64,000 nucleotides of DNA, taken from the IMG/VR virus record IMGVR_UViG_3300021964_009390, positions 1-64,000 of that record; one strand, given 5' to 3'. The notes beneath the pieces were generated by a model. The model was not told where the DNA came from, did no database searches, and saw only the letters and a program-made list of their open reading frames with translations. Positions 1 through 64,000 of the stretch are shown piece by piece. Numbering within the stretch: the stretch's first letter is position 1; each line of letters opens with the position of its first letter. Position numbers and translations under genes: made by a program.

Positions 1-139
1 CTGACGAGCTGTGCGGAACTAACACTGACGAGCTGTGCGGAACTAACACTGACGAGCTGTGCGGAACTAACACTGACGAGCTGTGCGGAACTAACACTGA
101 CGAGCTGTGCGGAACTAACACTGACGAATTGTGCGGAAC
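1..139 (+). repeat. 24-bp tandem repeat CTGACGAGCTGTGCGGAACTAACA (5 perfect copies plus 1 degenerate), encoding (TDELCGTN)n
   Basis: Read directly: units at 1, 25, 49, 73 and 97, degenerate unit at 121. No spacers; in frame with the neck ORF. Confidence 0.97.
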
Positions 140-782
140 GAATAGCTCTGAAACTACCGGTACAACTGCTACAACTGCTACAACTGCTACAACTGCTACA
201 ACTGCGGCGAATTGTGAGTTTAATATATCATATGATTATGATTTAAATGATTATAGGAAAGTTATTGATGTGTGGAGTTTCCGTCAAGGTAGCCATACAG
301 GAGTAAACACTCTATTCACACTAGAGCAATCATTAGCTCAGCAAACATACTTTAGTTACGCAATGGGTAACTATGGTTTTGATTTGGTGAGTTGGTATGC
401 AGTCAAAGAATGGTTGGAATTGCGTGAAAAATTATTAGTTACAAAACCAAGCATAACGTTTAATGATCGGACACAGTACATGAAAATCATCCCGGAACCT
501 AGAAACAGATATTACGGTATCGTGGGATGTTATGTTGAAGCGCCAGTTAGAGACTTGGTCAAAAGTTTGTGGGTGTATCAATATGCACTGGCGTTAACTA
601 AAATGGTTGTCGGTAGAGTACGTGGCAAATACGGGGGAACAAGTCTGGTAGGTGGTGGTAACATAGATGGAGATAGCTTGATATCTGAAGGTAAAGAAGA
701 AAAAGCTCAACTCGAAAAAGAGTTGTACGAAGTTGCCCCCGGTTTAGGTGACTCCCCACCACCGCAGTTTTTTGTTGCATAA
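3..782 (+). CDS. T4 gp13-like neck protein, 5'-truncated by the window edge, with internal repeat insertion
   Basis: The frame is open from base 3 through the repeats. The C-terminus WVYQYALALTKMVVGRVRGKYGGTSLVGGGNIDGDSLISEGKEEKAQLEKEL resembles the gp13 C-terminal motif. Head genes are adjacent. Confidence 0.75.
   Translation, partial: DELCGTNTDELCGTNTDELCGTNTDELCGTNTDELCGTNTDELCGTNSSETTGTTATTATTATTATTAANCEFNISYDYDLNDYRKVIDVWSFRQGSHTGVNTLFTLEQSLAQQTYFSYAMGNYGFDLVSWYAVKEWLELREKLLVTKPSITFNDRTQYMKIIPEPRNRYYGIVGCYVEAPVRDLVKSLWVYQYALALTKMVVGRVRGKYGGTSLVGGGNIDGDSLISEGKEEKAQLEKELYEVAPGLGDSPPPQFFVA
162..206 (+). repeat. 9-bp tandem repeat ACAACTGCT (4 perfect copies plus 1 near-perfect), encoding (TTA)n
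   Basis: Read directly. Confidence 0.95.
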
Positions 783-1087
783 TGTTGTACAATACAAATT
801 GTGACTTGTGTAATCTAGTTAAAAAAACTAAATGGTATTATGAATGCGGTACATTCGTTATATTGGATTGTGTTGTATGCAAAATACCCATGGCTGTGTC
901 TAGAGAGCATATACCACCAACTGCTAGTGACCTTGTTGTGAATCAGATTAGATTGAACATGAGGACCAAACTGGAGCAAATCGCTGAAAAGTTTTACAAC
1001 GATAAACCTTTCTACATAGACAAGATACAGAGGAAAATACCTGACCATTTGCACTGGCATGCTCGATTGTTAACTGATGCATCATAA
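782..1087 (+). CDS. Small HIT-like protein
   Basis: Two CxxC motifs and a C-terminal HLHWH (HxHxH) motif. Confidence 0.5.
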   Translation: MLYNTNCDLCNLVKKTKWYYECGTFVILDCVVCKIPMAVSREHIPPTASDLVVNQIRLNMRTKLEQIAEKFYNDKPFYIDKIQRKIPDHLHWHARLLTDAS

Positions 1088-1532
1088 AGACGAGAGATAC
1101 AAACAAGGGGTGTACCGCCCTATAAACAAAAAATATACCGGTAAGCATTATCCTAAATACAGAAGTAGTTGGGAGTTAAAATTTTTTAGATGGTGTGACC
1201 TGAATCCAAACGTTGTAGAATGGAACAGTGAAAATGTAGTGATACCATATCGTATAGGTAACGGTAAACCTCGCCGATACATAGTTGACAACACTGTGTC
1301 CATGAAACAAAATGGTTGTATCAAGAAATATCTTGTTGAAATCAAACCTTACGCGCAAACACAACCACCCAAACCACATGGAAACAAAAAACGTAGTACT
1401 TTGATATACGAGCAATACACATATGCAAAAAACAAAAGCAAATGGCTTGCTGCGAAACAATGGTGTAGCAAGCACGGTTACCAATTCATGATACTCACCG
1501 AACGCGAGTTATACAACAAGCGTACTAAATAA
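1077..1532 (+). CDS. T4 gp4-like head completion nuclease (TnsA-like fold)
   Basis: YKQGVYRPIN..KY..YRSSWELKFFRWCDLNPNVVEWNSE..IPY and LVEIKPYAQTQPP motifs. Confidence 0.9.
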   Translation: MHHKDERYKQGVYRPINKKYTGKHYPKYRSSWELKFFRWCDLNPNVVEWNSENVVIPYRIGNGKPRRYIVDNTVSMKQNGCIKKYLVEIKPYAQTQPPKPHGNKKRSTLIYEQYTYAKNKSKWLAAKQWCSKHGYQFMILTERELYNKRTK

Positions 1533-1536
1533 TTAT

Positions 1537-1845
1537 ATGAAATATATAATGATAACATGCTTACTTTTGACCGGATGCTTGTCTTCAGTCGTGAAACATC
1601 ATAAATCCGCATCGGTATCCAACGCTACTGTTGAACCTACCGTACCATTTGTAACTAATGTCGAAACGACTTTACCTCGAAACAGCGTCAATCCTGGTAC
1701 ATATGACCTGACAAATGATATTATGTTAATAATTGGTACAATAATCATGCTGATATGTTTCGCACCTCTAATACTATCTTTTCTAGACTATTCAATAGAA
1801 ATTGTTCGTGATAAAATATCGAACTTAATTAACAAGACTAAATAA
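1537..1845 (+). CDS. Putative membrane-anchored lipoprotein
   Basis: Lipobox-like LLLTGC and one C-terminal hydrophobic segment; TAAATA motif upstream. Confidence 0.5.
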   Translation: MKYIMITCLLLTGCLSSVVKHHKSASVSNATVEPTVPFVTNVETTLPRNSVNPGTYDLTNDIMLIIGTIIMLICFAPLILSFLDYSIEIVRDKISNLINKTK

Positions 1846-1849
1846 TTAC

Positions 1850-2281
1850 ATGTTTGGGAGTGTATTAAACACAATTATAGGGGCTGGTATCAAAATAGGT
1901 GCCAACTTAATAAGCGCGTGGATTGAACAACGTAAAGTTGATAGAACATTAATGGCCGCGCGGGATGAAAATATACTCAAGATGATAGCAGAGAGTCAAA
2001 AAGAAACAAGAAGCGACCCGTTTGTAAAAACTACTCGGAGAATATTGTTCTTAGCACTCACATTCACCTACTGTTATTTAATGATATTTTACGCGTTGAA
2101 TCCTGATATAACATACCAAATTGTAAAACCAGCAGACCCCAGCGGTGGTATTTTGAGCTGGTTTTTTGGTGATACACAATGGGTGACATTCAACCTAACC
2201 GGTGGTTTGTTATTAGCAAGTTTTGTTGATTTAATGTTCATGGTTATAGGTTTTTACGCCATTCCTAGTAACAAAAGGTAG
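1850..2281 (+). CDS. Multi-TM membrane protein, holin-like candidate
   Basis: N-terminal amphipathic segment plus two hydrophobic helices. Function is inferred only. Confidence 0.4.
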   Translation: MFGSVLNTIIGAGIKIGANLISAWIEQRKVDRTLMAARDENILKMIAESQKETRSDPFVKTTRRILFLALTFTYCYLMIFYALNPDITYQIVKPADPSGGILSWFFGDTQWVTFNLTGGLLLASFVDLMFMVIGFYAIPSNKR

Positions 2282-2316
2282 TAGTATTTTCCGTTCTCGG
2301 ACTAAATACTCGTATT

Positions 2317-2988
2317 ATGGCATTTAAGTTACTAGTGGAAAAACCTGACATGCACGAGTTTGAATACATTCTCGAGGAGCAAAACGACAAATCAGAAAGC
2401 AATTTGTACGTCTCTGGCCCGTATATGCAATTTGGAGAAAAGAACCGAAACGGTCGAATATACGAAGAACGGGAGATGTGTACTGAAGTGAACCGGTACA
2501 TAAAAGAGATGGTCAATGAAAAAAGATCGTTAGGGGAGCTAAACCACCCCACAAGCGCGGAAGTGAATCCAGAAAAGGCATGTCATATGGTTACTGAGCT
2601 CAAACAAAACGGTAATATATTTTTCGGAAAATCTAAAGTGTTGGGTACACCATGTGGACAAATCATGAGAAGCTTGATAATGGATGGTGTGAAACTTGGC
2701 ATGAGTAGCCGCGCGTTAGGCCAATTGGAAGAAAAGGAAGACGCTAATTATGTTAAAGAAATGAGACTAGTGGCAGTAGATTGTGTAGCAGATCCTAGCT
2801 TTCCAAAAGCTTTTGTGAATGGTATACTAGAAAGTAAAAATTACGTGCTCACACAGGATGGAGGTTTCAGTGAAACTTACGAAGATTTTGAAGCTGGTAT
2901 AAAAAATTTACCAAAAAAAGATCTAGATACATATTTAAAAGAACAAATTTGTATGTTTTTAAATAGAATTAACCAAGTGATTGACTAA
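2317..2988 (+). CDS. Prohead core protease (T4 gp21-like)
   Basis: KNRNGRIY, LGELNHP, GMSSRALG and VDCVADPSFPKAFVNGILE motifs; lies upstream of scaffold and capsid genes. Confidence 0.93.
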   Translation: MAFKLLVEKPDMHEFEYILEEQNDKSESNLYVSGPYMQFGEKNRNGRIYEEREMCTEVNRYIKEMVNEKRSLGELNHPTSAEVNPEKACHMVTELKQNGNIFFGKSKVLGTPCGQIMRSLIMDGVKLGMSSRALGQLEEKEDANYVKEMRLVAVDCVADPSFPKAFVNGILESKNYVLTQDGGFSETYEDFEAGIKNLPKKDLDTYLKEQICMFLNRINQVID

Positions 2989-2998
2989 ATAATTAGTA

Positions 2999-3163
2999 AT
3001 GACAATGAAACCACGTAGCAAAGAAAGAACACACATTGTAAATTTTATCAAAAACTTAAATGAACAAGATTATGCTAATGCTAATCGCTGTTTAAAAAAT
3101 GTTGTTTTCGAAAAGATCCGGAAAAAAATTAGATTAGCCGCTACAAAACCCCTTTTTAATTGA
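2999..3163 (+). CDS. 54-aa small head-cluster protein (possible gp67-like core protein); missing from the ORF track
   Basis: Translated by hand as MTMKPRSKERTHIVNFIKNLNEQDYANANRCLKNVVFEKIRKKIRLAATKPLFN. It fills the gp21-gp22 gap exactly. Confidence 0.55.
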   Translation: MTMKPRSKERTHIVNFIKNLNEQDYANANRCLKNVVFEKIRKKIRLAATKPLFN

Positions 3164-3164
3164 T

Positions 3165-4091
3165 ATGAGCACTGAAAACCAAAAATTCCAAGAGATGTTA
3201 AAAGAGGTCACCAAGGATATCTTGAGTGAAGACAGCCTGTCTCAAATCCAAGAAGCTTTTGACTCTGCAGTACAAGAGCGAGTTGACCTGCATGTAGAAA
3301 AAGCTTTAGTTGAACAGGACGACCAGTACGCTGGAAAGCTAGAAAAGCTACTTGAAGCTATTGATAACGACCATTGTAACAAATTAGAGCAACTAGTTGA
3401 AGCTATTGACACCAACCACGCTCAAAAATTACAACTTATAGTCAACAAGTATAAAACGGCTTTGAACGAAGAAGCAGTTGAATTGAAAGAAAGTCTTATA
3501 GACAACATAAGTAACTATTTAGAATTGTATGTAGAAAAGTCATTACCTATGGAACATATACAGGAAGCTGTGAACAACAAACGCGCTCGTAGTGTGCTCG
3601 GTGAGTTGCGTCAGGTACTAGCAGTTGACGGTGTGTTGGGTAAACAATCAATTGCAAACGCAATCGCGGACGGTAAGCATCAAATAGACGAGTCTACTGC
3701 GATCGCTCGGAAAAAAGCTAAAGAAAACAAATTACTCAAAGAAAATTTAGACCGTGCTCAAGCAGAGTTAATATTAGAAAGAAAGTCTGTTGGTTTACCG
3801 GAGCGTAAAAAAGAATATGTACGCCGAGTGTTAGATGGGAAGTCCGCGGAGTTCATCACGGAAAACTTTGATTACACGCTGCAGTTATTTGAAAAAGACG
3901 ATATAAATGCTAGAAACAGTTTGAGAGAACAAGCTAAACAGTCTCGAGCAGTCAGTAAAAAGAATGTAGATGTTATAGTTGAGAACAAACAACCAGAACA
4001 AGCACCAATACAAGAGAGTGCTAGCAATTTAGATGATACTGCTAATGACCCGATGTTCAACACGTACATGGGGGAACTTGGTAAGTATTAA
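3165..4091 (+). CDS. Prohead scaffolding protein (T4 gp22-like)
   Basis: Acidic, coiled-coil-like protein between protease and capsid genes; C-terminus MFNTYMGELGKY. Confidence 0.85.
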   Translation: MSTENQKFQEMLKEVTKDILSEDSLSQIQEAFDSAVQERVDLHVEKALVEQDDQYAGKLEKLLEAIDNDHCNKLEQLVEAIDTNHAQKLQLIVNKYKTALNEEAVELKESLIDNISNYLELYVEKSLPMEHIQEAVNNKRARSVLGELRQVLAVDGVLGKQSIANAIADGKHQIDESTAIARKKAKENKLLKENLDRAQAELILERKSVGLPERKKEYVRRVLDGKSAEFITENFDYTLQLFEKDDINARNSLREQAKQSRAVSKKNVDVIVENKQPEQAPIQESASNLDDTANDPMFNTYMGELGKY

Positions 4092-4149
4092 TTTTATACG
4101 ATGATGAGGTAGCGATACCTGAGTAACAAGGTCAAGGAGAAAACATAAT

Positions 4150-5706
4150 ATGTCAAAAGTTATTAAACCAACTCAAGCTTATATCGATGAAAGTCGCGCA
4201 AGGGTGTTGCTCGAGAAGTGGGGTCCAGTACTCGACTACAACTCAGCAAATGTAGCACCTATTGAAGATGATCATACACGTCTCAACACAGCCATGCTTT
4301 TGGAAAACCAAGAGTCTTGGTGTTTGAATGAGGCCAATGTAGCAGGTGGAACTGGTGCAGTATTCGGCGGTCCTTCCGCTGGTGCCGGTGCACAAGGTGG
4401 AGTCTTCCCAGGTTCTGGGGACACTGCTTATGCACAAGGTGACGCACGTCTGCCAAAGATCCTCATCCCGATGATTCGTCGTACATTCCCAGAGTTGTTG
4501 ACTAATGAATTAGTAGGTGTTCAGCCAATGAGCGGTCCTGTAGGGCTCGCTTTTGCTTTGCGTTACAAGTACAGCGACACAATGCTTGGAGAGACTAACA
4601 ACAACGGTAAAGACGGAAGTCTTGGATCCGGAGTGTCAGGTCCTGCAGGTACAGACGCGTACAGTGCCGCGGCCGGAAATGCCGGTCCTGGTGGTCGTAA
4701 TGTTCCGGGCAACCTCAATGGTAGCCCAGTCGCTGGTGAACTTGGATATCAATATCTTGATACCCGCTTCACTGGTAAGAGCAGCGCGGCTCTTCAAGGT
4801 TCAGATATCTCCCAAACTTCTGGTACATTCGGGCTCAGCCCCGGGAAAGGTACCGTCAATTGGGACGCATTGAATCAGGACGCTGGTGTAGCAGCTCTCT
4901 TGGGTGAATTCGAATTAGGAAGTAACATTCCTACAATCGAGGTCAGTTTCGAGAAAACAGCTGTTGAAGCCGGAACACGTAGGCTTGCTGCCAACTGGAG
5001 TGTGGAACTCGAACAAGACTTGAAGAACATGAACGGTATCGACATTGATACTGAGCTCACCAACGCGATGAGCTACGAGCTTCAAGCCGAAATCGATCGT
5101 GAGATGATTGTTCGTATGATCCAAACAGCACTTCAAGGAGGAATCGGCAAAGGCTACAGTGCATGGTTTGCTGAAACCGCTGATGGACGTTGGATGGCAG
5201 AACGTAACCGTGACCTTTACGCAAAACTCATCGTTGAAGCAAATCGTATAGCGATCCGCAACCGTCGTGGTGCAGCAAACTTTATTGTTGCTAGCCCGTC
5301 CGTTTGCGCGATACTAGAGATGCTTCCTGAGTTTACATGGATGCCTGTCAATGGTTCCGTCAACACACAACCTGTTGGCGTTGCTAAGGTAGGTAACCTA
5401 GGCGGAAGGTTCAACGTTTACAGAGACACCCGTACTGAGGCTCAAAAGGAACAAGGTTTACGTTCCAATCAAGTCGAGTACGCACTCTTAGGATACAAGG
5501 GACCAGAGTTTTATGATACTGGTATCATATACTGCCCTTACATCCCTGTGATGGTTCAACGCACTATTGGCCCTAACGACTTCAGTCCACGTGTTGGACT
5601 ACTCACCCGTTACGGTGTTGTAGACAACATTTTTGGTGCTGAGTTGTACTACCATGTAGTACTAGTCGGTGGGCTCAAGGGTGGTTTGTCAACAGGACAC
5701 CTCTGA
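4150..5706 (+). CDS. Major capsid protein (T4 gp23-like)
   Basis: LLEKWGPVLD, MLLENQE, ILIPMIRRTFP..GVQPMSGPVGLAFALR, WSVELEQDLK and GIIYCPYIP..GLLTRYG motifs; AAGGAG upstream. Confidence 0.97.
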   Translation: MSKVIKPTQAYIDESRARVLLEKWGPVLDYNSANVAPIEDDHTRLNTAMLLENQESWCLNEANVAGGTGAVFGGPSAGAGAQGGVFPGSGDTAYAQGDARLPKILIPMIRRTFPELLTNELVGVQPMSGPVGLAFALRYKYSDTMLGETNNNGKDGSLGSGVSGPAGTDAYSAAAGNAGPGGRNVPGNLNGSPVAGELGYQYLDTRFTGKSSAALQGSDISQTSGTFGLSPGKGTVNWDALNQDAGVAALLGEFELGSNIPTIEVSFEKTAVEAGTRRLAANWSVELEQDLKNMNGIDIDTELTNAMSYELQAEIDREMIVRMIQTALQGGIGKGYSAWFAETADGRWMAERNRDLYAKLIVEANRIAIRNRRGAANFIVASPSVCAILEMLPEFTWMPVNGSVNTQPVGVAKVGNLGGRFNVYRDTRTEAQKEQGLRSNQVEYALLGYKGPEFYDTGIIYCPYIPVMVQRTIGPNDFSPRVGLLTRYGVVDNIFGAELYYHVVLVGGLKGGLSTGHL

Positions 5707-5756
5707 TACGAGAGCGCCTAGAGCGTTGAAATGATACACACGCTCTAAAAAATTTA

Positions 5757-5789
5757 ACACCGGTCTTAACCGACCGGTGTTTCTTTTTG
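5757..5789 (+). terminator. Intrinsic terminator after the major capsid gene, probably bidirectional
   Basis: Stem ACACCGGTC/GACCGGTGT with a 6-nt loop, followed by TTCTTTTT. The clpC stop codon lies in the loop. A second hairpin TAGAGCGT/ACGCTCTA sits at 5719-5747. Confidence 0.85.
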
Positions 5790-8228
5790 TTCAATTACAA
5801 TCTCGTCGTCATGTAGCTTGATTACTACATCAGTTGTCCGCTCATTTTTTAAAATGTATTTAGCGAGTGGAGTCTGTATATGTGTTTGTATAGCACGTCT
5901 CAACGGCCTGGCCCCGAATTTGCTATCAAACCCTCGATCAACTAACATATTCCTCACCGGCCTGGTGATTTCTAAGTTGATCTGTTTCATATTCATACGG
6001 GTTATAAATTTTTTCAACTCACTATTCAAAATCTTTTTACATACATCCAATGTGAGACTGTTAAACATTACAATTTCATCCAACCGGTTTAAAAATTCCG
6101 GACGTAGATATTGCTGCAATTGTTTCTTCACATTGTCTAAATTATCCTGTTCATTAGAACCAAACCCTACTACATGATTTTTCTGCATCCGATCCGCACC
6201 GATATTAGACGTCATTAAAATGATACAATTTCTAAAATTAATAGTCACTCCTCGGCTATCAGTCAACTGCCCCTCATCTAACAATTGCAACAACAACTGC
6301 ATCACATCCGGATGTGCTTTTTCTATCTCATCAAACAATACAACACTGTATGGATTGTACCGTATTTGCTCGGTAAGTTGCCCACCCTCACCGTAACCAA
6401 CATAACCCGGAGGACTGCCAATCAATTTGCTGACAGAATGTGATTCCATTAATTCGCTCATGTCCACACGAATCATATTATCCATGTCCCCGTATATATG
6501 TTCCGCTAGTTGTTTGGCTAGATATGTTTTACCCACACCTGTAGGTCCCATCAACAAGAATGACCCAACAGGTTTACCCGGTTCATTGACATCAGTACGA
6601 CCACGTATCACACTGTCGCAAATTAAATTTACTGCTTGCTGTTGCCCTATCACCTTTTTATTAATGGTTCTTTCTAGCGACAGCAGCTTTTTACTCTCGC
6701 TACGTTTCAAATGCTGCAACGGGACCCCGCACCAGTTGCTTACTGTTTTACGTATATCTTCTTCTGTTATGGTAGTGGTTTTCTGATTATTTTTCACCCG
6801 TTCTAATGCATTGTATTTTTTCTTACGTAATCGCTTCTCCGCTTCTCTGTATGTTGCAGCTGCGATATAATCATCTTTATCTAGAAACTCATGAATCAAC
6901 TGTACGCTGTCCTGAATTTTTTCATCTATAGACAATACCGACTTGGGTATCTTACCCTTAGCTAATTTGACACGAGCTGCACATTCATCTAGTACATCTA
7001 TCGCTTTGTCTGGAAAAAATCTATCTGATATGTACCGTTCACTCAAACTAACAGCCGCTTCTATCGCATCCGGTGTGAACTCTACACTATGAAAGTCTTC
7101 ATATTTATATTTCAACCCATCTAGTATGTCTATAACCATATCATATTCCGGTTCATCTACAACAATTTTTTGAAATCTACGCTCAAGAGCACCATCACTT
7201 TCTATAAACTCTCTGTATTCATCAAATGTAGTTGTACCGATACAGCAAATACCACCTCTACTTAACGCAGGTTTTAAAATATTGGCGGCATCCATAGCAC
7301 CGTCCGCGTTACCAGCTCCAACTAACATATGGATCTCATCAATAAACACAATAGCGTTGTCAATATTGAGTAAATCATCCATGACCTGTTTCATACGCTC
7401 TTCAAACTGTCCGCGGAATTTTGTACCAGCCACCATCAAAGACAAATCTAGATTGTATATGTTTTTGTCTTTCAATTGTACCGGTACTAGATCGGAGGCA
7501 ATCAAATTGCACAAACCTTCTACAACAGCAGTCTTCCCCACTCCCGGTTCACCTACTAGCACCGGGTTGTTCTTTTGCCGGCGGACTAGAACTTGCATAA
7601 CGCGTTCAATTTCCGAGTCTCTACCAATCACAGGATCTAGCTCCCCTTGTTTGGCAAGTTCTGTCATGTTGCTGCTGAACATACGCAAAGCTTCACCTGG
7701 TGCCACAGTTGTTTCTTCCCCTCCGGTACCAACATTTTGCTCTTCGTTTTTTGTACCCCCGTTTTCGATTTGTGGATTTAAATAAGCCCGTAGGCTTTGT
7801 GCTAATTCCGGAAGATCTACACTATGTTCATATAGAAAATTAAAAGCTGGGCATTCTGTATGACATACAACCCCTAGAAATATATGCTCGGTACCTATAA
7901 ATGAATGGTCCATTTTGATACTAATGTTCCTGGCGATTTGCAACACCTTGTCAACATCATCAGAAGCGGGGATCTTTATTTTAGCTTCTAGTTTAGGATC
8001 CACTTTTTTGATGTCTAAATTGTCTAGGTAATGATCCAAACGCTCGATTAACCGCGATACATCCACCCGCTGTTCGTTTGCTAGTATGTCACATATGTAA
8101 CTGCCTTGTGTGTTTAGTGTAGCATACAACAGATGTAATGTGTTGATCTCACCATGGTTATATTTCTTGGCTGTGATTTGAGCTGCCGCTAATAAATCGC
8201 TAGCGCGAGGTGTAAAATTATACATCAT
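5766..8228 (-). CDS. clpC: ClpC/ClpA-type AAA+ unfoldase (ClpP partner)
   Basis: Double Clp-N domain, two Walker A motifs (GEPGVGKT, GPTGVGKT), pore loops GTKFRG and GYVGY, short UVR-like middle domain, VGF ClpP-docking tripeptide. Confidence 0.92.
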   Translation of the reverse strand: MMYNFTPRASDLLAAAQITAKKYNHGEINTLHLLYATLNTQGSYICDILANEQRVDVSRLIERLDHYLDNLDIKKVDPKLEAKIKIPASDDVDKVLQIARNISIKMDHSFIGTEHIFLGVVCHTECPAFNFLYEHSVDLPELAQSLRAYLNPQIENGGTKNEEQNVGTGGEETTVAPGEALRMFSSNMTELAKQGELDPVIGRDSEIERVMQVLVRRQKNNPVLVGEPGVGKTAVVEGLCNLIASDLVPVQLKDKNIYNLDLSLMVAGTKFRGQFEERMKQVMDDLLNIDNAIVFIDEIHMLVGAGNADGAMDAANILKPALSRGGICCIGTTTFDEYREFIESDGALERRFQKIVVDEPEYDMVIDILDGLKYKYEDFHSVEFTPDAIEAAVSLSERYISDRFFPDKAIDVLDECAARVKLAKGKIPKSVLSIDEKIQDSVQLIHEFLDKDDYIAAATYREAEKRLRKKKYNALERVKNNQKTTTITEEDIRKTVSNWCGVPLQHLKRSESKKLLSLERTINKKVIGQQQAVNLICDSVIRGRTDVNEPGKPVGSFLLMGPTGVGKTYLAKQLAEHIYGDMDNMIRVDMSELMESHSVSKLIGSPPGYVGYGEGGQLTEQIRYNPYSVVLFDEIEKAHPDVMQLLLQLLDEGQLTDSRGVTINFRNCIILMTSNIGADRMQKNHVVGFGSNEQDNLDNVKKQLQQYLRPEFLNRLDEIVMFNSLTLDVCKKILNSELKKFITRMNMKQINLEITRPVRNMLVDRGFDSKFGARPLRRAIQTHIQTPLAKYILKNERTTDVVIKLHDDEIVIEQKETPVG

Positions 8229-8267
8229 ATATATTAATACTAATGTAACTATCTGTATTTTTCAACG

Positions 8268-8876
8268 TCATATTTTTTTAACAAAAAATGGTTCCCATTC
8301 CTCCCTGTAGTGTTTAAACACATGGAGATAGGGAAGCGGTTTTATTGGTGCTAGCTCGTTTCCGGCCACGTCTTTGAATGGATATATATTACCACGTGTG
8401 TTATTACAAGGCTTACATGTGAGAGTCAAATTAAAATCATCGTTTGTACCGTGTAAGCTTTTAGGTAATATATGCTCCACACTCATGTCACATATTGGTT
8501 TCTTATTACCGCATATCTGGCAACGACCGGAATAACGTTTGTACATGTATTTGACTGTAGGCTTGATTTTACAATTATAACTCCACTTAGATGTAGTCAA
8601 TAAAATAGTCGGTACAGGATATTTAGACTTGTTCGTTCGGACATACGGTTGATTGTTATATAACTCCCCCGGTGATGATTCGACCCATTGATCCCAGTTT
8701 TTAATGTTACTATGACTATCTATAACAAACACAGAACATTGAGTCCTAGATTTACCTTGGTCTCGGACTATTTTATGTACACTCTCCCGAGCTGATGTGA
8801 CTCCGATAGGTGTCCAAAACTTTGATAAGATCAATGTTATACTATCATACGGGTCACATATATATCCAACGCTCAT
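8268..8876 (-). CDS. HNH endonuclease (probable start MSVGY at 8876)
   Basis: RYSGRCQICG...SVEHILPKSLHGTNDDFNLTLTCKPCNNTRGN. Confidence 0.85.
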   Translation of the reverse strand: MSVGYICDPYDSITLILSKFWTPIGVTSARESVHKIVRDQGKSRTQCSVFVIDSHSNIKNWDQWVESSPGELYNNQPYVRTNKSKYPVPTILLTTSKWSYNCKIKPTVKYMYKRYSGRCQICGNKKPICDMSVEHILPKSLHGTNDDFNLTLTCKPCNNTRGNIYPFKDVAGNELAPIKPLPYLHVFKHYREEWEPFFVKKI

Positions 8877-8929
8877 ATATGTATATTTATATGTTGATAA
8901 TGCAGCTTCTACATTATATAATATGTTAT

Positions 8930-9730
8930 ATGAAAATTGAAGTTTCTCATGAGAGCCCGTTAAGCCTTTTAGATAAATCATTAGAATACAACGACTATTG
9001 TTACGCATTAGTACATCTGTTCGAACAATACCCGGAATATTATAATTTCTTCAAAAATGCAAAAGATGTTCATGACAAATGTGTGTATCTAGACAACAGT
9101 ATATTCGAACTAGGTACCAGCTTCGAACCTAAAAGTTACAGCAAATGGATAGAACAGCTGCAACCTAATGTGTATATCGTTCCGGACACATTAGAGGATG
9201 GTAAGGAGACAATTACACAATTTTATACATTCACTGGTGAATACACGAGTTTACCAGGTATAAAGATGGGAGTGGTTCAAGGTAAGACATATGATGATCT
9301 AGTTAGATGTTACAGTTTCATGAGCGAGTATGCAGATATTGTTGCTATAAGCTTTGACTATTCATACTATTTATCCACCGGAGTGGGTAACACTAAACTA
9401 GAAAGGTACATGAATGGTCGTAAAAAATTTATACAAGATTTAATAAATGAAAATCGATGGAACTGGGCAAAGCCAGTACATTTACTAGGTTGTAGTTTGG
9501 CTAGAGAATTCACATACTATGTAGACAACAACATACACAACATCAGAAGCTGTGACACATCAAACCCGATAGTTGCATCTATGTTCGATTTAAAATACAA
9601 TGATGAATGGGGATTGAATGAGAAACCATCGCAAAAATTAGCGGATATGTTAGAAGCAAACTTGAATGACGACCAAATGGAACTTTTAGAGTATAATTTG
9701 AAAATGTTTAAGAAAATTTTAAGAAGATGA
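8930..9730 (+). CDS. TGT-fold (tRNA-guanine transglycosylase-like) protein, DpdA-like candidate (probable start MKIEVSHE)
   Basis: YLDNSIFELG, IVPD, MGVVQG, HLLG and SCDTSNP match TGT barrel motifs; adjacent to QueF. Subfamily is inferred. Confidence 0.7.
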   Translation: MKIEVSHESPLSLLDKSLEYNDYCYALVHLFEQYPEYYNFFKNAKDVHDKCVYLDNSIFELGTSFEPKSYSKWIEQLQPNVYIVPDTLEDGKETITQFYTFTGEYTSLPGIKMGVVQGKTYDDLVRCYSFMSEYADIVAISFDYSYYLSTGVGNTKLERYMNGRKKFIQDLINENRWNWAKPVHLLGCSLAREFTYYVDNNIHNIRSCDTSNPIVASMFDLKYNDEWGLNEKPSQKLADMLEANLNDDQMELLEYNLKMFKKILRR

Positions 9731-10272
9731 CACGTGACCGTCCATGGATAGCCTTGTACAGTCATACTGGGTCTGAAATAGTAAATGTATCTAAAAAATT
9801 AGGAGCCCTTCCGGACCTGGTAGTAACAAACAACGATCGATCACTCATACATGTCAAACATTCACTCCGGACAGCATCTAAACCATCAGCAGTTGATTAC
9901 CGAACTGTATTCGACACTGTCGGTGAGAATCCAATAGTCACGCTGCATGGATGGATGAGAATTATTCCCGGTGAAATCTGCGAAGAATATGATATATACA
10001 ATTTGCACCCTGGGTTGATAACCAAATATCCAGAGCTCAAAGGTAAGGACCCGCAGCAAAGGGTATTTGAAATGCTAAACTCGCCACAATATGTTGGCTG
10101 TGTGTTACATCGAGCCATTGCTGAAGTAGATGCCGGTGATATTATCATGACCCGGAGCGTGTTCAACACATACATGTCCGTACATACATTGACAGATGTA
10201 TTGCATGAAATGGCCGGGTCAATGTGGGTAGATTTTTTCGAAAGAGAATTATATGATGAATCAAACCTTTAA
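9727..10272 (+). CDS. PurN-like formyltransferase (DpdN-like candidate)
   Basis: LHGWMRIIP, YNLHPGL and GCVLHRAIAEVDAGDII are 10-formyl-THF transferase motifs. Confidence 0.85.
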   Translation: MTRDRPWIALYSHTGSEIVNVSKKLGALPDLVVTNNDRSLIHVKHSLRTASKPSAVDYRTVFDTVGENPIVTLHGWMRIIPGEICEEYDIYNLHPGLITKYPELKGKDPQQRVFEMLNSPQYVGCVLHRAIAEVDAGDIIMTRSVFNTYMSVHTLTDVLHEMAGSMWVDFFERELYDESNL

Positions 10273-10537
10273 GTTAAAACCAATAAAAACCCCAGACGGT
10301 AAAATACACATAAGGGAAGTGTATTACACCTCAACCGGGTCGATATGCGATATAGAGATGCAAGTAAAACATCCATACACTGGTGATCGAGTGAAAGATT
10401 TAGAATATTTGAAACCACTATATTACAATGTGGAACAGTTCGGAATGTATGATGACCGAGTCATAAAATATGATCCGGACAATGACACTTTGGTTGAATG
10501 GGAATTACAAGAAGATGGTACCGTGGAGACATCTTAA
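10253..10537 (+). CDS. Hypothetical protein
   Basis: ORF with overlapping start/stop inside the operon. Confidence 0.55.
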   Translation: MMNQTFKLKPIKTPDGKIHIREVYYTSTGSICDIEMQVKHPYTGDRVKDLEYLKPLYYNVEQFGMYDDRVIKYDPDNDTLVEWELQEDGTVETS

Positions 10538-10695
10538 CAATCGAGGAAAATTGATGGTACTGTGTGTACCGTTAAACATGTACATAGCGATACTGTATGC
10601 TACAGCTGGAAGTTATCTCGCAATATTACCGGTATGTGCAGCGGCAATATGTGGCATGGCTACATATAATAAGAAATATCAAATTTACAATACAG

Positions 10696-11064
10696 ATGAG
10701 CAACCAAAATCAACAGACTCCCGAGAATAGACAATTCACCACCGGTGCGCAACGTGACACAGGAGAAGGTAAACTTCGAATGAGTTTAGTACCACAACAG
10801 GAATTAAAACGTGTAATGAAGCGTTACCTAGACGGTGCAAAAAAATATGGGGAGAACAACTGGATGAGAGGCATGCCGTTGAGTGTATATTACGATTGCG
10901 CGCATAGACATCTGGATGCATGGTGGCGTGGTGATGATGGAGAAGATCATGCAGCAGCTGTAGTATGGAACATGCTATGCGCCATGTGGACAGAAGCAAA
11001 CCACAATGATGATGAACATTTAGGGGATGGTTTAAATGATAAGTGGAAATTCCCTAGTGATTAG
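10696..11064 (+). CDS. dATP/dGTP diphosphohydrolase domain protein (DUF5664-like)
   Basis: FTTGAQRD..GKLRMSLVP, GAKKYGENNWMRG, RHL.AW..G...EDHAAAVVWN. Confidence 0.85.
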   Translation: MSNQNQQTPENRQFTTGAQRDTGEGKLRMSLVPQQELKRVMKRYLDGAKKYGENNWMRGMPLSVYYDCAHRHLDAWWRGDDGEDHAAAVVWNMLCAMWTEANHNDDEHLGDGLNDKWKFPSD

Positions 11065-11079
11065 TTTATAATATATACA

Positions 11080-11637
11080 ATGTTAATTAGTTTCACAGGT
11101 GCGCAAAGTACTGGTAAGAGTACACTATTAGAACGTATGGTGAGTGATGTAAAATTTAGAAAATGTTCATTCATCAAAGAAGTTACACGTAAAGTTGCCC
11201 GGCAAGGAGTGAATATAAATGACTCTGGTGACAATATAACTCAGCTATTGATATTATCAGAGCATATAAACAATCATATCATGCGCGGTTGCACGGTTTT
11301 AGATCGGTGCATAGTAGATGGCTTGATATATACTGAATGGTTGTATAATGAAGGCAAAGTAGACAAATGGGTATATGAATATGCTGTCAACTTACACAAC
11401 GCATTATTACCTAAACTAGACATTATATTTTATACAAACCCAGCAGATGTACCATTAGTAAACGATGGTCAGAGGAGCGTGAACAAAGAATTTAGGGAGG
11501 GTATAATACGGCTATACAACGAATATTACGAGTGTAACACTATAGCTAGAGACAAGACTGTAACATTATCAGGCACAGTTGATCAAAGATACAAAACCAT
11601 TACAAACACTTTAAAAAATCATGACACAACTAGATAA
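11080..11637 (+). CDS. P-loop nucleotide monophosphate kinase-like protein (AAA_28/NadR-like)
   Basis: ISFTGAQSTGKSTL Walker A and VLDRCIVD motif. Confidence 0.8.
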   Translation: MLISFTGAQSTGKSTLLERMVSDVKFRKCSFIKEVTRKVARQGVNINDSGDNITQLLILSEHINNHIMRGCTVLDRCIVDGLIYTEWLYNEGKVDKWVYEYAVNLHNALLPKLDIIFYTNPADVPLVNDGQRSVNKEFREGIIRLYNEYYECNTIARDKTVTLSGTVDQRYKTITNTLKNHDTTR

Positions 11638-12535
11638 TTCACATATTAGCAAAGTGCTGGGACAAACTGTTGATTACCCAGATCAATATGACCCTACTAT
11701 ACTGGTCAGAGAACCAAGGATCAACAATAGGCAACACTTGGATATACACGATGACAACCTACCTTTTGTAGGTTACGACACATGGAACGCGTACGAAGTA
11801 AGTACTCTGACTACAAAGGGTCTCCCGGTGACTGGAGTATTGAAAATAGTATATCCTTGTGATAGTAAATACATAGTAGAGAGCAAAAGCATCAAACTGT
11901 ATTTGAACTCATTCAATATGTTCAACTGCGGAGACACTAGACAACAGTCAATAACAAATCTAGTGAATGCGGTTAGACGGGATTTGGGTGAATTGCTACA
12001 AACCACTGTACAAGCTGAGTTTATTGATGACAATAATAGGACCAACCCAGAACCAGTGTTTGGTGAAATGTATCATTACAGTAGTTTAGAGTATGACCTG
12101 GTACCAGGAGATACGATTGACGATAGCGACTTCACTATATACGAGGAAACCCCGGGAATATTGAAGAGTCATAATGTGACACAGAGTGTACAAGTATTTA
12201 AATCTGGATTGTTGAAGAGCAATTGCCGTGTGACTAGCCAACCTGACTGGGGAGATGTATTTGTTTACATACTAGGTAACAAACACGTTACATATGAAAG
12301 TATGTTGGAGTACATTGTTTCGTTTAGAAATGAATGTCATTTCCATGAAGAAATATGCGAGACAATTTACAAGAGATTGTCCACATTACTATCACCGGAC
12401 GAATTGTGTGTTACATGCTTGTATGCGAGAAGGGGTGGCATAGATATAAATCCAACCAGAGCGTCACACGAACATTTACTACCACAGAATTTGATAGACC
12501 CTAAAATAGAGCACTGTAAAACACAAAAACAGTAG
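11621..12535 (+). CDS. queF: NADPH-dependent 7-cyano-7-deazaguanine reductase, long (type II) form
   Basis: IVESKSIKLYLNSFN, LKSNCRVTSQPDWG (catalytic Cys and Asp), FHEEICE, RRGGIDINPTR. Confidence 0.93.
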   Translation: MTQLDNSHISKVLGQTVDYPDQYDPTILVREPRINNRQHLDIHDDNLPFVGYDTWNAYEVSTLTTKGLPVTGVLKIVYPCDSKYIVESKSIKLYLNSFNMFNCGDTRQQSITNLVNAVRRDLGELLQTTVQAEFIDDNNRTNPEPVFGEMYHYSSLEYDLVPGDTIDDSDFTIYEETPGILKSHNVTQSVQVFKSGLLKSNCRVTSQPDWGDVFVYILGNKHVTYESMLEYIVSFRNECHFHEEICETIYKRLSTLLSPDELCVTCLYARRGGIDINPTRASHEHLLPQNLIDPKIEHCKTQKQ

Positions 12536-12566
12536 TTAAACATAACTGGAGCTCATAAATAATGTT

Positions 12567-13193
12567 ATGAGTGATGAAGCTAGTATATTACGTACCGGTC
12601 CTTTGCAACCAGTCCAGCCACATGTGACGCGCCGCCGGGAGCGGATGATGGAACAGGACATGTCTGATACCGCGTTCAGACAAGAGCAAGCGATCAAGAA
12701 AAACAAAATAGGTGATGCAACTGCTGTGGTGGCGGACCAAGCAGAGGCCGCGGCGGATGCTGGTACACCGTTTACAAAAAAACAACTCGCCCAAACAGCA
12801 GTGGAGGTGCTTTCTCAGATGAATTTTGAAGTACCGTCTCAATCTGGGAAAATGATCGAACGAGACCCATCACAACAAGGTAGCCAATTTAGTTTACCAG
12901 AATACGGGTATTATATGGATTTGATAGAACTAGCAACAGAGGGTATACCTATTGAGTACCCAAAAGGTAACTTAACAACCAAAGGTGTGAAACCAGAGAC
13001 CCCGGAACGATTCCGGAATGTATTTGAAGGTGGTTTGAAAAAAGCTCGTAACCGGATAAGTGATGACCCGGAATTAAAAGAGGTGTTACCACAATATGTT
13101 AGAGAACAAAAATCCGGCATGCCAGTGCCATTGAGTATACCCAAACTAGACAATTTCACAAGCCTGAACCAATTTATCAACAGACATAGTTGA
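12567..13193 (+). CDS. Hypothetical late protein
   Basis: ORF with a TAAATA motif 5 nt upstream. Confidence 0.6.
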   Translation: MSDEASILRTGPLQPVQPHVTRRRERMMEQDMSDTAFRQEQAIKKNKIGDATAVVADQAEAAADAGTPFTKKQLAQTAVEVLSQMNFEVPSQSGKMIERDPSQQGSQFSLPEYGYYMDLIELATEGIPIEYPKGNLTTKGVKPETPERFRNVFEGGLKKARNRISDDPELKEVLPQYVREQKSGMPVPLSIPKLDNFTSLNQFINRHS

Positions 13194-13437
13194 AATATAC
13201 AATAACATACACTATATATTAGTGTATGAACCGATACTCATCGAACAAAAAATTCATAGTAACCATAAAAAACAAATGGTCTAACCAATCTAGAACCATT
13301 GTTTTATCCAGCGACAAGGACATCCGGGACCTGCACAAGTATGCATATTACAAACATACAAACAACCTCGAAGATATAACATCCATACAGAACACTGGTA
13401 AAAAAAATCTATTTACTTTACGTTCCGGGTTTAGAAA

Positions 13438-14487
13438 ATGACACGTACTGGTTATGTAGTTTTTTGTGAAGACAAAAAGTATCTGTTGTGGCAGACAGAA
13501 CTGTTGATACAGTCACTCACTAAGAGAGCTCAGGTGTCACGTGATGATATAGTGGTGTTATTTGCTGACCCAGCGTATCATAACAAGAACAACGAGTATA
13601 GTGTGTCACCGTACATGAGCGGCATGATATCGTGTTACTCACCTGCACGTTTCCATTGTGTTCAAAACTGGGGAAGGAAAAACTGGTATTACCGGTTCAA
13701 AGACGATGGTTCGTGGTACCCTAAACAATATCCCGGTATCAATAAATGGTTGAGTTTATGTGAAGCTGCAAATGCCGGTTGGTTAGACGACTTCGATGAA
13801 GTGCTACTGTTAGAACAAGATTTATGGTTCAGTGGTACAATACCAGAGTTACCACCAGGTAACTGCGCGACGGACAACTGGATAAACAACCGTTACCGGG
13901 CATTTGAAGTGACAGATAAAGAGGTGCATATGAACACTGTAGGCTTCGACTTGGATGACATAATGAAACTATGCAAAGTTCCACCATCAAGCAGAGAAAA
14001 ATGGGTAGGTGGAGCCATAATATTTAAATTTGTTACCGATCAATTGAAGAAGGGTAAGTTTTTAAACAGCATTGTGAATTACAACCAATTGCTCATGACG
14101 TTGGGAGAATTAGCACTACCTCAAGGCGCTCGCCACGAGACTGACATGGTGGCACCATCACTAGCGATGGCGCATTGTGGAATGGACTGCACTCTCATAC
14201 AAGATTTGCAATGGCGGTCAGATGTATGGACCTGGCATGAAGAACCACCAACCAACACAGTAGTACACTATGGATGGGATTTCGCACATTACCCACATTT
14301 GAAATGCCCATTTAGTAAATTTAAATACAACGAATCACTACCCTGGGATGACCGGGAAACCTTGCTATCTGGACAGTCTAGCACAACATATACATGGATG
14401 AAATCATTCATTGACGACCTACTAGAGGTAGGGGAAATACAAATGGATCGAACATGTAACAACCAAGTGTCTATACCTGTGATATAA
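13438..14487 (+). CDS. Putative glycosyltransferase resembling plant-type peptidyl O-glycosyltransferases (HPAT/SGT1-like)
   Basis: YLLWQTELLIQS, YPGINKW and EVLLLEQDLWF resemble YxxWQ / YxxxNKP / DxD-type motifs. Weak match, judged by eye. Confidence 0.4.
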   Translation: MTRTGYVVFCEDKKYLLWQTELLIQSLTKRAQVSRDDIVVLFADPAYHNKNNEYSVSPYMSGMISCYSPARFHCVQNWGRKNWYYRFKDDGSWYPKQYPGINKWLSLCEAANAGWLDDFDEVLLLEQDLWFSGTIPELPPGNCATDNWINNRYRAFEVTDKEVHMNTVGFDLDDIMKLCKVPPSSREKWVGGAIIFKFVTDQLKKGKFLNSIVNYNQLLMTLGELALPQGARHETDMVAPSLAMAHCGMDCTLIQDLQWRSDVWTWHEEPPTNTVVHYGWDFAHYPHLKCPFSKFKYNESLPWDDRETLLSGQSSTTYTWMKSFIDDLLEVGEIQMDRTCNNQVSIPVI

Positions 14488-14857
14488 TGACAGTGGCTGA
14501 ACTGTTTCGTAAAGGAGATGTAAAAGAATGTGTAGACACTTTAGTAGCCTTGCATCGTAGACATTATCACCACCCCGGTTACACGTTGAACAGCCGGTTG
14601 GTAAGAGAAAAATACACCGACAAATTCAACAATATCGCCTCCATGTCTGGAAAGTCTGAAGATACAATCACGATAAAATATGACGAAAACAGCAGTACAT
14701 ATCGTTTAAAATTTAAAAATCAATTGATTAGAGAGTTGAACATACAAGACAAACAGTTAGGTTCCGCTACTATAAATCATCATGAAACGGCACTGTCTGA
14801 TGAACAAATCATAACAGAAATTTTATTTGAAACTACATATTACACGCTATAAAGGTG

Positions 14858-14886
14858 TTGATATCACATGAAAAATAAACTATATA
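14858..14886 (+). promoter_or_regulatory. Sigma70-like promoter for the prkA operon
   Basis: TTGATA-17 nt-TATATA; the ATG follows 6 nt after the -10 box with no Shine-Dalgarno. Confidence 0.55.
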
Positions 14887-14892
14887 TATTAT

Positions 14893-16959
14893 ATGAGCCA
14901 ACAAGACATTTATAATTTATCCGACCTATTAACATCTACTGCATCAGAAACTGATTATGGTGCCTTGAATTGGACTGGTACTTTTGACGAATACCTGGAC
15001 ATAGTGAATGAAACTCCAAAAGTAACTAGGAACTCATATCAGCGTATGTATGACATGGTAATGTCCCATGGTACAGAGGAAGTCAATTACTGTAAACAAA
15101 CATATACAAAATATAAATTTTTCGCTAGCGGTAAGGATGGTGACATAAGTATTTACGGTTTGGAAGAACCGTTGATGGAACTTGTAGATGTATTGAGATC
15201 CGCTGCGTATCACTATGGACCAGAGCGCAGAATCATATTGCTGCACGGTCCAGTAGGTAGTAGCAAATCGACGATAGTAACCACATTGAAAAAGGGATTA
15301 GAACAATATTCAATCACCGATCCATTGTATTCATTCACCTGGTGTGTGGAAGATGATAATGGTACACCAGTTGAAGTTCCATGCCCCATGAATGAAGAGC
15401 CATTGAAATTGTTACCGGAAGCCGCTAGGAAGAACATTGTTGAACGTATCAACAATTCACTAGCCAACGATGATTATAGAATCAAACTAGATGGCAATTT
15501 GTCACCAGTGTCCGAGTTTTACAGAGATAAGTTGCTGAAAAAATATAACGGTGATTTTAACAAAGTACTATCACACGTCAAAGTGAGACGTGTTATATTG
15601 TCTGAAAAATCAAGAGTAGGTATAGGAACATTTCAACCGAAAGATGAAAAGAGTCAAGATGCTACTGAATTAACAGGCGACATAAACTACAGAAAGCTAG
15701 CTCAATATGGTAGTGAGAGTGACCCACGTGCTTTTGACTTTGATGGTGAATTTTTGATATCAAACAGAGGCATGGTTGAGTTTCAAGAGATCCTCAAATT
15801 GCAAACAGAGTTTTTGTACGACCTCTTGGGAGCCACGCAAGAGCATCGAGTCAAGCCTAAACGATTCAATCAAGTACCGATAGATGAAGTGATTATAGGT
15901 CACACCAACAACGCAGAATATGACAAGCTGAAAAACAATAAGTTCATGGAGGCTCTACGTGACAGAACCATAAAAATAGATGTACCGTACTTACTGAAAA
16001 TAAATGATGAGAAAAAAATATACGATTATTTCTACAATCAACACACGGTACACAAACACATCGCACCACATACTACATATCTTGCTGCGCTGTATGCAGT
16101 AGTGTCACGTCTAGAAAAACCGGTCAAGAATGACATGAGTATAATCCAAAAAGCAAAATTGTACAACGGAGTTGGTGTACATGGTTTCACAGAAGAACAT
16201 GTCAAGGAGATGTTAGAAGAGACACCTAACGAAGGTTTGTTGTCTGGTGTGAGTGCGCGTTTCATACAGAATCAATTTAGTAACGCTATTGTGAACCCTA
16301 GGATGGGTAAAAAAAGTATCAATCCTTTCATGCTGTTCTCGCAAATACGAGACGGTATCAAAAATTATTCCGGTTTCAACAGCGAGGATCTGCGCGCTGA
16401 AGCGTTAGAAAGATTGGAACTAGTCGAGAAAGAATATGACCGTATAGTGAAAAGAGAGGTACAACAAGCGCTCAGCAGTAGTGAAGAGGCCATCAAAACG
16501 TTGTGTACAAATTATATTGACAACGTTGTTGCTTTTGTAAACGATGAAAAGGTGACCAACCCCATTACTGGTAAAGATGAACCGGCTAATGAAAAGATGA
16601 TGAGATCTATTGAGGAAAAAATAAATGTCTCTACCAATATGAAAGAAGATTTCCGTCGTGAGATCATGAATTATATGGGTTCACTGGCAGCAAAAGGTAA
16701 GTCATTTAAATACGATAGTAACGAGCAATTGCATAAAGCCCTAGAAAAGAAGTTGTTTGAAGATATTAAAGACAGTATCAAACTATCCGCGCTGGCACAA
16801 GACACGGCCACTGTGGTAGACAAGGAGTTACTTGATAAAATCAACGCACTCAAGCAACGACTGGTGAAAGACTTTGGGTATGATGAAGATAGTGCTCATG
16901 ATGTTCTCGTGTATGTGGGGAGTATATTTGCCCGAGGTGACGACGTAGGAGACAAGTAA
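14893..16959 (+). CDS. prkA: PrkA/YeaG family AAA+ serine kinase
   Basis: LLHGPVGSSKST, GELxGDIN..L..YGSESDPRAFDFDGEF..SNRGMVEFQEILK, EALRDR, SGVSARF. Confidence 0.93.
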   Translation: MSQQDIYNLSDLLTSTASETDYGALNWTGTFDEYLDIVNETPKVTRNSYQRMYDMVMSHGTEEVNYCKQTYTKYKFFASGKDGDISIYGLEEPLMELVDVLRSAAYHYGPERRIILLHGPVGSSKSTIVTTLKKGLEQYSITDPLYSFTWCVEDDNGTPVEVPCPMNEEPLKLLPEAARKNIVERINNSLANDDYRIKLDGNLSPVSEFYRDKLLKKYNGDFNKVLSHVKVRRVILSEKSRVGIGTFQPKDEKSQDATELTGDINYRKLAQYGSESDPRAFDFDGEFLISNRGMVEFQEILKLQTEFLYDLLGATQEHRVKPKRFNQVPIDEVIIGHTNNAEYDKLKNNKFMEALRDRTIKIDVPYLLKINDEKKIYDYFYNQHTVHKHIAPHTTYLAALYAVVSRLEKPVKNDMSIIQKAKLYNGVGVHGFTEEHVKEMLEETPNEGLLSGVSARFIQNQFSNAIVNPRMGKKSINPFMLFSQIRDGIKNYSGFNSEDLRAEALERLELVEKEYDRIVKREVQQALSSSEEAIKTLCTNYIDNVVAFVNDEKVTNPITGKDEPANEKMMRSIEEKINVSTNMKEDFRREIMNYMGSLAAKGKSFKYDSNEQLHKALEKKLFEDIKDSIKLSALAQDTATVVDKELLDKINALKQRLVKDFGYDEDSAHDVLVYVGSIFARGDDVGDK

Positions 16960-18083
16960 TGCCCGGTCGCCGGATACGAGAAGATCACAGTGAATATCGT
17001 GATCTAATCAAAGACAAAGTAAAAAGCCGAGTCAAAGATCATATCAAAACCGGTAAAAAAGTCAAACGTCATGGGAAAGACTTGGTTGTTGTAGATATAC
17101 CTGTTATAGATCTACCGTCATTCCGCCATGGGAAAAGTAAATCTGATGGTGGTGTAGGTAACGGTCCAGTGGATGTAGGGGACGAAGTAGGTGATGGTCC
17201 ACAACAACCCGGAAAGGGTCAAGCTGGTGATCAACAAGCGGAGCATACAATGGGTGTAGGTGTTACTGTCGAAGACTATATTGATGTACTAGGTGATGAA
17301 CTAGAATTACCACGTCTAGTACCTAAACTGAGAGGTGATATAATAAATCAAAAGGTCAAATATAACGGTATTAGTCGAGTTGGTAACAATTGTCTGCTAC
17401 ATAAAAAGAAGACATTGAAAAATGCAATGAAACGCGTGATGTCTACCGGGTTATATAATCCTGACAATATATCTAATGTGTACCCAATAACACAAGACAA
17501 GGTATATAAAACATGGAACGTTGTTGACTCACCGGACATAAACGCAGTAGTATTTTTTTTACAGGATATAAGCTGGAGTATGGATGGTGAGAAAAGAGAT
17601 CTAGTAAGAGAACTATGCTGGTATCTGGAACAATGGATAAGAAAATTTTACAATCAAGTCGATTTAAAACATATTGTACACGATGTAGTGGCTCAAGAAG
17701 TTGATCAAGAAAAATTTTACAGTTTTGAAGCTGGAGGTGGTACCAAGATAAGCTCCGCCTTCGAATTGACGTCGGATATTATAGATAGTTCCTACCCGGC
17801 CGAGGATTGGAACATGTATGTCTTTTATTTCTCCGATGGTGAAAATTTTTCAAATGACACTAAGAGATGTATACAGTTATTAGAACAATTGCAAACCAAA
17901 TGCAATTTGATAGGGGTTGGAGAAGTCAAAGGTGTTACGGATTGGGCCGATTTCGCGCTATCAATAGAAGAGGAAATAGACAATAAAGTCCTAGACGAGG
18001 GTGTTATAACCACAAGCTCGATCGATTCACATGATGATGTGTTACGCGCAATTCAAGAATTTTTATCACCGGTTTCACGATGA
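16959..18083 (+). CDS. yeaH: YeaH/YhbH (DUF444) vWA-domain protein
   Basis: Gly-rich linker, MIDAS-like DISWS, GGTKISSA, YFSDGEN; translationally coupled to prkA. Confidence 0.9.
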   Translation: MPGRRIREDHSEYRDLIKDKVKSRVKDHIKTGKKVKRHGKDLVVVDIPVIDLPSFRHGKSKSDGGVGNGPVDVGDEVGDGPQQPGKGQAGDQQAEHTMGVGVTVEDYIDVLGDELELPRLVPKLRGDIINQKVKYNGISRVGNNCLLHKKKTLKNAMKRVMSTGLYNPDNISNVYPITQDKVYKTWNVVDSPDINAVVFFLQDISWSMDGEKRDLVRELCWYLEQWIRKFYNQVDLKHIVHDVVAQEVDQEKFYSFEAGGGTKISSAFELTSDIIDSSYPAEDWNMYVFYFSDGENFSNDTKRCIQLLEQLQTKCNLIGVGEVKGVTDWADFALSIEEEIDNKVLDEGVITTSSIDSHDDVLRAIQEFLSPVSR

Positions 18084-19690
18084 GACGTACAACATCTAGC
18101 AATTTATTACAACAGGGTGTAGGTACCGAGCTAGCCAAGCAAATCCCGGAGATCATTGATGTATGTAAAAAGGAAGGATTGGACCCATACGAACTGGTTA
18201 TTGAAGAATATACTGCTGACGAGATTGCGGAACTAGGAGCCTATGGTGGGTTCCCCGTGAGATACCCACACTTTTCATTTGGTCAGCAATACGAAACATT
18301 ACACCACCAGTATCACAGTGGTATGGGTAAGATATATGAAATGGTTGTGAATAACGATCCTACATACATGTATTTGCAGCGAAACAATCCAATAGTGGAC
18401 AATTTGACAGTTGTCGCTCATGCATTAGCACATTCTGATTTTTTTAAAAATAATATATACTTTGGTAACACCAACCGAAACATGATGAATGTGATGGCTA
18501 ACCATGGTCAAAAAATCCGGCAGTATATGAATATATACGGTAAATCTCGAGTGTCTAAATTTTTAGATGCCTGTTTGTCTGTCGATGATTTAATAGACCC
18601 GAACATTGTGTGGTCGGATCAACAATATAACAAACCTACAATAACGGAATTTGCACCACCGATAGAACAATTCACTCCGAAGCGTATAGGTACCAATCAT
18701 TACATGGACCATTATGTGAATACAGCCAAATTTTTAGAGAAGCAGCATAAATCACATTTGAGACAAAAAGCTCGCGCAGACAGTAAATATCCTTTGAAAC
18801 CAGTGAAAGACATACTGTTGTTCATACTACAACATGTCCGAATGGAACGCTGGCAGCAAAACATATTATCCATGGTACGTGACGAGAGCATCTATTTCCG
18901 TCCGCAAATGTTGACAAAAGTGTTAAACGAAGGTTGGGCTAGTTACTGGGATAGTTACATCATGACCAAATGTGGTTACGCAGGTGATGAAGGTATAATA
19001 CAATACGCGCAACACCATTCAGGGGTGTTAGGTGGTAAATATGCAATGAGTAACCCGTACAGATTGGGTAACTGTTTGCTCCGTCATGTGGAGGATCGAT
19101 GGAACAAAGGGCAGTTCGGCCGGGCATGGGACAACTGTGATGACGAATTCAAAAGAAAATCATGGGACACTAAAGCTAGTCAAGGTCGCGACAAAATATT
19201 TGAAGTTCGTCGCGATTATAATGACGTTAATTTTATAAACGAATTTTTTACACCGGAATTTTGTGACGAGCATGAATATTTTGAATACCAATTGGACCCG
19301 GAAACAAACAAATACGTGGTTGTGAGCAAGGATTATGACAAAATTAAATCTAAATTGCTGCAACGTTACACGAATGGTGGTCGCCCTAGTATAGTGCTCA
19401 CAAATTTTGACAAGTCTGGTATAGAATTGAGACATCGGTATGAAGGCATGGAACTAGAGAGTAATTATGTTGAAAGTACCATGAAGATGTTGTATAATAT
19501 TATAAATATGCCAATTGTATTGAAATCCAAAGCGTATGTATCTAAAAAGAAAAAGGTATATGGTGCAGTGTTTGCTGTCGCGGAAGAGGAAGAAGAACTA
19601 TGTGGTCGTGTGTTTAAATATGATGGTAAGACGTTCAAGTCATGGGAAGACTACAAACAACGTGACTTTCCCAACTACCAAATTACATGA
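18080..19690 (+). CDS. spoVR: SpoVR/YcgB family protein
   Basis: GGFPVRYPHFSFG, IYEMVVNNDP, AHALAHSDFFKNN, TKVLNEGWASYW, NPYRLG. Confidence 0.93.
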   Translation: MRRTTSSNLLQQGVGTELAKQIPEIIDVCKKEGLDPYELVIEEYTADEIAELGAYGGFPVRYPHFSFGQQYETLHHQYHSGMGKIYEMVVNNDPTYMYLQRNNPIVDNLTVVAHALAHSDFFKNNIYFGNTNRNMMNVMANHGQKIRQYMNIYGKSRVSKFLDACLSVDDLIDPNIVWSDQQYNKPTITEFAPPIEQFTPKRIGTNHYMDHYVNTAKFLEKQHKSHLRQKARADSKYPLKPVKDILLFILQHVRMERWQQNILSMVRDESIYFRPQMLTKVLNEGWASYWDSYIMTKCGYAGDEGIIQYAQHHSGVLGGKYAMSNPYRLGNCLLRHVEDRWNKGQFGRAWDNCDDEFKRKSWDTKASQGRDKIFEVRRDYNDVNFINEFFTPEFCDEHEYFEYQLDPETNKYVVVSKDYDKIKSKLLQRYTNGGRPSIVLTNFDKSGIELRHRYEGMELESNYVESTMKMLYNIINMPIVLKSKAYVSKKKKVYGAVFAVAEEEEELCGRVFKYDGKTFKSWEDYKQRDFPNYQIT

Positions 19691-20535
19691 CCAAATCAGT
19701 TTATATAATTGGTGAGATAGGTATAAATCATAATGGTGACCTAGACATAGCCAAACGATTGATAGATATAGCTAGTTGCGCTGGGTTTGATGCGGTGAAG
19801 TTTCAGAAGAGGACACCGGATGTGTGTGTGCCCGACGCGCAAAAAAACGTTACTAGATCCACACCATGGGGTGACATGCCCTATATAGAGTATAAAAAAA
19901 GACTAGAATTTGGTAAACGTGAGTATAACAAAATCTCATCATATTGCCACGAAAAGGGTATAGACTGGTCCGCTAGTCCATGGGATTTAGACAGCGCTGA
20001 ATTTTTGTCACAATACAAACTACCATGGGTGAAAATTGCTAGCGCTAGTATGACGAATTTAGAGTTGTTACGCTACTGCGCCATCACATTTGACAAGATA
20101 ATACTTAGCACTGGTATGTGTACATATGAGCAAATAATAACTGCTGTTAAAAACTGCAAGAGGTACACAGACATATCAAACATAACACTGCTACACTGTA
20201 ACAGCAGTTACCCCACACCTGTCGATGAAATAAATTTAAATGTTATACATACATACAAAACAGATCCACAGCTTAAAGGTGTGTCTATAGGTTACAGTGG
20301 TCATGAATATGGACTAACAACCACAATAGCTACTACAGCTATGGGCGTTAGTTGTATAGAGAGGCACATCACTTTAGACAAAGGAATGTGGGGTAGTGAC
20401 CAACAATGCTCGTTAGAACCACATGCTATGTTCAAACTGGTACGTGGTATCAGAGAGTTAGAATCAGCAATGGGTAGCTATGATAAGTGTATAACTCCTA
20501 GTGAGCAGGAGAAAATAAAAACGTTGAGAGGTTAA
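19687..20535 (+). CDS. neuB: N-acetylneuraminate (nonulosonate) synthase, short form without the antifreeze-like domain
   Basis: IGEIGINHNGD, DAVKFQKR, LLHCNSSYP, GYSGHE, IERHITLD..WGSD. Confidence 0.92.
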   Translation: MTKSVYIIGEIGINHNGDLDIAKRLIDIASCAGFDAVKFQKRTPDVCVPDAQKNVTRSTPWGDMPYIEYKKRLEFGKREYNKISSYCHEKGIDWSASPWDLDSAEFLSQYKLPWVKIASASMTNLELLRYCAITFDKIILSTGMCTYEQIITAVKNCKRYTDISNITLLHCNSSYPTPVDEINLNVIHTYKTDPQLKGVSIGYSGHEYGLTTTIATTAMGVSCIERHITLDKGMWGSDQQCSLEPHAMFKLVRGIRELESAMGSYDKCITPSEQEKIKTLRG

Positions 20536-21308
20536 TGATACACGCTATAACATATTGCTCTAACCAGTATACTAAGCGCGCATGTTGGATATCTAAACAG
20601 TTCGAAGCCACTAATTATATAGATACATACAAGTGCTATACCCAGGCTGACCTGTCAACTAATTATATGGGGGAATTTCCAAGCAAATGGTTTTCAACAA
20701 CGAGTAAAGGTGGTGGATGGTGGGTATGGAAACCGTACATTATCAAGCATGCCATTGAACAAATCGACCGGAATGATGTGCTTATGTATATAGATTGTGG
20801 ATGTACGTTGAATAATACACCGGCTGCAACTGACCGGTTCAGTCAATATATTAATGCAATTGACGAATCAACAAGCAAGATGCTATTATTCGAGTTGCCC
20901 GAGTGTGTTGAAAAGGACTGGACTAATATGCACTGTATAAATACACTGAAGCAAAAGTATAATATAACAGATCAACGTATGAACGAATATATAAATAAAC
21001 CTCAACATGCTGCAACTACAACTATAATGAAACCTAGCGAGTTTACATACAATTTATGTGACGAATGGTTGAAGGTAGCAGTATATAAAAACGGTATATT
21101 ATTTTCTGAACAACATACACTTTCTGGTGAACGTCACCGGCATGATCAGTCATGTTTAAGCATGTTATACAAAATATATCAAGGGGATATAAGTATATCA
21201 AACGAAACATGGTTCGGTTCTCGAGGTTTCGGAACTAAAAAATCATTAAAGTATCCGATTTGGTCTACTAGACTTACCAAATACCACCCTAGGTTTGACA
21301 CCGCTTGA
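20535..21308 (+). CDS. Putative glycosyltransferase
   Basis: GGWWVWKPYII, MYIDCGC and RHRHDQSCLS motifs typical of viral GT-A-like proteins. Confidence 0.55.
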   Translation: MIHAITYCSNQYTKRACWISKQFEATNYIDTYKCYTQADLSTNYMGEFPSKWFSTTSKGGGWWVWKPYIIKHAIEQIDRNDVLMYIDCGCTLNNTPAATDRFSQYINAIDESTSKMLLFELPECVEKDWTNMHCINTLKQKYNITDQRMNEYINKPQHAATTTIMKPSEFTYNLCDEWLKVAVYKNGILFSEQHTLSGERHRHDQSCLSMLYKIYQGDISISNETWFGSRGFGTKKSLKYPIWSTRLTKYHPRFDTA

Positions 21309-21542
21309 TTTATACTACAGATATATAAATATACACATGGAAATAGATCGTATAGAGGTCAAAAAAATTATTGAACAAGAGGTAAAACCTAATGAAAATT
21401 TAATAGTATGGACAGATGCATATATACGAGGTATAAAAAAAACATTCGATGAGCAAAAATTAGTGTATAATGTGGAGTCAGAAGTTGCTAAACAACGTAT
21501 CATAACGTACGTTATGGAACGTCTAGAAAACGAACTCAGAGA

Positions 21543-21881
21543 ATGACAGTATGTTTTGACTTGGATGGTACAATATGCCATACCGATGAAACCCTTCCCA
21601 TACCCGAGAGATACTATCAATCAACTGTCGAACCGGTGATAAGAGATGTAATTCAAAGAATGTATCAACGTGGTCATACTATTATTATAGACACCGCTCG
21701 TGCTAGTTCTGCAACCGGTTTGAATAAATATTGGAAAAGGTACAGGATGAAATTAGTCACAATGAAACAACTAAAAGAATGGAAGGTTCCATACCACCGG
21801 TTGAGAGTGGGTGTGAAATTCCCGGCGGACTTATATATAGATGACAAAGCCACAACACCTGGAGTTTTTGAAAACAGATAG
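21543..21881 (+). CDS. HAD-family phosphatase (capsule-biosynthesis phosphatase-like)
   Basis: FDLDGTIC, TAR, KFPADLYIDDKA. Confidence 0.8.
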   Translation: MTVCFDLDGTICHTDETLPIPERYYQSTVEPVIRDVIQRMYQRGHTIIIDTARASSATGLNKYWKRYRMKLVTMKQLKEWKVPYHRLRVGVKFPADLYIDDKATTPGVFENR

Positions 21882-21888
21882 AGGTACA

Positions 21889-22548
21889 ATGAGCTTGAAA
21901 AATATTATTATACCGGCTCGAGCCGGTAGCAAAGGCTGGGTGCGCAAAAATTTGAAACTATTCACCCATACAGCGGATTCAATACCTGTACAATACCGAT
22001 CACGTGTGATTGTGTCTACAGACGATCTACAAATAGCTGCATTGAGTGAAGACGCCGGGTTCACTGTGCATAATAGGTCCGAAGAAACATCACAAGATGT
22101 ATCAGACACAAAATCAACAGTCACAGAAGTAATTGACAGTCTAGAGACTACACCTACTGACTTATTTGTCATGTTGTATCTAACATACCCAACAAGAACA
22201 TGGGACGATGTACAAGGTATGTACAACAAGTTCGTCTCAACAAAATGTTCTAGTATGCTGTGTCGACAACCAGTGAAAACACATCCGTACTTGGTGATGT
22301 ACCCGGGGGATCAAGACACTGGTGAACTGGTAATAAATCATCGAGCGTATCAACGACAGCAGTATCCTGAATGTTTTGAGATATCTCATTATATGTGCAT
22401 GTTTAGAGCTGGTGAGTTACCAAAATTAGGCCGGAACATGTACAACAAAAACACAAAATACTACCCGATCGAACGAGTTATCGATGTAGATAGCGAAACA
22501 GACTACAAAAATTTTACAAACATATATGAATCTGAAAATAGTAATTGA
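21889..22548 (+). CDS. neuA: CMP-nonulosonate synthetase (cytidylyltransferase)
   Basis: IIPARAGSKG..RKN, VSTDD, LYLTYPTR, IDVD. Confidence 0.88.
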   Translation: MSLKNIIIPARAGSKGWVRKNLKLFTHTADSIPVQYRSRVIVSTDDLQIAALSEDAGFTVHNRSEETSQDVSDTKSTVTEVIDSLETTPTDLFVMLYLTYPTRTWDDVQGMYNKFVSTKCSSMLCRQPVKTHPYLVMYPGDQDTGELVINHRAYQRQQYPECFEISHYMCMFRAGELPKLGRNMYNKNTKYYPIERVIDVDSETDYKNFTNIYESENSN

Positions 22549-23297
22549 GGAACGTGGTACAAAATCAATCCGAGCGACCATGTATATCACAGATACAAAC
22601 GCCAATATAGGTACACTATGGATGACACATGAAGAGTTTGAACAATTTCATGATATGTTAACGTTTGGTATGAACGAGACTTGTACATTAGAAGTAGAAG
22701 ATAACATATAGTGATGGACTCACATTTTGAAGTAATACTGGAAAGAGTAAAACAACTTTCCAATGTGACTAATCAGGTTGTATGGTTCGAACTATACAAC
22801 AGCGATTCAAAGACACCTTCAATGATATTGATAAACAAATCGAACACTATAGGACTAATAAATTTAACTTACAAAGGTAAGACCCCAATCCTCACTGGTT
22901 ATCTATTGGGTAAAAATGTATATGATGATTTAGTTGACACTACCATCGCATTTGATCAAGTACGCGATCATACAAAACAAACAACACCTGTACCCAAACT
23001 GATACAAAAGATAGTCAAATCTTAAGGTACGTATATAAAAGTACTAGTTACAGTGTTCCTTGGATGTACACAGGCTTTGAACACTTCTTGGTAACCTAAG
23101 TTCTTCAATCTGATAGATAATGGAAAATAAAATTCATGTTCTACATTGACTAAAATACTCAAGTTACCAGTGTCTAGTACCACGTATCTACAGAATTCTT
23201 CACAAAGCGCCATGGCTCTAGATTCTACATCGGTTATGTTACTATTGTCCATATAACTATTTAGTTTATTTCCGAAAATTAAAGAGTAAATAATCAC

Positions 23298-23834
23298 GTG
23301 AATATTGATACATTTGAACAAAGCATACTAGATGTGTCGGGAATCCGGCAACGTAATTTAATAGTTCCAGCGAAGCTGGCGGCTGAAAAACCAGACACAG
23401 GTGTGAAAATCTTGAAAAAAAGTGCATATTATGTTATAAAGGATTGCGCGAGTATAGCATGTCAGTATGTCACCTTGTTAGCATATGCCAGTTTATCAGA
23501 CCCTATCAAACAACTACAAGGAGCATTCACCCGTGAATCCGTAGAAGATTTCGTCAAAAGATCCAAAGAAGAACATCAAACTAACCAATTGCTCACGTTG
23601 ATATTCGCAGACATTAGCAAATTTGCACCACCCAAAGTCATAATAAACATAGACAAAGGACCGGAGTTTAATTTCAACAACGAAGATGGTCCGTACGGTG
23701 ATTATAATTACGATGGTTATTTGGATCCTGATGATTATGTAGAACATGACCCAGAGGTGGTGATAGAAAAAATTGACATGACAGATGACACTATAGTGAT
23801 ATCAAAATTGTTAGAAATATTTAAAATTAAATAA
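23298..23834 (+). CDS. Hypothetical protein
   Basis: 178-aa ORF with an acidic C-terminus. Confidence 0.55.
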   Translation: MNIDTFEQSILDVSGIRQRNLIVPAKLAAEKPDTGVKILKKSAYYVIKDCASIACQYVTLLAYASLSDPIKQLQGAFTRESVEDFVKRSKEEHQTNQLLTLIFADISKFAPPKVIINIDKGPEFNFNNEDGPYGDYNYDGYLDPDDYVEHDPEVVIEKIDMTDDTIVISKLLEIFKIK

Positions 23835-23853
23835 TTGGAGACTAAATAAACAT

Positions 23854-24033
23854 ATGAGTGAAACACATGAAAATATCTTAGAAGCAATTGATGCTTATCT
23901 AGAAGAAAACGCTAAATTTGAAGAAAAAGGTGTAAAAGCTGCCGCGACTAGGGCGCGTAAAGCTCTTATGGATCTTAAAAATTTGGCGCATGATCGGCGG
24001 AAAGAGATACAGGACAAGAAAAACTCCGGGTAA
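23854..24033 (+). CDS. Small basic histone H1-like/Hc1-type protein (59 aa); missing from the ORF track
   Basis: Translated by hand as MSETHENILEAIDAYLEENAKFEEKGVKAAATRARKALMDLKNLAHDRRKEIQDKKNSG; contains the KG.KAA.TRARKA motif. Confidence 0.75.
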   Translation: MSETHENILEAIDAYLEENAKFEEKGVKAAATRARKALMDLKNLAHDRRKEIQDKKNSG

Positions 24034-24036
24034 AGC

Positions 24037-24459
24037 ATGTTCACGTCTGATGCGCATGAAATTGTTCTCGTGTACGAGAGCATGAAAAATGCAAATCGGG
24101 TCAGCAAAGTAGTGATAGTAAACAACAACAAGATACTGTTGCTACAAAAAAACGGCTCTCTCAAATGGGAGTTACCAGGGGGGCATGTGGAGAGTGAAGA
24201 GAAGTTTTCACAAGCAGCTGTCCGTGAAGTCCGAGAGGAAACCGGTTACAAATTGGAATCTGATCGCTTGACCAAATTGCAGACTAGTGTAAATGACAAT
24301 GTCAAACAACGTGTTTACAGGTACACTGAGCTGGTCAAACACAAGCCACGTCTGAGCGATGAACATGTGGATTACGCTTGGGTTTCCCGGGATAAACTAG
24401 ATAAATACAAGCTATCACCATCTACAAACCATTTGGCTATACTGAGCAGTTACAACTAA
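24037..24459 (+). CDS. NUDIX hydrolase
   Basis: Nudix box WELPGGHVESEEKFSQAAVREVREETG. Confidence 0.92.
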   Translation: MFTSDAHEIVLVYESMKNANRVSKVVIVNNNKILLLQKNGSLKWELPGGHVESEEKFSQAAVREVREETGYKLESDRLTKLQTSVNDNVKQRVYRYTELVKHKPRLSDEHVDYAWVSRDKLDKYKLSPSTNHLAILSSYN

Positions 24460-24960
24460 TTGAAACCCCCTAATATAGGTGATATAGTCACCATACGTTT
24501 CGCTGGCATGACACGCATCGGTCCAGTGGTGGAAATTACCGGTACTGGTACTGACAAACGATGGGTGGTCAAAAGCAAAGGTATATTTTATCCATGTTTG
24601 ACTCTTGACACTAGCAAATTAAATTATATAATAGGATATACATAATGATATCGATAATGCCAGAACACGCTCCACCAGGTAGTAATATAGGTAAGCTATC
24701 ATTAGTTGTTGCAGAGGATGAACTGATTCAGTTTGACGCGGAAGATGCGATGGAAACCTTGACTGAATATGCGGACCTGATGATCAAGGACATAATGGAC
24801 CTGGAATTGATGAAATTGATCCCGGGAGAAATCACATTAGATTCACTCAACGTGGCATTAAACTTTATTGTAGTAAACGATTATTATGGTGATGAGGACC
24901 CGCACTGGACAAACACGTATCATAATTTAATACGTATAAAATTTATGTTGAATAAATAGT

Positions 24961-25908
24961 ATGAACGTAGCGTTTTTTGAAAATAAGTTGTCTGAACGAG
25001 GTACAACTACTAGTTTGTTTGATTATGCATACTACAACCAAAAAATATTAGGTAATAAATCGTATGTATTTTATTGTAAACAGCACCACGTGAACAACAA
25101 TGATCAGGTAATTGAAAAATTTAACAAACATTTTACAGTACATGGAGTTGTAGAGTTTGAAGAGGTAGATAGATATCTAACACATTACAATATCAATCAT
25201 ATCTATATAATTAAAGGTGGTGGTATCGATAACCAATTGAGTAGAGTTGCTAAAAATTGCATTCATTGTGTTTTTAACAGTAAACACCCACATGGTGATG
25301 TGTATAGTTCTATAGCTCCTTGGGTAAAAGGTAATAATAATAAATATCCTGTTGTTCCTCATATGATAAATTTACCAAAACATAATTTAAATATGCGTCA
25401 ACAATTAAATATTCCAAAAGAAGCAATTGTGTTTGGTGGTTATGGTGGCCGGGATAGTTTTAGTATTTCATTCGTTCATAATGTTGTATATGATATAGCA
25501 AAAAATAATTCAAATATATAATTTTTATTTGCGAATTTTAATAAATTTTGTAAAAGTTTGCCAAATATTATTCATTTACCTACTATAATAGATTTAAATG
25601 AAAAAGTTAAATTTATAAATAGTTGTGATGCTAATTTATGGGCACAAAAACATGGAGAAGTAATGAGTTTGTCTATGGGTGAATTTAGTATTAATAATAA
25701 ACCAATTATATGTAAAAATATAGGTAATCCCGGTCATGTTCATTTATTAAAAGATAAAGCAATTTGGTATAAAAATAAAAATGATTTAAAAAAGATTTTA
25801 TTAAATTTTAATCCTAAAATAGAAAGTCAAAAAGATTGGAATGCGTATAAAGAATATACCCCAAAAAAAGTAATGAAAATATTTAATGATGTATATTTAA
25901 ACTCATGA
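24961..25908 (+). pseudogene. AT-rich glycosyltransferase interrupted by one in-frame TAA at 25519-25521
   Basis: The two ORFs share a frame: KNNSNI*FLFANFNKFCKSLPNIIHL. The GT-B-like FGGYGG and GExxxLSxGEFS motifs lie on either side of the stop. Confidence 0.75.
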
Positions 25909-25953
25909 AATATCTGTTGCAAAAACAATAAACATAATATATCATATATATAT

Positions 25954-26400
25954 ATGAACATAAAACATACACTATATCTTATCGGTACTCTAGTAGCAAC
26001 TCATACATATGGTAACACTTGCCCGTTGATGCAAGGAGACACCGTCGACCCGGACGAGACCAGTGTTGTCGCTGGACAGACAATAGAGTTTTGTTGCGGG
26101 AGTTGTGTGAAAGCGTTTGATAACAATGTAGCTTACTACATAAAAGCGATCCCATCATTAGGCGAGCTGTTCACTGACGAACAAAAAAAGCAACTCAAGG
26201 TGTGTTGTGTAAAATTGTTACCTCAACGTTTCTGCCCGGTGTACCCGGATCGGATCATCAACCCAAAAAGTCCAAGCGTAGAATACAAAGGTACTAAAAT
26301 ATATTTGTGGAGCAGCTCCGCGGTACGACGGTGGAATCGTGACCCGGATCGATATTACAAGCAAGCTGTAGAAGCCGGCGTGTTACCGGGATCCAAGTGA
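25954..26400 (+). CDS. Secreted YHS-like metal-binding protein
   Basis: Signal-peptide-like N-terminus, CPLM..VDP, IEFCCGSC, and a second repeat FCPVYP..VEYKG.KIY. Confidence 0.6.
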   Translation: MNIKHTLYLIGTLVATHTYGNTCPLMQGDTVDPDETSVVAGQTIEFCCGSCVKAFDNNVAYYIKAIPSLGELFTDEQKKQLKVCCVKLLPQRFCPVYPDRIINPKSPSVEYKGTKIYLWSSSAVRRWNRDPDRYYKQAVEAGVLPGSK

Positions 26401-26747
26401 TCACCCGGTTCACGTTGCTGGTGTTACTTCTCACTGGATGTAACCACAGTAACACGTTGTCCCCTGGAGACACCAATGTATACCGTACAGCTAGCTATGA
26501 TTCTGAAATACAAGCGTTGCTCAGAACAGACGCAGATAACAAACGCTGGTCCCGGACGTATTTACATGAAATAGACACAGCGGTGAGAAACGATGACCAT
26601 GACGCGATTAAATTCTACGTATCCGAATATGAAAAAATACCAATGGATATAGTACCTCATCATTTGAGACATGAACCAGGCTATGTACAACCGGTAACAC
26701 CATTAGAAAAATTCTTTAGAATCACCATATTTTTACCAGCTGAGTAA
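26397..26747 (+). CDS. Putative lipoprotein
   Basis: Lipobox LLTGC. Confidence 0.5.
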   Translation: MITRFTLLVLLLTGCNHSNTLSPGDTNVYRTASYDSEIQALLRTDADNKRWSRTYLHEIDTAVRNDDHDAIKFYVSEYEKIPMDIVPHHLRHEPGYVQPVTPLEKFFRITIFLPAE

Positions 26748-26896
26748 ACCTAAATAAGTATGTGGATCAGGAAGGGCAAGAGTCGATTGAGCAACTCAAA
26801 AATCAATTGGACAAGCAAAGACAAGAAATACAGTGGTTACAATCTGAGCTCATGAGATATAAAATGTTATTGGAGGGTAAAGATGTGATGATGAAC

Positions 26897-27067
26897 TCAC
26901 TTCCGACCACTAGACCTGATGCGTGACGGTTCAATTTGTATTTTGTTATCTACAATTTTAATTTTAAAACCTTCCGGACTGACATTTTTATAATATTGTA
27001 AATAATGCTTCAAACGATTGAATTTAGGCGCTTCATCACCCTCTACATATTGTCTAAACGATTTCAC
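26897..27067 (-). CDS. Small late protein with MKSFRQYVE N-terminus (GTG start)
   Basis: TAAATA lies 5 nt upstream of the GTG at 27067 on the minus strand. Confidence 0.6.
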   Translation of the reverse strand: MKSFRQYVEGDEAPKFNRLKHYLQYYKNVSPEGFKIKIVDNKIQIEPSRIRSSGRK

Positions 27068-27102
27068 ATGTATATTTATCGACCCAAACAATAAATACTA
27101 TA

Positions 27103-28803
27103 GTGATAACATTCAAAGAGTATGCAAAAACATTACTGAACGAGGTCAAAGACACGCGTCGTAATCGGGAACAGATGATACAATCATACGGTTTGATGGA
27201 TCATGCACCCGAACATGTAGCTCAAGAACGAGCCAAAGAGTTGATAGACAAATTCACAAAATTAGAACCACTCATAGACCCTAATCATGACTATTTTGGT
27301 CTTCCGGGGAAAAAATACAATCCGAAAGATATATTCAGCTGGGCTAGATTATCCAAGGACATGGGGTATGACAAGCTAGAAGCGTTACAAAATTTTGAAG
27401 CGATGTTGATCGATCTAGGTAGAATGTCAGATCGGAAAGAACAAACAAAACTATCTGAAAAAGAATATGATGTATTAGTTGATAATGAACATGCTACTCT
27501 GTATCGCCCCAAGTCGATGGCCGCTAGCTGTAAACTAGGTGCAGGAACAAAATGGTGCACGGCTGCAACTAATAACAACCAATTTGATAGTTACATAGCA
27601 CGAGGTATTGTGTTGTTTTATGCTATAACCAAGCGGAAGAAGTATAACACAGCACAAGCTGTATGGCCACCACAACCCGCTGGGGCCGGTGGCCGTGCAC
27701 CTGGTAGTGATTTCAAGCCGGAGGAGAAATATGCAGTGGCCATGTACCCTGATGGCGAAACATTTGAATTTTTTGATTCTCAAGATTTTGCTATGGATAA
27801 ATCTGACTGGAAGGATGAATTCGCTGCTTTGGAGCTACCAACAGATTTAAATTTTTACAAGAAACATGGCCCATCACCCATATCCTTGCTCCGACAATCT
27901 GCTATTGACGCGCAATCCAAGTTGAGCGGTCAAGTGGCGCGTAGTGAGTTCGATGAAGAGACTAACTGGGAGTTGTTAAATGATGTGTTAGACAGGGTCA
28001 AGAGAATATTCAAGGACCAGGATCCGGAACAAATAGAACAGTTAAAAAAATATCGCGCGGACGAAGGCATGCCGGATGAAGTGTTTTTGATGGATGTGTT
28101 TGATAGCAACTCAATGGAATATTTCACAGACCAGGAATACAACCCACCTGGCAGCAACAACTGGGGCAACGCGCAATTCCAACAGGAGATAGTAAGAAAC
28201 GTCAAGCGATTGACATACTTGACCAAACAATTGAACGACCGTCAAGGATCCGAGGACGATGGTCGTGAGATGGATGACATAAATCGACTGCTATACGGTC
28301 CTAATGACAGTGAAGAGTCTCAAAACCGCATGCACATGTTGATTGGATATGTCGTCAAACACATGAACGGTTCTTGGCCGGAGCTAGAAAAGGCTCTTAT
28401 CGACATGTGGATGACCAATCATGCTTCTACAGACATGGTGGTCGCAGATGGTTACTCTGAACACTCACAACACCCGTTTCAAGACAGCATGATGTGGTTG
28501 AGACTGGTGATGAAATACAAAGATTACAACTGGCCGGAGCTAGAACAAGCTTTACATACACGTATCAAGCAAGTGTTGCATAAAAAACCAGATGATGAGA
28601 ACCTCACACGAGGATTGATAAGCATGGGTAAGTCATTCAACCTGTTGAGCAACATAGGTATCAAAACAACCGAGATGCTTGCTCATGTACCGGAGACAAA
28701 AAATCATCTGTTGAGGTATGCTGGTGGTGAGTGGGATATTGATGGACCACCTTTGACTGACCGAGCCGAGCGAGAGCTCAGATGGCGAAAAACTGGTAGA
28801 TAA
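27103..28803 (+). CDS. Large putative internal virion protein
   Basis: MITFKEY..LLNE N-terminus, ASCKLGAGTKWCTAA motif, late motif 5 nt upstream. Confidence 0.6.
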   Translation: MITFKEYAKTLLNEVKDTRRNREQMIQSYGLMDHAPEHVAQERAKELIDKFTKLEPLIDPNHDYFGLPGKKYNPKDIFSWARLSKDMGYDKLEALQNFEAMLIDLGRMSDRKEQTKLSEKEYDVLVDNEHATLYRPKSMAASCKLGAGTKWCTAATNNNQFDSYIARGIVLFYAITKRKKYNTAQAVWPPQPAGAGGRAPGSDFKPEEKYAVAMYPDGETFEFFDSQDFAMDKSDWKDEFAALELPTDLNFYKKHGPSPISLLRQSAIDAQSKLSGQVARSEFDEETNWELLNDVLDRVKRIFKDQDPEQIEQLKKYRADEGMPDEVFLMDVFDSNSMEYFTDQEYNPPGSNNWGNAQFQQEIVRNVKRLTYLTKQLNDRQGSEDDGREMDDINRLLYGPNDSEESQNRMHMLIGYVVKHMNGSWPELEKALIDMWMTNHASTDMVVADGYSEHSQHPFQDSMMWLRLVMKYKDYNWPELEQALHTRIKQVLHKKPDDENLTRGLISMGKSFNLLSNIGIKTTEMLAHVPETKNHLLRYAGGEWDIDGPPLTDRAERELRWRKTGR

Positions 28804-28814
28804 GCCGTGTAACC

Positions 28815-28840
28815 AAAAAAAAGCCCTCCGAAGAGGGCTT
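28815..28840 (-). terminator. Intrinsic terminator with cUUCGg tetraloop
   Basis: The minus strand reads AAGCCCTC-TTCG-GAGGGCTT-TTTTTT. Confidence 0.9.
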
Positions 28841-28863
28841 AGTCAATAGACTTCTTGATCTTG

Positions 28864-29103
28864 CTACTCTTGTTTGCCTCCTTTTTGCAGCAATGCGACC
28901 ACCAAAAGCAAGGTGATCACACCAGCAAGACTGGCACCTTCACCTACAAATCCATTTACTACAGATTGGAGGTTACCAATGACGTTAATACTAGCAGTTT
29001 CGCCAAAAACTACTTGCGCTACTACGAGAAGGCCGAGTACTGACAGAAGCACGGTCGTGACTCCACCAACTAGGCCCTTGATTGTTGATAATGTATCTTT
29101 CAT
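28864..29103 (-). CDS. Small two-TM membrane protein
   Basis: MKDTLSTIKGLVGG... with two hydrophobic helices; followed by a strong terminator. Confidence 0.7.
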   Translation of the reverse strand: MKDTLSTIKGLVGGVTTVLLSVLGLLVVAQVVFGETASINVIGNLQSVVNGFVGEGASLAGVITLLLVVALLQKGGKQE

Positions 29104-29160
29104 ATCCCCAATATTTATTCTAGACACTATCATTAGCAACTACTTTCAATAAATATACAT

Positions 29161-29439
29161 ATGTCTATCAAAACTTTCAAACAGTATGTGGAGATGCTCG
29201 CCCGGGACGCGAAAAAAGGAGACAAGATTAAAAACATTAATCCTGACTGTGAACATCATGGGTCTGAAGGTGAAATAGAAGATGTGGTTGACTTACCAGA
29301 AAAAGGATCAAAACAAGTAAAGAGCAAGCACAACATGCCAGGTAAGCTAATCAAATATAAAGTTTCTAATACCGATGGTAAAAATTATGATTCTGGTGAC
29401 ACGTTATACAAGGACCCGAGTCAACTTAAAAAACGCTAG
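29161..29439 (+). CDS. Putative virion protein (IKTFKQYVE N-terminus)
   Basis: N-terminal motif plus TAAATA 5 nt upstream. Confidence 0.6.
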   Translation: MSIKTFKQYVEMLARDAKKGDKIKNINPDCEHHGSEGEIEDVVDLPEKGSKQVKSKHNMPGKLIKYKVSNTDGKNYDSGDTLYKDPSQLKKR

Positions 29440-29456
29440 ACTTGTAGTCTATATAA

Positions 29457-31646
29457 TTAATTTTGTTCTAACTTCTTAATATACACTCCCCATACACAAT
29501 TTTCCAGGAGAGCTTCTCCTGCCCATTCCACGTCCTTTAAATTTAAAATATTTTCGAACCCAGACTCATGCCACTGCCACCGTCCGGAACCATAAATTCT
29601 ATCGTATGCCTCTTGGTTTCTAGCAAAATCATGCAACATCAATACATCCCCTTCTTCAGCTATAGGTGAGTAAGTCCCGAACTCTGCGTTTTTTGAATTA
29701 CCGTCTACGAGCCAGCAAGTTTTTTTATCTTGAGCTAGCTTCCGCAAATGCTCTATTGTCTTGGTATTAAAACAATCAAGAGGTTTAAATTTTATATTAT
29801 TAAATGTATCAAACATCTTTTGAGAGTGCCTGGGGAATGGGTCAATCGTATGTATCGGAGTTTGAGGACAAATAGTTGCCAAAAAGGCAGTCAGGCCCCC
29901 CTCCCCTGTACCTAGTTCAATAATTAAATCAAACTTGTTACGAGAAAAGTAATCATGGAAGGCGTGGTACGCTCCTGGATGTTGTTGTGATCGTAAACCT
30001 TTTAGGGAATCGCTCCACCCTCCTTCAAAACAAGGTCCGTTATATTCAGATTTGGATGTACGTAATAGTATGTCAAGCTCATCCGTACCAAGGTAAGTAT
30101 CTATTAGTCGTTGAAGTAAAAAGTCTTCCGGCATGATACCTTTTTGATGATGCCGGATTTGAGACGAATGTAGAGTTACTACAACTGTATCTTCGAGTAC
30201 AATATCGTCTAGCGGGATCGTTGCTGATTTGTATATGTCACTAAACGAGCCATGCCGGCTTTGCGCAAACTGAAGAGAGATTACATTCTCATCAATATAT
30301 TTTACTAAATTTCTATAACCGAGCTCTTTAATACCATATTTTGTAGGAGTGTTTAACAAATCTCCCCAGCCGATATGCAAGGACATAACAGCATTTACAG
30401 ATTCCATTACCTTTTTGAACACTTGAGACCTAGGCCTACATGCCATCGCGCAGATGTTAACGCTACCACACCCCGCATTTTCGAGAGGTTGAACCTGATC
30501 ATGTGTCCATGTATGGCTCATAATAGACTCGTACAGGTCTCCTACAACAAACATATCAGCGTCTAACCACATACCCCCATTCTCGTACAAGACCCTTTGC
30601 CGAGCGTAATCTGATTTAAATTCAACACATAGTGAGTCATATTCTTCTGGTATATCGTCAAACGTTGATTTTAACTTTTCAGTGTTCCACACTTCGAAGA
30701 CGCAATTAGAATTCTTTTCCATAGACTGTAAACATTTTTCAATGAAATACGGTTTTTCTCCCTCCCAAAATGTGAATAGTTTCCTTTCTTCGAAGAATCG
30801 CCAATCGTAACTGTCTAGTCTGTCAATAAGTGCGGTTCTTTCTTCTTCTGTGAATTCTTGATCAAACCTTTTCAAATGCAAATTCTCCATGATGAAATCA
30901 AAATACGTAGCCCCTGGATACAAAGGCCGGCCTGAGCCAGTATCGTTATTTTGAGTAGTGATTCCCTCAGATGTACATTGCAAATGGACATACGAAGGTT
31001 TACCTCTGTTAGGGTCTCCCCAATAATATACAAAACTATGGTCACCCATACCAACTGCTGGGTCTATACAGAGCATTTCAAATTTGGATGTCCATTGAGG
31101 ATGAGGGTGTTGCTTTTCCGCTTGCATGTTACCGAATCCATAATGGTCTAAAACGGATTTTTTGACTACAATACAACCTTCACAGTAATTGCGTATTGCG
31201 TTAATTTTAGGATACATCTCCAAATTGCTGTCTATTTGAAGCTGTTCTGTTGGCTTACAACCAAGATGTGTACCTTTATTCAACCACTTGACGGCATTGG
31301 ACAAATGCCACGGTAGGTAAATATCATCATCATCCCATATAGCGACGTATTCCGAATGCTGACCACCAAAACTGTCCACGTATGTAAGAGCCTTGTTATA
31401 TACATCCGAGATCGACTCAAACTCACCGGCGTTTATTAGACGTATGTTGTGTTGCTGTTTTAAAAATTCAGACAACTTTATTTCTACTCGGTGATTGTTA
31501 AAAATAATCAGCTCTTTATTAGGATAATCCTGTAACATAAAATACGATATAGCTGAACGTAATAACTCATATCGCCCCTTCGTCGCGCAAAGGCATGTCA
31601 CTTTAGGTACACCGTAAATGTATTCTGGTTCCGGCTTAACTTCCAT
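29457..31646 (-). CDS. Three-domain fusion: GT2 glycosyltransferase + GT32/capsular DxD glycosyltransferase + class I SAM methyltransferase
   Basis: N-terminus CATKGR...IWDDDDIYLP; middle FKSDYARQRVLYENGGMWLDAD; C-terminus IIELGTGEGG...LVDG...LMLHD. Confidence 0.8.
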   Translation of the reverse strand: MEVKPEPEYIYGVPKVTCLCATKGRYELLRSAISYFMLQDYPNKELIIFNNHRVEIKLSEFLKQQHNIRLINAGEFESISDVYNKALTYVDSFGGQHSEYVAIWDDDDIYLPWHLSNAVKWLNKGTHLGCKPTEQLQIDSNLEMYPKINAIRNYCEGCIVVKKSVLDHYGFGNMQAEKQHPHPQWTSKFEMLCIDPAVGMGDHSFVYYWGDPNRGKPSYVHLQCTSEGITTQNNDTGSGRPLYPGATYFDFIMENLHLKRFDQEFTEEERTALIDRLDSYDWRFFEERKLFTFWEGEKPYFIEKCLQSMEKNSNCVFEVWNTEKLKSTFDDIPEEYDSLCVEFKSDYARQRVLYENGGMWLDADMFVVGDLYESIMSHTWTHDQVQPLENAGCGSVNICAMACRPRSQVFKKVMESVNAVMSLHIGWGDLLNTPTKYGIKELGYRNLVKYIDENVISLQFAQSRHGSFSDIYKSATIPLDDIVLEDTVVVTLHSSQIRHHQKGIMPEDFLLQRLIDTYLGTDELDILLRTSKSEYNGPCFEGGWSDSLKGLRSQQHPGAYHAFHDYFSRNKFDLIIELGTGEGGLTAFLATICPQTPIHTIDPFPRHSQKMFDTFNNIKFKPLDCFNTKTIEHLRKLAQDKKTCWLVDGNSKNAEFGTYSPIAEEGDVLMLHDFARNQEAYDRIYGSGRWQWHESGFENILNLKDVEWAGEALLENCVWGVYIKKLEQN

Positions 31647-31681
31647 GAAGTTATTTATATACAGCTGTATATCTGTTCAAC

Positions 31682-32221
31682 TTATTGTTGAGCAGGCTGT
31701 TGCTGTTGCTGAGCAGGCTGTTGCTGTTGCTGAGCAGGCTGTTGCTGTTGCTGAGCAGGCTGTTGCTGAGCAGGCTGTTGCTGTTGCTGAGCAGGCTGTT
31801 TACCCAACTGCTGTTGAACTTGTTGTATCAGTTGCTCCACTTTGCCGATACGCTGATCTATTGCAGCAATTTTCTGAACGTTAGTGTCAATCTCTTGCTC
31901 TTGTGTTTGGTCTAGTTGATCAGCCGCTTGTTGCGCCTTCTCGATACCTTGTGCTTGTTGAGCATCCACCTCCGCTTCTTGTGAAGCTTGTTGTTCTGCG
32001 TCTTGCGCTTGTTGGTCTACTTGTCCTTGTAAATTGTCAATTTGTGTTCCTGCATCCTTACCTCGAGCGGCATCCACCGTGTCTTGTATTGCGGTGCTGA
32101 TTCCCCCGGTGGCTATATCTAAAGCATGCCCTCCTGCAGTCTTCGCGGCATTTTTCATGTTCTGCCAGTTAACCTCGTTAATTTTAACGTACTGTTTGTA
32201 AATATCATCAACTTTGCTCAT
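31682..32221 (-). CDS. Gln-rich late protein with a PAQQQQQ repeat tail
   Basis: TAAATA 5 nt upstream; coiled-coil-like Q/A-rich body. Confidence 0.75.
   Translation of the reverse strand: MSKVDDIYKQYVKINEVNWQNMKNAAKTAGGHALDIATGGISTAIQDTVDAARGKDAGTQIDNLQGQVDQQAQDAEQQASQEAEVDAQQAQGIEKAQQAADQLDQTQEQEIDTNVQKIAAIDQRIGKVEQLIQQVQQQLGKQPAQQQQQPAQQQPAQQQQQPAQQQQQPAQQQQQPAQQ
31690..31800. repeat. 21-bp tandem repeat GAGCAGGCTGTTGCTGTTGCT (4 full copies, one 15-bp copy, one partial copy)
   Basis: Read directly; encodes QQQQQPA on the minus strand. Confidence 0.95.
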
Positions 32222-32276
32222 GTTATTATTTATTTAGTTGCACCGGATAACAATATAATATATAATAAATAATTAC

Positions 32277-32660
32277 GGGCCTGTAAAGGATTCGACGTTC
32301 ATTGACAGTTAACAACCGCAAGTGAGAGAGATGCCTGGCTCTCTAAAAAGGCATACCCGCATACTTGGCGATATTCAAGATGCTAAGCGTGGTGTTCAAG
32401 AGGTCCTTCACGGGATCTTCTCCGAGCAGCCCGCTCTCTTGGCAGCTTAAGCTGTCACGTGTCACCCCGGATGCTCGATAAGGGAGTGATGCGTCAACAT
32501 CGAGCAAGCACCAGATATGTTGTCTGTTGATGACTGGTGTTGAAACTCAAATCGAAACAGGATAGGAGGTCTGCAGCCGAGAACAGTAGACTAAACTTGT
32601 GAACGAGGTGTTAACCAGAGATGTTAACGGACGCCGGTTCGACTCCGGCCAGGTCCACCA
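32277..32660 (+). ncRNA. ssrA: tmRNA (transfer-messenger RNA), 384 nt
   Basis: 5' GGGCCTG pairs with 3' CAGGTCC-ACCA, including the G3:U alanine determinant. Also GGATTCGAC, the T-arm GCCGG-TTCGACT-CCGGC, pseudoknot 1 (GAGAGAG/CTCTCT with ATGCCT/AGGCAT), and a tag ORF ending ALLAA-TAA. Confidence 0.95.
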
Positions 32661-32912
32661 TTTTCATGAAATATACAATATTATCCATCATACTACCATG
32701 AGGCTCACAAAGTATCAAAAAGCTAGACTACTAGAGTTTGAATGGAACGTTGTTGACAACGGCGTGGACAACACGTGTTGGTTGAGGATAGACAAAAACG
32801 ATGGTCGAGTGTTTGAAGACGTCAAACAATTGCTAGATTGCAGTGATGGTACAGACCATATTAAAATTTTGATCGTGGCACACAGTGGTCGAGCCATCGA
32901 CCCGGTCAGTCA

Positions 32913-33653
32913 TTGAGTATATATATGGTTTGTTTTAAAAAACAAGTACGTAAGGTAAGTGTAGAACAACGCGGGGAATTTGCATATAGCTTAGGTAACA
33001 TAATAACATGGTCACTTACCCTCAAACCAGGGTACCGTCCGGTTGTGGACCAACATACGAGCAATTACCCTAACACACTGGCCAGCGATATAATAGAGTA
33101 TGCCAAAGACGACAATACACCTGGCCATCAAAACAGATTGAAAAATATCTACGAAAATATAATCAAACCAAAATTGAGTTATACAAGTAAAATATATGTA
33201 CATTTGAGACTAGGAGATTGTTCGATATCTAGAAGAGTTGTAGATAAGAACAAAATAACTTATGTGGAAAACCCTGTGAATACTACTCATTTTAAAAATA
33301 CTGTTATAGATATATACAAACACGACCAAACCACTTGTATCAATTTTGTTACTGGTGTTCATAATCATAAAGATTTAAAACATAATAAATATCTACAAAA
33401 AGGCCGACCTGGTCAAGGTTCATATGATAATATGGTTGAACAACTCGAAACACTAAAAACATTCTTAGAAGATAATTATATAACATATGATTTTTCTATT
33501 AACAACCACCCAGACGATGATTTTTTAAATATGGTTGGCTGTAAACAAGTGGTAACAACATATGGTAGTTTCGGTAAATATGTTAGAATGTTCCGCGCAT
33601 TAGGTGGTGCTAATGACGATATAAATTTATGTAACAAAAATGTGGAGCGCTAG
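32913..33653 (+). CDS. GT11-like (alpha-1,2-fucosyltransferase-like) protein
   Basis: YVHLRLGD and DDDFLNM...GSFG motifs. Confidence 0.5.
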   Translation: MSIYMVCFKKQVRKVSVEQRGEFAYSLGNIITWSLTLKPGYRPVVDQHTSNYPNTLASDIIEYAKDDNTPGHQNRLKNIYENIIKPKLSYTSKIYVHLRLGDCSISRRVVDKNKITYVENPVNTTHFKNTVIDIYKHDQTTCINFVTGVHNHKDLKHNKYLQKGRPGQGSYDNMVEQLETLKTFLEDNYITYDFSINNHPDDDFLNMVGCKQVVTTYGSFGKYVRMFRALGGANDDINLCNKNVER

Positions 33654-33691
33654 TGGTCCTAGCTTTATAAAAAAGTATAACTATATAATAT

Positions 33692-34483
33692 ATGTTCTAT
33701 TGCTTTGACGATTTAAATATAATTGTACATACACCACCAAAAAATGCGTGTACCACTGTAAAAGAATACATGTGGAACCAGCTACGCGTAAAGCATCCTG
33801 ACTTACCAAATCATCACCCACATGCGCGATCCATGGTGGAATACATGATAAGTGAACGTGCATGGGTTAGAGAGAAGGATATACCTGCTAGAATAAATGA
33901 TCGAGGGTATAAATTATATACAATATACAGAGACCCATACACCAGATTTTATAGCGCTTTACATCAAAAATTTATCGCTCATCACCCAGCTGGTAACAAA
34001 AATTTACTCCATCCGGAAACCCCTAGTCAAAAAAGAGGAGGGGAGTTTTACAACTGGTTTAAAAGTATACACGGGCAAGATATATCTAAGATAACAAATA
34101 AACAATTGATAGACTACCATTGTGGAACATATACTAGCATAGTAGACCCACATTTTACACCAATATTTAATAATGATATATACAATAACATAATCGATTA
34201 CAAAAACATTATTATATTAAATATTGATTCAAATTTAAATAAAAATTTGGATGAAATTTTTAAAGAGCGTACCACTACCTTTAAATTAAAAAGACATAAC
34301 ACAAGTACTTACAACACAAAATACCTGGCAGATTTCAATGAAAAAACATTTTTAGAAAACTGTATCGATGATAATAGATGTATAAACAAAAGCGAGTATT
34401 ACAAGAGCTCGGTACGTGAATCGTTCAAAATTGATTTTGATATGTACAACAAATTAGATAAGTTATCTATATATAGTACCTAA
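33692..34483 (+). CDS. Sulfotransferase family 2 protein
   Basis: 5'-PSB-like PKNACTTVK and 3'-PB-like RDPYTRFYSA. Confidence 0.75.
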   Translation: MFYCFDDLNIIVHTPPKNACTTVKEYMWNQLRVKHPDLPNHHPHARSMVEYMISERAWVREKDIPARINDRGYKLYTIYRDPYTRFYSALHQKFIAHHPAGNKNLLHPETPSQKRGGEFYNWFKSIHGQDISKITNKQLIDYHCGTYTSIVDPHFTPIFNNDIYNNIIDYKNIIILNIDSNLNKNLDEIFKERTTTFKLKRHNTSTYNTKYLADFNEKTFLENCIDDNRCINKSEYYKSSVRESFKIDFDMYNKLDKLSIYST

Positions 34484-35173
34484 TTTTTTTTGTTGCTTAG
34501 ACCAGTGTGTACCACCTCTTGTTATTGGGTATATCTTTATATATTTAATAATATCTTCTCTACATACTAGATTGATACTATGGTCTACTTTTAACTTGTC
34601 GATGTAAAATAGAAGGTTTTGTTTCCAATCAGTATCACTAGGGTAACCAATCAGTGAGGAGATATAATGCTGAATTACACCAGGCCCTGTACAGCTCCAA
34701 ACATTATTATGTTTTCTCTTTTCAATATTAACACATACATTACGCCATATTGTGGAGATATGTATATTTCTAGGTGTGGATATCAAAGGACTATTAGAAA
34801 TTCGAAACTTTCCCCGGGCATTAATTTTACAAACCAGTGTAATGTCGTACTCCGGAGCGATAAACAACTGTTTAATTTTTTTAAGATTACTGTGTATAAT
34901 TCGATGACTAGTATCCCAATAACTGCCCCCGTCAACCAAACATCTGACTATCCTAAACATATCCGACCGGGCGGCCGGTAATGTATCATGGAAATTTTCA
35001 AAATATTCACAAACTTCCGGAGACATGTTGTCACGTATGTATTCACTAGCAGTGTCTCTGTTATACAAAACATAGCTTTCACTCGAAACAATATTTTCCA
35101 TTGACTTAATATTAGGAGTTAGCCGTGGGTCTATATTAATTGTGTCCCAGTATTGAAATAATGTTTTTATCAT
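34463..35173 (-). CDS. GT32/OCH1-like DxD glycosyltransferase
   Basis: LFQYWD, AARSDMFR...GGSYWD, TGPG. Confidence 0.75.
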   Translation of the reverse strand: MIKTLFQYWDTINIDPRLTPNIKSMENIVSSESYVLYNRDTASEYIRDNMSPEVCEYFENFHDTLPAARSDMFRIVRCLVDGGSYWDTSHRIIHSNLKKIKQLFIAPEYDITLVCKINARGKFRISNSPLISTPRNIHISTIWRNVCVNIEKRKHNNVWSCTGPGVIQHYISSLIGYPSDTDWKQNLLFYIDKLKVDHSINLVCREDIIKYIKIYPITRGGTHWSKQQKKLGTIYR

Positions 35174-35190
35174 ATAAGTATATATAACTT

Positions 35191-35961
35191 ATGGGAAAAT
35201 TACAACATGTATATGTAGCTACTGTATGTACCGGTAACCGATTAGAAGAGTTTAAATTGTTAAAACGGACATTAGAAAGATATCATCGTTGTACATGGTA
35301 TGTGACATGTGACACGTATAGTCACACGACCATCAAACAATATCATAATGTAGTTGCATTAGAGAAGCAGTTACAACCCGCTAGAAACACTGGAGAAAGC
35401 TTTCAAAACTTCACCGCGGTAGTTGAGAACAAGATGGAGAGCATGATACATGGTATAAACCAGCATGGTTGGTGCCTATTCTTGGATACCGATTTGATAT
35501 TTTTAAATAAACTAGACGGTGAGTTTACATCTTATATTAATAATGACACAAAACGGTTATTTGTAACTGATCACTATTCTTTAACACCACGAAAATACGG
35601 TAGATTCAACGCCGGAATGATCGCGATGAAAGATGTAGATACCGCTCGTCGATGGTCGCAATTGACATATGAGCTGTCATGCCCAGTAGGTCTAGAACAA
35701 AAACCAATTGAAAGTCTAGTACGTGAGAATAAACCCAACACCATTATCGCTGGTCCGCAATATAATTACGGGTGGTGGAGAGATAGGAACATAGATAATG
35801 CGCATAATGTTGTAGGAGGTCAATTCTGTATTAATAATAAACCGGTGGTAAACTTACATGTACATACAGATAAACTGTTGCAAAGAGCCCGGGAGTCTAG
35901 ATGGCTCGCTAAAATAAAAACCGACGTAAAAGAGTGTTCAAATTATCAAAATATATTATAA
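35191..35961 (+). CDS. GT-A fold nucleotide-sugar transferase
   Basis: LFLDTDLIF, FNAGMI, EQK..E, YNYGWW. Confidence 0.65.
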   Translation: MGKLQHVYVATVCTGNRLEEFKLLKRTLERYHRCTWYVTCDTYSHTTIKQYHNVVALEKQLQPARNTGESFQNFTAVVENKMESMIHGINQHGWCLFLDTDLIFLNKLDGEFTSYINNDTKRLFVTDHYSLTPRKYGRFNAGMIAMKDVDTARRWSQLTYELSCPVGLEQKPIESLVRENKPNTIIAGPQYNYGWWRDRNIDNAHNVVGGQFCINNKPVVNLHVHTDKLLQRARESRWLAKIKTDVKECSNYQNIL

Positions 35962-36698
35962 ACATACTTAGCAGTATTGTAACATATATTACTCACTTCA
36001 CTATCATTAAGCTTTATTTTTTTACAAATCTTATTCAATCTATCAAACTGTGTAATTTCATTAGAATATGGATAATCACTACCAAACATGATCTTGTTAG
36101 AAGGCATGTACCGTAAGAAATGTTTTACATCTTTCCAGATTGAACTACCTTTGAAATAACCTAATGTTAACGATAGGTCATAATACATATTACCAATTTT
36201 CCTCGTATGCATGAAGTAATCCAATATCTTCGACCCCCCAGCATGTGCTATAACAAACTTTTTATGTGGGTATCTCAATGCTAGCTTTATATTATGTTCT
36301 AGTGATGGTTGTATTGACAAATCGCACCAATCGTACCAGCCATCAATTATAATAGGAATCCTGTCCGGTATTATAGATATTATATCTGAAATAGTATCAT
36401 AGTCATGTGTACTAATCTGTTGAATTTTCGAATGTATTTTGGCACCTTGTATCTCACCTCGGTCTACCCTGTCTAAAAAGATTGATATATTATCCTCTGA
36501 TCGGAAATCGAATATACATGTAAGACTGTAACGTTTAGATGAATTATTGATAGTATCTCTGTACAATTCAAACAACTCTAGAAAATTGACTATCAGGTTA
36601 CCACCGGTGATATCAAGATTATAGTTATCAAAACCTACTACATTTTTTTCAAATACATCACCCTCTAGGTGTATATGACTATCAAAAATCATCGACAC
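35946..36698 (-). CDS. Amidohydrolase family 2 protein
   Basis: FDSHIH, GAKIHS, IAHAGG, YDLS, MFGSDYP. Confidence 0.85.
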   Translation of the reverse strand: MSMIFDSHIHLEGDVFEKNVVGFDNYNLDITGGNLIVNFLELFELYRDTINNSSKRYSLTCIFDFRSEDNISIFLDRVDRGEIQGAKIHSKIQQISTHDYDTISDIISIIPDRIPIIIDGWYDWCDLSIQPSLEHNIKLALRYPHKKFVIAHAGGSKILDYFMHTRKIGNMYYDLSLTLGYFKGSSIWKDVKHFLRYMPSNKIMFGSDYPYSNEITQFDRLNKICKKIKLNDSEVSNICYNTAKYVYNIF

Positions 36699-37740
36699 TT
36701 TCCTTTACAATCAACCACCCAGGTCTATGAGTTTTATCTACCACTGACATATTATCAAAGTTATCAGGTACAATATGACTATCGAGTACATCCACATACT
36801 TATTTTTAATATTATTAAATGATTGTATATCATTTACTTTAGGGTATAAAACAGTTACATTGTACGTACTATCAGTTTTGTTTATCGTCTTAAGCTCTCT
36901 AGCATATAACAGTTCATAAGGGGTAGGGGATATAAATTCCGGAAGAACTCTAGATGCGATATTACATCCACCGCCTCTACATGCAAAATCAATTAGATTG
37001 AAATTTCCGGAATCATTAACAACCCACTCTGAGTGAGTTAACCCGTTCTGCAAATTAGTGAAACTTACAAACATATCATTGTATTTTAAAATATGTTTAT
37101 ATTTAGAATTATTAGCAGTTGAGTAACTAATTTTATTCGCGACCGCAAATTGACTATGAGACTTCACACCTACAATAATAGAAGTATGTTCACCGTTCAT
37201 ACATACACCTTCAATTGTGATTTCAGTACCTTGCAGGAGTGGTTGTACTAATGAATCAGTAGTAATAACTACACTACCTGCAGGTTCAACTACATGTATG
37301 CTTTTACTATTGCTACCAATAACAGGTTTAACCACCATAGAATTGCTATTGCTATTTATATATTCAGTACCTCTCAATATTTTTTTTACTGAAGGTGTAG
37401 GTATATTATACTGCTTACATAGTCTATACATACTGTGCTTGTTACAATAATACTTTAATGTATTTGTCGATATATGAGGTAAATTATAATGACCGCTAAC
37501 AATACTGGCTGTTTGTGTTAAGTGATCTGATTGATCTGTAATGACACTATGTATGTCTATATTTTTTAAAAAATTTATAATACCCCGTATATCACAAGCA
37601 TCATGACATATCCATTGAAAATTATATCTAACATTTATCGGTCGATTTGGGGCGATGACTAATGTATTGTATTTGCTAGCAACATAGTTTATCAAGTCAA
37701 CCTGGCAGACCCCTGCGCCCAATACTACCACAGTACTCAT
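36682..37740 (-). CDS. ATP-grasp ligase
   Basis: VLGAG, NKHSM, VVKP..GSNSKSI, HSEW...IDFACRGGG. Confidence 0.8.
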   Translation of the reverse strand: MSTVVVLGAGVCQVDLINYVASKYNTLVIAPNRPINVRYNFQWICHDACDIRGIINFLKNIDIHSVITDQSDHLTQTASIVSGHYNLPHISTNTLKYYCNKHSMYRLCKQYNIPTPSVKKILRGTEYINSNSNSMVVKPVIGSNSKSIHVVEPAGSVVITTDSLVQPLLQGTEITIEGVCMNGEHTSIIVGVKSHSQFAVANKISYSTANNSKYKHILKYNDMFVSFTNLQNGLTHSEWVVNDSGNFNLIDFACRGGGCNIASRVLPEFISPTPYELLYARELKTINKTDSTYNVTVLYPKVNDIQSFNNIKNKYVDVLDSHIVPDNFDNMSVVDKTHRPGWLIVKESVDDF

Positions 37741-38318
37741 CTTGTTAAATTATAGAGCATCGAGTAATAATTATTGACCACTGGTTCAAAATATGTAACT
37801 TTAATATCACCAAAGTACTCGTCGTTCAAATAATCTCGACCGCCTGAACCGCTGATATATTCTCTACCATCTACTGCTCTTACAATATTTGCTAAAAGCT
37901 CAGACTTGTGCCCTTTAACGTTCAACTCACTAGCCATCACAATTGGAGTTTCAATACCCATCCTAACCATACACCATTTTATACTACTCATATTAATATC
38001 TACAAGCTTATCATACATGTATATGTCAGATATATCAGTTTTTAAATTTTGAAATATGGTCTGATTTATTTTTTTTCTCCAGATAACATCGGCTGATACA
38101 GTAACATCTTTAATAATCTTCCGGGTAGCTTTTTTTTCAACCGGAACAGTTATCCATTGCACCTTCCCGGACAACAACTTTATTTTGTTTCTATTTTGAA
38201 AATTATTTTTACAGAATTTAACATCATCTAATATTACAAATATATCTGCCAATTTTAACTTTTGGAAAAAACCTTCATATGGGAAATGTTCAGGCTGATG
38301 TATCGCAACTTTCATCAA
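37737..38318 (-). CDS. WbqC-like protein
   Basis: IHQPEHFPYEGFF.K....FVILDDVKF...FQNRNKI, YISGSGGRDY. Confidence 0.9.
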   Translation of the reverse strand: MMKVAIHQPEHFPYEGFFQKLKLADIFVILDDVKFCKNNFQNRNKIKLLSGKVQWITVPVEKKATRKIIKDVTVSADVIWRKKINQTIFQNLKTDISDIYMYDKLVDINMSSIKWCMVRMGIETPIVMASELNVKGHKSELLANIVRAVDGREYISGSGGRDYLNDEYFGDIKVTYFEPVVNNYYSMLYNLTR

Positions 38319-38959
38319 ATAAATAACCTATGTGGTATGTAACCCTCCGCATACTTGCAAGTTCTAGACAACGCACCATTTGAAAGAGCTTTAGAAGTTA
38401 TATAATCCTCCAAAGTTAGTTCATATTTATCGATACCTGCAGCTCCAAGTATTTGAGACCTGTAGAATGACGATATTTTGACTTTGTTACTTAGTTGTGT
38501 ACCATTTAACTCGGTGTATAATGTCGGTACAAATCTCAAGGTTGAAGGTGTCTCGTAGAGTAAAATATTCCGCTTATATCTGCATGCAGCAACTGCCGCC
38601 TGGTTTACTACTAGATGATCCTGGTGCGTGTCTTCATGATATGGTATGAATATATTGTGATAATGATTGTTAGTAACCAGGTTTTGTATAAAAATAATAA
38701 GCGAGTTTAAGTCTTTGTATAACTGTGTATCTACACCACCAGGGTACCTGATATGATTTACTTTGCAACCTAACGTACCGCGTAGCTCATTTACCGCGGC
38801 AATTTCCTCATCAATACGTACCTTGTCAGAAGGTAGCAAATCCTTATTCGCGACCAGTAGTATATCAAATTTATAACGGTCACTATACTTTAAAATATAA
38901 CCACCGCAGCTTATGACAAAGTCGTCCGGGTGCGGGGCAATTATTAAGATTTTATCCAT
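38315..38959 (-). CDS. PIG-L/LmbE family deacetylase
   Basis: IAPHPDD, DTHQDH, YETPST. Confidence 0.9.
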   Translation of the reverse strand: MDKILIIAPHPDDFVISCGGYILKYSDRYKFDILLVANKDLLPSDKVRIDEEIAAVNELRGTLGCKVNHIRYPGGVDTQLYKDLNSLIIFIQNLVTNNHYHNIFIPYHEDTHQDHLVVNQAAVAACRYKRNILLYETPSTLRFVPTLYTELNGTQLSNKVKISSFYRSQILGAAGIDKYELTLEDYITSKALSNGALSRTCKYAEGYIPHRLFI

Positions 38960-38989
38960 GTCGTATTATAGTATATATTGTAGTATGTT

Positions 38990-39631
38990 TCAAGTATGGT
39001 GGATTGAGCTCTCGAATTGGTTTTGAGTCACTATAGTTGGTTCTAACCAATACACATCTAAATCGAGAAACCTAGCTGCTTTGTTCATCCACCAGTCGAG
39101 AGGTAAATATACATGGGTGATTTCATTAGAGAAATGTTCATATAATTTATACGCACATTTTGGTGATATAATGTATGAGTCGGTACAACGTGTACAACCA
39201 TCACCTCCCCATTTTGTGGCATAGTTACACTTTTTATATATGTTAATTCCGGTGGTTTGTTGTTTTAGAGGGATATGTAAATCACAACCATCACCAATAA
39301 ACAACATGTCATAATCCTCCGGTAAAATGTGTGTATATATGTTTAGTTTATTGATAAAATCGTTACATAATTTGACATCATCTTCTAAAATTAACACATA
39401 ATTAGTCTGTTGTAATTTTTGCGAATCCCATATTGATAGATGTTTACAAAAACATGAAATCTCTCCTGGTGACAACTGGTTACTAAATTTACATTTATAA
39501 TTATGAGGTATGTTGTTACAGTCATAGTCGAATACATACTCCCACTCGACATTATATAATTTCAATTGCTCCTCCATATGCGCATGCCGTTCATTAAATG
39601 ATTTACATGTAACTACAAATGTATTATACAT
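38990..39631 (-). CDS. GT25 glycosyltransferase
   Basis: GEISCFCKH, LILEDDV, YIISPKCAYKL, PLDW. Confidence 0.85.
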   Translation of the reverse strand: MYNTFVVTCKSFNERHAHMEEQLKLYNVEWEYVFDYDCNNIPHNYKCKFSNQLSPGEISCFCKHLSIWDSQKLQQTNYVLILEDDVKLCNDFINKLNIYTHILPEDYDMLFIGDGCDLHIPLKQQTTGINIYKKCNYATKWGGDGCTRCTDSYIISPKCAYKLYEHFSNEITHVYLPLDWWMNKAARFLDLDVYWLEPTIVTQNQFESSIHHT

Positions 39632-40268
39632 ATTTACCCAACCAAAATTTAGTGTTAGCTTGTAAGTGTGTGGAACGAGTACGCCAGTAAGAGTATGTCA
39701 ATTTGTCGAAATTATAAACTGTGTTGCTAATTGTATCGTATACATGGTTTAAATATTCAATAGTGATGTCACTATAATCGGTGGTCCACAACACCGGTAA
39801 ATCGTTATATTTTCTCATATACGATGAATCCCAACATACCGGGACTTTAATTATAGGTATGCATTTCGCAAGTATAGACTCGTAATGCCTATGGCAATCA
39901 ACACCATTCCCTTCTGGTGAAAAGCAAAACTTATGTTGTTTTAACATGTCAAAATAAGAATTAAAATTAGTTAACTTAGGGTTACATGTAGTCAAATATT
40001 GCGGACCTAAATTGTGTTGAACCGTACTGTAATGTGACCTACGTAACTTAGAGTAACTATGTTCCCCGGACGCAGTGACGCTACTGTAACACAGTTTGTT
40101 TTTCCCGGTCTGTTTTAAACTACACTTTTGAAAGTGTGACCATGCTTGAGGCGCTACTCCGATCGGATGCACCACTGGTCGATCTTTACCGTCAGTAGTA
40201 CTCCCACCGCCAATCAAATTGGTTTTATCTATACAGCAAGGATCCCAATCTTTATATGTTATATTCAT
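39624..40268 (-). CDS. Exostosin/GT47-like protein
   Basis: HKFCFSPEGNGVDCHRHYESILAKCIPII. Confidence 0.65.
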   Translation of the reverse strand: MNITYKDWDPCCIDKTNLIGGGSTTDGKDRPVVHPIGVAPQAWSHFQKCSLKQTGKNKLCYSSVTASGEHSYSKLRRSHYSTVQHNLGPQYLTTCNPKLTNFNSYFDMLKQHKFCFSPEGNGVDCHRHYESILAKCIPIIKVPVCWDSSYMRKYNDLPVLWTTDYSDITIEYLNHVYDTISNTVYNFDKLTYSYWRTRSTHLQANTKFWLGKYV

Positions 40269-41157
40269 TAATAATATTATTTAAAAACATTTTCAACCGG
40301 TTTACATCATAACTGTTAACGTTTTTAACTTTGTCAGTTATTAGCATCTCATTGTATAGATCATCGTCATGGTCAAGGGAAACAATTTTATCAATAAATT
40401 GACTATCAGTATGAAAATCCACCCTATTTAAAAAACTATGCTGTACATGGTCCATATATACATCCGGGTCGCCCCAGTATATGGGTATTGTGTTTGCCAG
40501 GAAACCGTACCACGGCTTCTCAGTAAAATACCCACTATTGGAGCTGTTCTCAAACGATATTATAAATTTGTATTGAGATACTCTATTCAATGTCTCTTGA
40601 TACCCTCGAGGCCATGGCCTGTCAATATTCAAGAGCCTTTTACCGGTACAGTCAATACGTTTGTATGTGGATAATTTCTTTACAAATTCTTCCCGGAACG
40701 GTACAGGGTTTGAATTGATAAAACAACAAAATTTAGTTTTTTTAATTTTTGCTAAACCTTTAGCCTGCCCAGTAGAGAAATACTTAGGTAACAGTGAACC
40801 AAAGACAGGTTCGACGGCAGCTAGTGGTATGTATATACACCGGCGACTGTCTGAGCACCTATCCATGGAGATCAAATACCGGTTGTTTGATATTTGTAGT
40901 ATATTGTCAGGCGATTTAAAACCATACCTTTTTATATTTTCTCCACTAAAACATATTATGTAATCAAATTCAGTATATTTAGACCAATTGATTTTTTGAG
41001 AATTGCAGACACTATACACGAGTATTTTTTTGGATGTTTTAAATAGTACCGGTAAACACTCCCGGAACACTGATTTGCCTATCCATGGAAAAAACCAATT
41101 GTTAACATCTCTAACTAAAAACGTAACATTTTTTACTGTTACTGTATAGTCTTTCAT
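40252..41157 (-). CDS. GT10 alpha-1,3/4-fucosyltransferase
   Basis: KFCCFINSN, YKFIISFENS..GYFTEKP...TIPIYWG. Confidence 0.85.
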   Translation of the reverse strand: MKDYTVTVKNVTFLVRDVNNWFFPWIGKSVFRECLPVLFKTSKKILVYSVCNSQKINWSKYTEFDYIICFSGENIKRYGFKSPDNILQISNNRYLISMDRCSDSRRCIYIPLAAVEPVFGSLLPKYFSTGQAKGLAKIKKTKFCCFINSNPVPFREEFVKKLSTYKRIDCTGKRLLNIDRPWPRGYQETLNRVSQYKFIISFENSSNSGYFTEKPWYGFLANTIPIYWGDPDVYMDHVQHSFLNRVDFHTDSQFIDKIVSLDHDDDLYNEMLITDKVKNVNSYDVNRLKMFLNNIINEYNI

Positions 41158-41165
41158 TGCTTAAT

Positions 41166-41795
41166 TTATTCTCCAAATTCATAACCAAAATACTCAATAT
41201 CTTTTGCGTATTTTTCTGCAACAATTTCTCTTGTTTCGTCATCGTAGTATTCAGTGTAGTGTTTGTGATTAGATTTGTTCACATGGGGAAGTTTCATATC
41301 GGGTATATTCAATTGTCTATTAATTGTATCAACGTCTTGCTGAAAATTTTCCACCTTACCAACAAAGTCTAAACTACTAACATAGTAATGTGGGTTCATT
41401 AAACCAGAGCAGTGTAACTTTAAATCATCAATCACCCGGATCAAATTATTATGATCTAGAATCATCGGAGTATATACATCCATCCCGGTCAATGTATCTA
41501 CAACAAAGTGTTTAAATGTGGGGCTCACCCGGGTGCTTAATTTGTTATGGTACAGTGAAACTATCCTAGAGAATGGATTCCTCACAAACCCTACCTTGTA
41601 CATTTGTGACCATCGGCAATGATCTGTATCAATAACGTGAGAAGTAACTAACTGATTACTGGGCATACCACCTGGAGAGTTTACATGATGACTTTGTGTA
41701 TATACATGTGATATGTCTTTATACATGTAGTCTAGACTCTGGGTACCACATTTGTGGATCCGGGCTATGTACATTTCTTTATTGGTCATATTCAT
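41166..41795 (-). CDS. Sulfotransferase family 2 protein
   Basis: RIHKCGTQSL, FVRNPFSRIVSLY, DFVGKVENFQQD. Confidence 0.85.
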   Translation of the reverse strand: MNMTNKEMYIARIHKCGTQSLDYMYKDISHVYTQSHHVNSPGGMPSNQLVTSHVIDTDHCRWSQMYKVGFVRNPFSRIVSLYHNKLSTRVSPTFKHFVVDTLTGMDVYTPMILDHNNLIRVIDDLKLHCSGLMNPHYYVSSLDFVGKVENFQQDVDTINRQLNIPDMKLPHVNKSNHKHYTEYYDDETREIVAEKYAKDIEYFGYEFGE

Positions 41796-41808
41796 GTTTT
41801 ACTGTCTA

Positions 41809-42393
41809 TTACTCACCGAATTTGTAGCCGAACCGCTCGATATCTTTTGCGTAACGTTCCGCAACAATTTGTCTTGTTTCATCATCATAGTATTCAGTGT
41901 AATGTTTATGTTTAGATTTGTTTTCATGTGGCAGCTGTCGTGGAGGTATGCCAATTTTATCGCAGATTATGTTGAAATCATTTTGGAGGTTTTCGTAGCG
42001 GCCAATAAAATCAATGTCGGTTACCCACCTGAACTGTTGTAAGTGCTCATATATATTCCAAGTAGTGCCATCTATGTTTACGTAATTTTTATCATGCCTA
42101 TGTTGATCTTGCGGTCTTTTTCTCAAAACTTCGTGTTTAGCGTGTGATGGGCAACCAGATTTTACCCATGTTTTGAAATCGTGATACGACTGCTTGATAC
42201 CTGGTTGAAAGCTATACCATGAAACTAAAAGGTCATAGGTATTTCTTACGAATGTAAATCTAAAATATTCTTTGTTTTTGTCATTACTATAAGTTTGATG
42301 TCTTAATCCATTATAGCTAAGAGATCTTTCTATGCTAACACCACCTGTTTTTGGTATATGGATAAAAATAAATTTATATTTATGGTTTATCAT
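41809..42393 (-). CDS. Sulfotransferase family 2 protein (paralogue)
   Basis: FIHIPKTGGVSI, FTFVRNTYDLLVSWY, DFIGRYENLQND. Confidence 0.9.
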   Translation of the reverse strand: MINHKYKFIFIHIPKTGGVSIERSLSYNGLRHQTYSNDKNKEYFRFTFVRNTYDLLVSWYSFQPGIKQSYHDFKTWVKSGCPSHAKHEVLRKRPQDQHRHDKNYVNIDGTTWNIYEHLQQFRWVTDIDFIGRYENLQNDFNIICDKIGIPPRQLPHENKSKHKHYTEYYDDETRQIVAERYAKDIERFGYKFGE

Positions 42394-42400
42394 TTAAGTT

Positions 42401-43249
42401 TTAGCCTCGCTTGTACCAATGATAAGAAATATAATTGTAGTTTGCTTCACTCTTGAGTAAAAGATCAGCCCATTTGGGCGGTATGGAAGTGGGTTTGTTA
42501 AGTAAGATTTTTTCCCAGTCTTTTATACGTGCATTACTCCATTGCAAGTTTCTAATTTTTATTTTATCTGAGTGGTTTATCATCATATAGTTAAAATAAA
42601 TTTCATATTCAGAGGCGCCCGATTTTTGCTCATTATCTATATTGTTAAGAAAAACAGTGTAGAAATTTTCATTAAATATATTCTCTACACGGGACATAAT
42701 CTCTTTCACGTATTTTGTTTCAAACATCATGTGGTGACATATTCCAGATATTTTTTTATCATATCTTTTTAATCCAATTCCAAGCTTTTCCATGTGAGCA
42801 AAGTATGGCTTATGATATTGGAAACCATGGAACCCTTTACCTCTTCGACCCGTGTTATACAGGCACTTATCATTTTCTATAAAAGTAGTTGGTTTTAAAA
42901 AATAAGTATCTGCGTCAATTACTAAGTATCTATCGAGAATATTTGGAATGCAAATACCAGCATATAGTTTTAGCAATTGTTGCAAATACCAACCAGTGCG
43001 ACAGTCTGCGTTTTTTTCTTTTTCTTTTTCTGTTAGTTTGTATCTGTTTTGACAGTCAGCTAATCCAAACGGAAAAATATTTTCATTTATTGTAATACAG
43101 TTATCAATTTTTAAGTCTTCATTGGATGTGACCAAATAAATATTTCTGTACCCTATAATGTTATTTTTAGTATATTCTATTTGCGTGTGAATTACCTCCG
43201 AATCCTTAGGGCCTACATTAATTACTACGTCGAATTTATAATCTTTCAT
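42401..43249 (-). CDS. DUF6492-like putative glycosyltransferase (probable start MKDYKF)
   Basis: TGWYLQQLLKL, YLVIDADTYFLKP, SGASEYEIYFNY. Confidence 0.65.
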   Translation of the reverse strand: MKDYKFDVVINVGPKDSEVIHTQIEYTKNNIIGYRNIYLVTSNEDLKIDNCITINENIFPFGLADCQNRYKLTEKEKEKNADCRTGWYLQQLLKLYAGICIPNILDRYLVIDADTYFLKPTTFIENDKCLYNTGRRGKGFHGFQYHKPYFAHMEKLGIGLKRYDKKISGICHHMMFETKYVKEIMSRVENIFNENFYTVFLNNIDNEQKSGASEYEIYFNYMMINHSDKIKIRNLQWSNARIKDWEKILLNKPTSIPPKWADLLLKSEANYNYISYHWYKRG

Positions 43250-43373
43250 TTTATTCTCCAAATTCATATCTTATCGCACATATTGATTTCTATTGACGTA
43301 CCACCACATCGAGGGATGTGAATAAAAATACATTTATGTTTATGACTTATCATGTATAATATTTACTCAAAAG

Positions 43374-43402
43374 TTGACTTATGCCAATTTATATTATACA
43401 AT
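43374..43402 (+). promoter_or_regulatory. Sigma70-like promoter
   Basis: TTGACT-17 nt-TACAAT; the ATG at 43408 is only 5 nt downstream. Confidence 0.65.
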
Positions 43403-43407
43403 AATAT

Positions 43408-44124
43408 ATGGAGTACAACCCGAAACATCGCAGAAGAACTAGAGAAACAAAAGCATACAACAACAACACTTTTCTGAACAGCAGAGAGGCTCGAAACATC
43501 CGCGTACAATGCGAGGTGATGGAACCGGGAATGAGACTAGATCGGCTAGGAGTTGACAACATGATCACATTTTTCGGAAGCGCCAGAACCAAACCAAACC
43601 ACCCGGATTATATAGACGCGTACAAACTAGCGTACAAACTAGGTACATGGACCAAAAAACATGCACCTACCACAGGTATATCCAGCGGCGGTGGTCCGGG
43701 TATAATGGAAGCCACAAACAAAGGTGCATATGACAGTGGTGCCAAAAGCATAGGGATGGGTATCAGTCTCCCGTTCGAACAGCACAATAACGAATATATC
43801 TCACCTGATTTGGATTTTGAATTCCATTACTTTTTCACTCGCAAATACTGGTGTGTATATTTGAGCAAGGCATATGTGATGATGCCCGGTGGAGTAGGTA
43901 CCATGGACGAGCTGTTCGAGGTGTTGACACTGATACAGACACAAAAAATAAAACAACCCAAACCTATTGTTTTATATAATACAGACTTTTGGAAAAAAAC
44001 TGTGAATTTCTCCCGTATGATTGACCAGGGTACAATAGGTGAGGACGATCTAGAGTTGTTCGAGTATCACGATGACACGCAGACTGCATATGATTATATT
44101 GTCTCAAACATACATTTGACATAA
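43408..44124 (+). CDS. LOG family (TIGR00730-like) nucleotide monophosphate phosphoribohydrolase
   Basis: FFGSART, SGGGPGIMEA, FFTRK, PGGVGTMDELFE. Confidence 0.92.
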   Translation: MEYNPKHRRRTRETKAYNNNTFLNSREARNIRVQCEVMEPGMRLDRLGVDNMITFFGSARTKPNHPDYIDAYKLAYKLGTWTKKHAPTTGISSGGGPGIMEATNKGAYDSGAKSIGMGISLPFEQHNNEYISPDLDFEFHYFFTRKYWCVYLSKAYVMMPGGVGTMDELFEVLTLIQTQKIKQPKPIVLYNTDFWKKTVNFSRMIDQGTIGEDDLELFEYHDDTQTAYDYIVSNIHLT

Positions 44125-44375
44125 ATAACTATGTGACCGCAAAAGGTGAGCCAGTATTTCATATATATTTGATATTCATTTTATGCTGTTTGTGTTACGG
44201 TGGTTGGTCACTGTTCAAGTATATTAAATACATGGAAGATACGATTGAACTCCAGTTAGAAGCTATAGACAAACAGAACCAAGAAAACCAAGCGTTAAAG
44301 AACTACATGCTAATGATGCAGCAATACAATCAATCACCAACACATCGATACCAGCCAACACCTCAGCAATTGTAA

Positions 44376-44879
44376 TTACAATGTTGTGTCACGATTGATA
44401 ATGTCTATCGCATGAGCTTTATCCAACCAATCCCCAACTTCGACTTTTTTATTCTCTAGGTCTTTGTAGTGTTTGAAAAAGTTCTTTGTAACTTTCAAAA
44501 ACATTGGATCTATATCGTTGTGTATACATCTATACTCTTTGATGTGAGAGCAAGGTGTAGCTAGGATTTTATAATCCTTCTTACCCTGGTCTGTCATGTC
44601 CAAAACACCAATCACATTGCACTCGACCAGTGTACCTCTCATGATGGGTGTGTTGTTGTATATCAAGATATCCAATGGGTCATCATCATCAGCTTTGGTA
44701 CTGGGAATGAAACCATAATTACATGTGTATACCATGGCGCTATTCAAGCATCTGTCCAGCTTGAAAGCTTCAATCACTGGATCGTACTCGTATTTGGCGC
44801 TGGTACCTTTGGATATCTCTACTACTGCATACACCATGTCCGGCGAATTTTTATGTGGTGCCACGTGATACAAATTCAT
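44376..44879 (-). CDS. ppa: Inorganic pyrophosphatase (family I)
   Basis: VEISKG..AKYEYD, NYGFIPST.ADDDDPLDIL, FF.HYKDLE. Confidence 0.95.
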   Translation of the reverse strand: MNLYHVAPHKNSPDMVYAVVEISKGTSAKYEYDPVIEAFKLDRCLNSAMVYTCNYGFIPSTKADDDDPLDILIYNNTPIMRGTLVECNVIGVLDMTDQGKKDYKILATPCSHIKEYRCIHNDIDPMFLKVTKNFFKHYKDLENKKVEVGDWLDKAHAIDIINRDTTL

Positions 44880-45289
44880 AGTTGCTAATATATATTGTAA
44901 AATTAAATAGATTACAAGATGGAAAAGGAACTTTTAAAAGAAATAAACAAATTAAACCGGCATAAAAATGATATGTACGTGGTCATAGACACGTTGCAAA
45001 CGAACCTCCGGTCAATATGCAGCTATCTCACGAACGAGCAATTGGACGAAGTCAAAACCCCTAGTTACAAATGGTGTGTTGAATGGACCAGAAACGAGTT
45101 AGATGACTAGTTATCAAGACTTGACTGAGATGTGGCGGGACCATATGTATTATGAAGTGGGTAAAACCATACAGTTAGAACAATGGCCACCTCGTAGAGT
45201 GGCTGAGTTTTGTACATATTTTGCTAGGTATATAGGGTTGAAACAACTAGAAACACTGTATAAGTTCATATAGTAGATTAAATAAATAC

Positions 45290-46057
45290 ATGAGCGATCG
45301 AGACGATAAAAAAATATTTGAATCATACACAGACTCCCCGGCTTCAACTCGACCGGGTTCATACATAAGCCGGTTGATACAATCCGCAAAAGACCGAAAA
45401 TCCCGGGGAAGACAGGAAACAGAAACACATAAAGGTTTCAGTTCGGATGACCAACGCGAGGATGATGAACGTGAGATGGAACGTATCATGGCATTGCAAA
45501 AATTCGGTCATGGAGCAGATTACAACACACCATTTGAAGAGACTGACCACAGCAAGGATGACCCGGCATTAGCTCCTGGTGACAAACGTATGAAGGATGG
45601 GAGCGTGGTAGACAAGGATGGTAAAGTGGTGTACAAACCCAAACCAAAAGTTGCCAAAGAGAAGAAAAAGCCGGATGGTGATAGTGATGGAGTGCCGGAC
45701 TGGGCGGACAAACATCATGGTGAAGATGACCATGCTAAGAAAAGAGTGGCTAAAGAAGGTACCAAGGGTACTCGATCAGATCGCGAAAAAGCTGATGTTA
45801 ATGACGATGAAAAAATAGAACCATGGGAAAAGGCCCGGGCGAACGCCATTCGAAAGTCTCAAGGTAAAACGCATTTATGTGCTAAAACAGTGAATCATGA
45901 AAGTTATGGACCAGGTGCCACAATACATGGTCAACACGCCATACCGGACGTGAACGGAAACATCGAGTGGTACATGGTCGAGTTCAAACATGGAACAGAA
46001 AAGGTACGTACAGAAGATGTTGAAGTCGTTTTTGCTGTTGAACATCACCACAATTAA
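45290..46057 (+). CDS. Putative virion protein with Ca-binding DxDxDG-like motifs
   Basis: PDGDSDGVPDWAD and DVNDDEKIEPWE; C-terminal His-rich domain HLCAK..H..QHAIPD..G..EWY.VEF.HG. Confidence 0.6.
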   Translation: MSDRDDKKIFESYTDSPASTRPGSYISRLIQSAKDRKSRGRQETETHKGFSSDDQREDDEREMERIMALQKFGHGADYNTPFEETDHSKDDPALAPGDKRMKDGSVVDKDGKVVYKPKPKVAKEKKKPDGDSDGVPDWADKHHGEDDHAKKRVAKEGTKGTRSDREKADVNDDEKIEPWEKARANAIRKSQGKTHLCAKTVNHESYGPGATIHGQHAIPDVNGNIEWYMVEFKHGTEKVRTEDVEVVFAVEHHHN

Positions 46058-46071
46058 GTATATATATATGT

Positions 46072-46947
46072 ATGCCCTCTGGTAGAGTTACTATATATGT
46101 TGTTACATGGAATAACGAGCAGTTCATAGACTTGTTAGTTAACCGTATACATGAAACTACATCATATCCTTACCGGTTGGTTGTTTCCGAAAACCGGTCT
46201 GAAAATTCTCCAGCTATTATAGAAAAGTTAAAAACACTCAAAGAGAAAGGGCTTATTGATAAAATATACGCGTTTGATCAAAATACTGTTGGTACAGCAC
46301 AACGATTCACACCGGAACATGATGAAGCTGACCGTTTAAAGGAAGGCCGATCATTTTATGTAACTACTGACCATGATGCCTATATAAAGGGGATGTCTGA
46401 TGTCATTCCTGATTGGTTAGAACACTACGCTACTGTGTTAGAGGATGCTCAAAGTGACGTCCGCGCTATAAGAATGAGACCCACAACTGGGCACTTGGCT
46501 GCATATATTGGCGCATGTAACCCGAGACCATCTGACACATCGTTAAAATATAACGATATAGAAAAGTGGTACCACCAGTCCCGGGTAGAAGGTAAACTAC
46601 ATAAAAAATACGATTATTTAAGTAGTAAACATGTACCAACAAATTATCATTTTCAAGCCGTTACTGAATCAGCCATGACCCGGTGGTTTGAAATGCACCC
46701 AACATGTAACCCTGTAGATGGTAATATATGGCCCTACCTTGTCAAAGAACATAATGTACATATATATGCTCCTGCGTATGTTGAAAATTTAAGTATATTT
46801 CAGCACTTTCCAGACCCCACAGGTACAGTGCAATTAGATCCAAAGTACGTCGAAGACAGGAAAAAAGTTTTCCGGTCGGGTAAAAATGAATCTGGTTATA
46901 GTTTCCTCGAATATAAACCCCGTAACTTGACATTTAAAATTATATAA
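46072..46947 (+). CDS. GT2-like glycosyltransferase
   Basis: IYVVTWNN, VVSENRS, YVTTDHD. Confidence 0.55.
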   Translation: MPSGRVTIYVVTWNNEQFIDLLVNRIHETTSYPYRLVVSENRSENSPAIIEKLKTLKEKGLIDKIYAFDQNTVGTAQRFTPEHDEADRLKEGRSFYVTTDHDAYIKGMSDVIPDWLEHYATVLEDAQSDVRAIRMRPTTGHLAAYIGACNPRPSDTSLKYNDIEKWYHQSRVEGKLHKKYDYLSSKHVPTNYHFQAVTESAMTRWFEMHPTCNPVDGNIWPYLVKEHNVHIYAPAYVENLSIFQHFPDPTGTVQLDPKYVEDRKKVFRSGKNESGYSFLEYKPRNLTFKII

Positions 46948-46948
46948 T

Positions 46949-47602
46949 ATGAATAAGATAAATATAGCTAATATATATACAGTAACAGACTCCTTTGAAC
47001 TGAAATTGGCTGAATACACAGGAGCAAAATATGCTATATGTGTAGATAACATGAGTAACGCATTATTTTTGTCACTATATTATGAAAAACATGTAAAAAA
47101 ATCTTGTGAGGACTTTATAACTATACCTAGTAGAACATATCCTTCGGTCCCGTGTGAAATTATACATGCGGGATTAAAAGTGAAATTTAAACAAGTCGCC
47201 GGTGAAACGTTAACAGGGGCATATCTACTTGAGGGGAGCAATGTATGGGATTCAGCTTTACGGTTTACTGCGGATATGTATAAACCTAAATCACATATGT
47301 GTATATCATTCACCGGTCCGTATAAACACTTCAAATTAAGCAAAGGAGGAGCAATACTTACTGATTCATCAGAAGCAAATAATTGGTTCCGGAGAGCGAG
47401 GTACAGTGGTCGGAGAGAGTGTTCATATCACGAGGATAATTTTGACATGACTGGCTGGAACTACTATATGATGCCAGAACTTGCAGCGCGTGGATTATTG
47501 TTGATGAGCCAATTTTACACCCATGATGGTAAAAAAATAGATAATGACGATTTGACCCTCCCGTACCCTGACCTGAGCAAGTACCCGATATACACGACAT
47601 AA
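46949..47602 (+). CDS. DegT/DnrJ/EryC1/StrS-family PLP sugar aminotransferase, short form
   Basis: FELKLAEYTGAKYA, TYPSVP, WDSA, SFTGPYKH (PLP Lys), GWNYYM. Confidence 0.75.
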   Translation: MNKINIANIYTVTDSFELKLAEYTGAKYAICVDNMSNALFLSLYYEKHVKKSCEDFITIPSRTYPSVPCEIIHAGLKVKFKQVAGETLTGAYLLEGSNVWDSALRFTADMYKPKSHMCISFTGPYKHFKLSKGGAILTDSSEANNWFRRARYSGRRECSYHEDNFDMTGWNYYMMPELAARGLLLMSQFYTHDGKKIDNDDLTLPYPDLSKYPIYTT

Positions 47603-47619
47603 TTATTACAATTTGCAAT

Positions 47620-48243
47620 ATGAAAAATTATAAATATACAAAACAATGGTTCACATCTAAAGATTTAGAGCAGTTTTTAAAAATCGACCGGGAGAAAGAA
47701 TTGCATATTCTTGAAATTGGCTCATTTGAAGGTGAAAGTACAGTCTGGTTTCTTAACAATGTACTCCAACATTCAAAATCTACTATCACATGTATAGACC
47801 CGTGGGACAGTTATTCGCAGAATAGCAAAAGCTTTCAAAGTTACTCCAACCCAGAAAATGAATGGCATAATAGTGATAAGTATGACACATTCAAGCATAA
47901 TATAAAAGAGTCTGGGGTTGAAGAAAAGGTTTTAGTTAAAAGAGGATTATCTCATGAAATTTTACCGGAATTGCTTGTTGAGAACAACCAATATGACATC
48001 GTCTTTATAGATGGTAACCATGTAGCCCCATATGTACTAACAGACGCCATGTTTAGCTGGTACATGCTAAAAGATCGTGGGATAATGATATTTGATGATT
48101 ACTTGTGGAGACCTCAGCTTAATAAAGTCTTGACACCAAAACTGGCTGTAGATTCGTTTATAACCAACTTTCAAGATTATTGTGAGGTAATTTACGATGG
48201 CTACCGCAAGGCCATTAAAAAGGTAATGAGTGACAATGAATAA
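47620..48243 (+). CDS. Class I SAM methyltransferase (Methyltransf_24-like)
   Basis: LEIGSFEGEST, YDIVFIDGNH, IMIFDDYLW. Confidence 0.9.
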   Translation: MKNYKYTKQWFTSKDLEQFLKIDREKELHILEIGSFEGESTVWFLNNVLQHSKSTITCIDPWDSYSQNSKSFQSYSNPENEWHNSDKYDTFKHNIKESGVEEKVLVKRGLSHEILPELLVENNQYDIVFIDGNHVAPYVLTDAMFSWYMLKDRGIMIFDDYLWRPQLNKVLTPKLAVDSFITNFQDYCEVIYDGYRKAIKKVMSDNE

Positions 48244-48934
48244 AAAAACACTCATACTAACTGACAATTTACAAGCATACAAGCTAGCGGGTGAACTCAA
48301 CCAGTTGCACGGCGGTATTGATACATATCAATCACCTAATGGTACTATAGAAGGTATACCACATTTACATGTTCGAGATCAAGTAACATCAATTATTGAC
48401 AAATATGACCTTGTCTTATCTATACATTGCAAACAGATTTTCCCAGACGAACTAGTTATCGGTTCACGATGTGTAAATGTACATCCCGGGCTGAACCCAT
48501 ATAATAGAGGTTGGTTTCCACAGGTCTTTTCAATTATTAACGGTCTTCCCAGTGGGGTAACCATTCATGAAATTGATAACGAACTGGACCATGGACCGAT
48601 AATCGCTCAGAAGGAATACACAATACAACCCTGGGACACATCCGGGTCAGCATATGCGAAAATTATAGCTCTTGAAAAAGAATTGCTAATGGAACATTTT
48701 ACATCGATCAGAAATCGTACTTACAAGGCTATACCACCAGAAGAAGAAGGTAATCTCAATTATAAAAAAGATTTTAATAAGTTGAAACATATTGACATGA
48801 ACCAGCAAGGTACATTTGGTGAGTTCATAAACCGGCTCCGTGCACTCACTCATGATAATTATAACAACGCCTATTATATAGAACCTTCCGGTAAAAAGGT
48901 TTTTGTTAAACTCCAACTAGAGTTGGAAGGTTAA
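48230..48934 (+). CDS. dTDP-4-amino-4,6-dideoxyglucose formyltransferase (VioF/Rv3404c-like)
   Basis: LSIHCKQIFP, CVNVHPGLNPYNRGWFPQVFSI, GVTIHEID.ELDHGPII. Confidence 0.85.
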   Translation: MTMNKKTLILTDNLQAYKLAGELNQLHGGIDTYQSPNGTIEGIPHLHVRDQVTSIIDKYDLVLSIHCKQIFPDELVIGSRCVNVHPGLNPYNRGWFPQVFSIINGLPSGVTIHEIDNELDHGPIIAQKEYTIQPWDTSGSAYAKIIALEKELLMEHFTSIRNRTYKAIPPEEEGNLNYKKDFNKLKHIDMNQQGTFGEFINRLRALTHDNYNNAYYIEPSGKKVFVKLQLELEG

Positions 48935-49003
48935 TTAATTAGTCTATATTAACAACTTTGTAATAAAAGTTGCTAGATTGTATAAAATAACATAAATTAT
49001 ATT

Positions 49004-51052
49004 ATGAAAATAATACACCATGTCACTATGTGGGCCATGTCAGTAGGTACAGTTACCGGTGGAGAGTTGTGGTTCAACAACGGAAAAATGCTAGAAGGAG
49101 AAATACTAGAAGCGAACAACACTCACGTACTGTTCGCGCGCGCGTCCGATCTACAACAATTCAGATTCAGCAAAGAGCTACTGACACTAGACAGTCAAAA
49201 ATTAATAGAGCTATATTATAACACAAACAGATATGGTGAAATTCCACAGGTCAAAACACCGTTAGACGATCGAACATTACAAATCTACACCAATCGTATA
49301 GATCAATTGATCGAGAACCGTTTGAGAGGCCTGAAAAAGAGACCCACTGCAAAAGCTGATGATAATACATGGGTGAGAAGGGTGTATTTGACCACGATTG
49401 GTCGTATACCCAATAGACAAGAGGTCGCGGAGTATCTGAACGATAGAGACTCTCAAAAGAGGGACAAACTGATACAGAAGCTGCTGTCTGGTCCCGGTCA
49501 TGTGACACATCAATTGAACTGGCTGAGCGATTTGTTACGAGTCAAAGATCGTCTGGACGGAGTCAACATAAACGTAGGTGGTGTATACAGGGAATGGCTC
49601 CGACAGCAATTGCAAAACAATGTACCGTGGGACCAGTTTGTGAGAAGTTTGTTGGATAGTGAGGGTGATTTATTCGGTAACAATCCGGCCGCCGGTTATT
49701 ATCTACGAGACAGAGGCATGCAACAAGACAACATAGCGCACACTGTACAAATATTTTTAGGTACACGTCTCGAATGCGCCATGTGTCACAACCACCCGTT
49801 CGACAGATGGACACAAAAAGAGTTTTACGAGATGACCGCATTCACTAGCGGTGTTGGGGGAGTGACTAGAAGCGCTAGGAGGCAACCGTTGAGAGATTTG
49901 AATAGAATGATAAGCAGAGATGGTACACCCCTTGCAGGTAAGTTACAAAATTGGAGAAACGTAGTGAGAGATTCTATACAGTTTGGTGTAGACACAAACG
50001 GTACTGGTAAAATAAAATTGACAGATGAGTTTATGGAAAATGATGCCAAGCCAGGCGACACACTACATGCTAAAGCCATGTTCACACCACATACCTACAT
50101 AGACCCTGAGGATAAAAACCCTAGAAGTCTCACCATACTGGCAAAATGGTTGACTGATCGGAACAACCCGCGGTTCACCACCGTGATAGCCAATAGATTG
50201 TGGAAGAACGTATTTGGTGTAGGTGTAATAGAACCAGTCGACAATTTTATGGATAGCACCATCCCGGAAAACACAGACCTCATGTGGTTTATTGAAAGAA
50301 TATTAGTTAGTGTCAATTATGACATGAGAGAATTCCAACGAGTGTTGTTGAATACCAAGCTGTTCTCTAGAGAGAGCAAACCGACTGATTACGAGAGTCT
50401 GGAAACTTATGATTTTTCTGGACCAGTGTTACGTCGAATGACCGGTGAGCAACTATGGGATTCATTGGTCACTCTAGTATACAACAACATAGACACGAGT
50501 GACAGAGTGTACATACAAAATCAGTCTGCTGTGTATGTGAACATATACAACAAGTACAAGGATTGGAACGGTACAGCCATATATCAAGACCTGGTTCGGA
50601 TAGCTCAAGCCAACCCAGATCAGAGACGGTTGGAAGATTCATTCAAACAAGAGTCTAGCGACGTGAAACCGATACCAGACAGAGGTCTGATTCGAAGCAG
50701 CTATTTGTCGTATCCAGCACCAGGGGGTCACTTGATAAGGCAGTTTGGTGGTAGTGATAAATTGGCAATTGAGAACAGCAACAGTGAACCAAACACAACA
50801 CAAGTGTTAAACTTGTTGAACGGATTTGTAGAGAAAAATATATTGAACAACAAAAAGGCGGATTTTATCAAAAGCATGCAAGCTGAGAAAAACTCGGTCA
50901 AGCAAATTGAAGATGTGTACATGTCTGTGTTGGCACGTAAACCAACCAGTCAAGAGTTACGTGAGCTGAAAGATATACTAAAAGAAGAGAATGGATACAA
51001 ACACGTCGCATGGATATTGCTCAACACCCACGAGTTTATGTTTATACAGTAA
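49004..51052 (+). CDS. DUF1549/DUF1553 (PSD1/PSD2) protein with N-terminal signal and SHD1-like domain
   Basis: ADD.TWVRRVYL..IGRIP, FLGTRLECAMCHNHPFDRWTQKEFY, NPRFTTVIANRLW, RRMTGEQLWDS, QVL.LLN, W.LLNT.EF.F. Confidence 0.9.
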   Translation: MKIIHHVTMWAMSVGTVTGGELWFNNGKMLEGEILEANNTHVLFARASDLQQFRFSKELLTLDSQKLIELYYNTNRYGEIPQVKTPLDDRTLQIYTNRIDQLIENRLRGLKKRPTAKADDNTWVRRVYLTTIGRIPNRQEVAEYLNDRDSQKRDKLIQKLLSGPGHVTHQLNWLSDLLRVKDRLDGVNINVGGVYREWLRQQLQNNVPWDQFVRSLLDSEGDLFGNNPAAGYYLRDRGMQQDNIAHTVQIFLGTRLECAMCHNHPFDRWTQKEFYEMTAFTSGVGGVTRSARRQPLRDLNRMISRDGTPLAGKLQNWRNVVRDSIQFGVDTNGTGKIKLTDEFMENDAKPGDTLHAKAMFTPHTYIDPEDKNPRSLTILAKWLTDRNNPRFTTVIANRLWKNVFGVGVIEPVDNFMDSTIPENTDLMWFIERILVSVNYDMREFQRVLLNTKLFSRESKPTDYESLETYDFSGPVLRRMTGEQLWDSLVTLVYNNIDTSDRVYIQNQSAVYVNIYNKYKDWNGTAIYQDLVRIAQANPDQRRLEDSFKQESSDVKPIPDRGLIRSSYLSYPAPGGHLIRQFGGSDKLAIENSNSEPNTTQVLNLLNGFVEKNILNNKKADFIKSMQAEKNSVKQIEDVYMSVLARKPTSQELRELKDILKEENGYKHVAWILLNTHEFMFIQ

Positions 51053-51071
51053 ATTGAATCAAATTAGTACC

Positions 51072-51497
51072 ATGAAAAAACACGACAGTATAGATGCATC
51101 AATATTAAAAACATTACCTAACCCAACCACTGGTGCATATGAAATTAAAATAAAAATCCCAGAATTTACATTTTTAGGGGTCAAAGAACAACCGGATTTC
51201 GCAGATACATACCTGAGTTTTTACCCTAAAGACAAAATAATTGAGTTGAAAAGCCTTAAACAATATGTGTACCAATTGAGAGATATTGTTGTTTCATACG
51301 AGAGGTTGATTAATGTATTTTACGATCACGTAATGGGTGTTTATCAGCCTGAGAGACTTAGGGTTGTAATGGTGTTTAACCCGCGTGGTGGTATAACATC
51401 GAAATTGACTATAGATTCTGATTGGTCAGTCAGAGGCGGTGAAGAAAAATTTAAAGACTGGACTAACAAAAACGAACAGTGGAACATAACACTATAA
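51072..51497 (+). CDS. QueF type I-fold protein lacking the catalytic Cys
   Basis: LPNP..YEI.I..PEFTFLGVKEQPDFA..ELKSLK.Y....SYE..RGGI. The canonical CP..G.PDF is replaced. Confidence 0.75.
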   Translation: MKKHDSIDASILKTLPNPTTGAYEIKIKIPEFTFLGVKEQPDFADTYLSFYPKDKIIELKSLKQYVYQLRDIVVSYERLINVFYDHVMGVYQPERLRVVMVFNPRGGITSKLTIDSDWSVRGGEEKFKDWTNKNEQWNITL

Positions 51498-51505
51498 TAG
51501 TGTAA

Positions 51506-51907
51506 ATGGATAAAGATCTCCCGGATAATGTAGCGCCGAACCCACACTCACTACCATATGCGAGTAATATAGGTGCACCAGTAATTAAACCGGACCATAG
51601 TATCACTGGATGGAAGCATGGAGCAGTACACTCAGCTAACAAACACTACCAGGACCGGTTTGATGAATTGAAAAAACAATTCGAACAGCTAGCAGAAGAT
51701 TTTAAATGGAACGATATAATGTTCAACGCCGATTTTCGCTTGAAGCCAGTTATAGGTAACACATATTATTTGTACAAGAGACCCAGTCAGAACAAACACT
51801 ACATATCGTTGTTCGCCCCGCAGGAACGTGTTGGAGGATATGACAACTATGTAGGCGCTTTCCGCTTAAACTATGACAACAGGTGGGAAAAAATTACAAA
51901 TGATTAG
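51506..51907 (+). CDS. DUF2452-like protein
   Basis: LPYASNIGAP.I, F...PVIG.TYYLY.R, G.FRLN.D..W. Confidence 0.65.
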   Translation: MDKDLPDNVAPNPHSLPYASNIGAPVIKPDHSITGWKHGAVHSANKHYQDRFDELKKQFEQLAEDFKWNDIMFNADFRLKPVIGNTYYLYKRPSQNKHYISLFAPQERVGGYDNYVGAFRLNYDNRWEKITND

Positions 51908-52874
51908 CTAGCAATCTACGTGCTTGTTTCTCTTCATGCTCAATCATAAGATTGATCGCGTAGTCTTTTTGTTTGAGTTCGATGTCCCAGTCAATATGCA
52001 TGTTCTCTGTATAGAAACTCTCGTGTTTGTGTCGCCACAACGCTGGTGAATCAATAGCAAAATCTGTATGGGCTCGTGGGTTACCATTGGCACCACCCTC
52101 ACTGTAATGAAACAATGGATTCACATCATGAGCTTTCCATGTACTAGCACACACTCGGAACGCCTCTTTAGCGCCCCACGTACCTGGGTTACATGCATGA
52201 TGCAAGTTGTCAAATGTGATGGGTATACCAGTCTCTAGATGGATCAGCTCGAACAACATGTCGGGTGTCCATAGACCTTTGTCTTCGTTCTCTAGCACTA
52301 GCCGAGATTTGACTCGATCCGGAAGCTTGTGGTAGTTAGTTATGAATTCAGCAGCTATAGTTTCTGCATCACCGGTACTGCGACTCATGTGTATATTCAA
52401 GGGATACCAGTAAGATCTACTGTGTTCACCTGCCATACGATCCAGCAGCCATGCATGATGGTCCAACTCATTTATGGTGCGTCTCACAACTTCTGGATTG
52501 GCGCTACACAACACATTGAAATGATCCGGATGAAAACTGACACGAAAATCTTTGGGAGACTGTCTGGTCACAAAATGTTGTATCTCTGCAAACTTGTCGT
52601 CAATCAACGTGGCGTTAGGTAGGTCTCGTAAACCAACGTTGGCTTTGTCAAGATTGAACAACGGAAACAGCGTGCTACTGATTCGATAACCCCAGCCGTT
52701 ACTGAGCGCGAACCGCATGGTTTCGAGAGTGGTTGTGAGATTCTCTAGTGCACGTTCTCCTAGGATCTCTAGAGCATCCACACGTTCATGTTTCTCGAAC
52801 TGAGTGAATCTGAACGCGCGATGGTTAAATCCTTGTTTTTTTAACGCTAAACTAATGCAACATAGGTTATACAT
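51894..52874 (-). CDS. uvsE: UV damage endonuclease
   Basis: YRISS.LFP, RVSFHPDHFNVL.S, LNIH, RLVLENED, TFDNLHH, HYSE. Confidence 0.9.
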   Translation of the reverse strand: MYNLCCISLALKKQGFNHRAFRFTQFEKHERVDALEILGERALENLTTTLETMRFALSNGWGYRISSTLFPLFNLDKANVGLRDLPNATLIDDKFAEIQHFVTRQSPKDFRVSFHPDHFNVLCSANPEVVRRTINELDHHAWLLDRMAGEHSRSYWYPLNIHMSRSTGDAETIAAEFITNYHKLPDRVKSRLVLENEDKGLWTPDMLFELIHLETGIPITFDNLHHACNPGTWGAKEAFRVCASTWKAHDVNPLFHYSEGGANGNPRAHTDFAIDSPALWRHKHESFYTENMHIDWDIELKQKDYAINLMIEHEEKQARRLLANHL

Positions 52875-52887
52875 AATAAATAAGTAT

Positions 52888-53418
52888 ATGAGCATAAACC
52901 AAGACACGCAACTAATATGGGAGAATTACAACTATTCATTCGACAAAGATTCCATGATAAATCACGCGGTAAAAATGCACCAGAAACATGGTGCTGGGAT
53001 TGACGAGATAAAAGAAACATTGATGGCTGCGGCGATGTCCGGTGGTCCGGAACAAGCACATCATGTGGCGCAGTATTTAAAAAGTGATGAATTCACTAAC
53101 GAACTTAAAAATCGTTTACAGTCTCTAGATGATGAGATGATGCACGAGGAGCTTGACCGAGGAGACGAAGCTGGTGATTATACTGCGTTTTTGAAGGAGA
53201 TGGCACGAGAGCTGGTGAGAAACGACATGCCGGAGGAGGAAGCAATGGAAATTGTGTTGAGTCATCCATTTGAAGAAACATACGGTGAATATTTGAGAGT
53301 CAGAGGAGCAGCCGGTGTATACACAGCCGCTCAAAAGCACAAAGAACTAGCGGAAAAGTCCGGATATTACCATGAGGTTGACATGAACATGTTACAAAAT
53401 TGGAAGTATGTTAGCTAG
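52888..53418 (+). CDS. Putative virion protein (DTQLIWENY N-terminus)
   Basis: Late motif 5 nt upstream. Confidence 0.6.
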   Translation: MSINQDTQLIWENYNYSFDKDSMINHAVKMHQKHGAGIDEIKETLMAAAMSGGPEQAHHVAQYLKSDEFTNELKNRLQSLDDEMMHEELDRGDEAGDYTAFLKEMARELVRNDMPEEEAMEIVLSHPFEETYGEYLRVRGAAGVYTAAQKHKELAEKSGYYHEVDMNMLQNWKYVS

Positions 53419-54383
53419 TCTATATAATATTTAATTGTACTTTCTAACAGCTCATCAAAATTAGCGCTTGAAGACCAACCAAGTTCAGTCTTCAATTTGT
53501 TACAATCAACCGCGTACCGGTAGTCATGCCCCTTACGATCCGTTACAAATGTAATTTGCTGTTTATATGACATACCATCTTGTTTAGGTCTCAATCTATC
53601 TAGCAACCCACATATTTTGCTCACAAGGTCAATGTTACTCATCTCATGATCACCTCCAATATTATATGTTTCCCCGGTCAAACCTTTACGAAAGACCAGC
53701 TCGATGGCTCGGCAATGGTCTAATACATACAACCAGTCTCGTATGTTTTTACCGTCACCATACACTGGTATATTCCCACCTGTTAACGCGGTTTTCACCA
53801 CTGTAGGTATCAATTTTTCTACATGTTGATGGGGTCCAAAATTGTTACTACAACTGGTGATGACTGTGTCAATTCCATATGTACGTTGATAACTACGCAC
53901 CATCAAACCACCACTCGCTTTGCTGGCGCTGTAAGGGCTGTTAGGCGCAACTGGTGTATCCTCTGTGAACATACCTGTGTCACCTAAAGTACCATATACT
54001 TCATCGGTACTTACATAGTGAAACCTACCGGTACAATATTTCCGGAATGCTTCTAGTAACACTCCTGTACCATTCACATTTGTGGTGACAAATTGCAAAG
54101 GGTCTTCGATAGAGTTATCCACGTGACTCTCAGCCGCTAGATGTATGATAGAATCTATACCGTACTGTTGGATGGTGTATTCAACTTGCTGAGCATTGCA
54201 TATGTCACCTTTGACAAATGTGTATCTACCATTCAATTTGACTGAATCTAAATTGCTCAAGTCTCCTGCGTATGTCAGCTTGTCATAATTAACAAACCAC
54301 ATGTCATTACTATTGTTGATCAAATGCAATATCAAATTACTACCAATAAAACCGCACCCTCCAGTGATTAAAACATGTTTCAT
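53415..54383 (-). CDS. rmlB: dTDP-glucose 4,6-dehydratase
   Basis: ITGGCGFIGSN, DKLTYAG, HLAAESHVD, VSTDEVYG, YSASKAS, YGDG.NIRDWLYV, DRKGHD.RY. Confidence 0.95.
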   Translation of the reverse strand: MKHVLITGGCGFIGSNLILHLINNSNDMWFVNYDKLTYAGDLSNLDSVKLNGRYTFVKGDICNAQQVEYTIQQYGIDSIIHLAAESHVDNSIEDPLQFVTTNVNGTGVLLEAFRKYCTGRFHYVSTDEVYGTLGDTGMFTEDTPVAPNSPYSASKASGGLMVRSYQRTYGIDTVITSCSNNFGPHQHVEKLIPTVVKTALTGGNIPVYGDGKNIRDWLYVLDHCRAIELVFRKGLTGETYNIGGDHEMSNIDLVSKICGLLDRLRPKQDGMSYKQQITFVTDRKGHDYRYAVDCNKLKTELGWSSSANFDELLESTIKYYID

Positions 54384-54396
54384 AATAAATATATGT

Positions 54397-54918
54397 ATGT
54401 TAGAACGATTCGATAATCTATATGAAAAGCACCTTCCGGAGGAAAAAAAGAAAGGTTTAGACGGCAAAGCATGTTGGAAAGGATATCGACAACAGGGCAC
54501 CAAAAAGAAGGGTAACAAAACTGTCGACAACTGCGTGAAGGTCGGTGAGGGTTTATGGGCCAATATAAACAAGAAAAATAAGTCCGGTCGTAAATCAGCC
54601 AGCAAAGGAAGCAAAGCCTACAAAGCCGCTGTCAAAGCCGGAGACAAGCTAGAAGCCACCAAGGAAAGTATTGCTGCTGAGAAAAATGCACAATGCACTG
54701 GACCTACTAAAAAAGCCAGTAGCACCAGCAAAGGTAAAAAATGGATGAAATGTGTGAAAAGTGACAGCGGTGGTTACAAACGTATACACTGGGGTCAAAA
54801 AGGAGTCAAAGTGAGCGGCAAAGCAAACACCAAAAGACGTAAAAGCTTCAGAGCTCGTCACAAATGTAGCACGGCCAAAAGCAACACACCACGCGGACAA
54901 GCATGCAAGGACTGGTAG
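54397..54918 (+). CDS. Basic modular putative virion protein
   Basis: CWKGY..GTKKKG..VDNCV and GLWANIN modules; Lys-rich. Confidence 0.65.
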   Translation: MLERFDNLYEKHLPEEKKKGLDGKACWKGYRQQGTKKKGNKTVDNCVKVGEGLWANINKKNKSGRKSASKGSKAYKAAVKAGDKLEATKESIAAEKNAQCTGPTKKASSTSKGKKWMKCVKSDSGGYKRIHWGQKGVKVSGKANTKRRKSFRARHKCSTAKSNTPRGQACKDW

Positions 54919-55538
54919 TAACAGACGCTAGATTGCATGAGCAACCTCATTGCGAAAAAGCAGTAGCCGACTACACACCCACATTGCAAGATGTGGCCAT
55001 ATTCGATCAGAACGGATATGACATGTGCCCGGTGGAGCTGGAATATGCAAAAGCGAACGGTTTCATACACAGCAATCATCGTGTGAGTCACATAGCGTTA
55101 AGACAGGAGTGGATGACACATGAACCGGTCACAATAGGAGCACACTTCAATCATTGCAATCTATTCGAGCGCAAAGGGTACACAGGAGAAGCTAGACAAC
55201 AGCTGCACACATGGAGCAAACACAACGCGCTTGTGTGGAAGATAATAAAAATTCGTCCAAAATGGGGATTAGACTTCAGTGTAGATTATGCAGACAACGA
55301 TGGTAATGTGTTCGAGGTGTTACACTGGGAATGGGACAGCTTCGACTACAACGAAGTGAGACAGAAGCGAGACAAATACGAACCTTTCTTGTTAAGTACA
55401 GACTGGGATGACGCGGCTAAACAATTGTTGAAACGTAAAGACGAATGGCATTCATTAGATTTCTTTGCACAAAGTGACTGGAAGTGTAAATACTTTGGAA
55501 TAGAACCAGAACAATTTAAAATGGTATTATGGCAATAG
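54903..55538 (+). CDS. Conserved phage hypothetical protein
   Basis: FDQNGYD, FERKGY and PKWGLDFSVDY recognised as T4-like accessory motifs. Confidence 0.6.
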   Translation: MQGLVVTDARLHEQPHCEKAVADYTPTLQDVAIFDQNGYDMCPVELEYAKANGFIHSNHRVSHIALRQEWMTHEPVTIGAHFNHCNLFERKGYTGEARQQLHTWSKHNALVWKIIKIRPKWGLDFSVDYADNDGNVFEVLHWEWDSFDYNEVRQKRDKYEPFLLSTDWDDAAKQLLKRKDEWHSLDFFAQSDWKCKYFGIEPEQFKMVLWQ

Positions 55539-55948
55539 AACAAGAACATCAAGACGAATCAATACGCCCATGGGGTCATTACGAGATCCTGTTGGATGAA
55601 GAGTATTGCAAAGTGAAACGTATATATGTGAAGCCCGGTCAACGTCTGAGTTATCAGTATCATCACAAGAGGCAGGAAGCATGGACCGTGGTGAGCGGAG
55701 TCGCTAGAATCACCTTGAACGGTAACACAAGCGATTATGAACCAGGTCAAACTGTGTTGATACCACTAGGTGCTAAACATCGCATGGCCAACCCAGCAGA
55801 AGATCAGGACATGATACTGATCGAGGTGCAAACGGGTACATATTTTGGTGAGGATGACATAGTGAGAGTAGAAGATGACTACGATCGTCCGAAGAAACAT
55901 GTCAATGTGTGGAAACCTAAATGGGAATGGACAGATGAGGACCTTTAA
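55529..55948 (+). CDS. Mannose-6-phosphate isomerase type II-like cupin
   Basis: RPWGHY, VKRIYVKPGQRLSYQYHHKRQEAW, IEVQTG.YFGEDDIVR. Confidence 0.88.
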   Translation: MAIEQEHQDESIRPWGHYEILLDEEYCKVKRIYVKPGQRLSYQYHHKRQEAWTVVSGVARITLNGNTSDYEPGQTVLIPLGAKHRMANPAEDQDMILIEVQTGTYFGEDDIVRVEDDYDRPKKHVNVWKPKWEWTDEDL

Positions 55949-56381
55949 AAAATTTCATGAAAACCGAGAGGGTTGCCCAAAAGCAACACAGGACCTAGAA
56001 CTGAACACCAAGAACAGGAACGCCACAAGAGAAAACCACATGTACGGTCCGTTGAACCCGGCCATGCCCAGCAAAGATTACTGGCAAAAGATCGCTGACA
56101 AATGGGGCTCTAGTGTGGAAGAGGCCATGAACAGTCGATGTGCCAATTGTGTAGCGTTTGACAAATCCCCTCGTATGAAAGATTGCTTACCGATGTCTGA
56201 CGAGAAGATGCATTGGTCATATCACGACATGCCGGGGTTCGATCAAGACCCAGAGTTTGGCTATTGCTGGATGCATCACTTCAAATGTTTCAACGGCCGG
56301 ACTTGTGACACCTGGGCCACCGGCGGGCCTATAACAGATGATGAAACATCTAAAAAGTGGCAAGAAAAAAACCAGTCATGA
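55935..56381 (+). CDS. Putative virion protein (MRTFKKFHE N-terminus), Cys-rich
   Basis: CPKATQD, YGPLNP, CANCVAFD. Confidence 0.6.
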   Translation: MRTFKKFHENREGCPKATQDLELNTKNRNATRENHMYGPLNPAMPSKDYWQKIADKWGSSVEEAMNSRCANCVAFDKSPRMKDCLPMSDEKMHWSYHDMPGFDQDPEFGYCWMHHFKCFNGRTCDTWATGGPITDDETSKKWQEKNQS

Positions 56382-57604
56382 AAACGTTCAAACAATTTTT
56401 TTACGAAAACAGAGAGTATCAAGTAGATGACTTTCAGCAAGAAGAATATCTAGAGTATCAGAGCGAGTTTGTATATGATTATGAAGCCATGATGGGCTTA
56501 CCACATGATAAACTAGCCAGTATCATAACCAAAGCCGGTAACAAACGTTTCTCTGCAACCATTGATGGTGTGGATCCATCTGTTGATGGTACTGAGCATT
56601 ATTATGTCGTTACTGATCGTGACGTGTTGAAAAATATAGCGTCATTGATTGCTAGTACAGGTGAGCCACATCATGAGGAATTCGCCATGGGTGTTGGTAC
56701 TGGTGATAGTTTTGAATTCATGGTACGTTTACCCAAATCCGGTTTCACCGGTGAAGAGATTGGTGACATGCAAGTGTTTCTTGTAACACCAGGAGGTTCT
56801 GATCAGCTACATGCACTACTATCTCAAGTGAGAGAAGGTTTATGGACCAACATCAACGCCAAGAAAAAACGCGGAGGCAAGAGTGCCAAGAAAGGCAGCA
56901 AAGCTTACAAAGCAGCCAAGAAAGCTGGTGACAAGCTAGAAGCCACAAAAGAAAGTGTATGGAAACCGGGAGATTTAGGTGTTCAGAATTGGGGTGAGTA
57001 TGAAGCAGGTGGTCGGCATGCTGAACTAGGAGCCATCGAACCTCATATGGAGAAAATCCCAGGTCCGGATCGTGTGGTAGCGCACATGAACGGATTGCAG
57101 AATGAATACATGAGAGTGTTAAAAACCCGGAAATCCAACCCAGATGTGAAGGACAACTACAAGTATGTCCGCAACAATATAGATCAAGCCATACAGATGA
57201 TGAATCAGACGACAGGTGGAGAAACCGAATCAAGAAGAAGCATCATACAAGACATCCACATTGCAGGATTTGCAGCACGTAGATACATACGAGCAATTGA
57301 ATCAGGTGAAACTAATCAAGCTTATTACAAGAGATTGTTGAATCATCTGCGTGACGCGGCTGATGCCATGGAGGGATTGATCGAACAAGAGGTTGAAGGA
57401 GAACTTGGTGGATGGAATGTCAATGAAAATTTCAAGGACGGCAAGAAAAAAGGCAAGAGCCGTCCGGGTCGAGTCAAAAGAGCCGGGGCCAGTTGCAACG
57501 GCAGCGTCACAAGTTTACGTAAAAAGGCCAAAGCCGGTGGTGAGAAGGGCAAGATGTACCACTGGTGCGCCAACATGAAGAGTGGGAGGAAGAAGAAAAA
57601 ATAA
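56378..57604 (+). CDS. Modular putative virion polyprotein (MKTFKQFFYE N-terminus)
   Basis: Acidic domains alternate with basic modules EGLWTNIN... and ENFKDGKKKG... Confidence 0.65.
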   Translation: MKTFKQFFYENREYQVDDFQQEEYLEYQSEFVYDYEAMMGLPHDKLASIITKAGNKRFSATIDGVDPSVDGTEHYYVVTDRDVLKNIASLIASTGEPHHEEFAMGVGTGDSFEFMVRLPKSGFTGEEIGDMQVFLVTPGGSDQLHALLSQVREGLWTNINAKKKRGGKSAKKGSKAYKAAKKAGDKLEATKESVWKPGDLGVQNWGEYEAGGRHAELGAIEPHMEKIPGPDRVVAHMNGLQNEYMRVLKTRKSNPDVKDNYKYVRNNIDQAIQMMNQTTGGETESRRSIIQDIHIAGFAARRYIRAIESGETNQAYYKRLLNHLRDAADAMEGLIEQEVEGELGGWNVNENFKDGKKKGKSRPGRVKRAGASCNGSVTSLRKKAKAGGEKGKMYHWCANMKSGRKKKK

Positions 57605-57667
57605 TGATTAGACCAAGTTTAATTAATACTATAAATAGTATGGAAAAAAATTGCAATATCACTTGAA

Positions 57668-58390
57668 ATGAGATCAAAAAAACATATTTTAGTTTTAGGT
57701 GACTCACATGCAAATAAGTTTTTTAGCTCTACCAAACTAGCAACCGGGGCCCAGAAACAACCGGATAGAATAATAAACGCTTTACAACCTGACTTTAGAT
57801 TCGATACCGTGGTCTGCCCGGGCGCGACTGCTCAGGGTGCAGTAAATCCTACATCCAAAACAAAAGCACTTGAAACATTTAAAAAGAAATTGAGTAAAAT
57901 AAATCCAGACGATTATGATTACATTGCAATTATGTTGGGTGAAGTAGATTGTGGTTTCGTAATTTGGTATCGTGCGGAAAAATACTCGATATCGGTTGAG
58001 GAACAATTGAATTTGTCGGTAAACAATCTGTTTGAATTTATTCGGAATGAAGTGCTTTTAAAGTTTAAACCAAAACAAGTTATCGTTATGGGAAGTGTTT
58101 TGCCTACCATAAAAGACGATCAAGATTGGGGTGAAGTTTGTCATCTTAGAAGTTCCGTAAAAGCAACTCAACTCGAAAGAACAAATTTGACACTAAGATA
58201 CAATTGTATATTGAAAGAAGAGTCGTGTAAACTAGGTTATAATTATATTGATATTACAGATGAGACAATCGATAAACATACAGGTTTAATTGGTGACAAA
58301 TACATAAATAGTAACGAATTTGACCACCACCTGCCTTTCAAAAAAACATGGAAGTTTTTTTATACCAAATTAATTAAATTAACAAAATGA
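57668..58390 (+). CDS. SGNH/GDSL-like hydrolase or acyltransferase
   Basis: LVLGDSH, G.TAQG, GEVDC, DHH. Confidence 0.65.
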   Translation: MRSKKHILVLGDSHANKFFSSTKLATGAQKQPDRIINALQPDFRFDTVVCPGATAQGAVNPTSKTKALETFKKKLSKINPDDYDYIAIMLGEVDCGFVIWYRAEKYSISVEEQLNLSVNNLFEFIRNEVLLKFKPKQVIVMGSVLPTIKDDQDWGEVCHLRSSVKATQLERTNLTLRYNCILKEESCKLGYNYIDITDETIDKHTGLIGDKYINSNEFDHHLPFKKTWKFFYTKLIKLTK

Positions 58391-58496
58391 AAACATTTAA
58401 ACAATATTAGATATGAAATACAAATTTACAAAAAATTGGTTCGATGACTCAGCAATAAAAAAAATAACATATAAGTTGCGGATTAGTCAAAATACC

Positions 58497-58504
58497 TATA
58501 AATA
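58497..58504 (+). promoter_or_regulatory. Canonical T4-type late promoter TATAAATA upstream of DUF1501
   Basis: Exact match, 8 nt before the ATG. Confidence 0.6.
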
Positions 58505-58512
58505 TATAGTAT

Positions 58513-59781
58513 ATGAATGATTTAAGCCGCCGCGAATTTGTAAGTACAGTTGCCAAAAGCTGTTTAGGAGTGAGCGCCATACTGAGCGCTCAAGATTTAT
58601 TAGCAATCAAACCCACCGGGCAGATACCAACCGCTCGGAATGTTATATTTTTATACATGGCAGGAGGCATGACTCACATCGACACGTTCGACCCAAAACC
58701 GGAGAACAGTGACGTGATGGGTGAAACAACTGCCATTGACACTACAGCGGACGGGGTACAGATAGGCAACTGGTTACCCAACACCGCCAAACAGATGCAC
58801 AACGCAAGTTTGATACGTACATTGTCGTCCAATCAAGGTGCACATGCACAAGCCAACTATTTGTTACACACCAGCTACCAACGCCGCGGCACGATCGTGC
58901 ATCCAACCATGGGTGCATGGGTGAGCAAACAGACACCCAAACTGAATCGATCGTTACCATCTAACGTGAGAATCAACGGAGGTAGCGACATATTAGGTTC
59001 CGGTTATTTGGAGAAAAAACACGGACCGTTACCATTGGGTAACCCCAACGCAGGTATACAAAATGTGTCACAGGCCAAGTATCTGGACGAGACCATGTAC
59101 AACAAACGGATGGACATATCCAGCAAATTCAACAAAAATTTCTTAGACATGTTCCCACAAAAGCAAGTACGTGCATACACTGATTTATATGATGATGCCA
59201 TCCGGTTGATGAAAAGCACAGATCTTGAAGCGTTCGATCTGACAAAAGAAGACCAAGCCACTCGAGACATGTACGGTACCAACAGTTTTGGTCAGGGCTG
59301 CCTATTAGCTAGACGGTTGGTTGAGACTGGTGTACGTTATGTCGAGGTGCAGCTAGGTGGTTGGGACATGCACAACGATGTGTTTGGTAACATGGAGACA
59401 CGAGGTGCTACATTGGACAATGGATTGGCTTCGTTGTTACAAGATTTGAACCGTCGTGGTCTGTTGAGCTCCACACTAGTTGTTGTGGCGAGTGAATTTG
59501 GTCGTACACCAGAGGTCAAAGCAGGCCGCGTGGGACGTGACCATCACCCATCTGCATTCAGCGCCATGTTGGCCGGAGGAGGAGTCAAAGGAGGTTACGT
59601 ACATGGCAAGAGCGACAAGCGTGGTCACTATGTAGAAGAGAAAGGTGTGAAAATGGAAGATCTGAACGCCACGATTGCTTACATGATGGGAATGGACATC
59701 ACTGAAACAATCTATTCTCCAAGTGGCAGACCATTTAAAATTGCTAATGCGGGTGAGGTTGTAACTGACATTTTAGCATAA
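58513..59781 (+). CDS. DUF1501 protein with twin-arginine (Tat) signal
   Basis: LSRREFV, VIFLYMAGGMTHIDTFDPKP, FGQGCLLARRLVETGV..VEV..GGWD.H, SEFGRTP, GRDHHP, GGGVKGG..G.SD. Confidence 0.93.
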   Translation: MNDLSRREFVSTVAKSCLGVSAILSAQDLLAIKPTGQIPTARNVIFLYMAGGMTHIDTFDPKPENSDVMGETTAIDTTADGVQIGNWLPNTAKQMHNASLIRTLSSNQGAHAQANYLLHTSYQRRGTIVHPTMGAWVSKQTPKLNRSLPSNVRINGGSDILGSGYLEKKHGPLPLGNPNAGIQNVSQAKYLDETMYNKRMDISSKFNKNFLDMFPQKQVRAYTDLYDDAIRLMKSTDLEAFDLTKEDQATRDMYGTNSFGQGCLLARRLVETGVRYVEVQLGGWDMHNDVFGNMETRGATLDNGLASLLQDLNRRGLLSSTLVVVASEFGRTPEVKAGRVGRDHHPSAFSAMLAGGGVKGGYVHGKSDKRGHYVEEKGVKMEDLNATIAYMMGMDITETIYSPSGRPFKIANAGEVVTDILA

Positions 59782-59789
59782 ATAATGAC

Positions 59790-60215
59790 ATGCACGACAA
59801 AGACCACCACCTGATATGGGAATCATATTTTGATGAGACTGTAGCCACACCTAAAAACATTGAACGTGTGAGGTCCACATTGAACGATCCGGACCTGCAA
59901 GAACATGAACGACAGCTCATAATAGACACGTTACGCGAGCTAGAGAGACTAGCCACAACACAAGACATCAAAACTGTCAAGCAGAGCATCATGGACAAGC
60001 TGGGCAAGATGCTAGGACGTGAGCGAGTCAATGAACAGGGTAACTATGCCCGGATTGTGGCGGATGAAGAAAAGTTTTTAGAAATAGCGTACAAGTATTA
60101 CGGAGACATGGAAGAAGCCGAGCTGAAATTCCACCACTATGTACTGGAGGAGTTGCTAGAGATGGACGAGCTGACACGTCGCGAGTATCAAGGCCAAGGA
60201 CCACAGCGAGACTAA
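59790..60215 (+). CDS. Putative virion protein (DHHLIWESY N-terminus)
   Basis: Late motif 5 nt upstream. Confidence 0.6.
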   Translation: MHDKDHHLIWESYFDETVATPKNIERVRSTLNDPDLQEHERQLIIDTLRELERLATTQDIKTVKQSIMDKLGKMLGRERVNEQGNYARIVADEEKFLEIAYKYYGDMEEAELKFHHYVLEELLEMDELTRREYQGQGPQRD

Positions 60216-60216
60216 C

Positions 60217-60519
60217 ATGCATAACGGTACAGACATACGGAGCATATATGATATCTACTCCGGTAACAGCTCGTTGATTACCGAGTCTAAAGAGCAACCA
60301 GGTGAGATACCTGAGCTAGGTATTCGAGTGATACGTAACGAACATGGTGATAATGATGGTGACAGATATTATGAAACGTGGGAAGTATATCCCATAGATA
60401 ACACATCTGGTACTGGAGCACCATTGGATTGGGACTACGCCGGAGGGACTGAAACCATTGACGAGGTGGTAGCCAGAGTCAAAATGAATTTCAAAACAAG
60501 AGGAACACCAACATTATGA
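60217..60519 (+). CDS. Putative virion protein
   Basis: DIRSIYDIY..LITE N-terminus; in an operon with its neighbours. Confidence 0.5.
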   Translation: MHNGTDIRSIYDIYSGNSSLITESKEQPGEIPELGIRVIRNEHGDNDGDRYYETWEVYPIDNTSGTGAPLDWDYAGGTETIDEVVARVKMNFKTRGTPTL

Positions 60520-61043
60520 AAGATAAAGATCAACAATTAATATGGGAATCATACATTCGAGAGAATGAATATGGACCCAGTGGAGCACCTAGTATCAATG
60601 TATCAGATTGGAAATTAGAATCATGGTACAAACAAGACGATTGGGATGACAATCCAAACCCATGGGACCGGTATGTTGATGACGTGCTAGGTGACATATA
60701 TCAAGATATCCAAGAATATGGAGTAGAGTCTGACCGAGTGTATGTCGCGTTTTTCGGTCCACCTCGAGGAACTGCTGATTACGAGCAATGGACCGACCCG
60801 GGTATTGTGGTGGCTTTTGGAAACAATTCAGAAGAATACGGAGGAGACACGTTCAATTCGAAAGGTATATTTGTTGATAATGATGGAGAAGGTGAGAGTT
60901 TTGTATTACCATCACAACAACTAGAAGAATTGCTCAAAGTTAACAACCGAGCAATAGACGATGAAGTCACTAGTGACGAAGACTACAAGACTTGGGACCC
61001 ATACGGTCCAGAAGGTGTCGTGAGTAGAAGCGATTTTTACTGA
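60516..61043 (+). CDS. Acidic putative virion protein (DQQLIWESY N-terminus)
   Basis: Shares its N-terminal motif with the gene at 59790. Confidence 0.6.
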   Translation: MKDKDQQLIWESYIRENEYGPSGAPSINVSDWKLESWYKQDDWDDNPNPWDRYVDDVLGDIYQDIQEYGVESDRVYVAFFGPPRGTADYEQWTDPGIVVAFGNNSEEYGGDTFNSKGIFVDNDGEGESFVLPSQQLEELLKVNNRAIDDEVTSDEDYKTWDPYGPEGVVSRSDFY

Positions 61044-61078
61044 GTAAACATATAAGGAGGTACACCAACCAAACATAC

Positions 61079-63163
61079 ATGATTGACGAACATTTTCTCA
61101 CCAGTGTTGAAGTATTCACCAGCAAATGGTCTACATTCTGCAAAATACACAAAGTACCAAACGGGATATTGACATCAGAAAATTTCATGAGTTTTTGTGA
61201 CGCCACCGGGATTGAATATCATTCCCGGTTTGACATATGCACACAAGACCAGAAACTCATGCATTCGTTGATGTGTTACTTGCGTACAGACGAGTTACGA
61301 GACAAAACGAAAAACGTGAAGACCATCAGATCCACTGAAAATTTGGCTATAATGATGGAGGATCGAGTGTTACCACACCTGGAGTTCATGATTCGTAACA
61401 CTGTACATTTACTACCCAAAGATTTTGCTCACATGATCGTGTGTACTGACAAATCATACGATCAGATACGTGACATATGTGACAACATATGCGAGAACAT
61501 CATGGTGATGAGCTGCAAAGAGAGCTGTATAACACAGAACATATACAACAATTTGTTCATGAGCAAATCTTTTTGGAGCGGTATTGAATATGAAAACATA
61601 TTGGTGTATCAACAGGACACCTGTTTGTTCCGACCCGGGATCGCAAAGTTCATGCAATATGATTATGTAGGTGCACCGTGGCCTGGTATGAGCGATGACA
61701 ATGTGATAGGGGTGGGTAACGGTGGCTTGTCATTTCGCCGGCGGAGCAAAATGTTACAATGTTTAGATGTCGTAAAACCGCAAGATTTTGTATCCGGTCG
61801 CACCACCAGAGGTTACATGTTGAGGTGCAAATTAGATCATGTACCAGAGGATGTGTATTACAGTTCAACCATGATACTACATGGTGTGGGGAGAGTGGCT
61901 CCCCGAGCGGTGGCCAATCAATTTTCACAAGAGTGTGTGTTACATGACAATCCGTTTGGTGGTCATCAATACTGGCTAGGTCATGTACAATTGCATGATG
62001 AAAAACGTGGCAAGCTGTTGTTGATAGACGACAATTTCGCGTATGACTCGCAAGGTCAAGGCTTCAACCGCGCTAAAACTGTGGTGGAAATGCTATGCAA
62101 AATGTTCCATGTGACTTTCATGCCAACTAACTATCGACCATGTGATCATGATCGAATAGAACATTACCATACGTTGGGTGTGAATGTGGTGCTGGAGCGT
62201 CGCGATCATCATGGTATGAAAATATTTGATGTGGTGGGTGAACATATAAAGCAACATGCCGGTGAATACGATGTGATATATTTCAGCCGACCTCACAACT
62301 TTGGATATGTGATAGATTACTGCCGCGAGCATTCTCCATCTAGCAAAATAGTGTATGATGCAGAAGCGTTGTTTTACAAGCGTATACAAGCTCAATACAA
62401 CACCACCGGGCAGATCAGCATCTGGCCACCATGTGACACACCGTCACAGCAAGTGGTGGATCAAGAGAAGGCAAAAGAATTTGACATGTTGTCCAAAACG
62501 GACAATGTTATTGTTGTGTCAGATTCAGAACGTGAAAGTGTGGTCAAAAACGTACCGGCTTTGAAGGGTAAAGTTGCAGTGTATGGACATGCTATACCAC
62601 CTCGACCTACCGATAACAACTATCATGAGCGAGCGCACATGCTGTTTGTAGGTTCTTTCGGTAAGGATGACACACCCAATTCTGACGCCATGATACATTT
62701 TGTGAACAACATGTTTGACAAGATACATGAACGTACCGGTAGCAAATTGTACATCATAGGTACAAACCCAACCGAGACCATTTTGTCTCTGACCAGTGAC
62801 AAGGTGGAGGTTCTAGGTTATGTAGAGGACATAACACCGTACTACAATAATTGTCGATTGTTTGTGGCCCCACATCGCTTCGCCGGAGGTATACCATGGA
62901 AAATATCGGAATCCATGTCGAGAGGTTTACCGGTCGTCATCACAAAACTACTGGCCGATCAGTTGGGTATCGGGAGAGAATGTTGCGGTGTGGGTGATAA
63001 CGATACTCAATTCATAAACCAAGCGGTACAAATATACAACTACTCAACCCGGTGGGACAATTGTAGGAACAAAAGCTTACAATACATAAAAAACACACAT
63101 GACCCCATGACACATAGAAAGCAGCTACTAAACAGTATAAACAAGGCATTAAAAACACCATGA
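61079..63163 (+). CDS. DUF5672 domain fused to a GT4-like glycosyltransferase
   Basis: YDYVGAPW...VGNGGLSFR, PEDVYY, PFGGH; C-terminal LFVGSF...N.DA, VAPHRFAGG..K..E.M..GLPVV. Confidence 0.8.
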   Translation: MIDEHFLTSVEVFTSKWSTFCKIHKVPNGILTSENFMSFCDATGIEYHSRFDICTQDQKLMHSLMCYLRTDELRDKTKNVKTIRSTENLAIMMEDRVLPHLEFMIRNTVHLLPKDFAHMIVCTDKSYDQIRDICDNICENIMVMSCKESCITQNIYNNLFMSKSFWSGIEYENILVYQQDTCLFRPGIAKFMQYDYVGAPWPGMSDDNVIGVGNGGLSFRRRSKMLQCLDVVKPQDFVSGRTTRGYMLRCKLDHVPEDVYYSSTMILHGVGRVAPRAVANQFSQECVLHDNPFGGHQYWLGHVQLHDEKRGKLLLIDDNFAYDSQGQGFNRAKTVVEMLCKMFHVTFMPTNYRPCDHDRIEHYHTLGVNVVLERRDHHGMKIFDVVGEHIKQHAGEYDVIYFSRPHNFGYVIDYCREHSPSSKIVYDAEALFYKRIQAQYNTTGQISIWPPCDTPSQQVVDQEKAKEFDMLSKTDNVIVVSDSERESVVKNVPALKGKVAVYGHAIPPRPTDNNYHERAHMLFVGSFGKDDTPNSDAMIHFVNNMFDKIHERTGSKLYIIGTNPTETILSLTSDKVEVLGYVEDITPYYNNCRLFVAPHRFAGGIPWKISESMSRGLPVVITKLLADQLGIGRECCGVGDNDTQFINQAVQIYNYSTRWDNCRNKSLQYIKNTHDPMTHRKQLLNSINKALKTP

Positions 63164-63945
63164 AAAAATATAAAGACAACTTTTTAATTATGTGCGAGTC
63201 ACGGACCGGTAGTACCATGTTGAGTACTGCACTCTGGAACCATCCGCAGGTGTGCATGCATGGAGAGATATTGCAACCTCGGCAGTTCAATAAACAAAAA
63301 CGCGATGACAAATTAGAATTTTTCGGGCTGAGCTACGATACACCAGGAGCTTTGCTCGATCTGTTACGTGATGAGCTGGTGAATGATCCGGTAAAATATA
63401 TAAGCAGGTACGGTTTCTATACCGGTAGATACAAACGTGGAGGTTTCAAATTTAAATATGAAGAGATGTCATGTGGATTGTTTGATCCAGTATTAGAGTT
63501 TATAGTCACACATCCGGAGATCAAAATAATACATTTGACCCGGGACAATCTGTGGCACCGGTATAGATCTTCATATGTAGCCACAAAAATTACAAAACAA
63601 TACAACTCGGTAACAGACACGATATCAATCGATACTGACACTGACAAGGTCAAATTGAATATACAAGATATTGAATCGAGTTTCAAGCGGACAGTTCAAT
63701 GGCAAAGGAAATATAGAAACATGTTCAAACACCATGCGATGTTAAACATAACATACGAATCACTCCTGGCTGACCCGCAAGGAACTTTTGACCAAGTGAC
63801 CGGTTTCTTAAAAATATCCAACCAAAAATGGAAACCATGGACAAAGCAAGTACAACCAGTACAGGACGATGACATAATCCGAAACATGGATAAGATCAGA
63901 GAGCATTTCATTTCCAGTAAATACGGTGTATATTTCGATAAATAA
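63160..63945 (+). CDS. Sulfotransferase (Stf0/Sulfotransfer_3-like)
   Basis: SRTGSTML...LWNHPQV..HGE, IHLTR.N, YE.L. Confidence 0.8.
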   Translation: MKKYKDNFLIMCESRTGSTMLSTALWNHPQVCMHGEILQPRQFNKQKRDDKLEFFGLSYDTPGALLDLLRDELVNDPVKYISRYGFYTGRYKRGGFKFKYEEMSCGLFDPVLEFIVTHPEIKIIHLTRDNLWHRYRSSYVATKITKQYNSVTDTISIDTDTDKVKLNIQDIESSFKRTVQWQRKYRNMFKHHAMLNITYESLLADPQGTFDQVTGFLKISNQKWKPWTKQVQPVQDDDIIRNMDKIREHFISSKYGVYFDK

Positions 63946-64000
63946 TATTATTGATGAATCTTAAAAAAAAATAAATACTATTATATCAATATGGACAGCT

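What the first reader, a model, noticed from the sequence alone, without database searches (positions are those of the whole stretch)
49004..59781. Phage-borne DUF1549/DUF1553 + DUF1501 pair: an enigmatic PVC envelope module captured by a virus
Seen: both partners are full length and apparently exported (N-terminal hydrophobic signal; Tat SRREF), and the CxxCH motif (CAMCH) is retained. They lie 7.5 kb apart with different promoter types: sigma70-like TTGCTA-17-TAAATT at 48970-48998 for the first, canonical late TATAAATA for DUF1501. Known: these families occur as adjacent pairs, massively expanded in Planctomycetes and Verrucomicrobia, with unknown function; DUF1501 is alkaline-phosphatase/sulfatase-like. 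Inference: retention of both halves after separation implies selection for a two-subunit periplasmic complex useful to the phage (envelope remodelling, receptor masking, phosphate/sulfate scavenging). I do not know of a described phage role. This is the strongest candidate here for an undescribed system and a minimal model for the family.
Basis: partly seen in the sequence, partly recalled or inferred. Interest (0 to 1): 0.86.

Follow-up and report, generated by a model that had tools for sequence, protein, structure and literature searches.

The report
Host-derived periplasmic gene pair in phage
A large marine phage carries both halves of an enigmatic two-gene envelope module (DUF1549/DUF1553 plus DUF1501) taken from Verrucomicrobia-type bacteria. 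The pair is kept under strong selection across a whole clade of related phages, but what it does is still unknown.

Summary
ORF A (49004-51052) is a PSCyt2/DUF1549 + PSD1/DUF1553 protein with an invariant CAMCH. ORF B (58513-59781) is a full-length DUF1501 protein with a twin-arginine signal. They lie 7,460 bp apart on a 222-kb phage contig that has a gp23-type head module.

Three details are wrong or weak:
- A's signal peptide is unusually poor in this copy.
- The "sigma-70" promoter scores below chance-level matches.
- A and B do not have different promoter types. Both have the same GTTGC-N19/20-ATAAAT element just before the start codon.

The pair is not peculiar to this phage. All 19 closest IMG/VR relatives carry both genes, adjacent in about half. 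A second viral group also has the pair, and the two groups form one viral clade. The nearest cellular pairs are adjacent operons in Verrucomicrobiales. The phage A and B trees are congruent, and dN/dS is 0.01-0.06, including after the split. The split is a lineage-specific rearrangement confirmed in independent assemblies, so the contig is not chimeric.

B has an alkaline-phosphatase-superfamily fold without the sulfatase formylglycine motif. A's main body has no solved structural analogue. The best reading is a host-derived periplasmic two-protein module, probably acting on glycan-linked esters. Its chemistry is unproven. It is a new member of a known kind, of moderate interest.

The parts
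49004..51052 (+). Gene A: 682-aa PSCyt2 (DUF1549) + PSD1 (DUF1553) protein
   Evidence: Pfam E 1.4e-41 and 7.6e-30. Intact homologues of 55-61% identity occur in all 19 IMG/VR relatives. AlphaFold2 gives pLDDT 87.6, and the alpha-helical body has no PDB analogue.
49004..49063 (+). Weak N-terminal signal-like segment of A (residues 1-20)
   Evidence: Best 10-residue hydropathy is 1.08 against 2.05-3.72 in 18 IMG/VR relatives. The 96%-identical relative has a canonical Sec signal. This is the most divergent part of the gene and includes a 12-nt insertion.
49061..49183 (+). Small beta-barrel domain of A (residues ~20-60)
   Evidence: Four strands in the model. Foldseek finds local matches to Hfq/Sm and to Sla1 homology domain 1 (2hbp, TM 0.58). 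No Pfam match. The domain is conserved in all phage copies and present in only some bacterial partners.
49775..49789 (+). CAMCH (CxxCH) motif, residues 258-262 of A, within the conserved CAxCH-x-HPFD-x-W stretch
   Evidence: It is the only CxxCH in A. C258, A259, C261, H262 and P265 are invariant in 48 phage and bacterial sequences.
58513..59781 (+). Gene B: 422-aa DUF1501 protein, alkaline-phosphatase-superfamily fold
   Evidence: Pfam E 1.6e-115, covering profile positions 1-390 of 390. pLDDT 87.7. Best PDB fold matches are sulfatases, LtaS and alkaline phosphatase, E about 1e-7, TM about 0.4. All 42 columns invariant across 55 phage and bacterial sequences are, by definition, kept in this copy.
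58525..58539 (+). Twin-arginine (Tat) motif SRREF, residues 5-9 of B
   Evidence: Read from the sequence. R6, R7 and F9 are invariant in 19 phage copies. R6 is invariant and R7 and F9 are at least 90% conserved when bacterial copies are included.
48969..48997 (+). Upstream element of A: GTTGC-N19-ATAAAT, continuing to T at 48998, which lies 5 nt before the ATG
   Evidence: It is conserved in the 96% relative L194, and the ATAAAT part also in L185.
58475..58504 (+). Upstream element of B: GTTGC-N19-ATAAAT (58475-58503), overlapping the TATAAATA octamer (58497-58504), which ends 8 nt before the ATG
   Evidence: It is conserved in L190, and in variant form in L188 and L189.
51053..58512 (.). Block of accessory genes separating A from B: QueF-like, DUF2452, UvdE (-), NDP-sugar dehydratase/epimerase (-), cupin/ManC-like, and several genes of unknown function
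   Evidence: Pfam and PHROGs. In the 208-kb relative L185 the pair is adjacent, and homologues of these genes lie upstream of the pair.
57605..58472 (+). About 870-bp insertion carrying ORF 57668-58390 (240 aa, no family match), bounded by AAAAAATAA repeats
   Evidence: It is absent from L190, L188 and L189, where the homologue of gene 56357-57604 abuts the region upstream of B.

Best explanation
Genes A and B are the two halves of a bacterial PSCyt2/PSD1-DUF1501 operon.

Origin and history:
- The operon was captured once, as an adjacent A-then-B pair, from a Verrucomicrobiales-like bacterium by an ancestor of a large clade of marine phages. These phages have genomes of 200-240 kb and gp23-type capsids.
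- Every sampled descendant has kept the pair under strong purifying selection.
- In the window's sublineage a rearrangement placed a block of accessory genes between the two. Each half now has the same kind of short upstream element (GTTGC-N19/20-ATAAAT) next to its start codon, so they are probably still expressed together.

Proposed working (inferred):
- During infection B folds in the cytoplasm with its metal cofactor and is exported by the Tat pathway.
- A is exported separately. Its relatives have Sec signal peptides.
- In the host periplasm the two act together, as the host's own pairs do. B is an alkaline-phosphatase-superfamily metalloenzyme working on a phosphate or sulfate ester. A is a large helical protein with an invariant Cys-x-x-Cys-His site and a small beta-barrel, serving as the binding or redox partner.
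- The substrate is most likely carbohydrate-linked.
- The phage benefits by sustaining or re-tooling host envelope and glycan metabolism, as an auxiliary gene pair.

Shown: identity, viral setting, origin, co-inheritance, selection, export motifs, and B's fold. Inferred: complex formation, chemistry, substrate, and the benefit to the phage.
For: - Domains and motifs.
- Phage setting: head module. Identical A on contigs of at least 200 kb.
- Conservation of both genes: all 19 IMG/VR relatives have both genes intact, on the same strand, A before B. Ten have gaps of 77 bp or less. They are the only genes shared between window 44-64 kb and the +/-10-kb flanks of all relatives.
- Abundance: more than 120 database clusters at 71% identity or above, on contigs up to 240 kb.
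- Wider viral distribution: a second viral group (B 50-54%, A 36-39% identity) is mostly adjacent and forms one clade with group 1, local support 99.
- Cellular relatives: the closest are 43-51% identical (B) and overwhelmingly Verrucomicrobiales. In most of them a PSCyt2/PSD1 gene ends within about 100 bp upstream of DUF1501.
- Phylogeny: phage B (SH-aLRT 99) and phage A (100) are each one clade next to the same bacterial group. The phage subtrees are congruent. A and B distance matrices correlate, r = 0.92, Mantel p <= 0.001.
- Selection: dN/dS is 0.04-0.055 for A and 0.014-0.055 for B in five close pairs. Inside the split lineage it is 0.062 for A (0.034 for the mature part) and 0.021 for B, at dS about 0.45.
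- The split is real.
- Shared upstream element.
- Fold of B.
- Carbohydrate link: the pair sits in a glycan and sulfation gene island here and in close relatives. Verrucomicrobial partner proteins carry carbohydrate-binding modules and neighbour sulfatases (PMC5615132; a sulfatase lies next to the L096 pair). DUF1800-DUF1501 pairs were co-transferred with chitin synthase, epimerase and sulfotransferase genes (PMC5122149).
Against: - No experiment or solved structure exists for either family.
- B lacks the C/S-x-P-x-R formylglycine motif. Its nucleophile could not be assigned: the profile comparison with a sulfatase aligned only the C-terminal half, at 39% probability.
- Physical interaction between A and B was not tested.
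- The window's A has a poor signal peptide, so its export is uncertain.
- Other viral groups carry DUF1501 in tandem copies with no PSCyt2/PSD1 partner detected within 4 kb upstream. DUF1501 may therefore work alone.
- Bacterial neighbourhoods of the nearest pairs are heterogeneous: ABC-2 transporter, PSCyt1-LRR protein, amino-acid or sugar-acid enzymes, CstA.
- In many group-1 relatives the pair sits next to ribonucleotide reductase and DNA polymerase genes, not glycan genes.
- The host is inferred only from gene ancestry and GC content.
Confidence: 0.5

Rival explanations
1. Envelope or receptor remodelling. The pair is part of the phage's surface-glycan programme. It trims or alters sulfated or phosphorylated envelope glycans, either to block superinfection or to stop progeny adsorbing to dead cells. 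It is not there to feed metabolism.
For: Flanking genes here include glycosyltransferases (GT2, GT10, GT25, GT47-like, GT1/DUF5672), two sulfotransferases, NeuB, sugar formyl-, methyl- and aminotransferase genes, and an NDP-sugar dehydratase. Close relatives have Sulfotransfer_2, GT61 and Laminin_G_3 proteins beside the pair. Both proteins carry export signals. DUF1800-DUF1501 pairs travel with polysaccharide-synthesis genes in Proteobacteria (PMC5122149).
Against: The neighbourhood is hypervariable, and no glycan gene is shared with the 19 IMG/VR relatives. Many of those have the pair next to replication and nucleotide genes. No receptor or glycan substrate is known. This reading overlaps with the best explanation in mechanism and differs only in the benefit to the phage.
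Confidence: 0.25
2. Redox module, as Kamneva et al. proposed for the bacterial pairs. A is a haem-c protein passing electrons to or from B, and B is a Tat-exported cofactor enzyme. The phage uses the module to adjust periplasmic electron flow.
For: The CxxCH is invariant, followed by a second conserved His. Sec-type signals on A's relatives fit cytochrome c maturation, and the Tat signal on B fits a cofactor-bearing enzyme. The proposal is in PMC3542564. PSCyt1 or cytochrome c proteins lie beside some of the nearest bacterial pairs.
Against: A has no cytochrome c fold match or Pfam cytochrome domain. The phage copies and the nearest bacterial partners lack the PSCyt1 cytochrome domain. B's fold is that of hydrolases and transferases, not oxidoreductases.
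Confidence: 0.15
3. The two genes no longer work together in this phage. After the split B functions alone, and A is on its way to a different role or to loss.
For: The genes are 7.46 kb apart with separate upstream elements. A's signal peptide is degraded in this copy only. Other viral lineages keep DUF1501 without a detectable partner.
Against: A is still under strong purifying selection inside the split lineage: dN/dS is 0.062, or 0.034 without the signal region. All invariant residues are retained. Both genes share the same upstream motif. A and B co-vary across 79 loci.
Confidence: 0.08
4. Artefact: a chimeric assembly or a misclassified bacterial contig, so that no phage really carries both genes.
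For: The sequence comes from a metagenome assembly. The exact pair was not found in 50,697 deposited phage genomes.
Against: The A-side junction is reproduced in two independent Logan assemblies, and with variation in another sample. The B-side junction is reproduced in three other assemblies. The same contig has a phage head module. Dozens of other viral contigs carry both genes.
Confidence: 0.02

Closest known systems
DUF1501 + PSCyt/PSD gene module of Planctomycetes, Verrucomicrobia and Lentisphaerae (Kamneva et al. 2012, PMC3542564; He et al. 2017, PMC5615132)
   Same: The Pfam domains are the same: PSCyt2, PSD1 and DUF1501. The ancestral gene order is the same, with the partner directly upstream of DUF1501. 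DUF1501 has a twin-arginine signal. The CxxCH is invariant. The nearest homologues are such pairs in Verrucomicrobiales.
   Different: The pair is encoded by a virus. It is split by 7.5 kb in this genome. It has no PSCyt1 cytochrome domain and no carbohydrate-binding module. It carries an N-terminal small beta-barrel that only some bacterial partners have. There is a single copy rather than tens of paralogues. GC content is shifted towards the phage's.
DUF1800-DUF1501 operons of Proteobacteria, co-transferred with chitin synthase genes (Goncalves et al. 2016, PMC5122149)
   Same: A Tat-signal DUF1501 enzyme is paired with a large protein of unknown function. The pair moves horizontally as a unit, together with sugar-modifying genes (epimerase, sulfotransferase).
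   Different: The partner is DUF1800, not PSCyt2/PSD1. Any relationship between the two partner families was not tested here. The setting is bacterial, not viral.
Type I (formylglycine) sulfatases, alkaline phosphatase and LtaS: the alkaline phosphatase superfamily
   Same: B's predicted fold matches them best, with Foldseek probability 1.0 and E down to 1.6e-7. Pfam gives a weak Phosphodiest hit. Conserved Asp/His clusters (D285-x-H287, D343-H344-H345) sit where such enzymes bind metal. The positional assignment is inferred.
   Different: TM-scores are only about 0.4 and identity is 8-15%. There is no C/S-x-P-x-R motif. No sequence-level match to any solved structure was found. The catalytic nucleophile is unassigned.
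Periplasmic nutrient-acquisition auxiliary genes of marine cyanophages (pstS, phoA); comparison from general knowledge, not tested here
   Same: Both are host-derived genes for exported periplasmic proteins, carried by large marine phages with T4-type capsids and conserved across a phage clade.
   Different: Those genes have known functions and respond to phosphate stress. Here the function is unknown, two genes are co-inherited, and the presumed host phylum is different.

Membership tests
PVC DUF1501 + PSCyt2/PSD1 module | One protein with a full-length DUF1501 domain above Pfam's gathering score | tested here: met
   386.8 bits against a cut-off of 27, covering profile positions 1-390 of 390.
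PVC DUF1501 + PSCyt2/PSD1 module | A partner protein with PSCyt2 (DUF1549) followed by PSD1 (DUF1553) | tested here: met
   143.1 and 104.5 bits against cut-offs of 29.8 and 28.5.
PVC DUF1501 + PSCyt2/PSD1 module | The two genes are adjacent in this genome, with the partner directly upstream of DUF1501. This is typical of the module but not obligatory: Kamneva et al. note DUF1501 genes without partners. | tested here: not met
   The genes are 7,460 bp apart, with at least 10 ORFs between them.
PVC DUF1501 + PSCyt2/PSD1 module | The two genes descend from, and are co-inherited as, an adjacent partner-then-DUF1501 pair | tested here: met
   The pair is adjacent in 10 of the 19 IMG/VR relatives, in the 208-kb close relative L185 and in most group-2 contigs. 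The trees are congruent and the distance matrices correlate, r = 0.92. The nearest bacterial homologues are adjacent pairs.
PVC DUF1501 + PSCyt2/PSD1 module | A twin-arginine signal on the DUF1501 protein | tested here: met
   SRREF at residues 5-9, followed by a hydrophobic stretch. It is invariant in the phage copies.
PVC DUF1501 + PSCyt2/PSD1 module | A CxxCH motif in PSCyt2 | tested here: met
   CAMCH at residues 258-262, invariant in 48 sequences.
c-type cytochrome | CxxCH within a recognisable cytochrome c domain or fold | tested here: not met
   The motif is present, but there is no cytochrome Pfam hit and no PDB fold match for the domain; the best whole-protein E-value is 0.34.
c-type cytochrome | Covalently bound haem | not testable with these tools
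   This needs a haem stain or mass spectrometry of the exported protein.
Type I sulfatase (formylglycine-dependent) | Alkaline-phosphatase-like alpha/beta core | tested here: met
   Top Foldseek hits are steroid sulfatase, sulfamidase and arylsulfatase A, with probability 1.0.
Type I sulfatase (formylglycine-dependent) | The C/S-x-P-x-R motif that is converted to formylglycine | tested here: not met
   There is no such motif anywhere in B. B is therefore not filed as a type I sulfatase.
Alkaline phosphatase superfamily (broad) | Conserved metal-binding Asp/His residues and a nucleophile at the canonical positions | tested here: inconclusive
   H55, H111, D285, H287, E328, R331, R342 and H344 are invariant, and D57 and D343 are at least 90% conserved. 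The profile alignment to a sulfatase covers only the C-terminal half at 39% probability, and model coordinates could not be inspected.
Phage auxiliary (host-derived) gene | Encoded inside a bona fide phage genome | tested here: met
   The same contig carries gp23, scaffold, protease and head-closure genes. The junctions are reproduced independently.
Phage auxiliary (host-derived) gene | The phage copies nest among cellular homologues of one bacterial lineage | tested here: met
   Each phage clade is single and lies next to Verrucomicrobiota sequences. The root is not inferred, and the bacterial sample is the best 80 hits only.
Phage auxiliary (host-derived) gene | Maintained by purifying selection in phages | tested here: met
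   dN/dS is 0.014-0.062.
Phage auxiliary (host-derived) gene | Expressed during infection and beneficial to the phage | not testable with these tools
   There is no cultured host or phage, and no transcriptome was available here.
T4-type late promoter | TATAAATA about 10 nt upstream of the transcription start, enriched before late genes | tested here: inconclusive
   The octamer is present before B, but it is not enriched in the window. The looser NTAAATA is enriched 6.5-fold before start codons, usually only 5 nt away. That would imply leaderless transcripts or a different role for the motif.

The most novel reading that the evidence does not exclude
A whole clade of abundant marine large phages, probably infecting pelagic Verrucomicrobiales, depends on a self-sufficient two-protein periplasmic machine: a Sec-exported CxxCH helical protein plus a Tat-exported alkaline-phosphatase-like enzyme. 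Its chemistry would be new, neither classical sulfatase nor phosphatase, and it would act on envelope or dissolved sulfated or phosphorylated glycans. The compact, highly conserved phage versions would then give the first experimental handle on the most expanded unknown gene pair of PVC bacteria.
Probability: 0.25. Interest if true: 0.75.

Novelty: new member of a known kind. Interest (0 to 1): 0.5.

Why it matters
DUF1501-PSCyt/PSD pairs are among the most duplicated genes of unknown function in Planctomycetes and Verrucomicrobia.

A phage lineage has carried one such pair since before its copies diverged to about 50% (B) and 37% (A) identity, with dN/dS below 0.07. That says three things:
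- The two genes form a functional unit.
- The unit works without the extra cytochrome or carbohydrate-binding domains seen in many bacterial versions.
- It pays off within a single infection cycle.

The finding also marks a large, uncultured group of marine phages with a likely Verrucomicrobiales host. And it offers short, well-conserved sequences for expression and structural work.

It does not reveal the function. Similar minimal pairs exist in bacteria, so the gain is real but moderate.

Tried and rejected
- Deposited phage genomes (INPHARED, tblastn): no match for A or B. This collection was no help.
- Sequence search of PDB with profiles of A and B: nothing, even at E = 1.
- Fold search for A: only local hits to the small N-terminal barrel, plus weak phycobilisome-linker-like helices. 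Nothing matched the body.
- Pfam on A's N-terminal domain alone: no family. My recollection that it resembles SHD1 rests only on a TM 0.58 local fold hit.
- Profile alignment of DUF1501 to a neighbouring bacterial sulfatase, to map catalytic residues: only the C-terminal half aligned, at 39% probability. No nucleophile was assigned.
- Sigma-70 and terminator scans: at chance level. The exact TATAAATA count was not significant.
- Looking for a conserved promoter in front of A or B in the 19 IMG/VR relatives: none found.
- Looking for a conserved third gene: a DUF5824-like gene lies between or just after the pair in many relatives, but it is absent from the window.
- Bacterial neighbourhoods as a clue to function: heterogeneous.
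- Capsid-based search, to show that the pair-bearing contigs share the window's capsid: none of the pair-bearing relatives' contigs appear among the 80 listed of more than 600 hits, so it was uninformative.
- Names in public databases: only 'DUF1501 domain-containing protein [bacterium]' and similar, with no taxon.
- Literature: no paper on a phage-borne pair.
- Rejected explanations: chimeric contig, pseudogenes, and a misclassified bacterial contig.

Full report
**What is there.** The window is the first 64 kb of IMG/VR contig IMGVR_UViG_3300021964_009390, which is 222,461 bp long.
- It opens with a phage head module: head-closure protein, maturation protease, scaffold, and a gp23-type major capsid protein with Pfam Gp23 E 5e-88.
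- The capsid protein is at most 34% identical to that of any deposited phage.
- ORF A (49004-51052, +, 682 aa) hits PSCyt2/DUF1549 and PSD1/DUF1553. ORF B (58513-59781, +, 422 aa) hits DUF1501 over the whole profile.
- A contains one CxxCH, CAMCH at residues 258-262. B begins MNDLSRREF.
- The genes are 7,460 bp apart.

**Details that do not hold.**
- A's N-terminus is only weakly hydrophobic, with a best 10-residue hydropathy of 1.08. The 18 IMG/VR relatives aligned in A2 score 2.05-3.72 and have canonical Sec signal peptides. A 96%-identical copy and most other full-length close database homologues also have good signal peptides. This segment is the most divergent part of the gene. One public gene call starts A at M9.
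- The proposed sigma-70 promoter matches only 8 of 12 consensus positions. That is fewer than each of the 42 hits the scan lists for this region, and those hits are themselves at chance level.
- The exact TATAAATA octamer is not enriched in the window.
- What is enriched is NTAAATA directly before start codons. Of 86 occurrences, 24 lie in the 4.3% of sequence that precedes starts, and 13 end exactly 5 nt before the start codon.
- A has a one-mismatch version at that spacing, and B has the motif 8 nt before the ATG. Both also share GTTGC 19-20 nt further upstream, a pattern found 5 times in the window against 1.1 expected.
- These upstream regions are conserved in the closest relatives.

The two genes therefore carry the same kind of control element, not different ones.

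**Conservation in relatives.**
- A search of IMG/VR with B found 19 other viral contigs. tblastn showed that every one also encodes A (55-61% identity) upstream of B (67-74% identity) on the same strand, with both reading frames intact.
- The two genes are 77 bp or less apart in ten of these contigs. In the others, 600-1,800 bp are intercalated. The insert is either a DUF5824-like gene or, in two contigs, a second DUF1501 paralogue.
- Within +/-10 kb, A and B are the only genes the window shares with all of these contigs.
- The large protein database holds more than 120 clusters of each protein at 57-98% identity. Many lie on contigs of 200-240 kb, and some come from Tara Oceans samples.
- A profile scan of IMG/VR found at least 160 DUF1501-encoding stretches.
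  - A second group (B 50-54%, A 36-39%) mostly has the adjacent pair. It forms a single clade with the first group, excluding bacteria, with FastTree local support 99.
  - A third group (B about 42%) has a shorter PSCyt2/PSD1 gene directly upstream of DUF1501.
  - More distant viral DUF1501 genes occur as tandem paralogues, with no partner found within the 4-kb flanks examined.
- UniProt already lists a DUF1501 protein from an uncultured Caudovirales phage.

**Origin.**
- In one genome per species of the GTDB collection, the best matches to B are 43-51% identical. They are overwhelmingly Verrucomicrobiales and Akkermansiaceae metagenome-assembled genomes, many of them marine, plus a few Planctomycetota.
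- In most of them a PSCyt2/PSD1 gene ends within about 100 bp upstream of DUF1501. The nearest ones have the same minimal PSCyt2+PSD1 architecture as the phage protein.
- In maximum-likelihood trees the phage B proteins form one clade (SH-aLRT 99) and the phage A proteins form one clade (100). Each lies next to the same set of Verrucomicrobiota sequences.
- The phage subtrees of A and B agree on all seven terminal groupings.
- Pairwise distances of A and B correlate across 79 loci, r = 0.92, Mantel p <= 0.001.
- GC content is shifted towards the phage's: A 0.43 and B 0.47 against a bacterial median of 0.57. Some marine Verrucomicrobiales loci have the phage's own GC, 0.38-0.43.

The simplest history is a single capture of an adjacent operon from a Verrucomicrobiales-like host, followed by long vertical inheritance. 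The tree root is not inferred and only the best 80 bacterial loci were sampled, so this is well supported but not proven.

**Selection.** For five closely related phage pairs, dN/dS is 0.04-0.055 for A and 0.014-0.055 for B.

**The split.**
- In the closest long relative (L185, a 208,738-bp contig, A 82% and B 86% identical) the pair is adjacent, 49 bp apart, directly after the tmRNA homologue. Homologues of the genes that separate A and B in the window lie upstream of the pair there.
- The split state is nevertheless real.
  - Two independent assemblies reproduce the junction A-QueF-DUF2452-UvdE.
  - A different sample has A (96% identical) followed by UvdE.
  - That same sample has the homologue of gene 56357-57604 followed by B (98% identical).
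  - Two further assemblies show the same B-side junction.
- The window also has an insertion of about 870 bp carrying ORF 57668-58390, bounded by AAAAAATAA repeats. The 98%, 88% and 88% relatives lack it.
- Inside the split lineage, dN/dS is 0.062 for A (0.034 without the signal region) and 0.021 for B, at dS about 0.45.

Both halves therefore stayed under selection after separation. A chimeric assembly is excluded.

**Structure.**
- B was modelled with pLDDT 87.7. Its best PDB fold matches are steroid sulfatase, sulfamidase, arylsulfatase A, lipoteichoic acid synthase and alkaline phosphatase, with probability 1.0, TM about 0.4 and 8-15% identity.
- B has no C/S-x-P-x-R motif, so it is not a formylglycine sulfatase.
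- Residues H55, H111, D285, H287, E328, R331, R342 and H344 are invariant across 55 phage and bacterial sequences. They could not be mapped onto known catalytic positions.
- A was modelled with pLDDT 87.6. It has a small N-terminal beta-barrel resembling Sm/SH3-like domains, and a large helical body with no solved analogue.
- Neither protein has a sequence relative in the PDB.

**How it probably works.** The export signals place both proteins in the host periplasm: Tat for B, and Sec for A in relatives.
- There they most likely act as the host's own pairs do. B would be a metal-dependent enzyme on a phosphate or sulfate ester, and A its binding or redox partner.
- A carbohydrate-linked substrate is favoured by three lines of evidence.
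  - The genomic setting is a glycan and sulfation gene island, with several glycosyltransferases, two sulfotransferases, NeuB, sugar formyl-, methyl- and aminotransferase genes, and an NDP-sugar dehydratase.
  - Published observations report that verrucomicrobial partner proteins carry carbohydrate-binding modules and neighbour sulfatases (PMC5615132).
  - DUF1800-DUF1501 pairs move together with chitin synthase, epimerase and sulfotransferase genes (PMC5122149).
- My rough confidence by step:
  - host-derived, co-inherited, selected pair: about 0.95;
  - acting together in the periplasm: about 0.6;
  - ester chemistry on glycans: about 0.3.
- The rivals are receptor or envelope remodelling, a redox module as first proposed by Kamneva et al. 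(PMC3542564), and functional uncoupling after the split.

**Unexplained.**
- It is unclear why the window's A has a degraded signal peptide while the rest of the protein is under strong constraint. Co-export with B through Tat is one possibility, not tested here.
- It is unclear why the NTAAATA motif sits only 5 nt from start codons.

**Comparison and novelty.** Each protein is a clear member of its Pfam family. The pair is a member of the PVC DUF1501-PSCyt/PSD module, with adjacency lost secondarily in this genome. The new elements are the viral setting, the breadth and age of the viral clade, and the strength of selection. No paper in the searchable library describes these, although database entries for phage DUF1501 proteins exist. 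I rate it a new member of a known kind, with interest of about 0.5.

Noticed in passing
window 32277-32660 (+): The phage encodes a full-length tmRNA (ARAGORN; Rfam RF00023, 90 bits). In the close relative L185 the tmRNA homologue lies directly upstream of the adjacent A-B pair, so about 16 kb separates them only in the window's lineage.
   Followed up: partly
window, upstream of 13 or more genes (e.g. 1537, 1850, 12567, 23854, 27103, 29161, 31646(-), 44133, 45290, 59790): The motif NTAAATA (often GACTAAATAA) ends exactly 5 nt before the start codon. It is 6.5-fold concentrated in the 60 nt before start codons. If it is a T4-like late -10 element, the transcripts would be nearly leaderless. 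Otherwise it is a translation-initiation signal.
   Followed up: partly
window 14893-19690 (+), 19687-20535 (+), 5766-8228 (-): The phage carries a PrkA / DUF444 / SpoVR trio, which is a bacterial stress and starvation operon. It also carries NeuB (sialic-acid-type synthase) and a ClpB-like double AAA+ protein. ClpB-like homologues (36-40% identity, full-length matches) also lie 2-9 kb from the pair, mostly downstream of B, in the relatives where the gene falls within the flank.
   Followed up: no
window 39028-48934 and 59790-63945: There is a large island of glycan synthesis and sulfation genes around the pair. It includes GT25, a GT47-like gene, GT10, two Sulfotransfer_2 genes (41166-42393), DUF6492, a LOG-like gene, inorganic pyrophosphatase, a DegT-like aminotransferase, a methyltransferase, a formyltransferase ending 70 bp before A, and DUF5672+GT1 after B. 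This suggests the phage makes or alters sulfated glycans.
   Followed up: partly
window 57605-58472: An insertion of about 870 bp carries a 240-aa ORF with no family match and its own TATAAATA. It is bounded by AAAAAATAA repeats. Three close relatives lack it, and in them the preceding gene abuts the region upstream of B. It may be a small mobile cassette.
   Followed up: partly
window 50991-51497 (+) and 11621-12535 (+): A QueF-like protein and a GTP cyclohydrolase I-like protein are present. This hints at a 7-deazaguanine (preQ0-type) DNA or tRNA modification pathway. The QueF-like ORF overlaps the end of gene A by 62 nt.
   Followed up: no
L002:9420-9998, L005:8445-9998, L019:8217-9998, L006:11269-12015 and others: In at least 9 of the 19 IMG/VR relatives, a variable-length gene lies between A and B or directly after B. 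It has a DUF5824-like region and a lysine-rich C-terminus. It is absent from the window and may be an accessory third component.
   Followed up: partly
L002:13222-20804 and the equivalent regions of 11 other relatives: In the 67-74% relatives the pair lies next to class I ribonucleotide reductase, a PHP domain plus a DnaE-type Pol III alpha polymerase, and an RNase T-like exonuclease. A DnaE-type replicase is unusual for phages with gp23-type capsids. Whether the window's phage has one is unknown.
   Followed up: no
L015:8703-9980 (also L018), and L258-L273: Some viral contigs carry two or three DUF1501 paralogues in tandem. In L015 and L018 the extra copy (33% identity) lies between A and B. 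In the more distant groups the tandem copies lie beside PD-(D/E)XK nuclease and DnaB genes, with no PSCyt2/PSD1 partner within 4 kb.
   Followed up: partly
L017 and L020, about 15-40 nt upstream of gene A: The sequence ends like the 3' end of a tRNA gene (…GGTTCAACTCCCGCCACCTCCACCA) just before A. This was not checked with a tRNA finder.
   Followed up: no

Follow-up and report, generated by a model that had tools for sequence, protein, structure and literature searches.

The nitrile reductase QueF (preQ1 synthase, EC 1.7.1.13) reduces preQ0 to preQ1 by way of a thioimide formed with preQ0 by a catalytic cysteine, Cys55 in the unimodular (YkvM type) enzyme of B. subtilis (PDB 4F8B/4FGC). Asp62 serves as proton relay, Glu78 binds N9-H of preQ0, Glu97 anchors N1/N2 of the base (PMC13740343), and the QueF motif, E(S/L)K(S/A)hK(L/Y)(Y/F/W), is linked to NADPH binding (PMC13740343; PMC5699537). 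The QueF-Like (QueF-L) archaeosine synthase of Crenarchaeota (PDB 5K0P/5JYX), a QueF-derived unimodular T-fold paralogue with a changed reaction, acts on preQ0-tRNA, keeps the catalytic Cys and forms the thioimide but has lost the NADPH site (PMC5699537). GTP cyclohydrolase I (FolE) and other pterin-binding T-fold enzymes share the fold and the conserved Glu that anchors the 2-amino-4-oxo-pyrimidine ring of pterins and purines; FolE has Zn-binding Cys/His residues and lacks the QueF motif (PMC5699537). In phages, DpdL of Cellulophaga phage phiST, a paralogue of QueD that has lost its catalytic Cys and is a proposed CDG decarboxylase, provides a precedent for a T-fold paralogue of a queuosine enzyme whose reaction is thought to have changed (PMC10516641). 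DpdL, however, belongs to the Zn-dependent QueD/PTPS family and is confined to deazaguanine clusters.

The stretch of DNA analysed here, hereafter called the window, consists of positions 1 to 64,000 of the IMG/VR record IMGVR_UViG_3300021964_009390 and is the start of the genome of a 222-kb T4-like estuarine/marine phage. The original prediction, that the open reading frame at 51072-51497 (+) encodes a second QueF-fold protein without the catalytic cysteine, was confirmed. The ORF corresponds to 141 amino acids (P0001) with no cysteine at any position. The start codon at 51072 fits the 141-aa length of nearly all close homologues, whereas the longer alternative, an ATG at 50991, overlaps the upstream gene. 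The protein matched Pfam QueF (PF14489) with an E value of 6e-18, but scored 86.0 bits against TIGR03139, the preQ1 synthase equivalog, just under the cut-off of 86.9. An AF2 model (pLDDT 89.4) had B. subtilis QueF (4fgc/4f8b) as its best PDB match (Foldseek, TM about 0.75, E 2e-10), with about 30 % sequence identity. QueF-L (TM 0.57-0.61, sequence identity only about 13-14 %), FolE and the GCH1-GFRP complex also appeared among the fold matches. No Pfam GTP_cyclohydroI match was found, a Zn-binding Cys/His set is not possible in a protein without Cys, and the PHROG label 'GTP cyclohydrolase' is only the name of the QueF phrog.

In the alignment to 4f8b, residues 30-43 (PEFTFLGVKEQPDF; 51159-51200, +) contain Gly36 in the place of Cys55, followed by a loop which is one residue shorter, and Asp42, corresponding to Asp62. 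Residues 58-65, ELKSLKQY (51243-51266, +), make up the QueF motif, including Glu58 (Glu78), Lys80, Ser81 and Lys83 of B. subtilis QueF also being kept. In residues 75-78, SYER (51294-51305, +), Glu77 (Glu97) is kept, while Ser75, Tyr76 and Arg78 replace Phe95, His96 and Asp98. Residues 105-107, RGG (51384-51392, +), are shared with canonical QueF, as are the PE.T...QPDF segment and the motif E-L-K-S-h-K-x-Y. The protein is thus the opposite case to QueF-L, the Cys being lost and the NADPH motif kept. The intact QueF at 11621-12535 (+) is bimodular (QueF_N + QueF), with SNCRVTSQPDW and FHE.

Gly was found at position 36 in 59 of 59 Cys-less representatives, compared with Cys in 43 of 43 canonical ones, and Asp42 was invariant in both groups. 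The diagnostic changes are Cys to Gly, Ser/Cys54 to Phe34, Phe95 to Ser75, residue 98 to Arg and the 1-aa loop deletion. Tyr at the position of His96, which had been listed among the changes in the original prediction, is not diagnostic, since 18 of the 43 canonical Cys-bearing representatives also have Tyr there. Ser75, Tyr76 and Arg78 are nevertheless near-invariant in the Cys-less group, Glu77 is invariant, and E58, K60, S61 and K63 are 90-100 % conserved. Twelve columns were invariant across 47 sequences down to 32 % identity. The group is defined here by the motifs [PE]E-x-T-F-x-G-x3-Q-P-D-F, E-L-K-S-x-K-x-Y, S-Y-E-R and R-G-G (alignment A1) and by monophyly, the split from canonical QueF having 100 % SH-aLRT support, and the phage protein fulfils these criteria. 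Of the best 150 representatives of 50 %-identity clusters, 74 carried the Cys-less pattern. A search returned 1721 relatives at 90 % clustering, and all 120 hits listed carried the Cys-less motifs or near variants of them. The dN/dS ratio among phage copies was 0.04-0.13, with saturated dS. The possibility of a rare degenerate allele under relaxed selection, which had been set beforehand as the refuting condition, is clearly not supported by these data. Literature searches found no description of this Cys-less family. The gene belongs to a large, strongly conserved but uncharacterised sister family of QueF in which the cysteine has been lost and the NADPH motif retained.

Proteins 64-81 % identical to the phage protein are chromosomal genes of free-living bacteria, the loci of named genomes including Bacteroidota, Pseudomonadota and a Nitrospirota MAG. 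Cultured carriers include Natronoflexus pectinivorans DSM 24179, Aliikangiella marina, Chitinophaga hostae and Marinoscillum. Roughly 135 loci were examined for their gene neighbourhoods. In 11 of 46 non-redundant groups with adequate flanks, the gene lies between the Hcy-domain gene and the pterin-B12-AdoMet gene of a split metH, overlapping the upstream gene by 11 nt, and this was also the case in both randomly drawn Bacteroidota carriers (genomes G203 and G219). A SAM-I riboswitch (67-90 bits) precedes the operon in 11 of 16 loci scanned, and also in locus L032. In locus L034 it lies directly in front of the QueF-like gene, which leads a metY-like/hom operon; metB/metY-hom operons behind a SAM riboswitch are a recurrent context. 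The thymidylate synthase gene thyX lies immediately upstream and co-directional in seven loci, forming three non-redundant groups, and MTHFR is adjacent in loci L011 and L151. However, 22 of the 46 non-redundant contexts, for example those of Marinilabiliaceae and Aliikangiella, show none of these neighbours. Rfam searches found no riboswitch upstream of the stand-alone copies in Marinilabiliaceae or Aliikangiella, and the apparent 540-nt 'intergenic' conservation there is the 5' end of the divergent methyltransferase gene. No bacterial copy examined lies next to a queuosine, tgt or transporter gene.

Of five carrier genomes, G003, G004 and G005 have no true QueC and no canonical QueF, although they keep QueA and so must salvage a precursor, whereas G001 and G002 contain the preQ0 pathway. 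Two carriers other than G003, G004 and G005 have the dimeric bimodular QueF. MTHFR, DHFR and FolD were present in every carrier genome tested, so the gene does not fill an obvious pathway hole, and the reading that it is a non-orthologous replacement of a core folate enzyme was rejected.

The phage sequences form a clade (99 % support) nested among the bacterial ones and sister to the Cytophagales copies from split metH operons, though the latter with only 82 % support. No close relative was found by DNA among deposited phages, and by protein only canonical QueFs with 27-37 % identity were found. The phage encodes FolE, QueD, QueE, QueC, QueF, DpdA and DpdN. The DpdA (DNA guanine transglycosylase; 8810-9730, +) was missed by the Pfam TGT profile but is 44 % identical (blastp E 3e-67) to the DpdA of Flavobacterium phage immuto, which is assigned to subfamily DpdA3 (PMC10516641). 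It is followed by a DpdN-like formyltransferase (9727-10272, +), a proposed folate-dependent preQ1/dPreQ1 formylase, with 44 % identity (E 3e-52) to the immuto enzyme named DpdN (PMC10516641). A region at 10597-11637 (+), identified with PHROGs, contains a dATP/dGTP pyrophosphohydrolase gene (10597-11064) and an AAA_28/thymidylate-kinase-like gene (11080-11637), leading into the intact QueF, which is 49 % identical to immuto QueF. The gene order is the same as in immuto and in a related phage locus, L052. The related phage immuto replaces all G by formyl-preQ1 (PMC10516641). The DpdA-DpdN-QueF cluster predicts formyl-preQ1 DNA. A sugar N-formyltransferase (Formyl_trans_N + N_formyltrans_C; 48230-48934, +), a second folate-dependent enzyme, is encoded 2 kb upstream of the QueF-like gene. 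The phage has no MetH, MTHFR, ThyA, ThyX or DHFR of its own. Canonical QueF was not found in five related IMG/VR contigs, but these are only 16-64 % complete.

The original interpretation was partly supported. A neofunctionalised QueF/T-fold paralogue, not a broken allele, is supported, the family forming a conserved clade under strong purifying selection, and of the functions that had been suggested, a different purine/pterin reaction fits best, whereas sequestering of the host queuosine precursor or poisoning of host QueF oligomers is not supported. The fold match, the conserved and altered residues, the monophyly and selection, the bacterial gene contexts, the occurrence in genomes without QueC and canonical QueF, and the gene content of the phage were shown by the analysis. 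NADPH binding, the ligand, the reaction, including the absence of preQ0 reduction, and the role in the phage are inferred, the ligand and the reaction from residue conservation and gene neighbourhoods only.

With moderate confidence at most, the family is read as having given up covalent catalysis while keeping the T-fold pocket for a 2-amino-4-oxo-pyrimidine heterocycle (Glu77, Glu58), the Asp42 proton relay and the NADPH-linked motif, and as belonging in bacteria to folate one-carbon/methionine metabolism. In this view, the phage lineage captured the gene once, probably from a Cytophagales-like Bacteroidota host, where it lies inside a SAM-riboswitch-controlled split metH operon, and keeps it as an auxiliary metabolic gene. 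The most likely mechanism would be NADPH-dependent hydride transfer to, or tight binding of, a reduced pterin or folate, with the target atom in the place of the nitrile carbon of preQ0, that is the carbon carried on N5 (5,10-methenyl/methylene-THF type) or the C6=N5 bond of a 7,8-dihydropterin. No cysteine would be needed, because such a substrate is already an imine/iminium, like the intermediate of the second half-reaction of QueF. In the phage the protein would support the one-carbon supply for two folate-dependent formyltransferases, DpdN acting on preQ1-DNA and the sugar N-formyltransferase. The same Glu/Glu/Asp set is, however, what QueF uses for preQ0, so residue conservation alone cannot separate a pterin from a deazaguanine. 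The stronger proposal, that the QueF T-fold has given rise to a previously unrecognised class of cysteine-independent, NADPH-dependent folate/pterin oxidoreductases, SAM-riboswitch regulated in Bacteroidota and other bacteria and used by marine T4-like phages with DUF2452 to sustain the one-carbon supply for folate-dependent formylation of preQ1-substituted DNA, is not excluded but remains doubtful.

Where a source names proteins of this family, it usually calls them 'preQ(1) synthase' or '7-cyano-7-deazaguanine reductase'. Judged from the missing cysteine, they should be unable to perform the cysteine-dependent reaction, so queuosine-pathway reconstructions that rely on these names would be wrong for those genomes and phages. 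The position of the gene in the SAM-riboswitch methionine regulon, literally inside metH, and in thyX operons points to an unknown accessory step or factor in folate one-carbon metabolism, a pathway thought to be essentially complete. In phages it offers a testable link between 7-deazaguanine DNA hypermodification, which needs a formyl donor, and auxiliary one-carbon genes.

A role in 7-deazaguanine metabolism is possible but less likely. The protein would bind or convert preQ0, preQ1, CDG or an aldehyde/imine analogue without covalent catalysis, feeding or diversifying the DpdA/DpdN modification in the phage and serving salvage in bacteria. All QueF residues that recognise the deazaguanine ring (Glu97, Glu78, Val77 and backbone contacts) and Asp62 are kept, the phage encodes the whole preQ1 pathway, the carriers without QueC and QueF must salvage a precursor, and the new Ser/Tyr/Arg triad around the C7-substituent site could, by inference, hold an oxygenated or anionic group such as a carboxylate. 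In L052 the order is dNTP-PPase, AAA_28, QueF, QueF-like, DUF2452, which would equally fit such a role, but this is the only phage relative with adjacency to QueF. The recurrent bacterial partners are instead metH halves, metB/metY, hom, MTHFR, thyX and SAM riboswitches, and immuto makes formyl-preQ1 DNA without this gene.

Somewhat less likely still is a non-catalytic T-fold oligomer acting as ligand sensor, regulator or scaffold, which could for example assemble or regulate the split methionine synthase in bacteria and act with DUF2452 in phages, much as GFRP regulates the GTP cyclohydrolase I decamer. The insertion exactly at the Hcy/folate domain boundary of metH with overlapping reading frames, the very high conservation, typical of proteins constrained by several interfaces, and the existence of T-fold decamers with small protein regulators are in agreement with this. 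Retention of the Asp proton relay and the whole NADPH motif argues for chemistry, and the gene also occurs without metH, beside thyX, or alone.

An anti-host function, by sequestering host preQ0/preQ1 or forming mixed and therefore dead oligomers with host QueF, is very unlikely: although the unimodular fold with an intact base pocket formally resembles the C55A mutant that still binds preQ0 (4fgc), close homologues are resident bacterial genes under SAM-riboswitch control, some carriers have no QueF, the phage itself needs preQ1 for its DpdA/DpdN pathway, and the clade-specific residues indicate a positive function. A decaying QueF duplicate, suggested only by the lost Cys and the TIGR03139 score just below cut-off, is refuted by the selection, abundance, monophyly and invariant columns given above.

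In phages the QueF-like gene is nearly always followed by a DUF2452 gene (PF10504, the family of the uncharacterised human protein C1orf50; 51506-51907, +; Pfam E 1e-11), here 8 nt downstream. The two were adjacent in phage loci L041-L043 and L047-L053 and in 31 of 80 metagenome loci, the metagenome scan being made with alignment A4, as A1 was too diverse. A UV-damage endonuclease gene, UvdE (51894-52907, −), is convergent and a recurrent neighbour in related phages. The AF2 model of DUF2452 has a conserved but disordered N-terminus, suggesting a docking peptide, a long helix and a small beta domain. Foldseek found nothing significant for it in the PDB, and a wider structural search (VIA) found only long-helix matches at Z ≤ 4.6. 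A predicted complex of the two proteins gave an ipSAE of 0.00, which is evidence neither for nor against binding. DUF2452 was present in 31 of 301 Bacteroidota and in two of five carrier genomes tested (G203 and G219, but not G001, G002 or G004), which is only suggestive. The phage pairing offers a first functional handle on a domain conserved up to humans. The bacterial DUF2452 neighbours are heterogeneous (CcmF, MoaC, dNK, PdxJ and methylmalonyl-CoA mutase).

A search for expression data found no RNA run containing the locus. The only domain fusions of the QueF-like family found, a Lar_restr_allev fusion and a chimeric FliM, were uninformative. Of the divergent members, P0123, P0127, P0129 and P0130 lie on short contigs and say little about context, whereas P0161 lies between dapA/dapB-type genes and a PALP enzyme.

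The open reading frame at window 51072-51497 (+) translates to 141 amino acids (protein P0001) and matches the Pfam QueF family (PF14489, E 6e-18), whereas its score against the unimodular preQ1 synthase equivalog TIGR03139, 86.0 bits, is just under the cut-off of 86.9. The AlphaFold2 model (pLDDT 89.4) superposes on B. subtilis QueF (4fgc/4f8b) with a TM of about 0.75 and E 2e-10. The sequence was aligned to B. subtilis QueF and read against the residue roles compiled in a 2026 review (PMC13740343). The catalytic nucleophile Cys55 is replaced by Gly36, and the following loop is one residue shorter. The proton relay Asp62 is kept as Asp42, and Val77, Glu78 and Ser79, which contact N2, N9 and N3, respectively, correspond to Ile57, Glu58 and Leu59. 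Lys80, Ser81 and Lys83 of the QueF motif are kept (ELKSLKQY), as is the shared segment Arg125-Gly-Gly. Phe95, His96, Glu97 and Asp98, located around the base and its C7 substituent, correspond to Ser75, Tyr76, Glu77 and Arg78. The protein contains no cysteine at all, whereas the QueF encoded at 11621-12535 is an intact bimodular enzyme with its Cys, Asp and His-Glu. The original prediction, which described a second QueF-fold protein lacking the catalytic cysteine in addition to an intact QueF at 11621, was therefore correct in what it observed. It requires one refinement, since Tyr in place of His96 also occurs in 18 of 43 canonical QueF representatives and the Y of SYE is thus not diagnostic. 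The diagnostic changes are Cys to Gly, residue 54 to Phe, Phe95 to Ser, residue 98 to Arg and the loop deletion.

A word-indexed search found 1721 relatives, of which the 120 best (69-89 % identical) carry PEFTFLGV..QPDF, ELKSLK and VSYERL, or near variants of these motifs. An exhaustive search of 50 %-identity representatives found 1185 clusters at E<=1e-3, and among the best 150 of these, 74 carry the Cys-less pattern, 43 the canonical Cys pattern, and 33 are fragments or unclear. In an alignment of 47 Cys-less members reaching down to 32 % identity, E31, G36, Q40, D42, K63, S75, Y76, E77, P93, R105, G106 and G107 are invariant, and T33, F34, P41, E58, L59, K60, S61, Y65, R70 and R78 are at least 90 % conserved. 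A maximum-likelihood tree separates the Cys-less clade from canonical QueF with 100 % SH-aLRT support. Pairwise dN/dS among phage copies is 0.04-0.13, with dS near or beyond saturation. A rare degenerate allele under relaxed selection, which had been named beforehand as the finding that would refute the original prediction, is therefore not what was found.

The sequence is the first 64 kb of a 222,461-bp IMG/VR record. It has a T4-type major capsid protein at 4150-5706, only about 33 % identical to those of cyanomyophages, and the DNA recurs in estuary and marine metagenomes from several studies, although no RNA run contained it. The phage encodes a full preQ1 pathway, with QueE at 147010-147894 (-), QueD at 147818-148525 (-), FolE at 152277-152921 and QueC at 171139-171849 of the record. 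QueC is followed by a separate class-II glutamine amidotransferase gene (both within 171139-172522 of contig G000:C1, the phage record, or 8890-10273 of the extracted locus L091), an arrangement which resembles a split version of Gat-QueC, the enzyme linked to archaeosine-type (dG+) modification, suggesting the possibility that the phage makes more than one deazaguanine derivative.

A search with the Pfam TGT profile found nothing and missed the DpdA. Comparison with Flavobacterium phage immuto identified window 8810-9730 as DpdA (44 % identity, E 3e-67) and window 9727-10272 as the DpdN-type formyltransferase (44 % identity, E 3e-52). These are followed by a dATP/dGTP pyrophosphohydrolase (10597-11064), an AAA_28/Tmk-like gene (11080-11637) and bimodular QueF (11621-12535), in the same order as in immuto. 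In immuto every G is replaced by 7-(formylamino)methyl-7-deazaguanine (formyl-preQ1), its DpdA belongs to subfamily DpdA3, and DpdN is proposed to use a folate formyl donor (PMC10516641). The canonical QueF at 11621 thus belongs to a DNA-hypermodification cluster.

Other genes in the window include sugar-modification genes at 46949-48934 and 53415-54614, encoding a DegT-type aminotransferase fragment, a methyltransferase, a sugar N-formyltransferase (Formyl_trans_N + N_formyltrans_C, 48230-48934) and a dTDP-glucose 4,6-dehydratase-like protein, which suggest synthesis of a formamido-deoxy sugar. PSCyt2/PSD1 (DUF1549/DUF1553) and DUF1501 proteins of unknown function are encoded at 49004-51052 and 58513-59781; such pairs are typical of Planctomycetota and Verrucomicrobiota. 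ARAGORN predicts a tmRNA gene at 32277-32660, with a 27-residue tag peptide ending in ALLAA. A PrkA/DUF444/SpoVR triad on the + strand and a ClpB-like double AAA+ chaperone (820 amino acids) on the - strand, at 14893-19690 and 5766-8228, are both host-like genes of the stress-response type, and a LOG/'possible lysine decarboxylase' (SLOG) family protein is encoded at 43408-44124.

In every T4-like relative with enough flanking sequence, the Cys-less gene is followed by a DUF2452 gene, the two being either directly adjacent or separated by a small PQ-loop gene, often with UvdE nearby. The inserted gene, seen in some related phages (L050/L051, 5426-5692), encodes an 88-amino-acid PQ-loop-like membrane protein, recognised by a weak Pfam hit. 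The pair was present in 31 of the 80 best metagenome loci. In one 120-kb relative (L052) the order is dNTP-PPase, AAA_28, bimodular QueF, QueF-like and DUF2452. In the window the pair is separated by 8 nt, and the gene upstream of the pair differs between relatives.

Copies with 64-81 % identity occur in Bacteroidota (Marinilabiliaceae, Crocinitomicaceae, Chitinophagaceae and Flavobacteriales), in Gammaproteobacteria (Aliikangiella and a Pseudomonadales MAG) and in a Nitrospirota MAG, and copies with 72-75 % identity in a Cytophagales MAG lineage and in Marinoscillum. The gene is rare, being found in 3 of 301 sampled Bacteroidota genomes. The commonest arrangement is a sandwich inside a split methionine synthase, in which an Hcy-binding S-methyltransferase gene (about 332 amino acids) is followed by the QueF-like gene, overlapping it by 11 nt, and then by a Pterin_bind + B12-binding + Met_synt_B12 gene (about 885 amino acids). 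MTHFR follows in Marinoscillum and in bacterial locus L151. Both randomly drawn Bacteroidota carriers (genomes G203 and G219) show this sandwich. In the bacterial loci of this type (L007-L011, L021, L029, L031, L035, L060, L061 and L148-L185) the QueF-like gene is usually inserted exactly at the domain boundary, but in L159, where metH is also split, it is divergent instead of inserted.

About 135 loci were grouped at 90 % identity of the QueF-like protein, giving 63 groups, of which 46 had at least 1.2 kb of flank on each side. Of these 46, 11 showed the split metH, 8 DUF2452 (phage; one also beside bimodular QueF), 3 thyX immediately upstream and co-directional, 2 metB/metY-hom, and 22 none of these contexts. 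The thyX arrangement occurs in 7 loci and has a short gap: in L186, one such locus, ThyX is at 3231-3974 and the QueF-like gene at 4001-4423. In one bacterial group (L174, L178, L182) the genes downstream of the QueF-like gene encode a rhodanese-domain protein and a TusA-DsrE fusion (sulfur relay), a possible further sulfur/methionine-related context.

An Rfam search found a SAM-I riboswitch (67-90 bits) at the head of the operon in 11 of 16 loci scanned, plus L032. It lies before the Hcy-domain gene in L007, L011, L021, L035, L060, L061, L151 and L153, before metB, followed by the QueF-like gene and hom, in L032 and L179, and directly before the QueF-like gene in L034, where this gene leads a metY-like/349-amino-acid/hom operon. 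No riboswitch was found in front of the thyX loci or the stand-alone copies.

Of five carrier genomes examined for queuosine genes, Natronoflexus (G001) and Aliikangiella (G002) also have a bimodular QueF and QueC, whereas Chitinophaga hostae (G003), Marinoscillum (G004) and the Nitrospirota MAG (G005) have neither a canonical QueF nor a true QueC, although they have QueA. The gene therefore does not depend on endogenous preQ0 synthesis. MTHFR, DHFR and FolD are present in all carriers tested, so it is not a replacement for those enzymes either.

In the tree, the seven phage copies form one clade (99 %) nested within the bacterial crown group, with the Cytophagales split-metH copies as sister group, though only with 82 % support. 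This fits a single capture from a Bacteroidota host, and agrees with the similarity of DpdA, DpdN and QueF to those of a Flavobacterium phage.

The family is closest to unimodular QueF, but lacks its defining feature, the catalytic Cys, falls below the curated cut-off and does not show the pathway association. It is the mirror image of archaeal QueF-L, which keeps the Cys and loses the NADPH site, and it resembles DpdL, a QueD paralogue with its Cys replaced, only as a precedent. Full-text literature searches found no paper describing the family, and where a source names its members, the names are 'preQ(1) synthase', '7-cyano-7-deazaguanine reductase' or 'hypothetical protein'. It is a real, conserved and apparently uncharacterised QueF-derived family.

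The analysis established the QueF fold, the loss of the nucleophile, the retention of the heterocycle-anchoring Glu pair, the Asp and the NADPH-linked motif, the clade-specific invariants around the place where the nitrile of preQ0 would sit, the strong purifying selection, the membership of SAM-riboswitch methionine operons and thyX operons in bacteria, the independence from QueC/QueF, and the strict pairing with DUF2452 in the T4-like phages. The ligand and the reaction, by contrast, are inferred. The ligand would be a reduced pterin/folate rather than preQ0, since T-fold pockets bind either (PMC5699537) and every recurrent bacterial partner (MetH, MTHFR, ThyX) handles a tetrahydrofolate one-carbon unit. 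Geometrically, N5 of a pterin sits where C7 of 7-deazaguanine sits, and the carbon carried on N5, or the C6=N5 bond, would then take the place of the nitrile carbon that receives hydride in QueF. Such substrates are already imines or iminium ions, like the intermediate of the second half-reaction of QueF, which would explain why the cysteine is dispensable while the Asp and the NADPH motif are kept. The candidate activities, which the present data do not separate, are methenyl/methylene-THF interconversion, dihydropterin/dihydrofolate reduction, or reduction of the N5-iminium form of methylene-THF, and a binding or regulatory role remains possible. On this evidence the protein is probably a folate/pterin-directed accessory protein of one-carbon and methionine metabolism that phages use as an auxiliary gene, its specific reaction being left undefined. 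The interpretation in the original prediction, a neofunctionalised T-fold protein that may bind preQ0/preQ1, sequester the host queuosine precursor, poison host QueF oligomers or catalyse a different purine/pterin reaction, was partly supported: a neofunctionalised paralogue is supported and a different purine/pterin reaction fits best among the options, whereas sequestering the host precursor or poisoning host QueF is not supported. In the phage, which lacks MetH, MTHFR, ThyA, ThyX and DHFR, the plausible benefit is support of the one-carbon pool, which would be drained by DpdN, on the order of 90,000 formyl groups per genome copy if all G are modified (about 40 % G+C), and also by the sugar N-formyltransferase at 48230-48934.

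The DUF2452 protein of the phage matches PF10504 (E 1e-11), the family of the human protein C1orf50, whose function is unknown. Its model has a highly conserved but disordered N-terminus, a 43-residue helix and a small beta domain, and gave no significant structural match. A structure prediction of its complex with the QueF-like protein returned no verdict on interaction. The word-indexed search found 376 relatives of the DUF2452 protein, mostly on short or phage-sized contigs (longest 230 kb), only one of which carries a taxon label, a Flavobacteriia MAG, and Atlas clusters of the family are labelled mainly Uroviricota or Bacteroidota. A homologue with 36 % identity occurs in a 735-kb uncultured megaphage (LR756501.1, 476428-476712; locus L089), without a QueF-like gene within 6 kb on either side, and DUF2452 was found in 31 of 301 Bacteroidota genomes.
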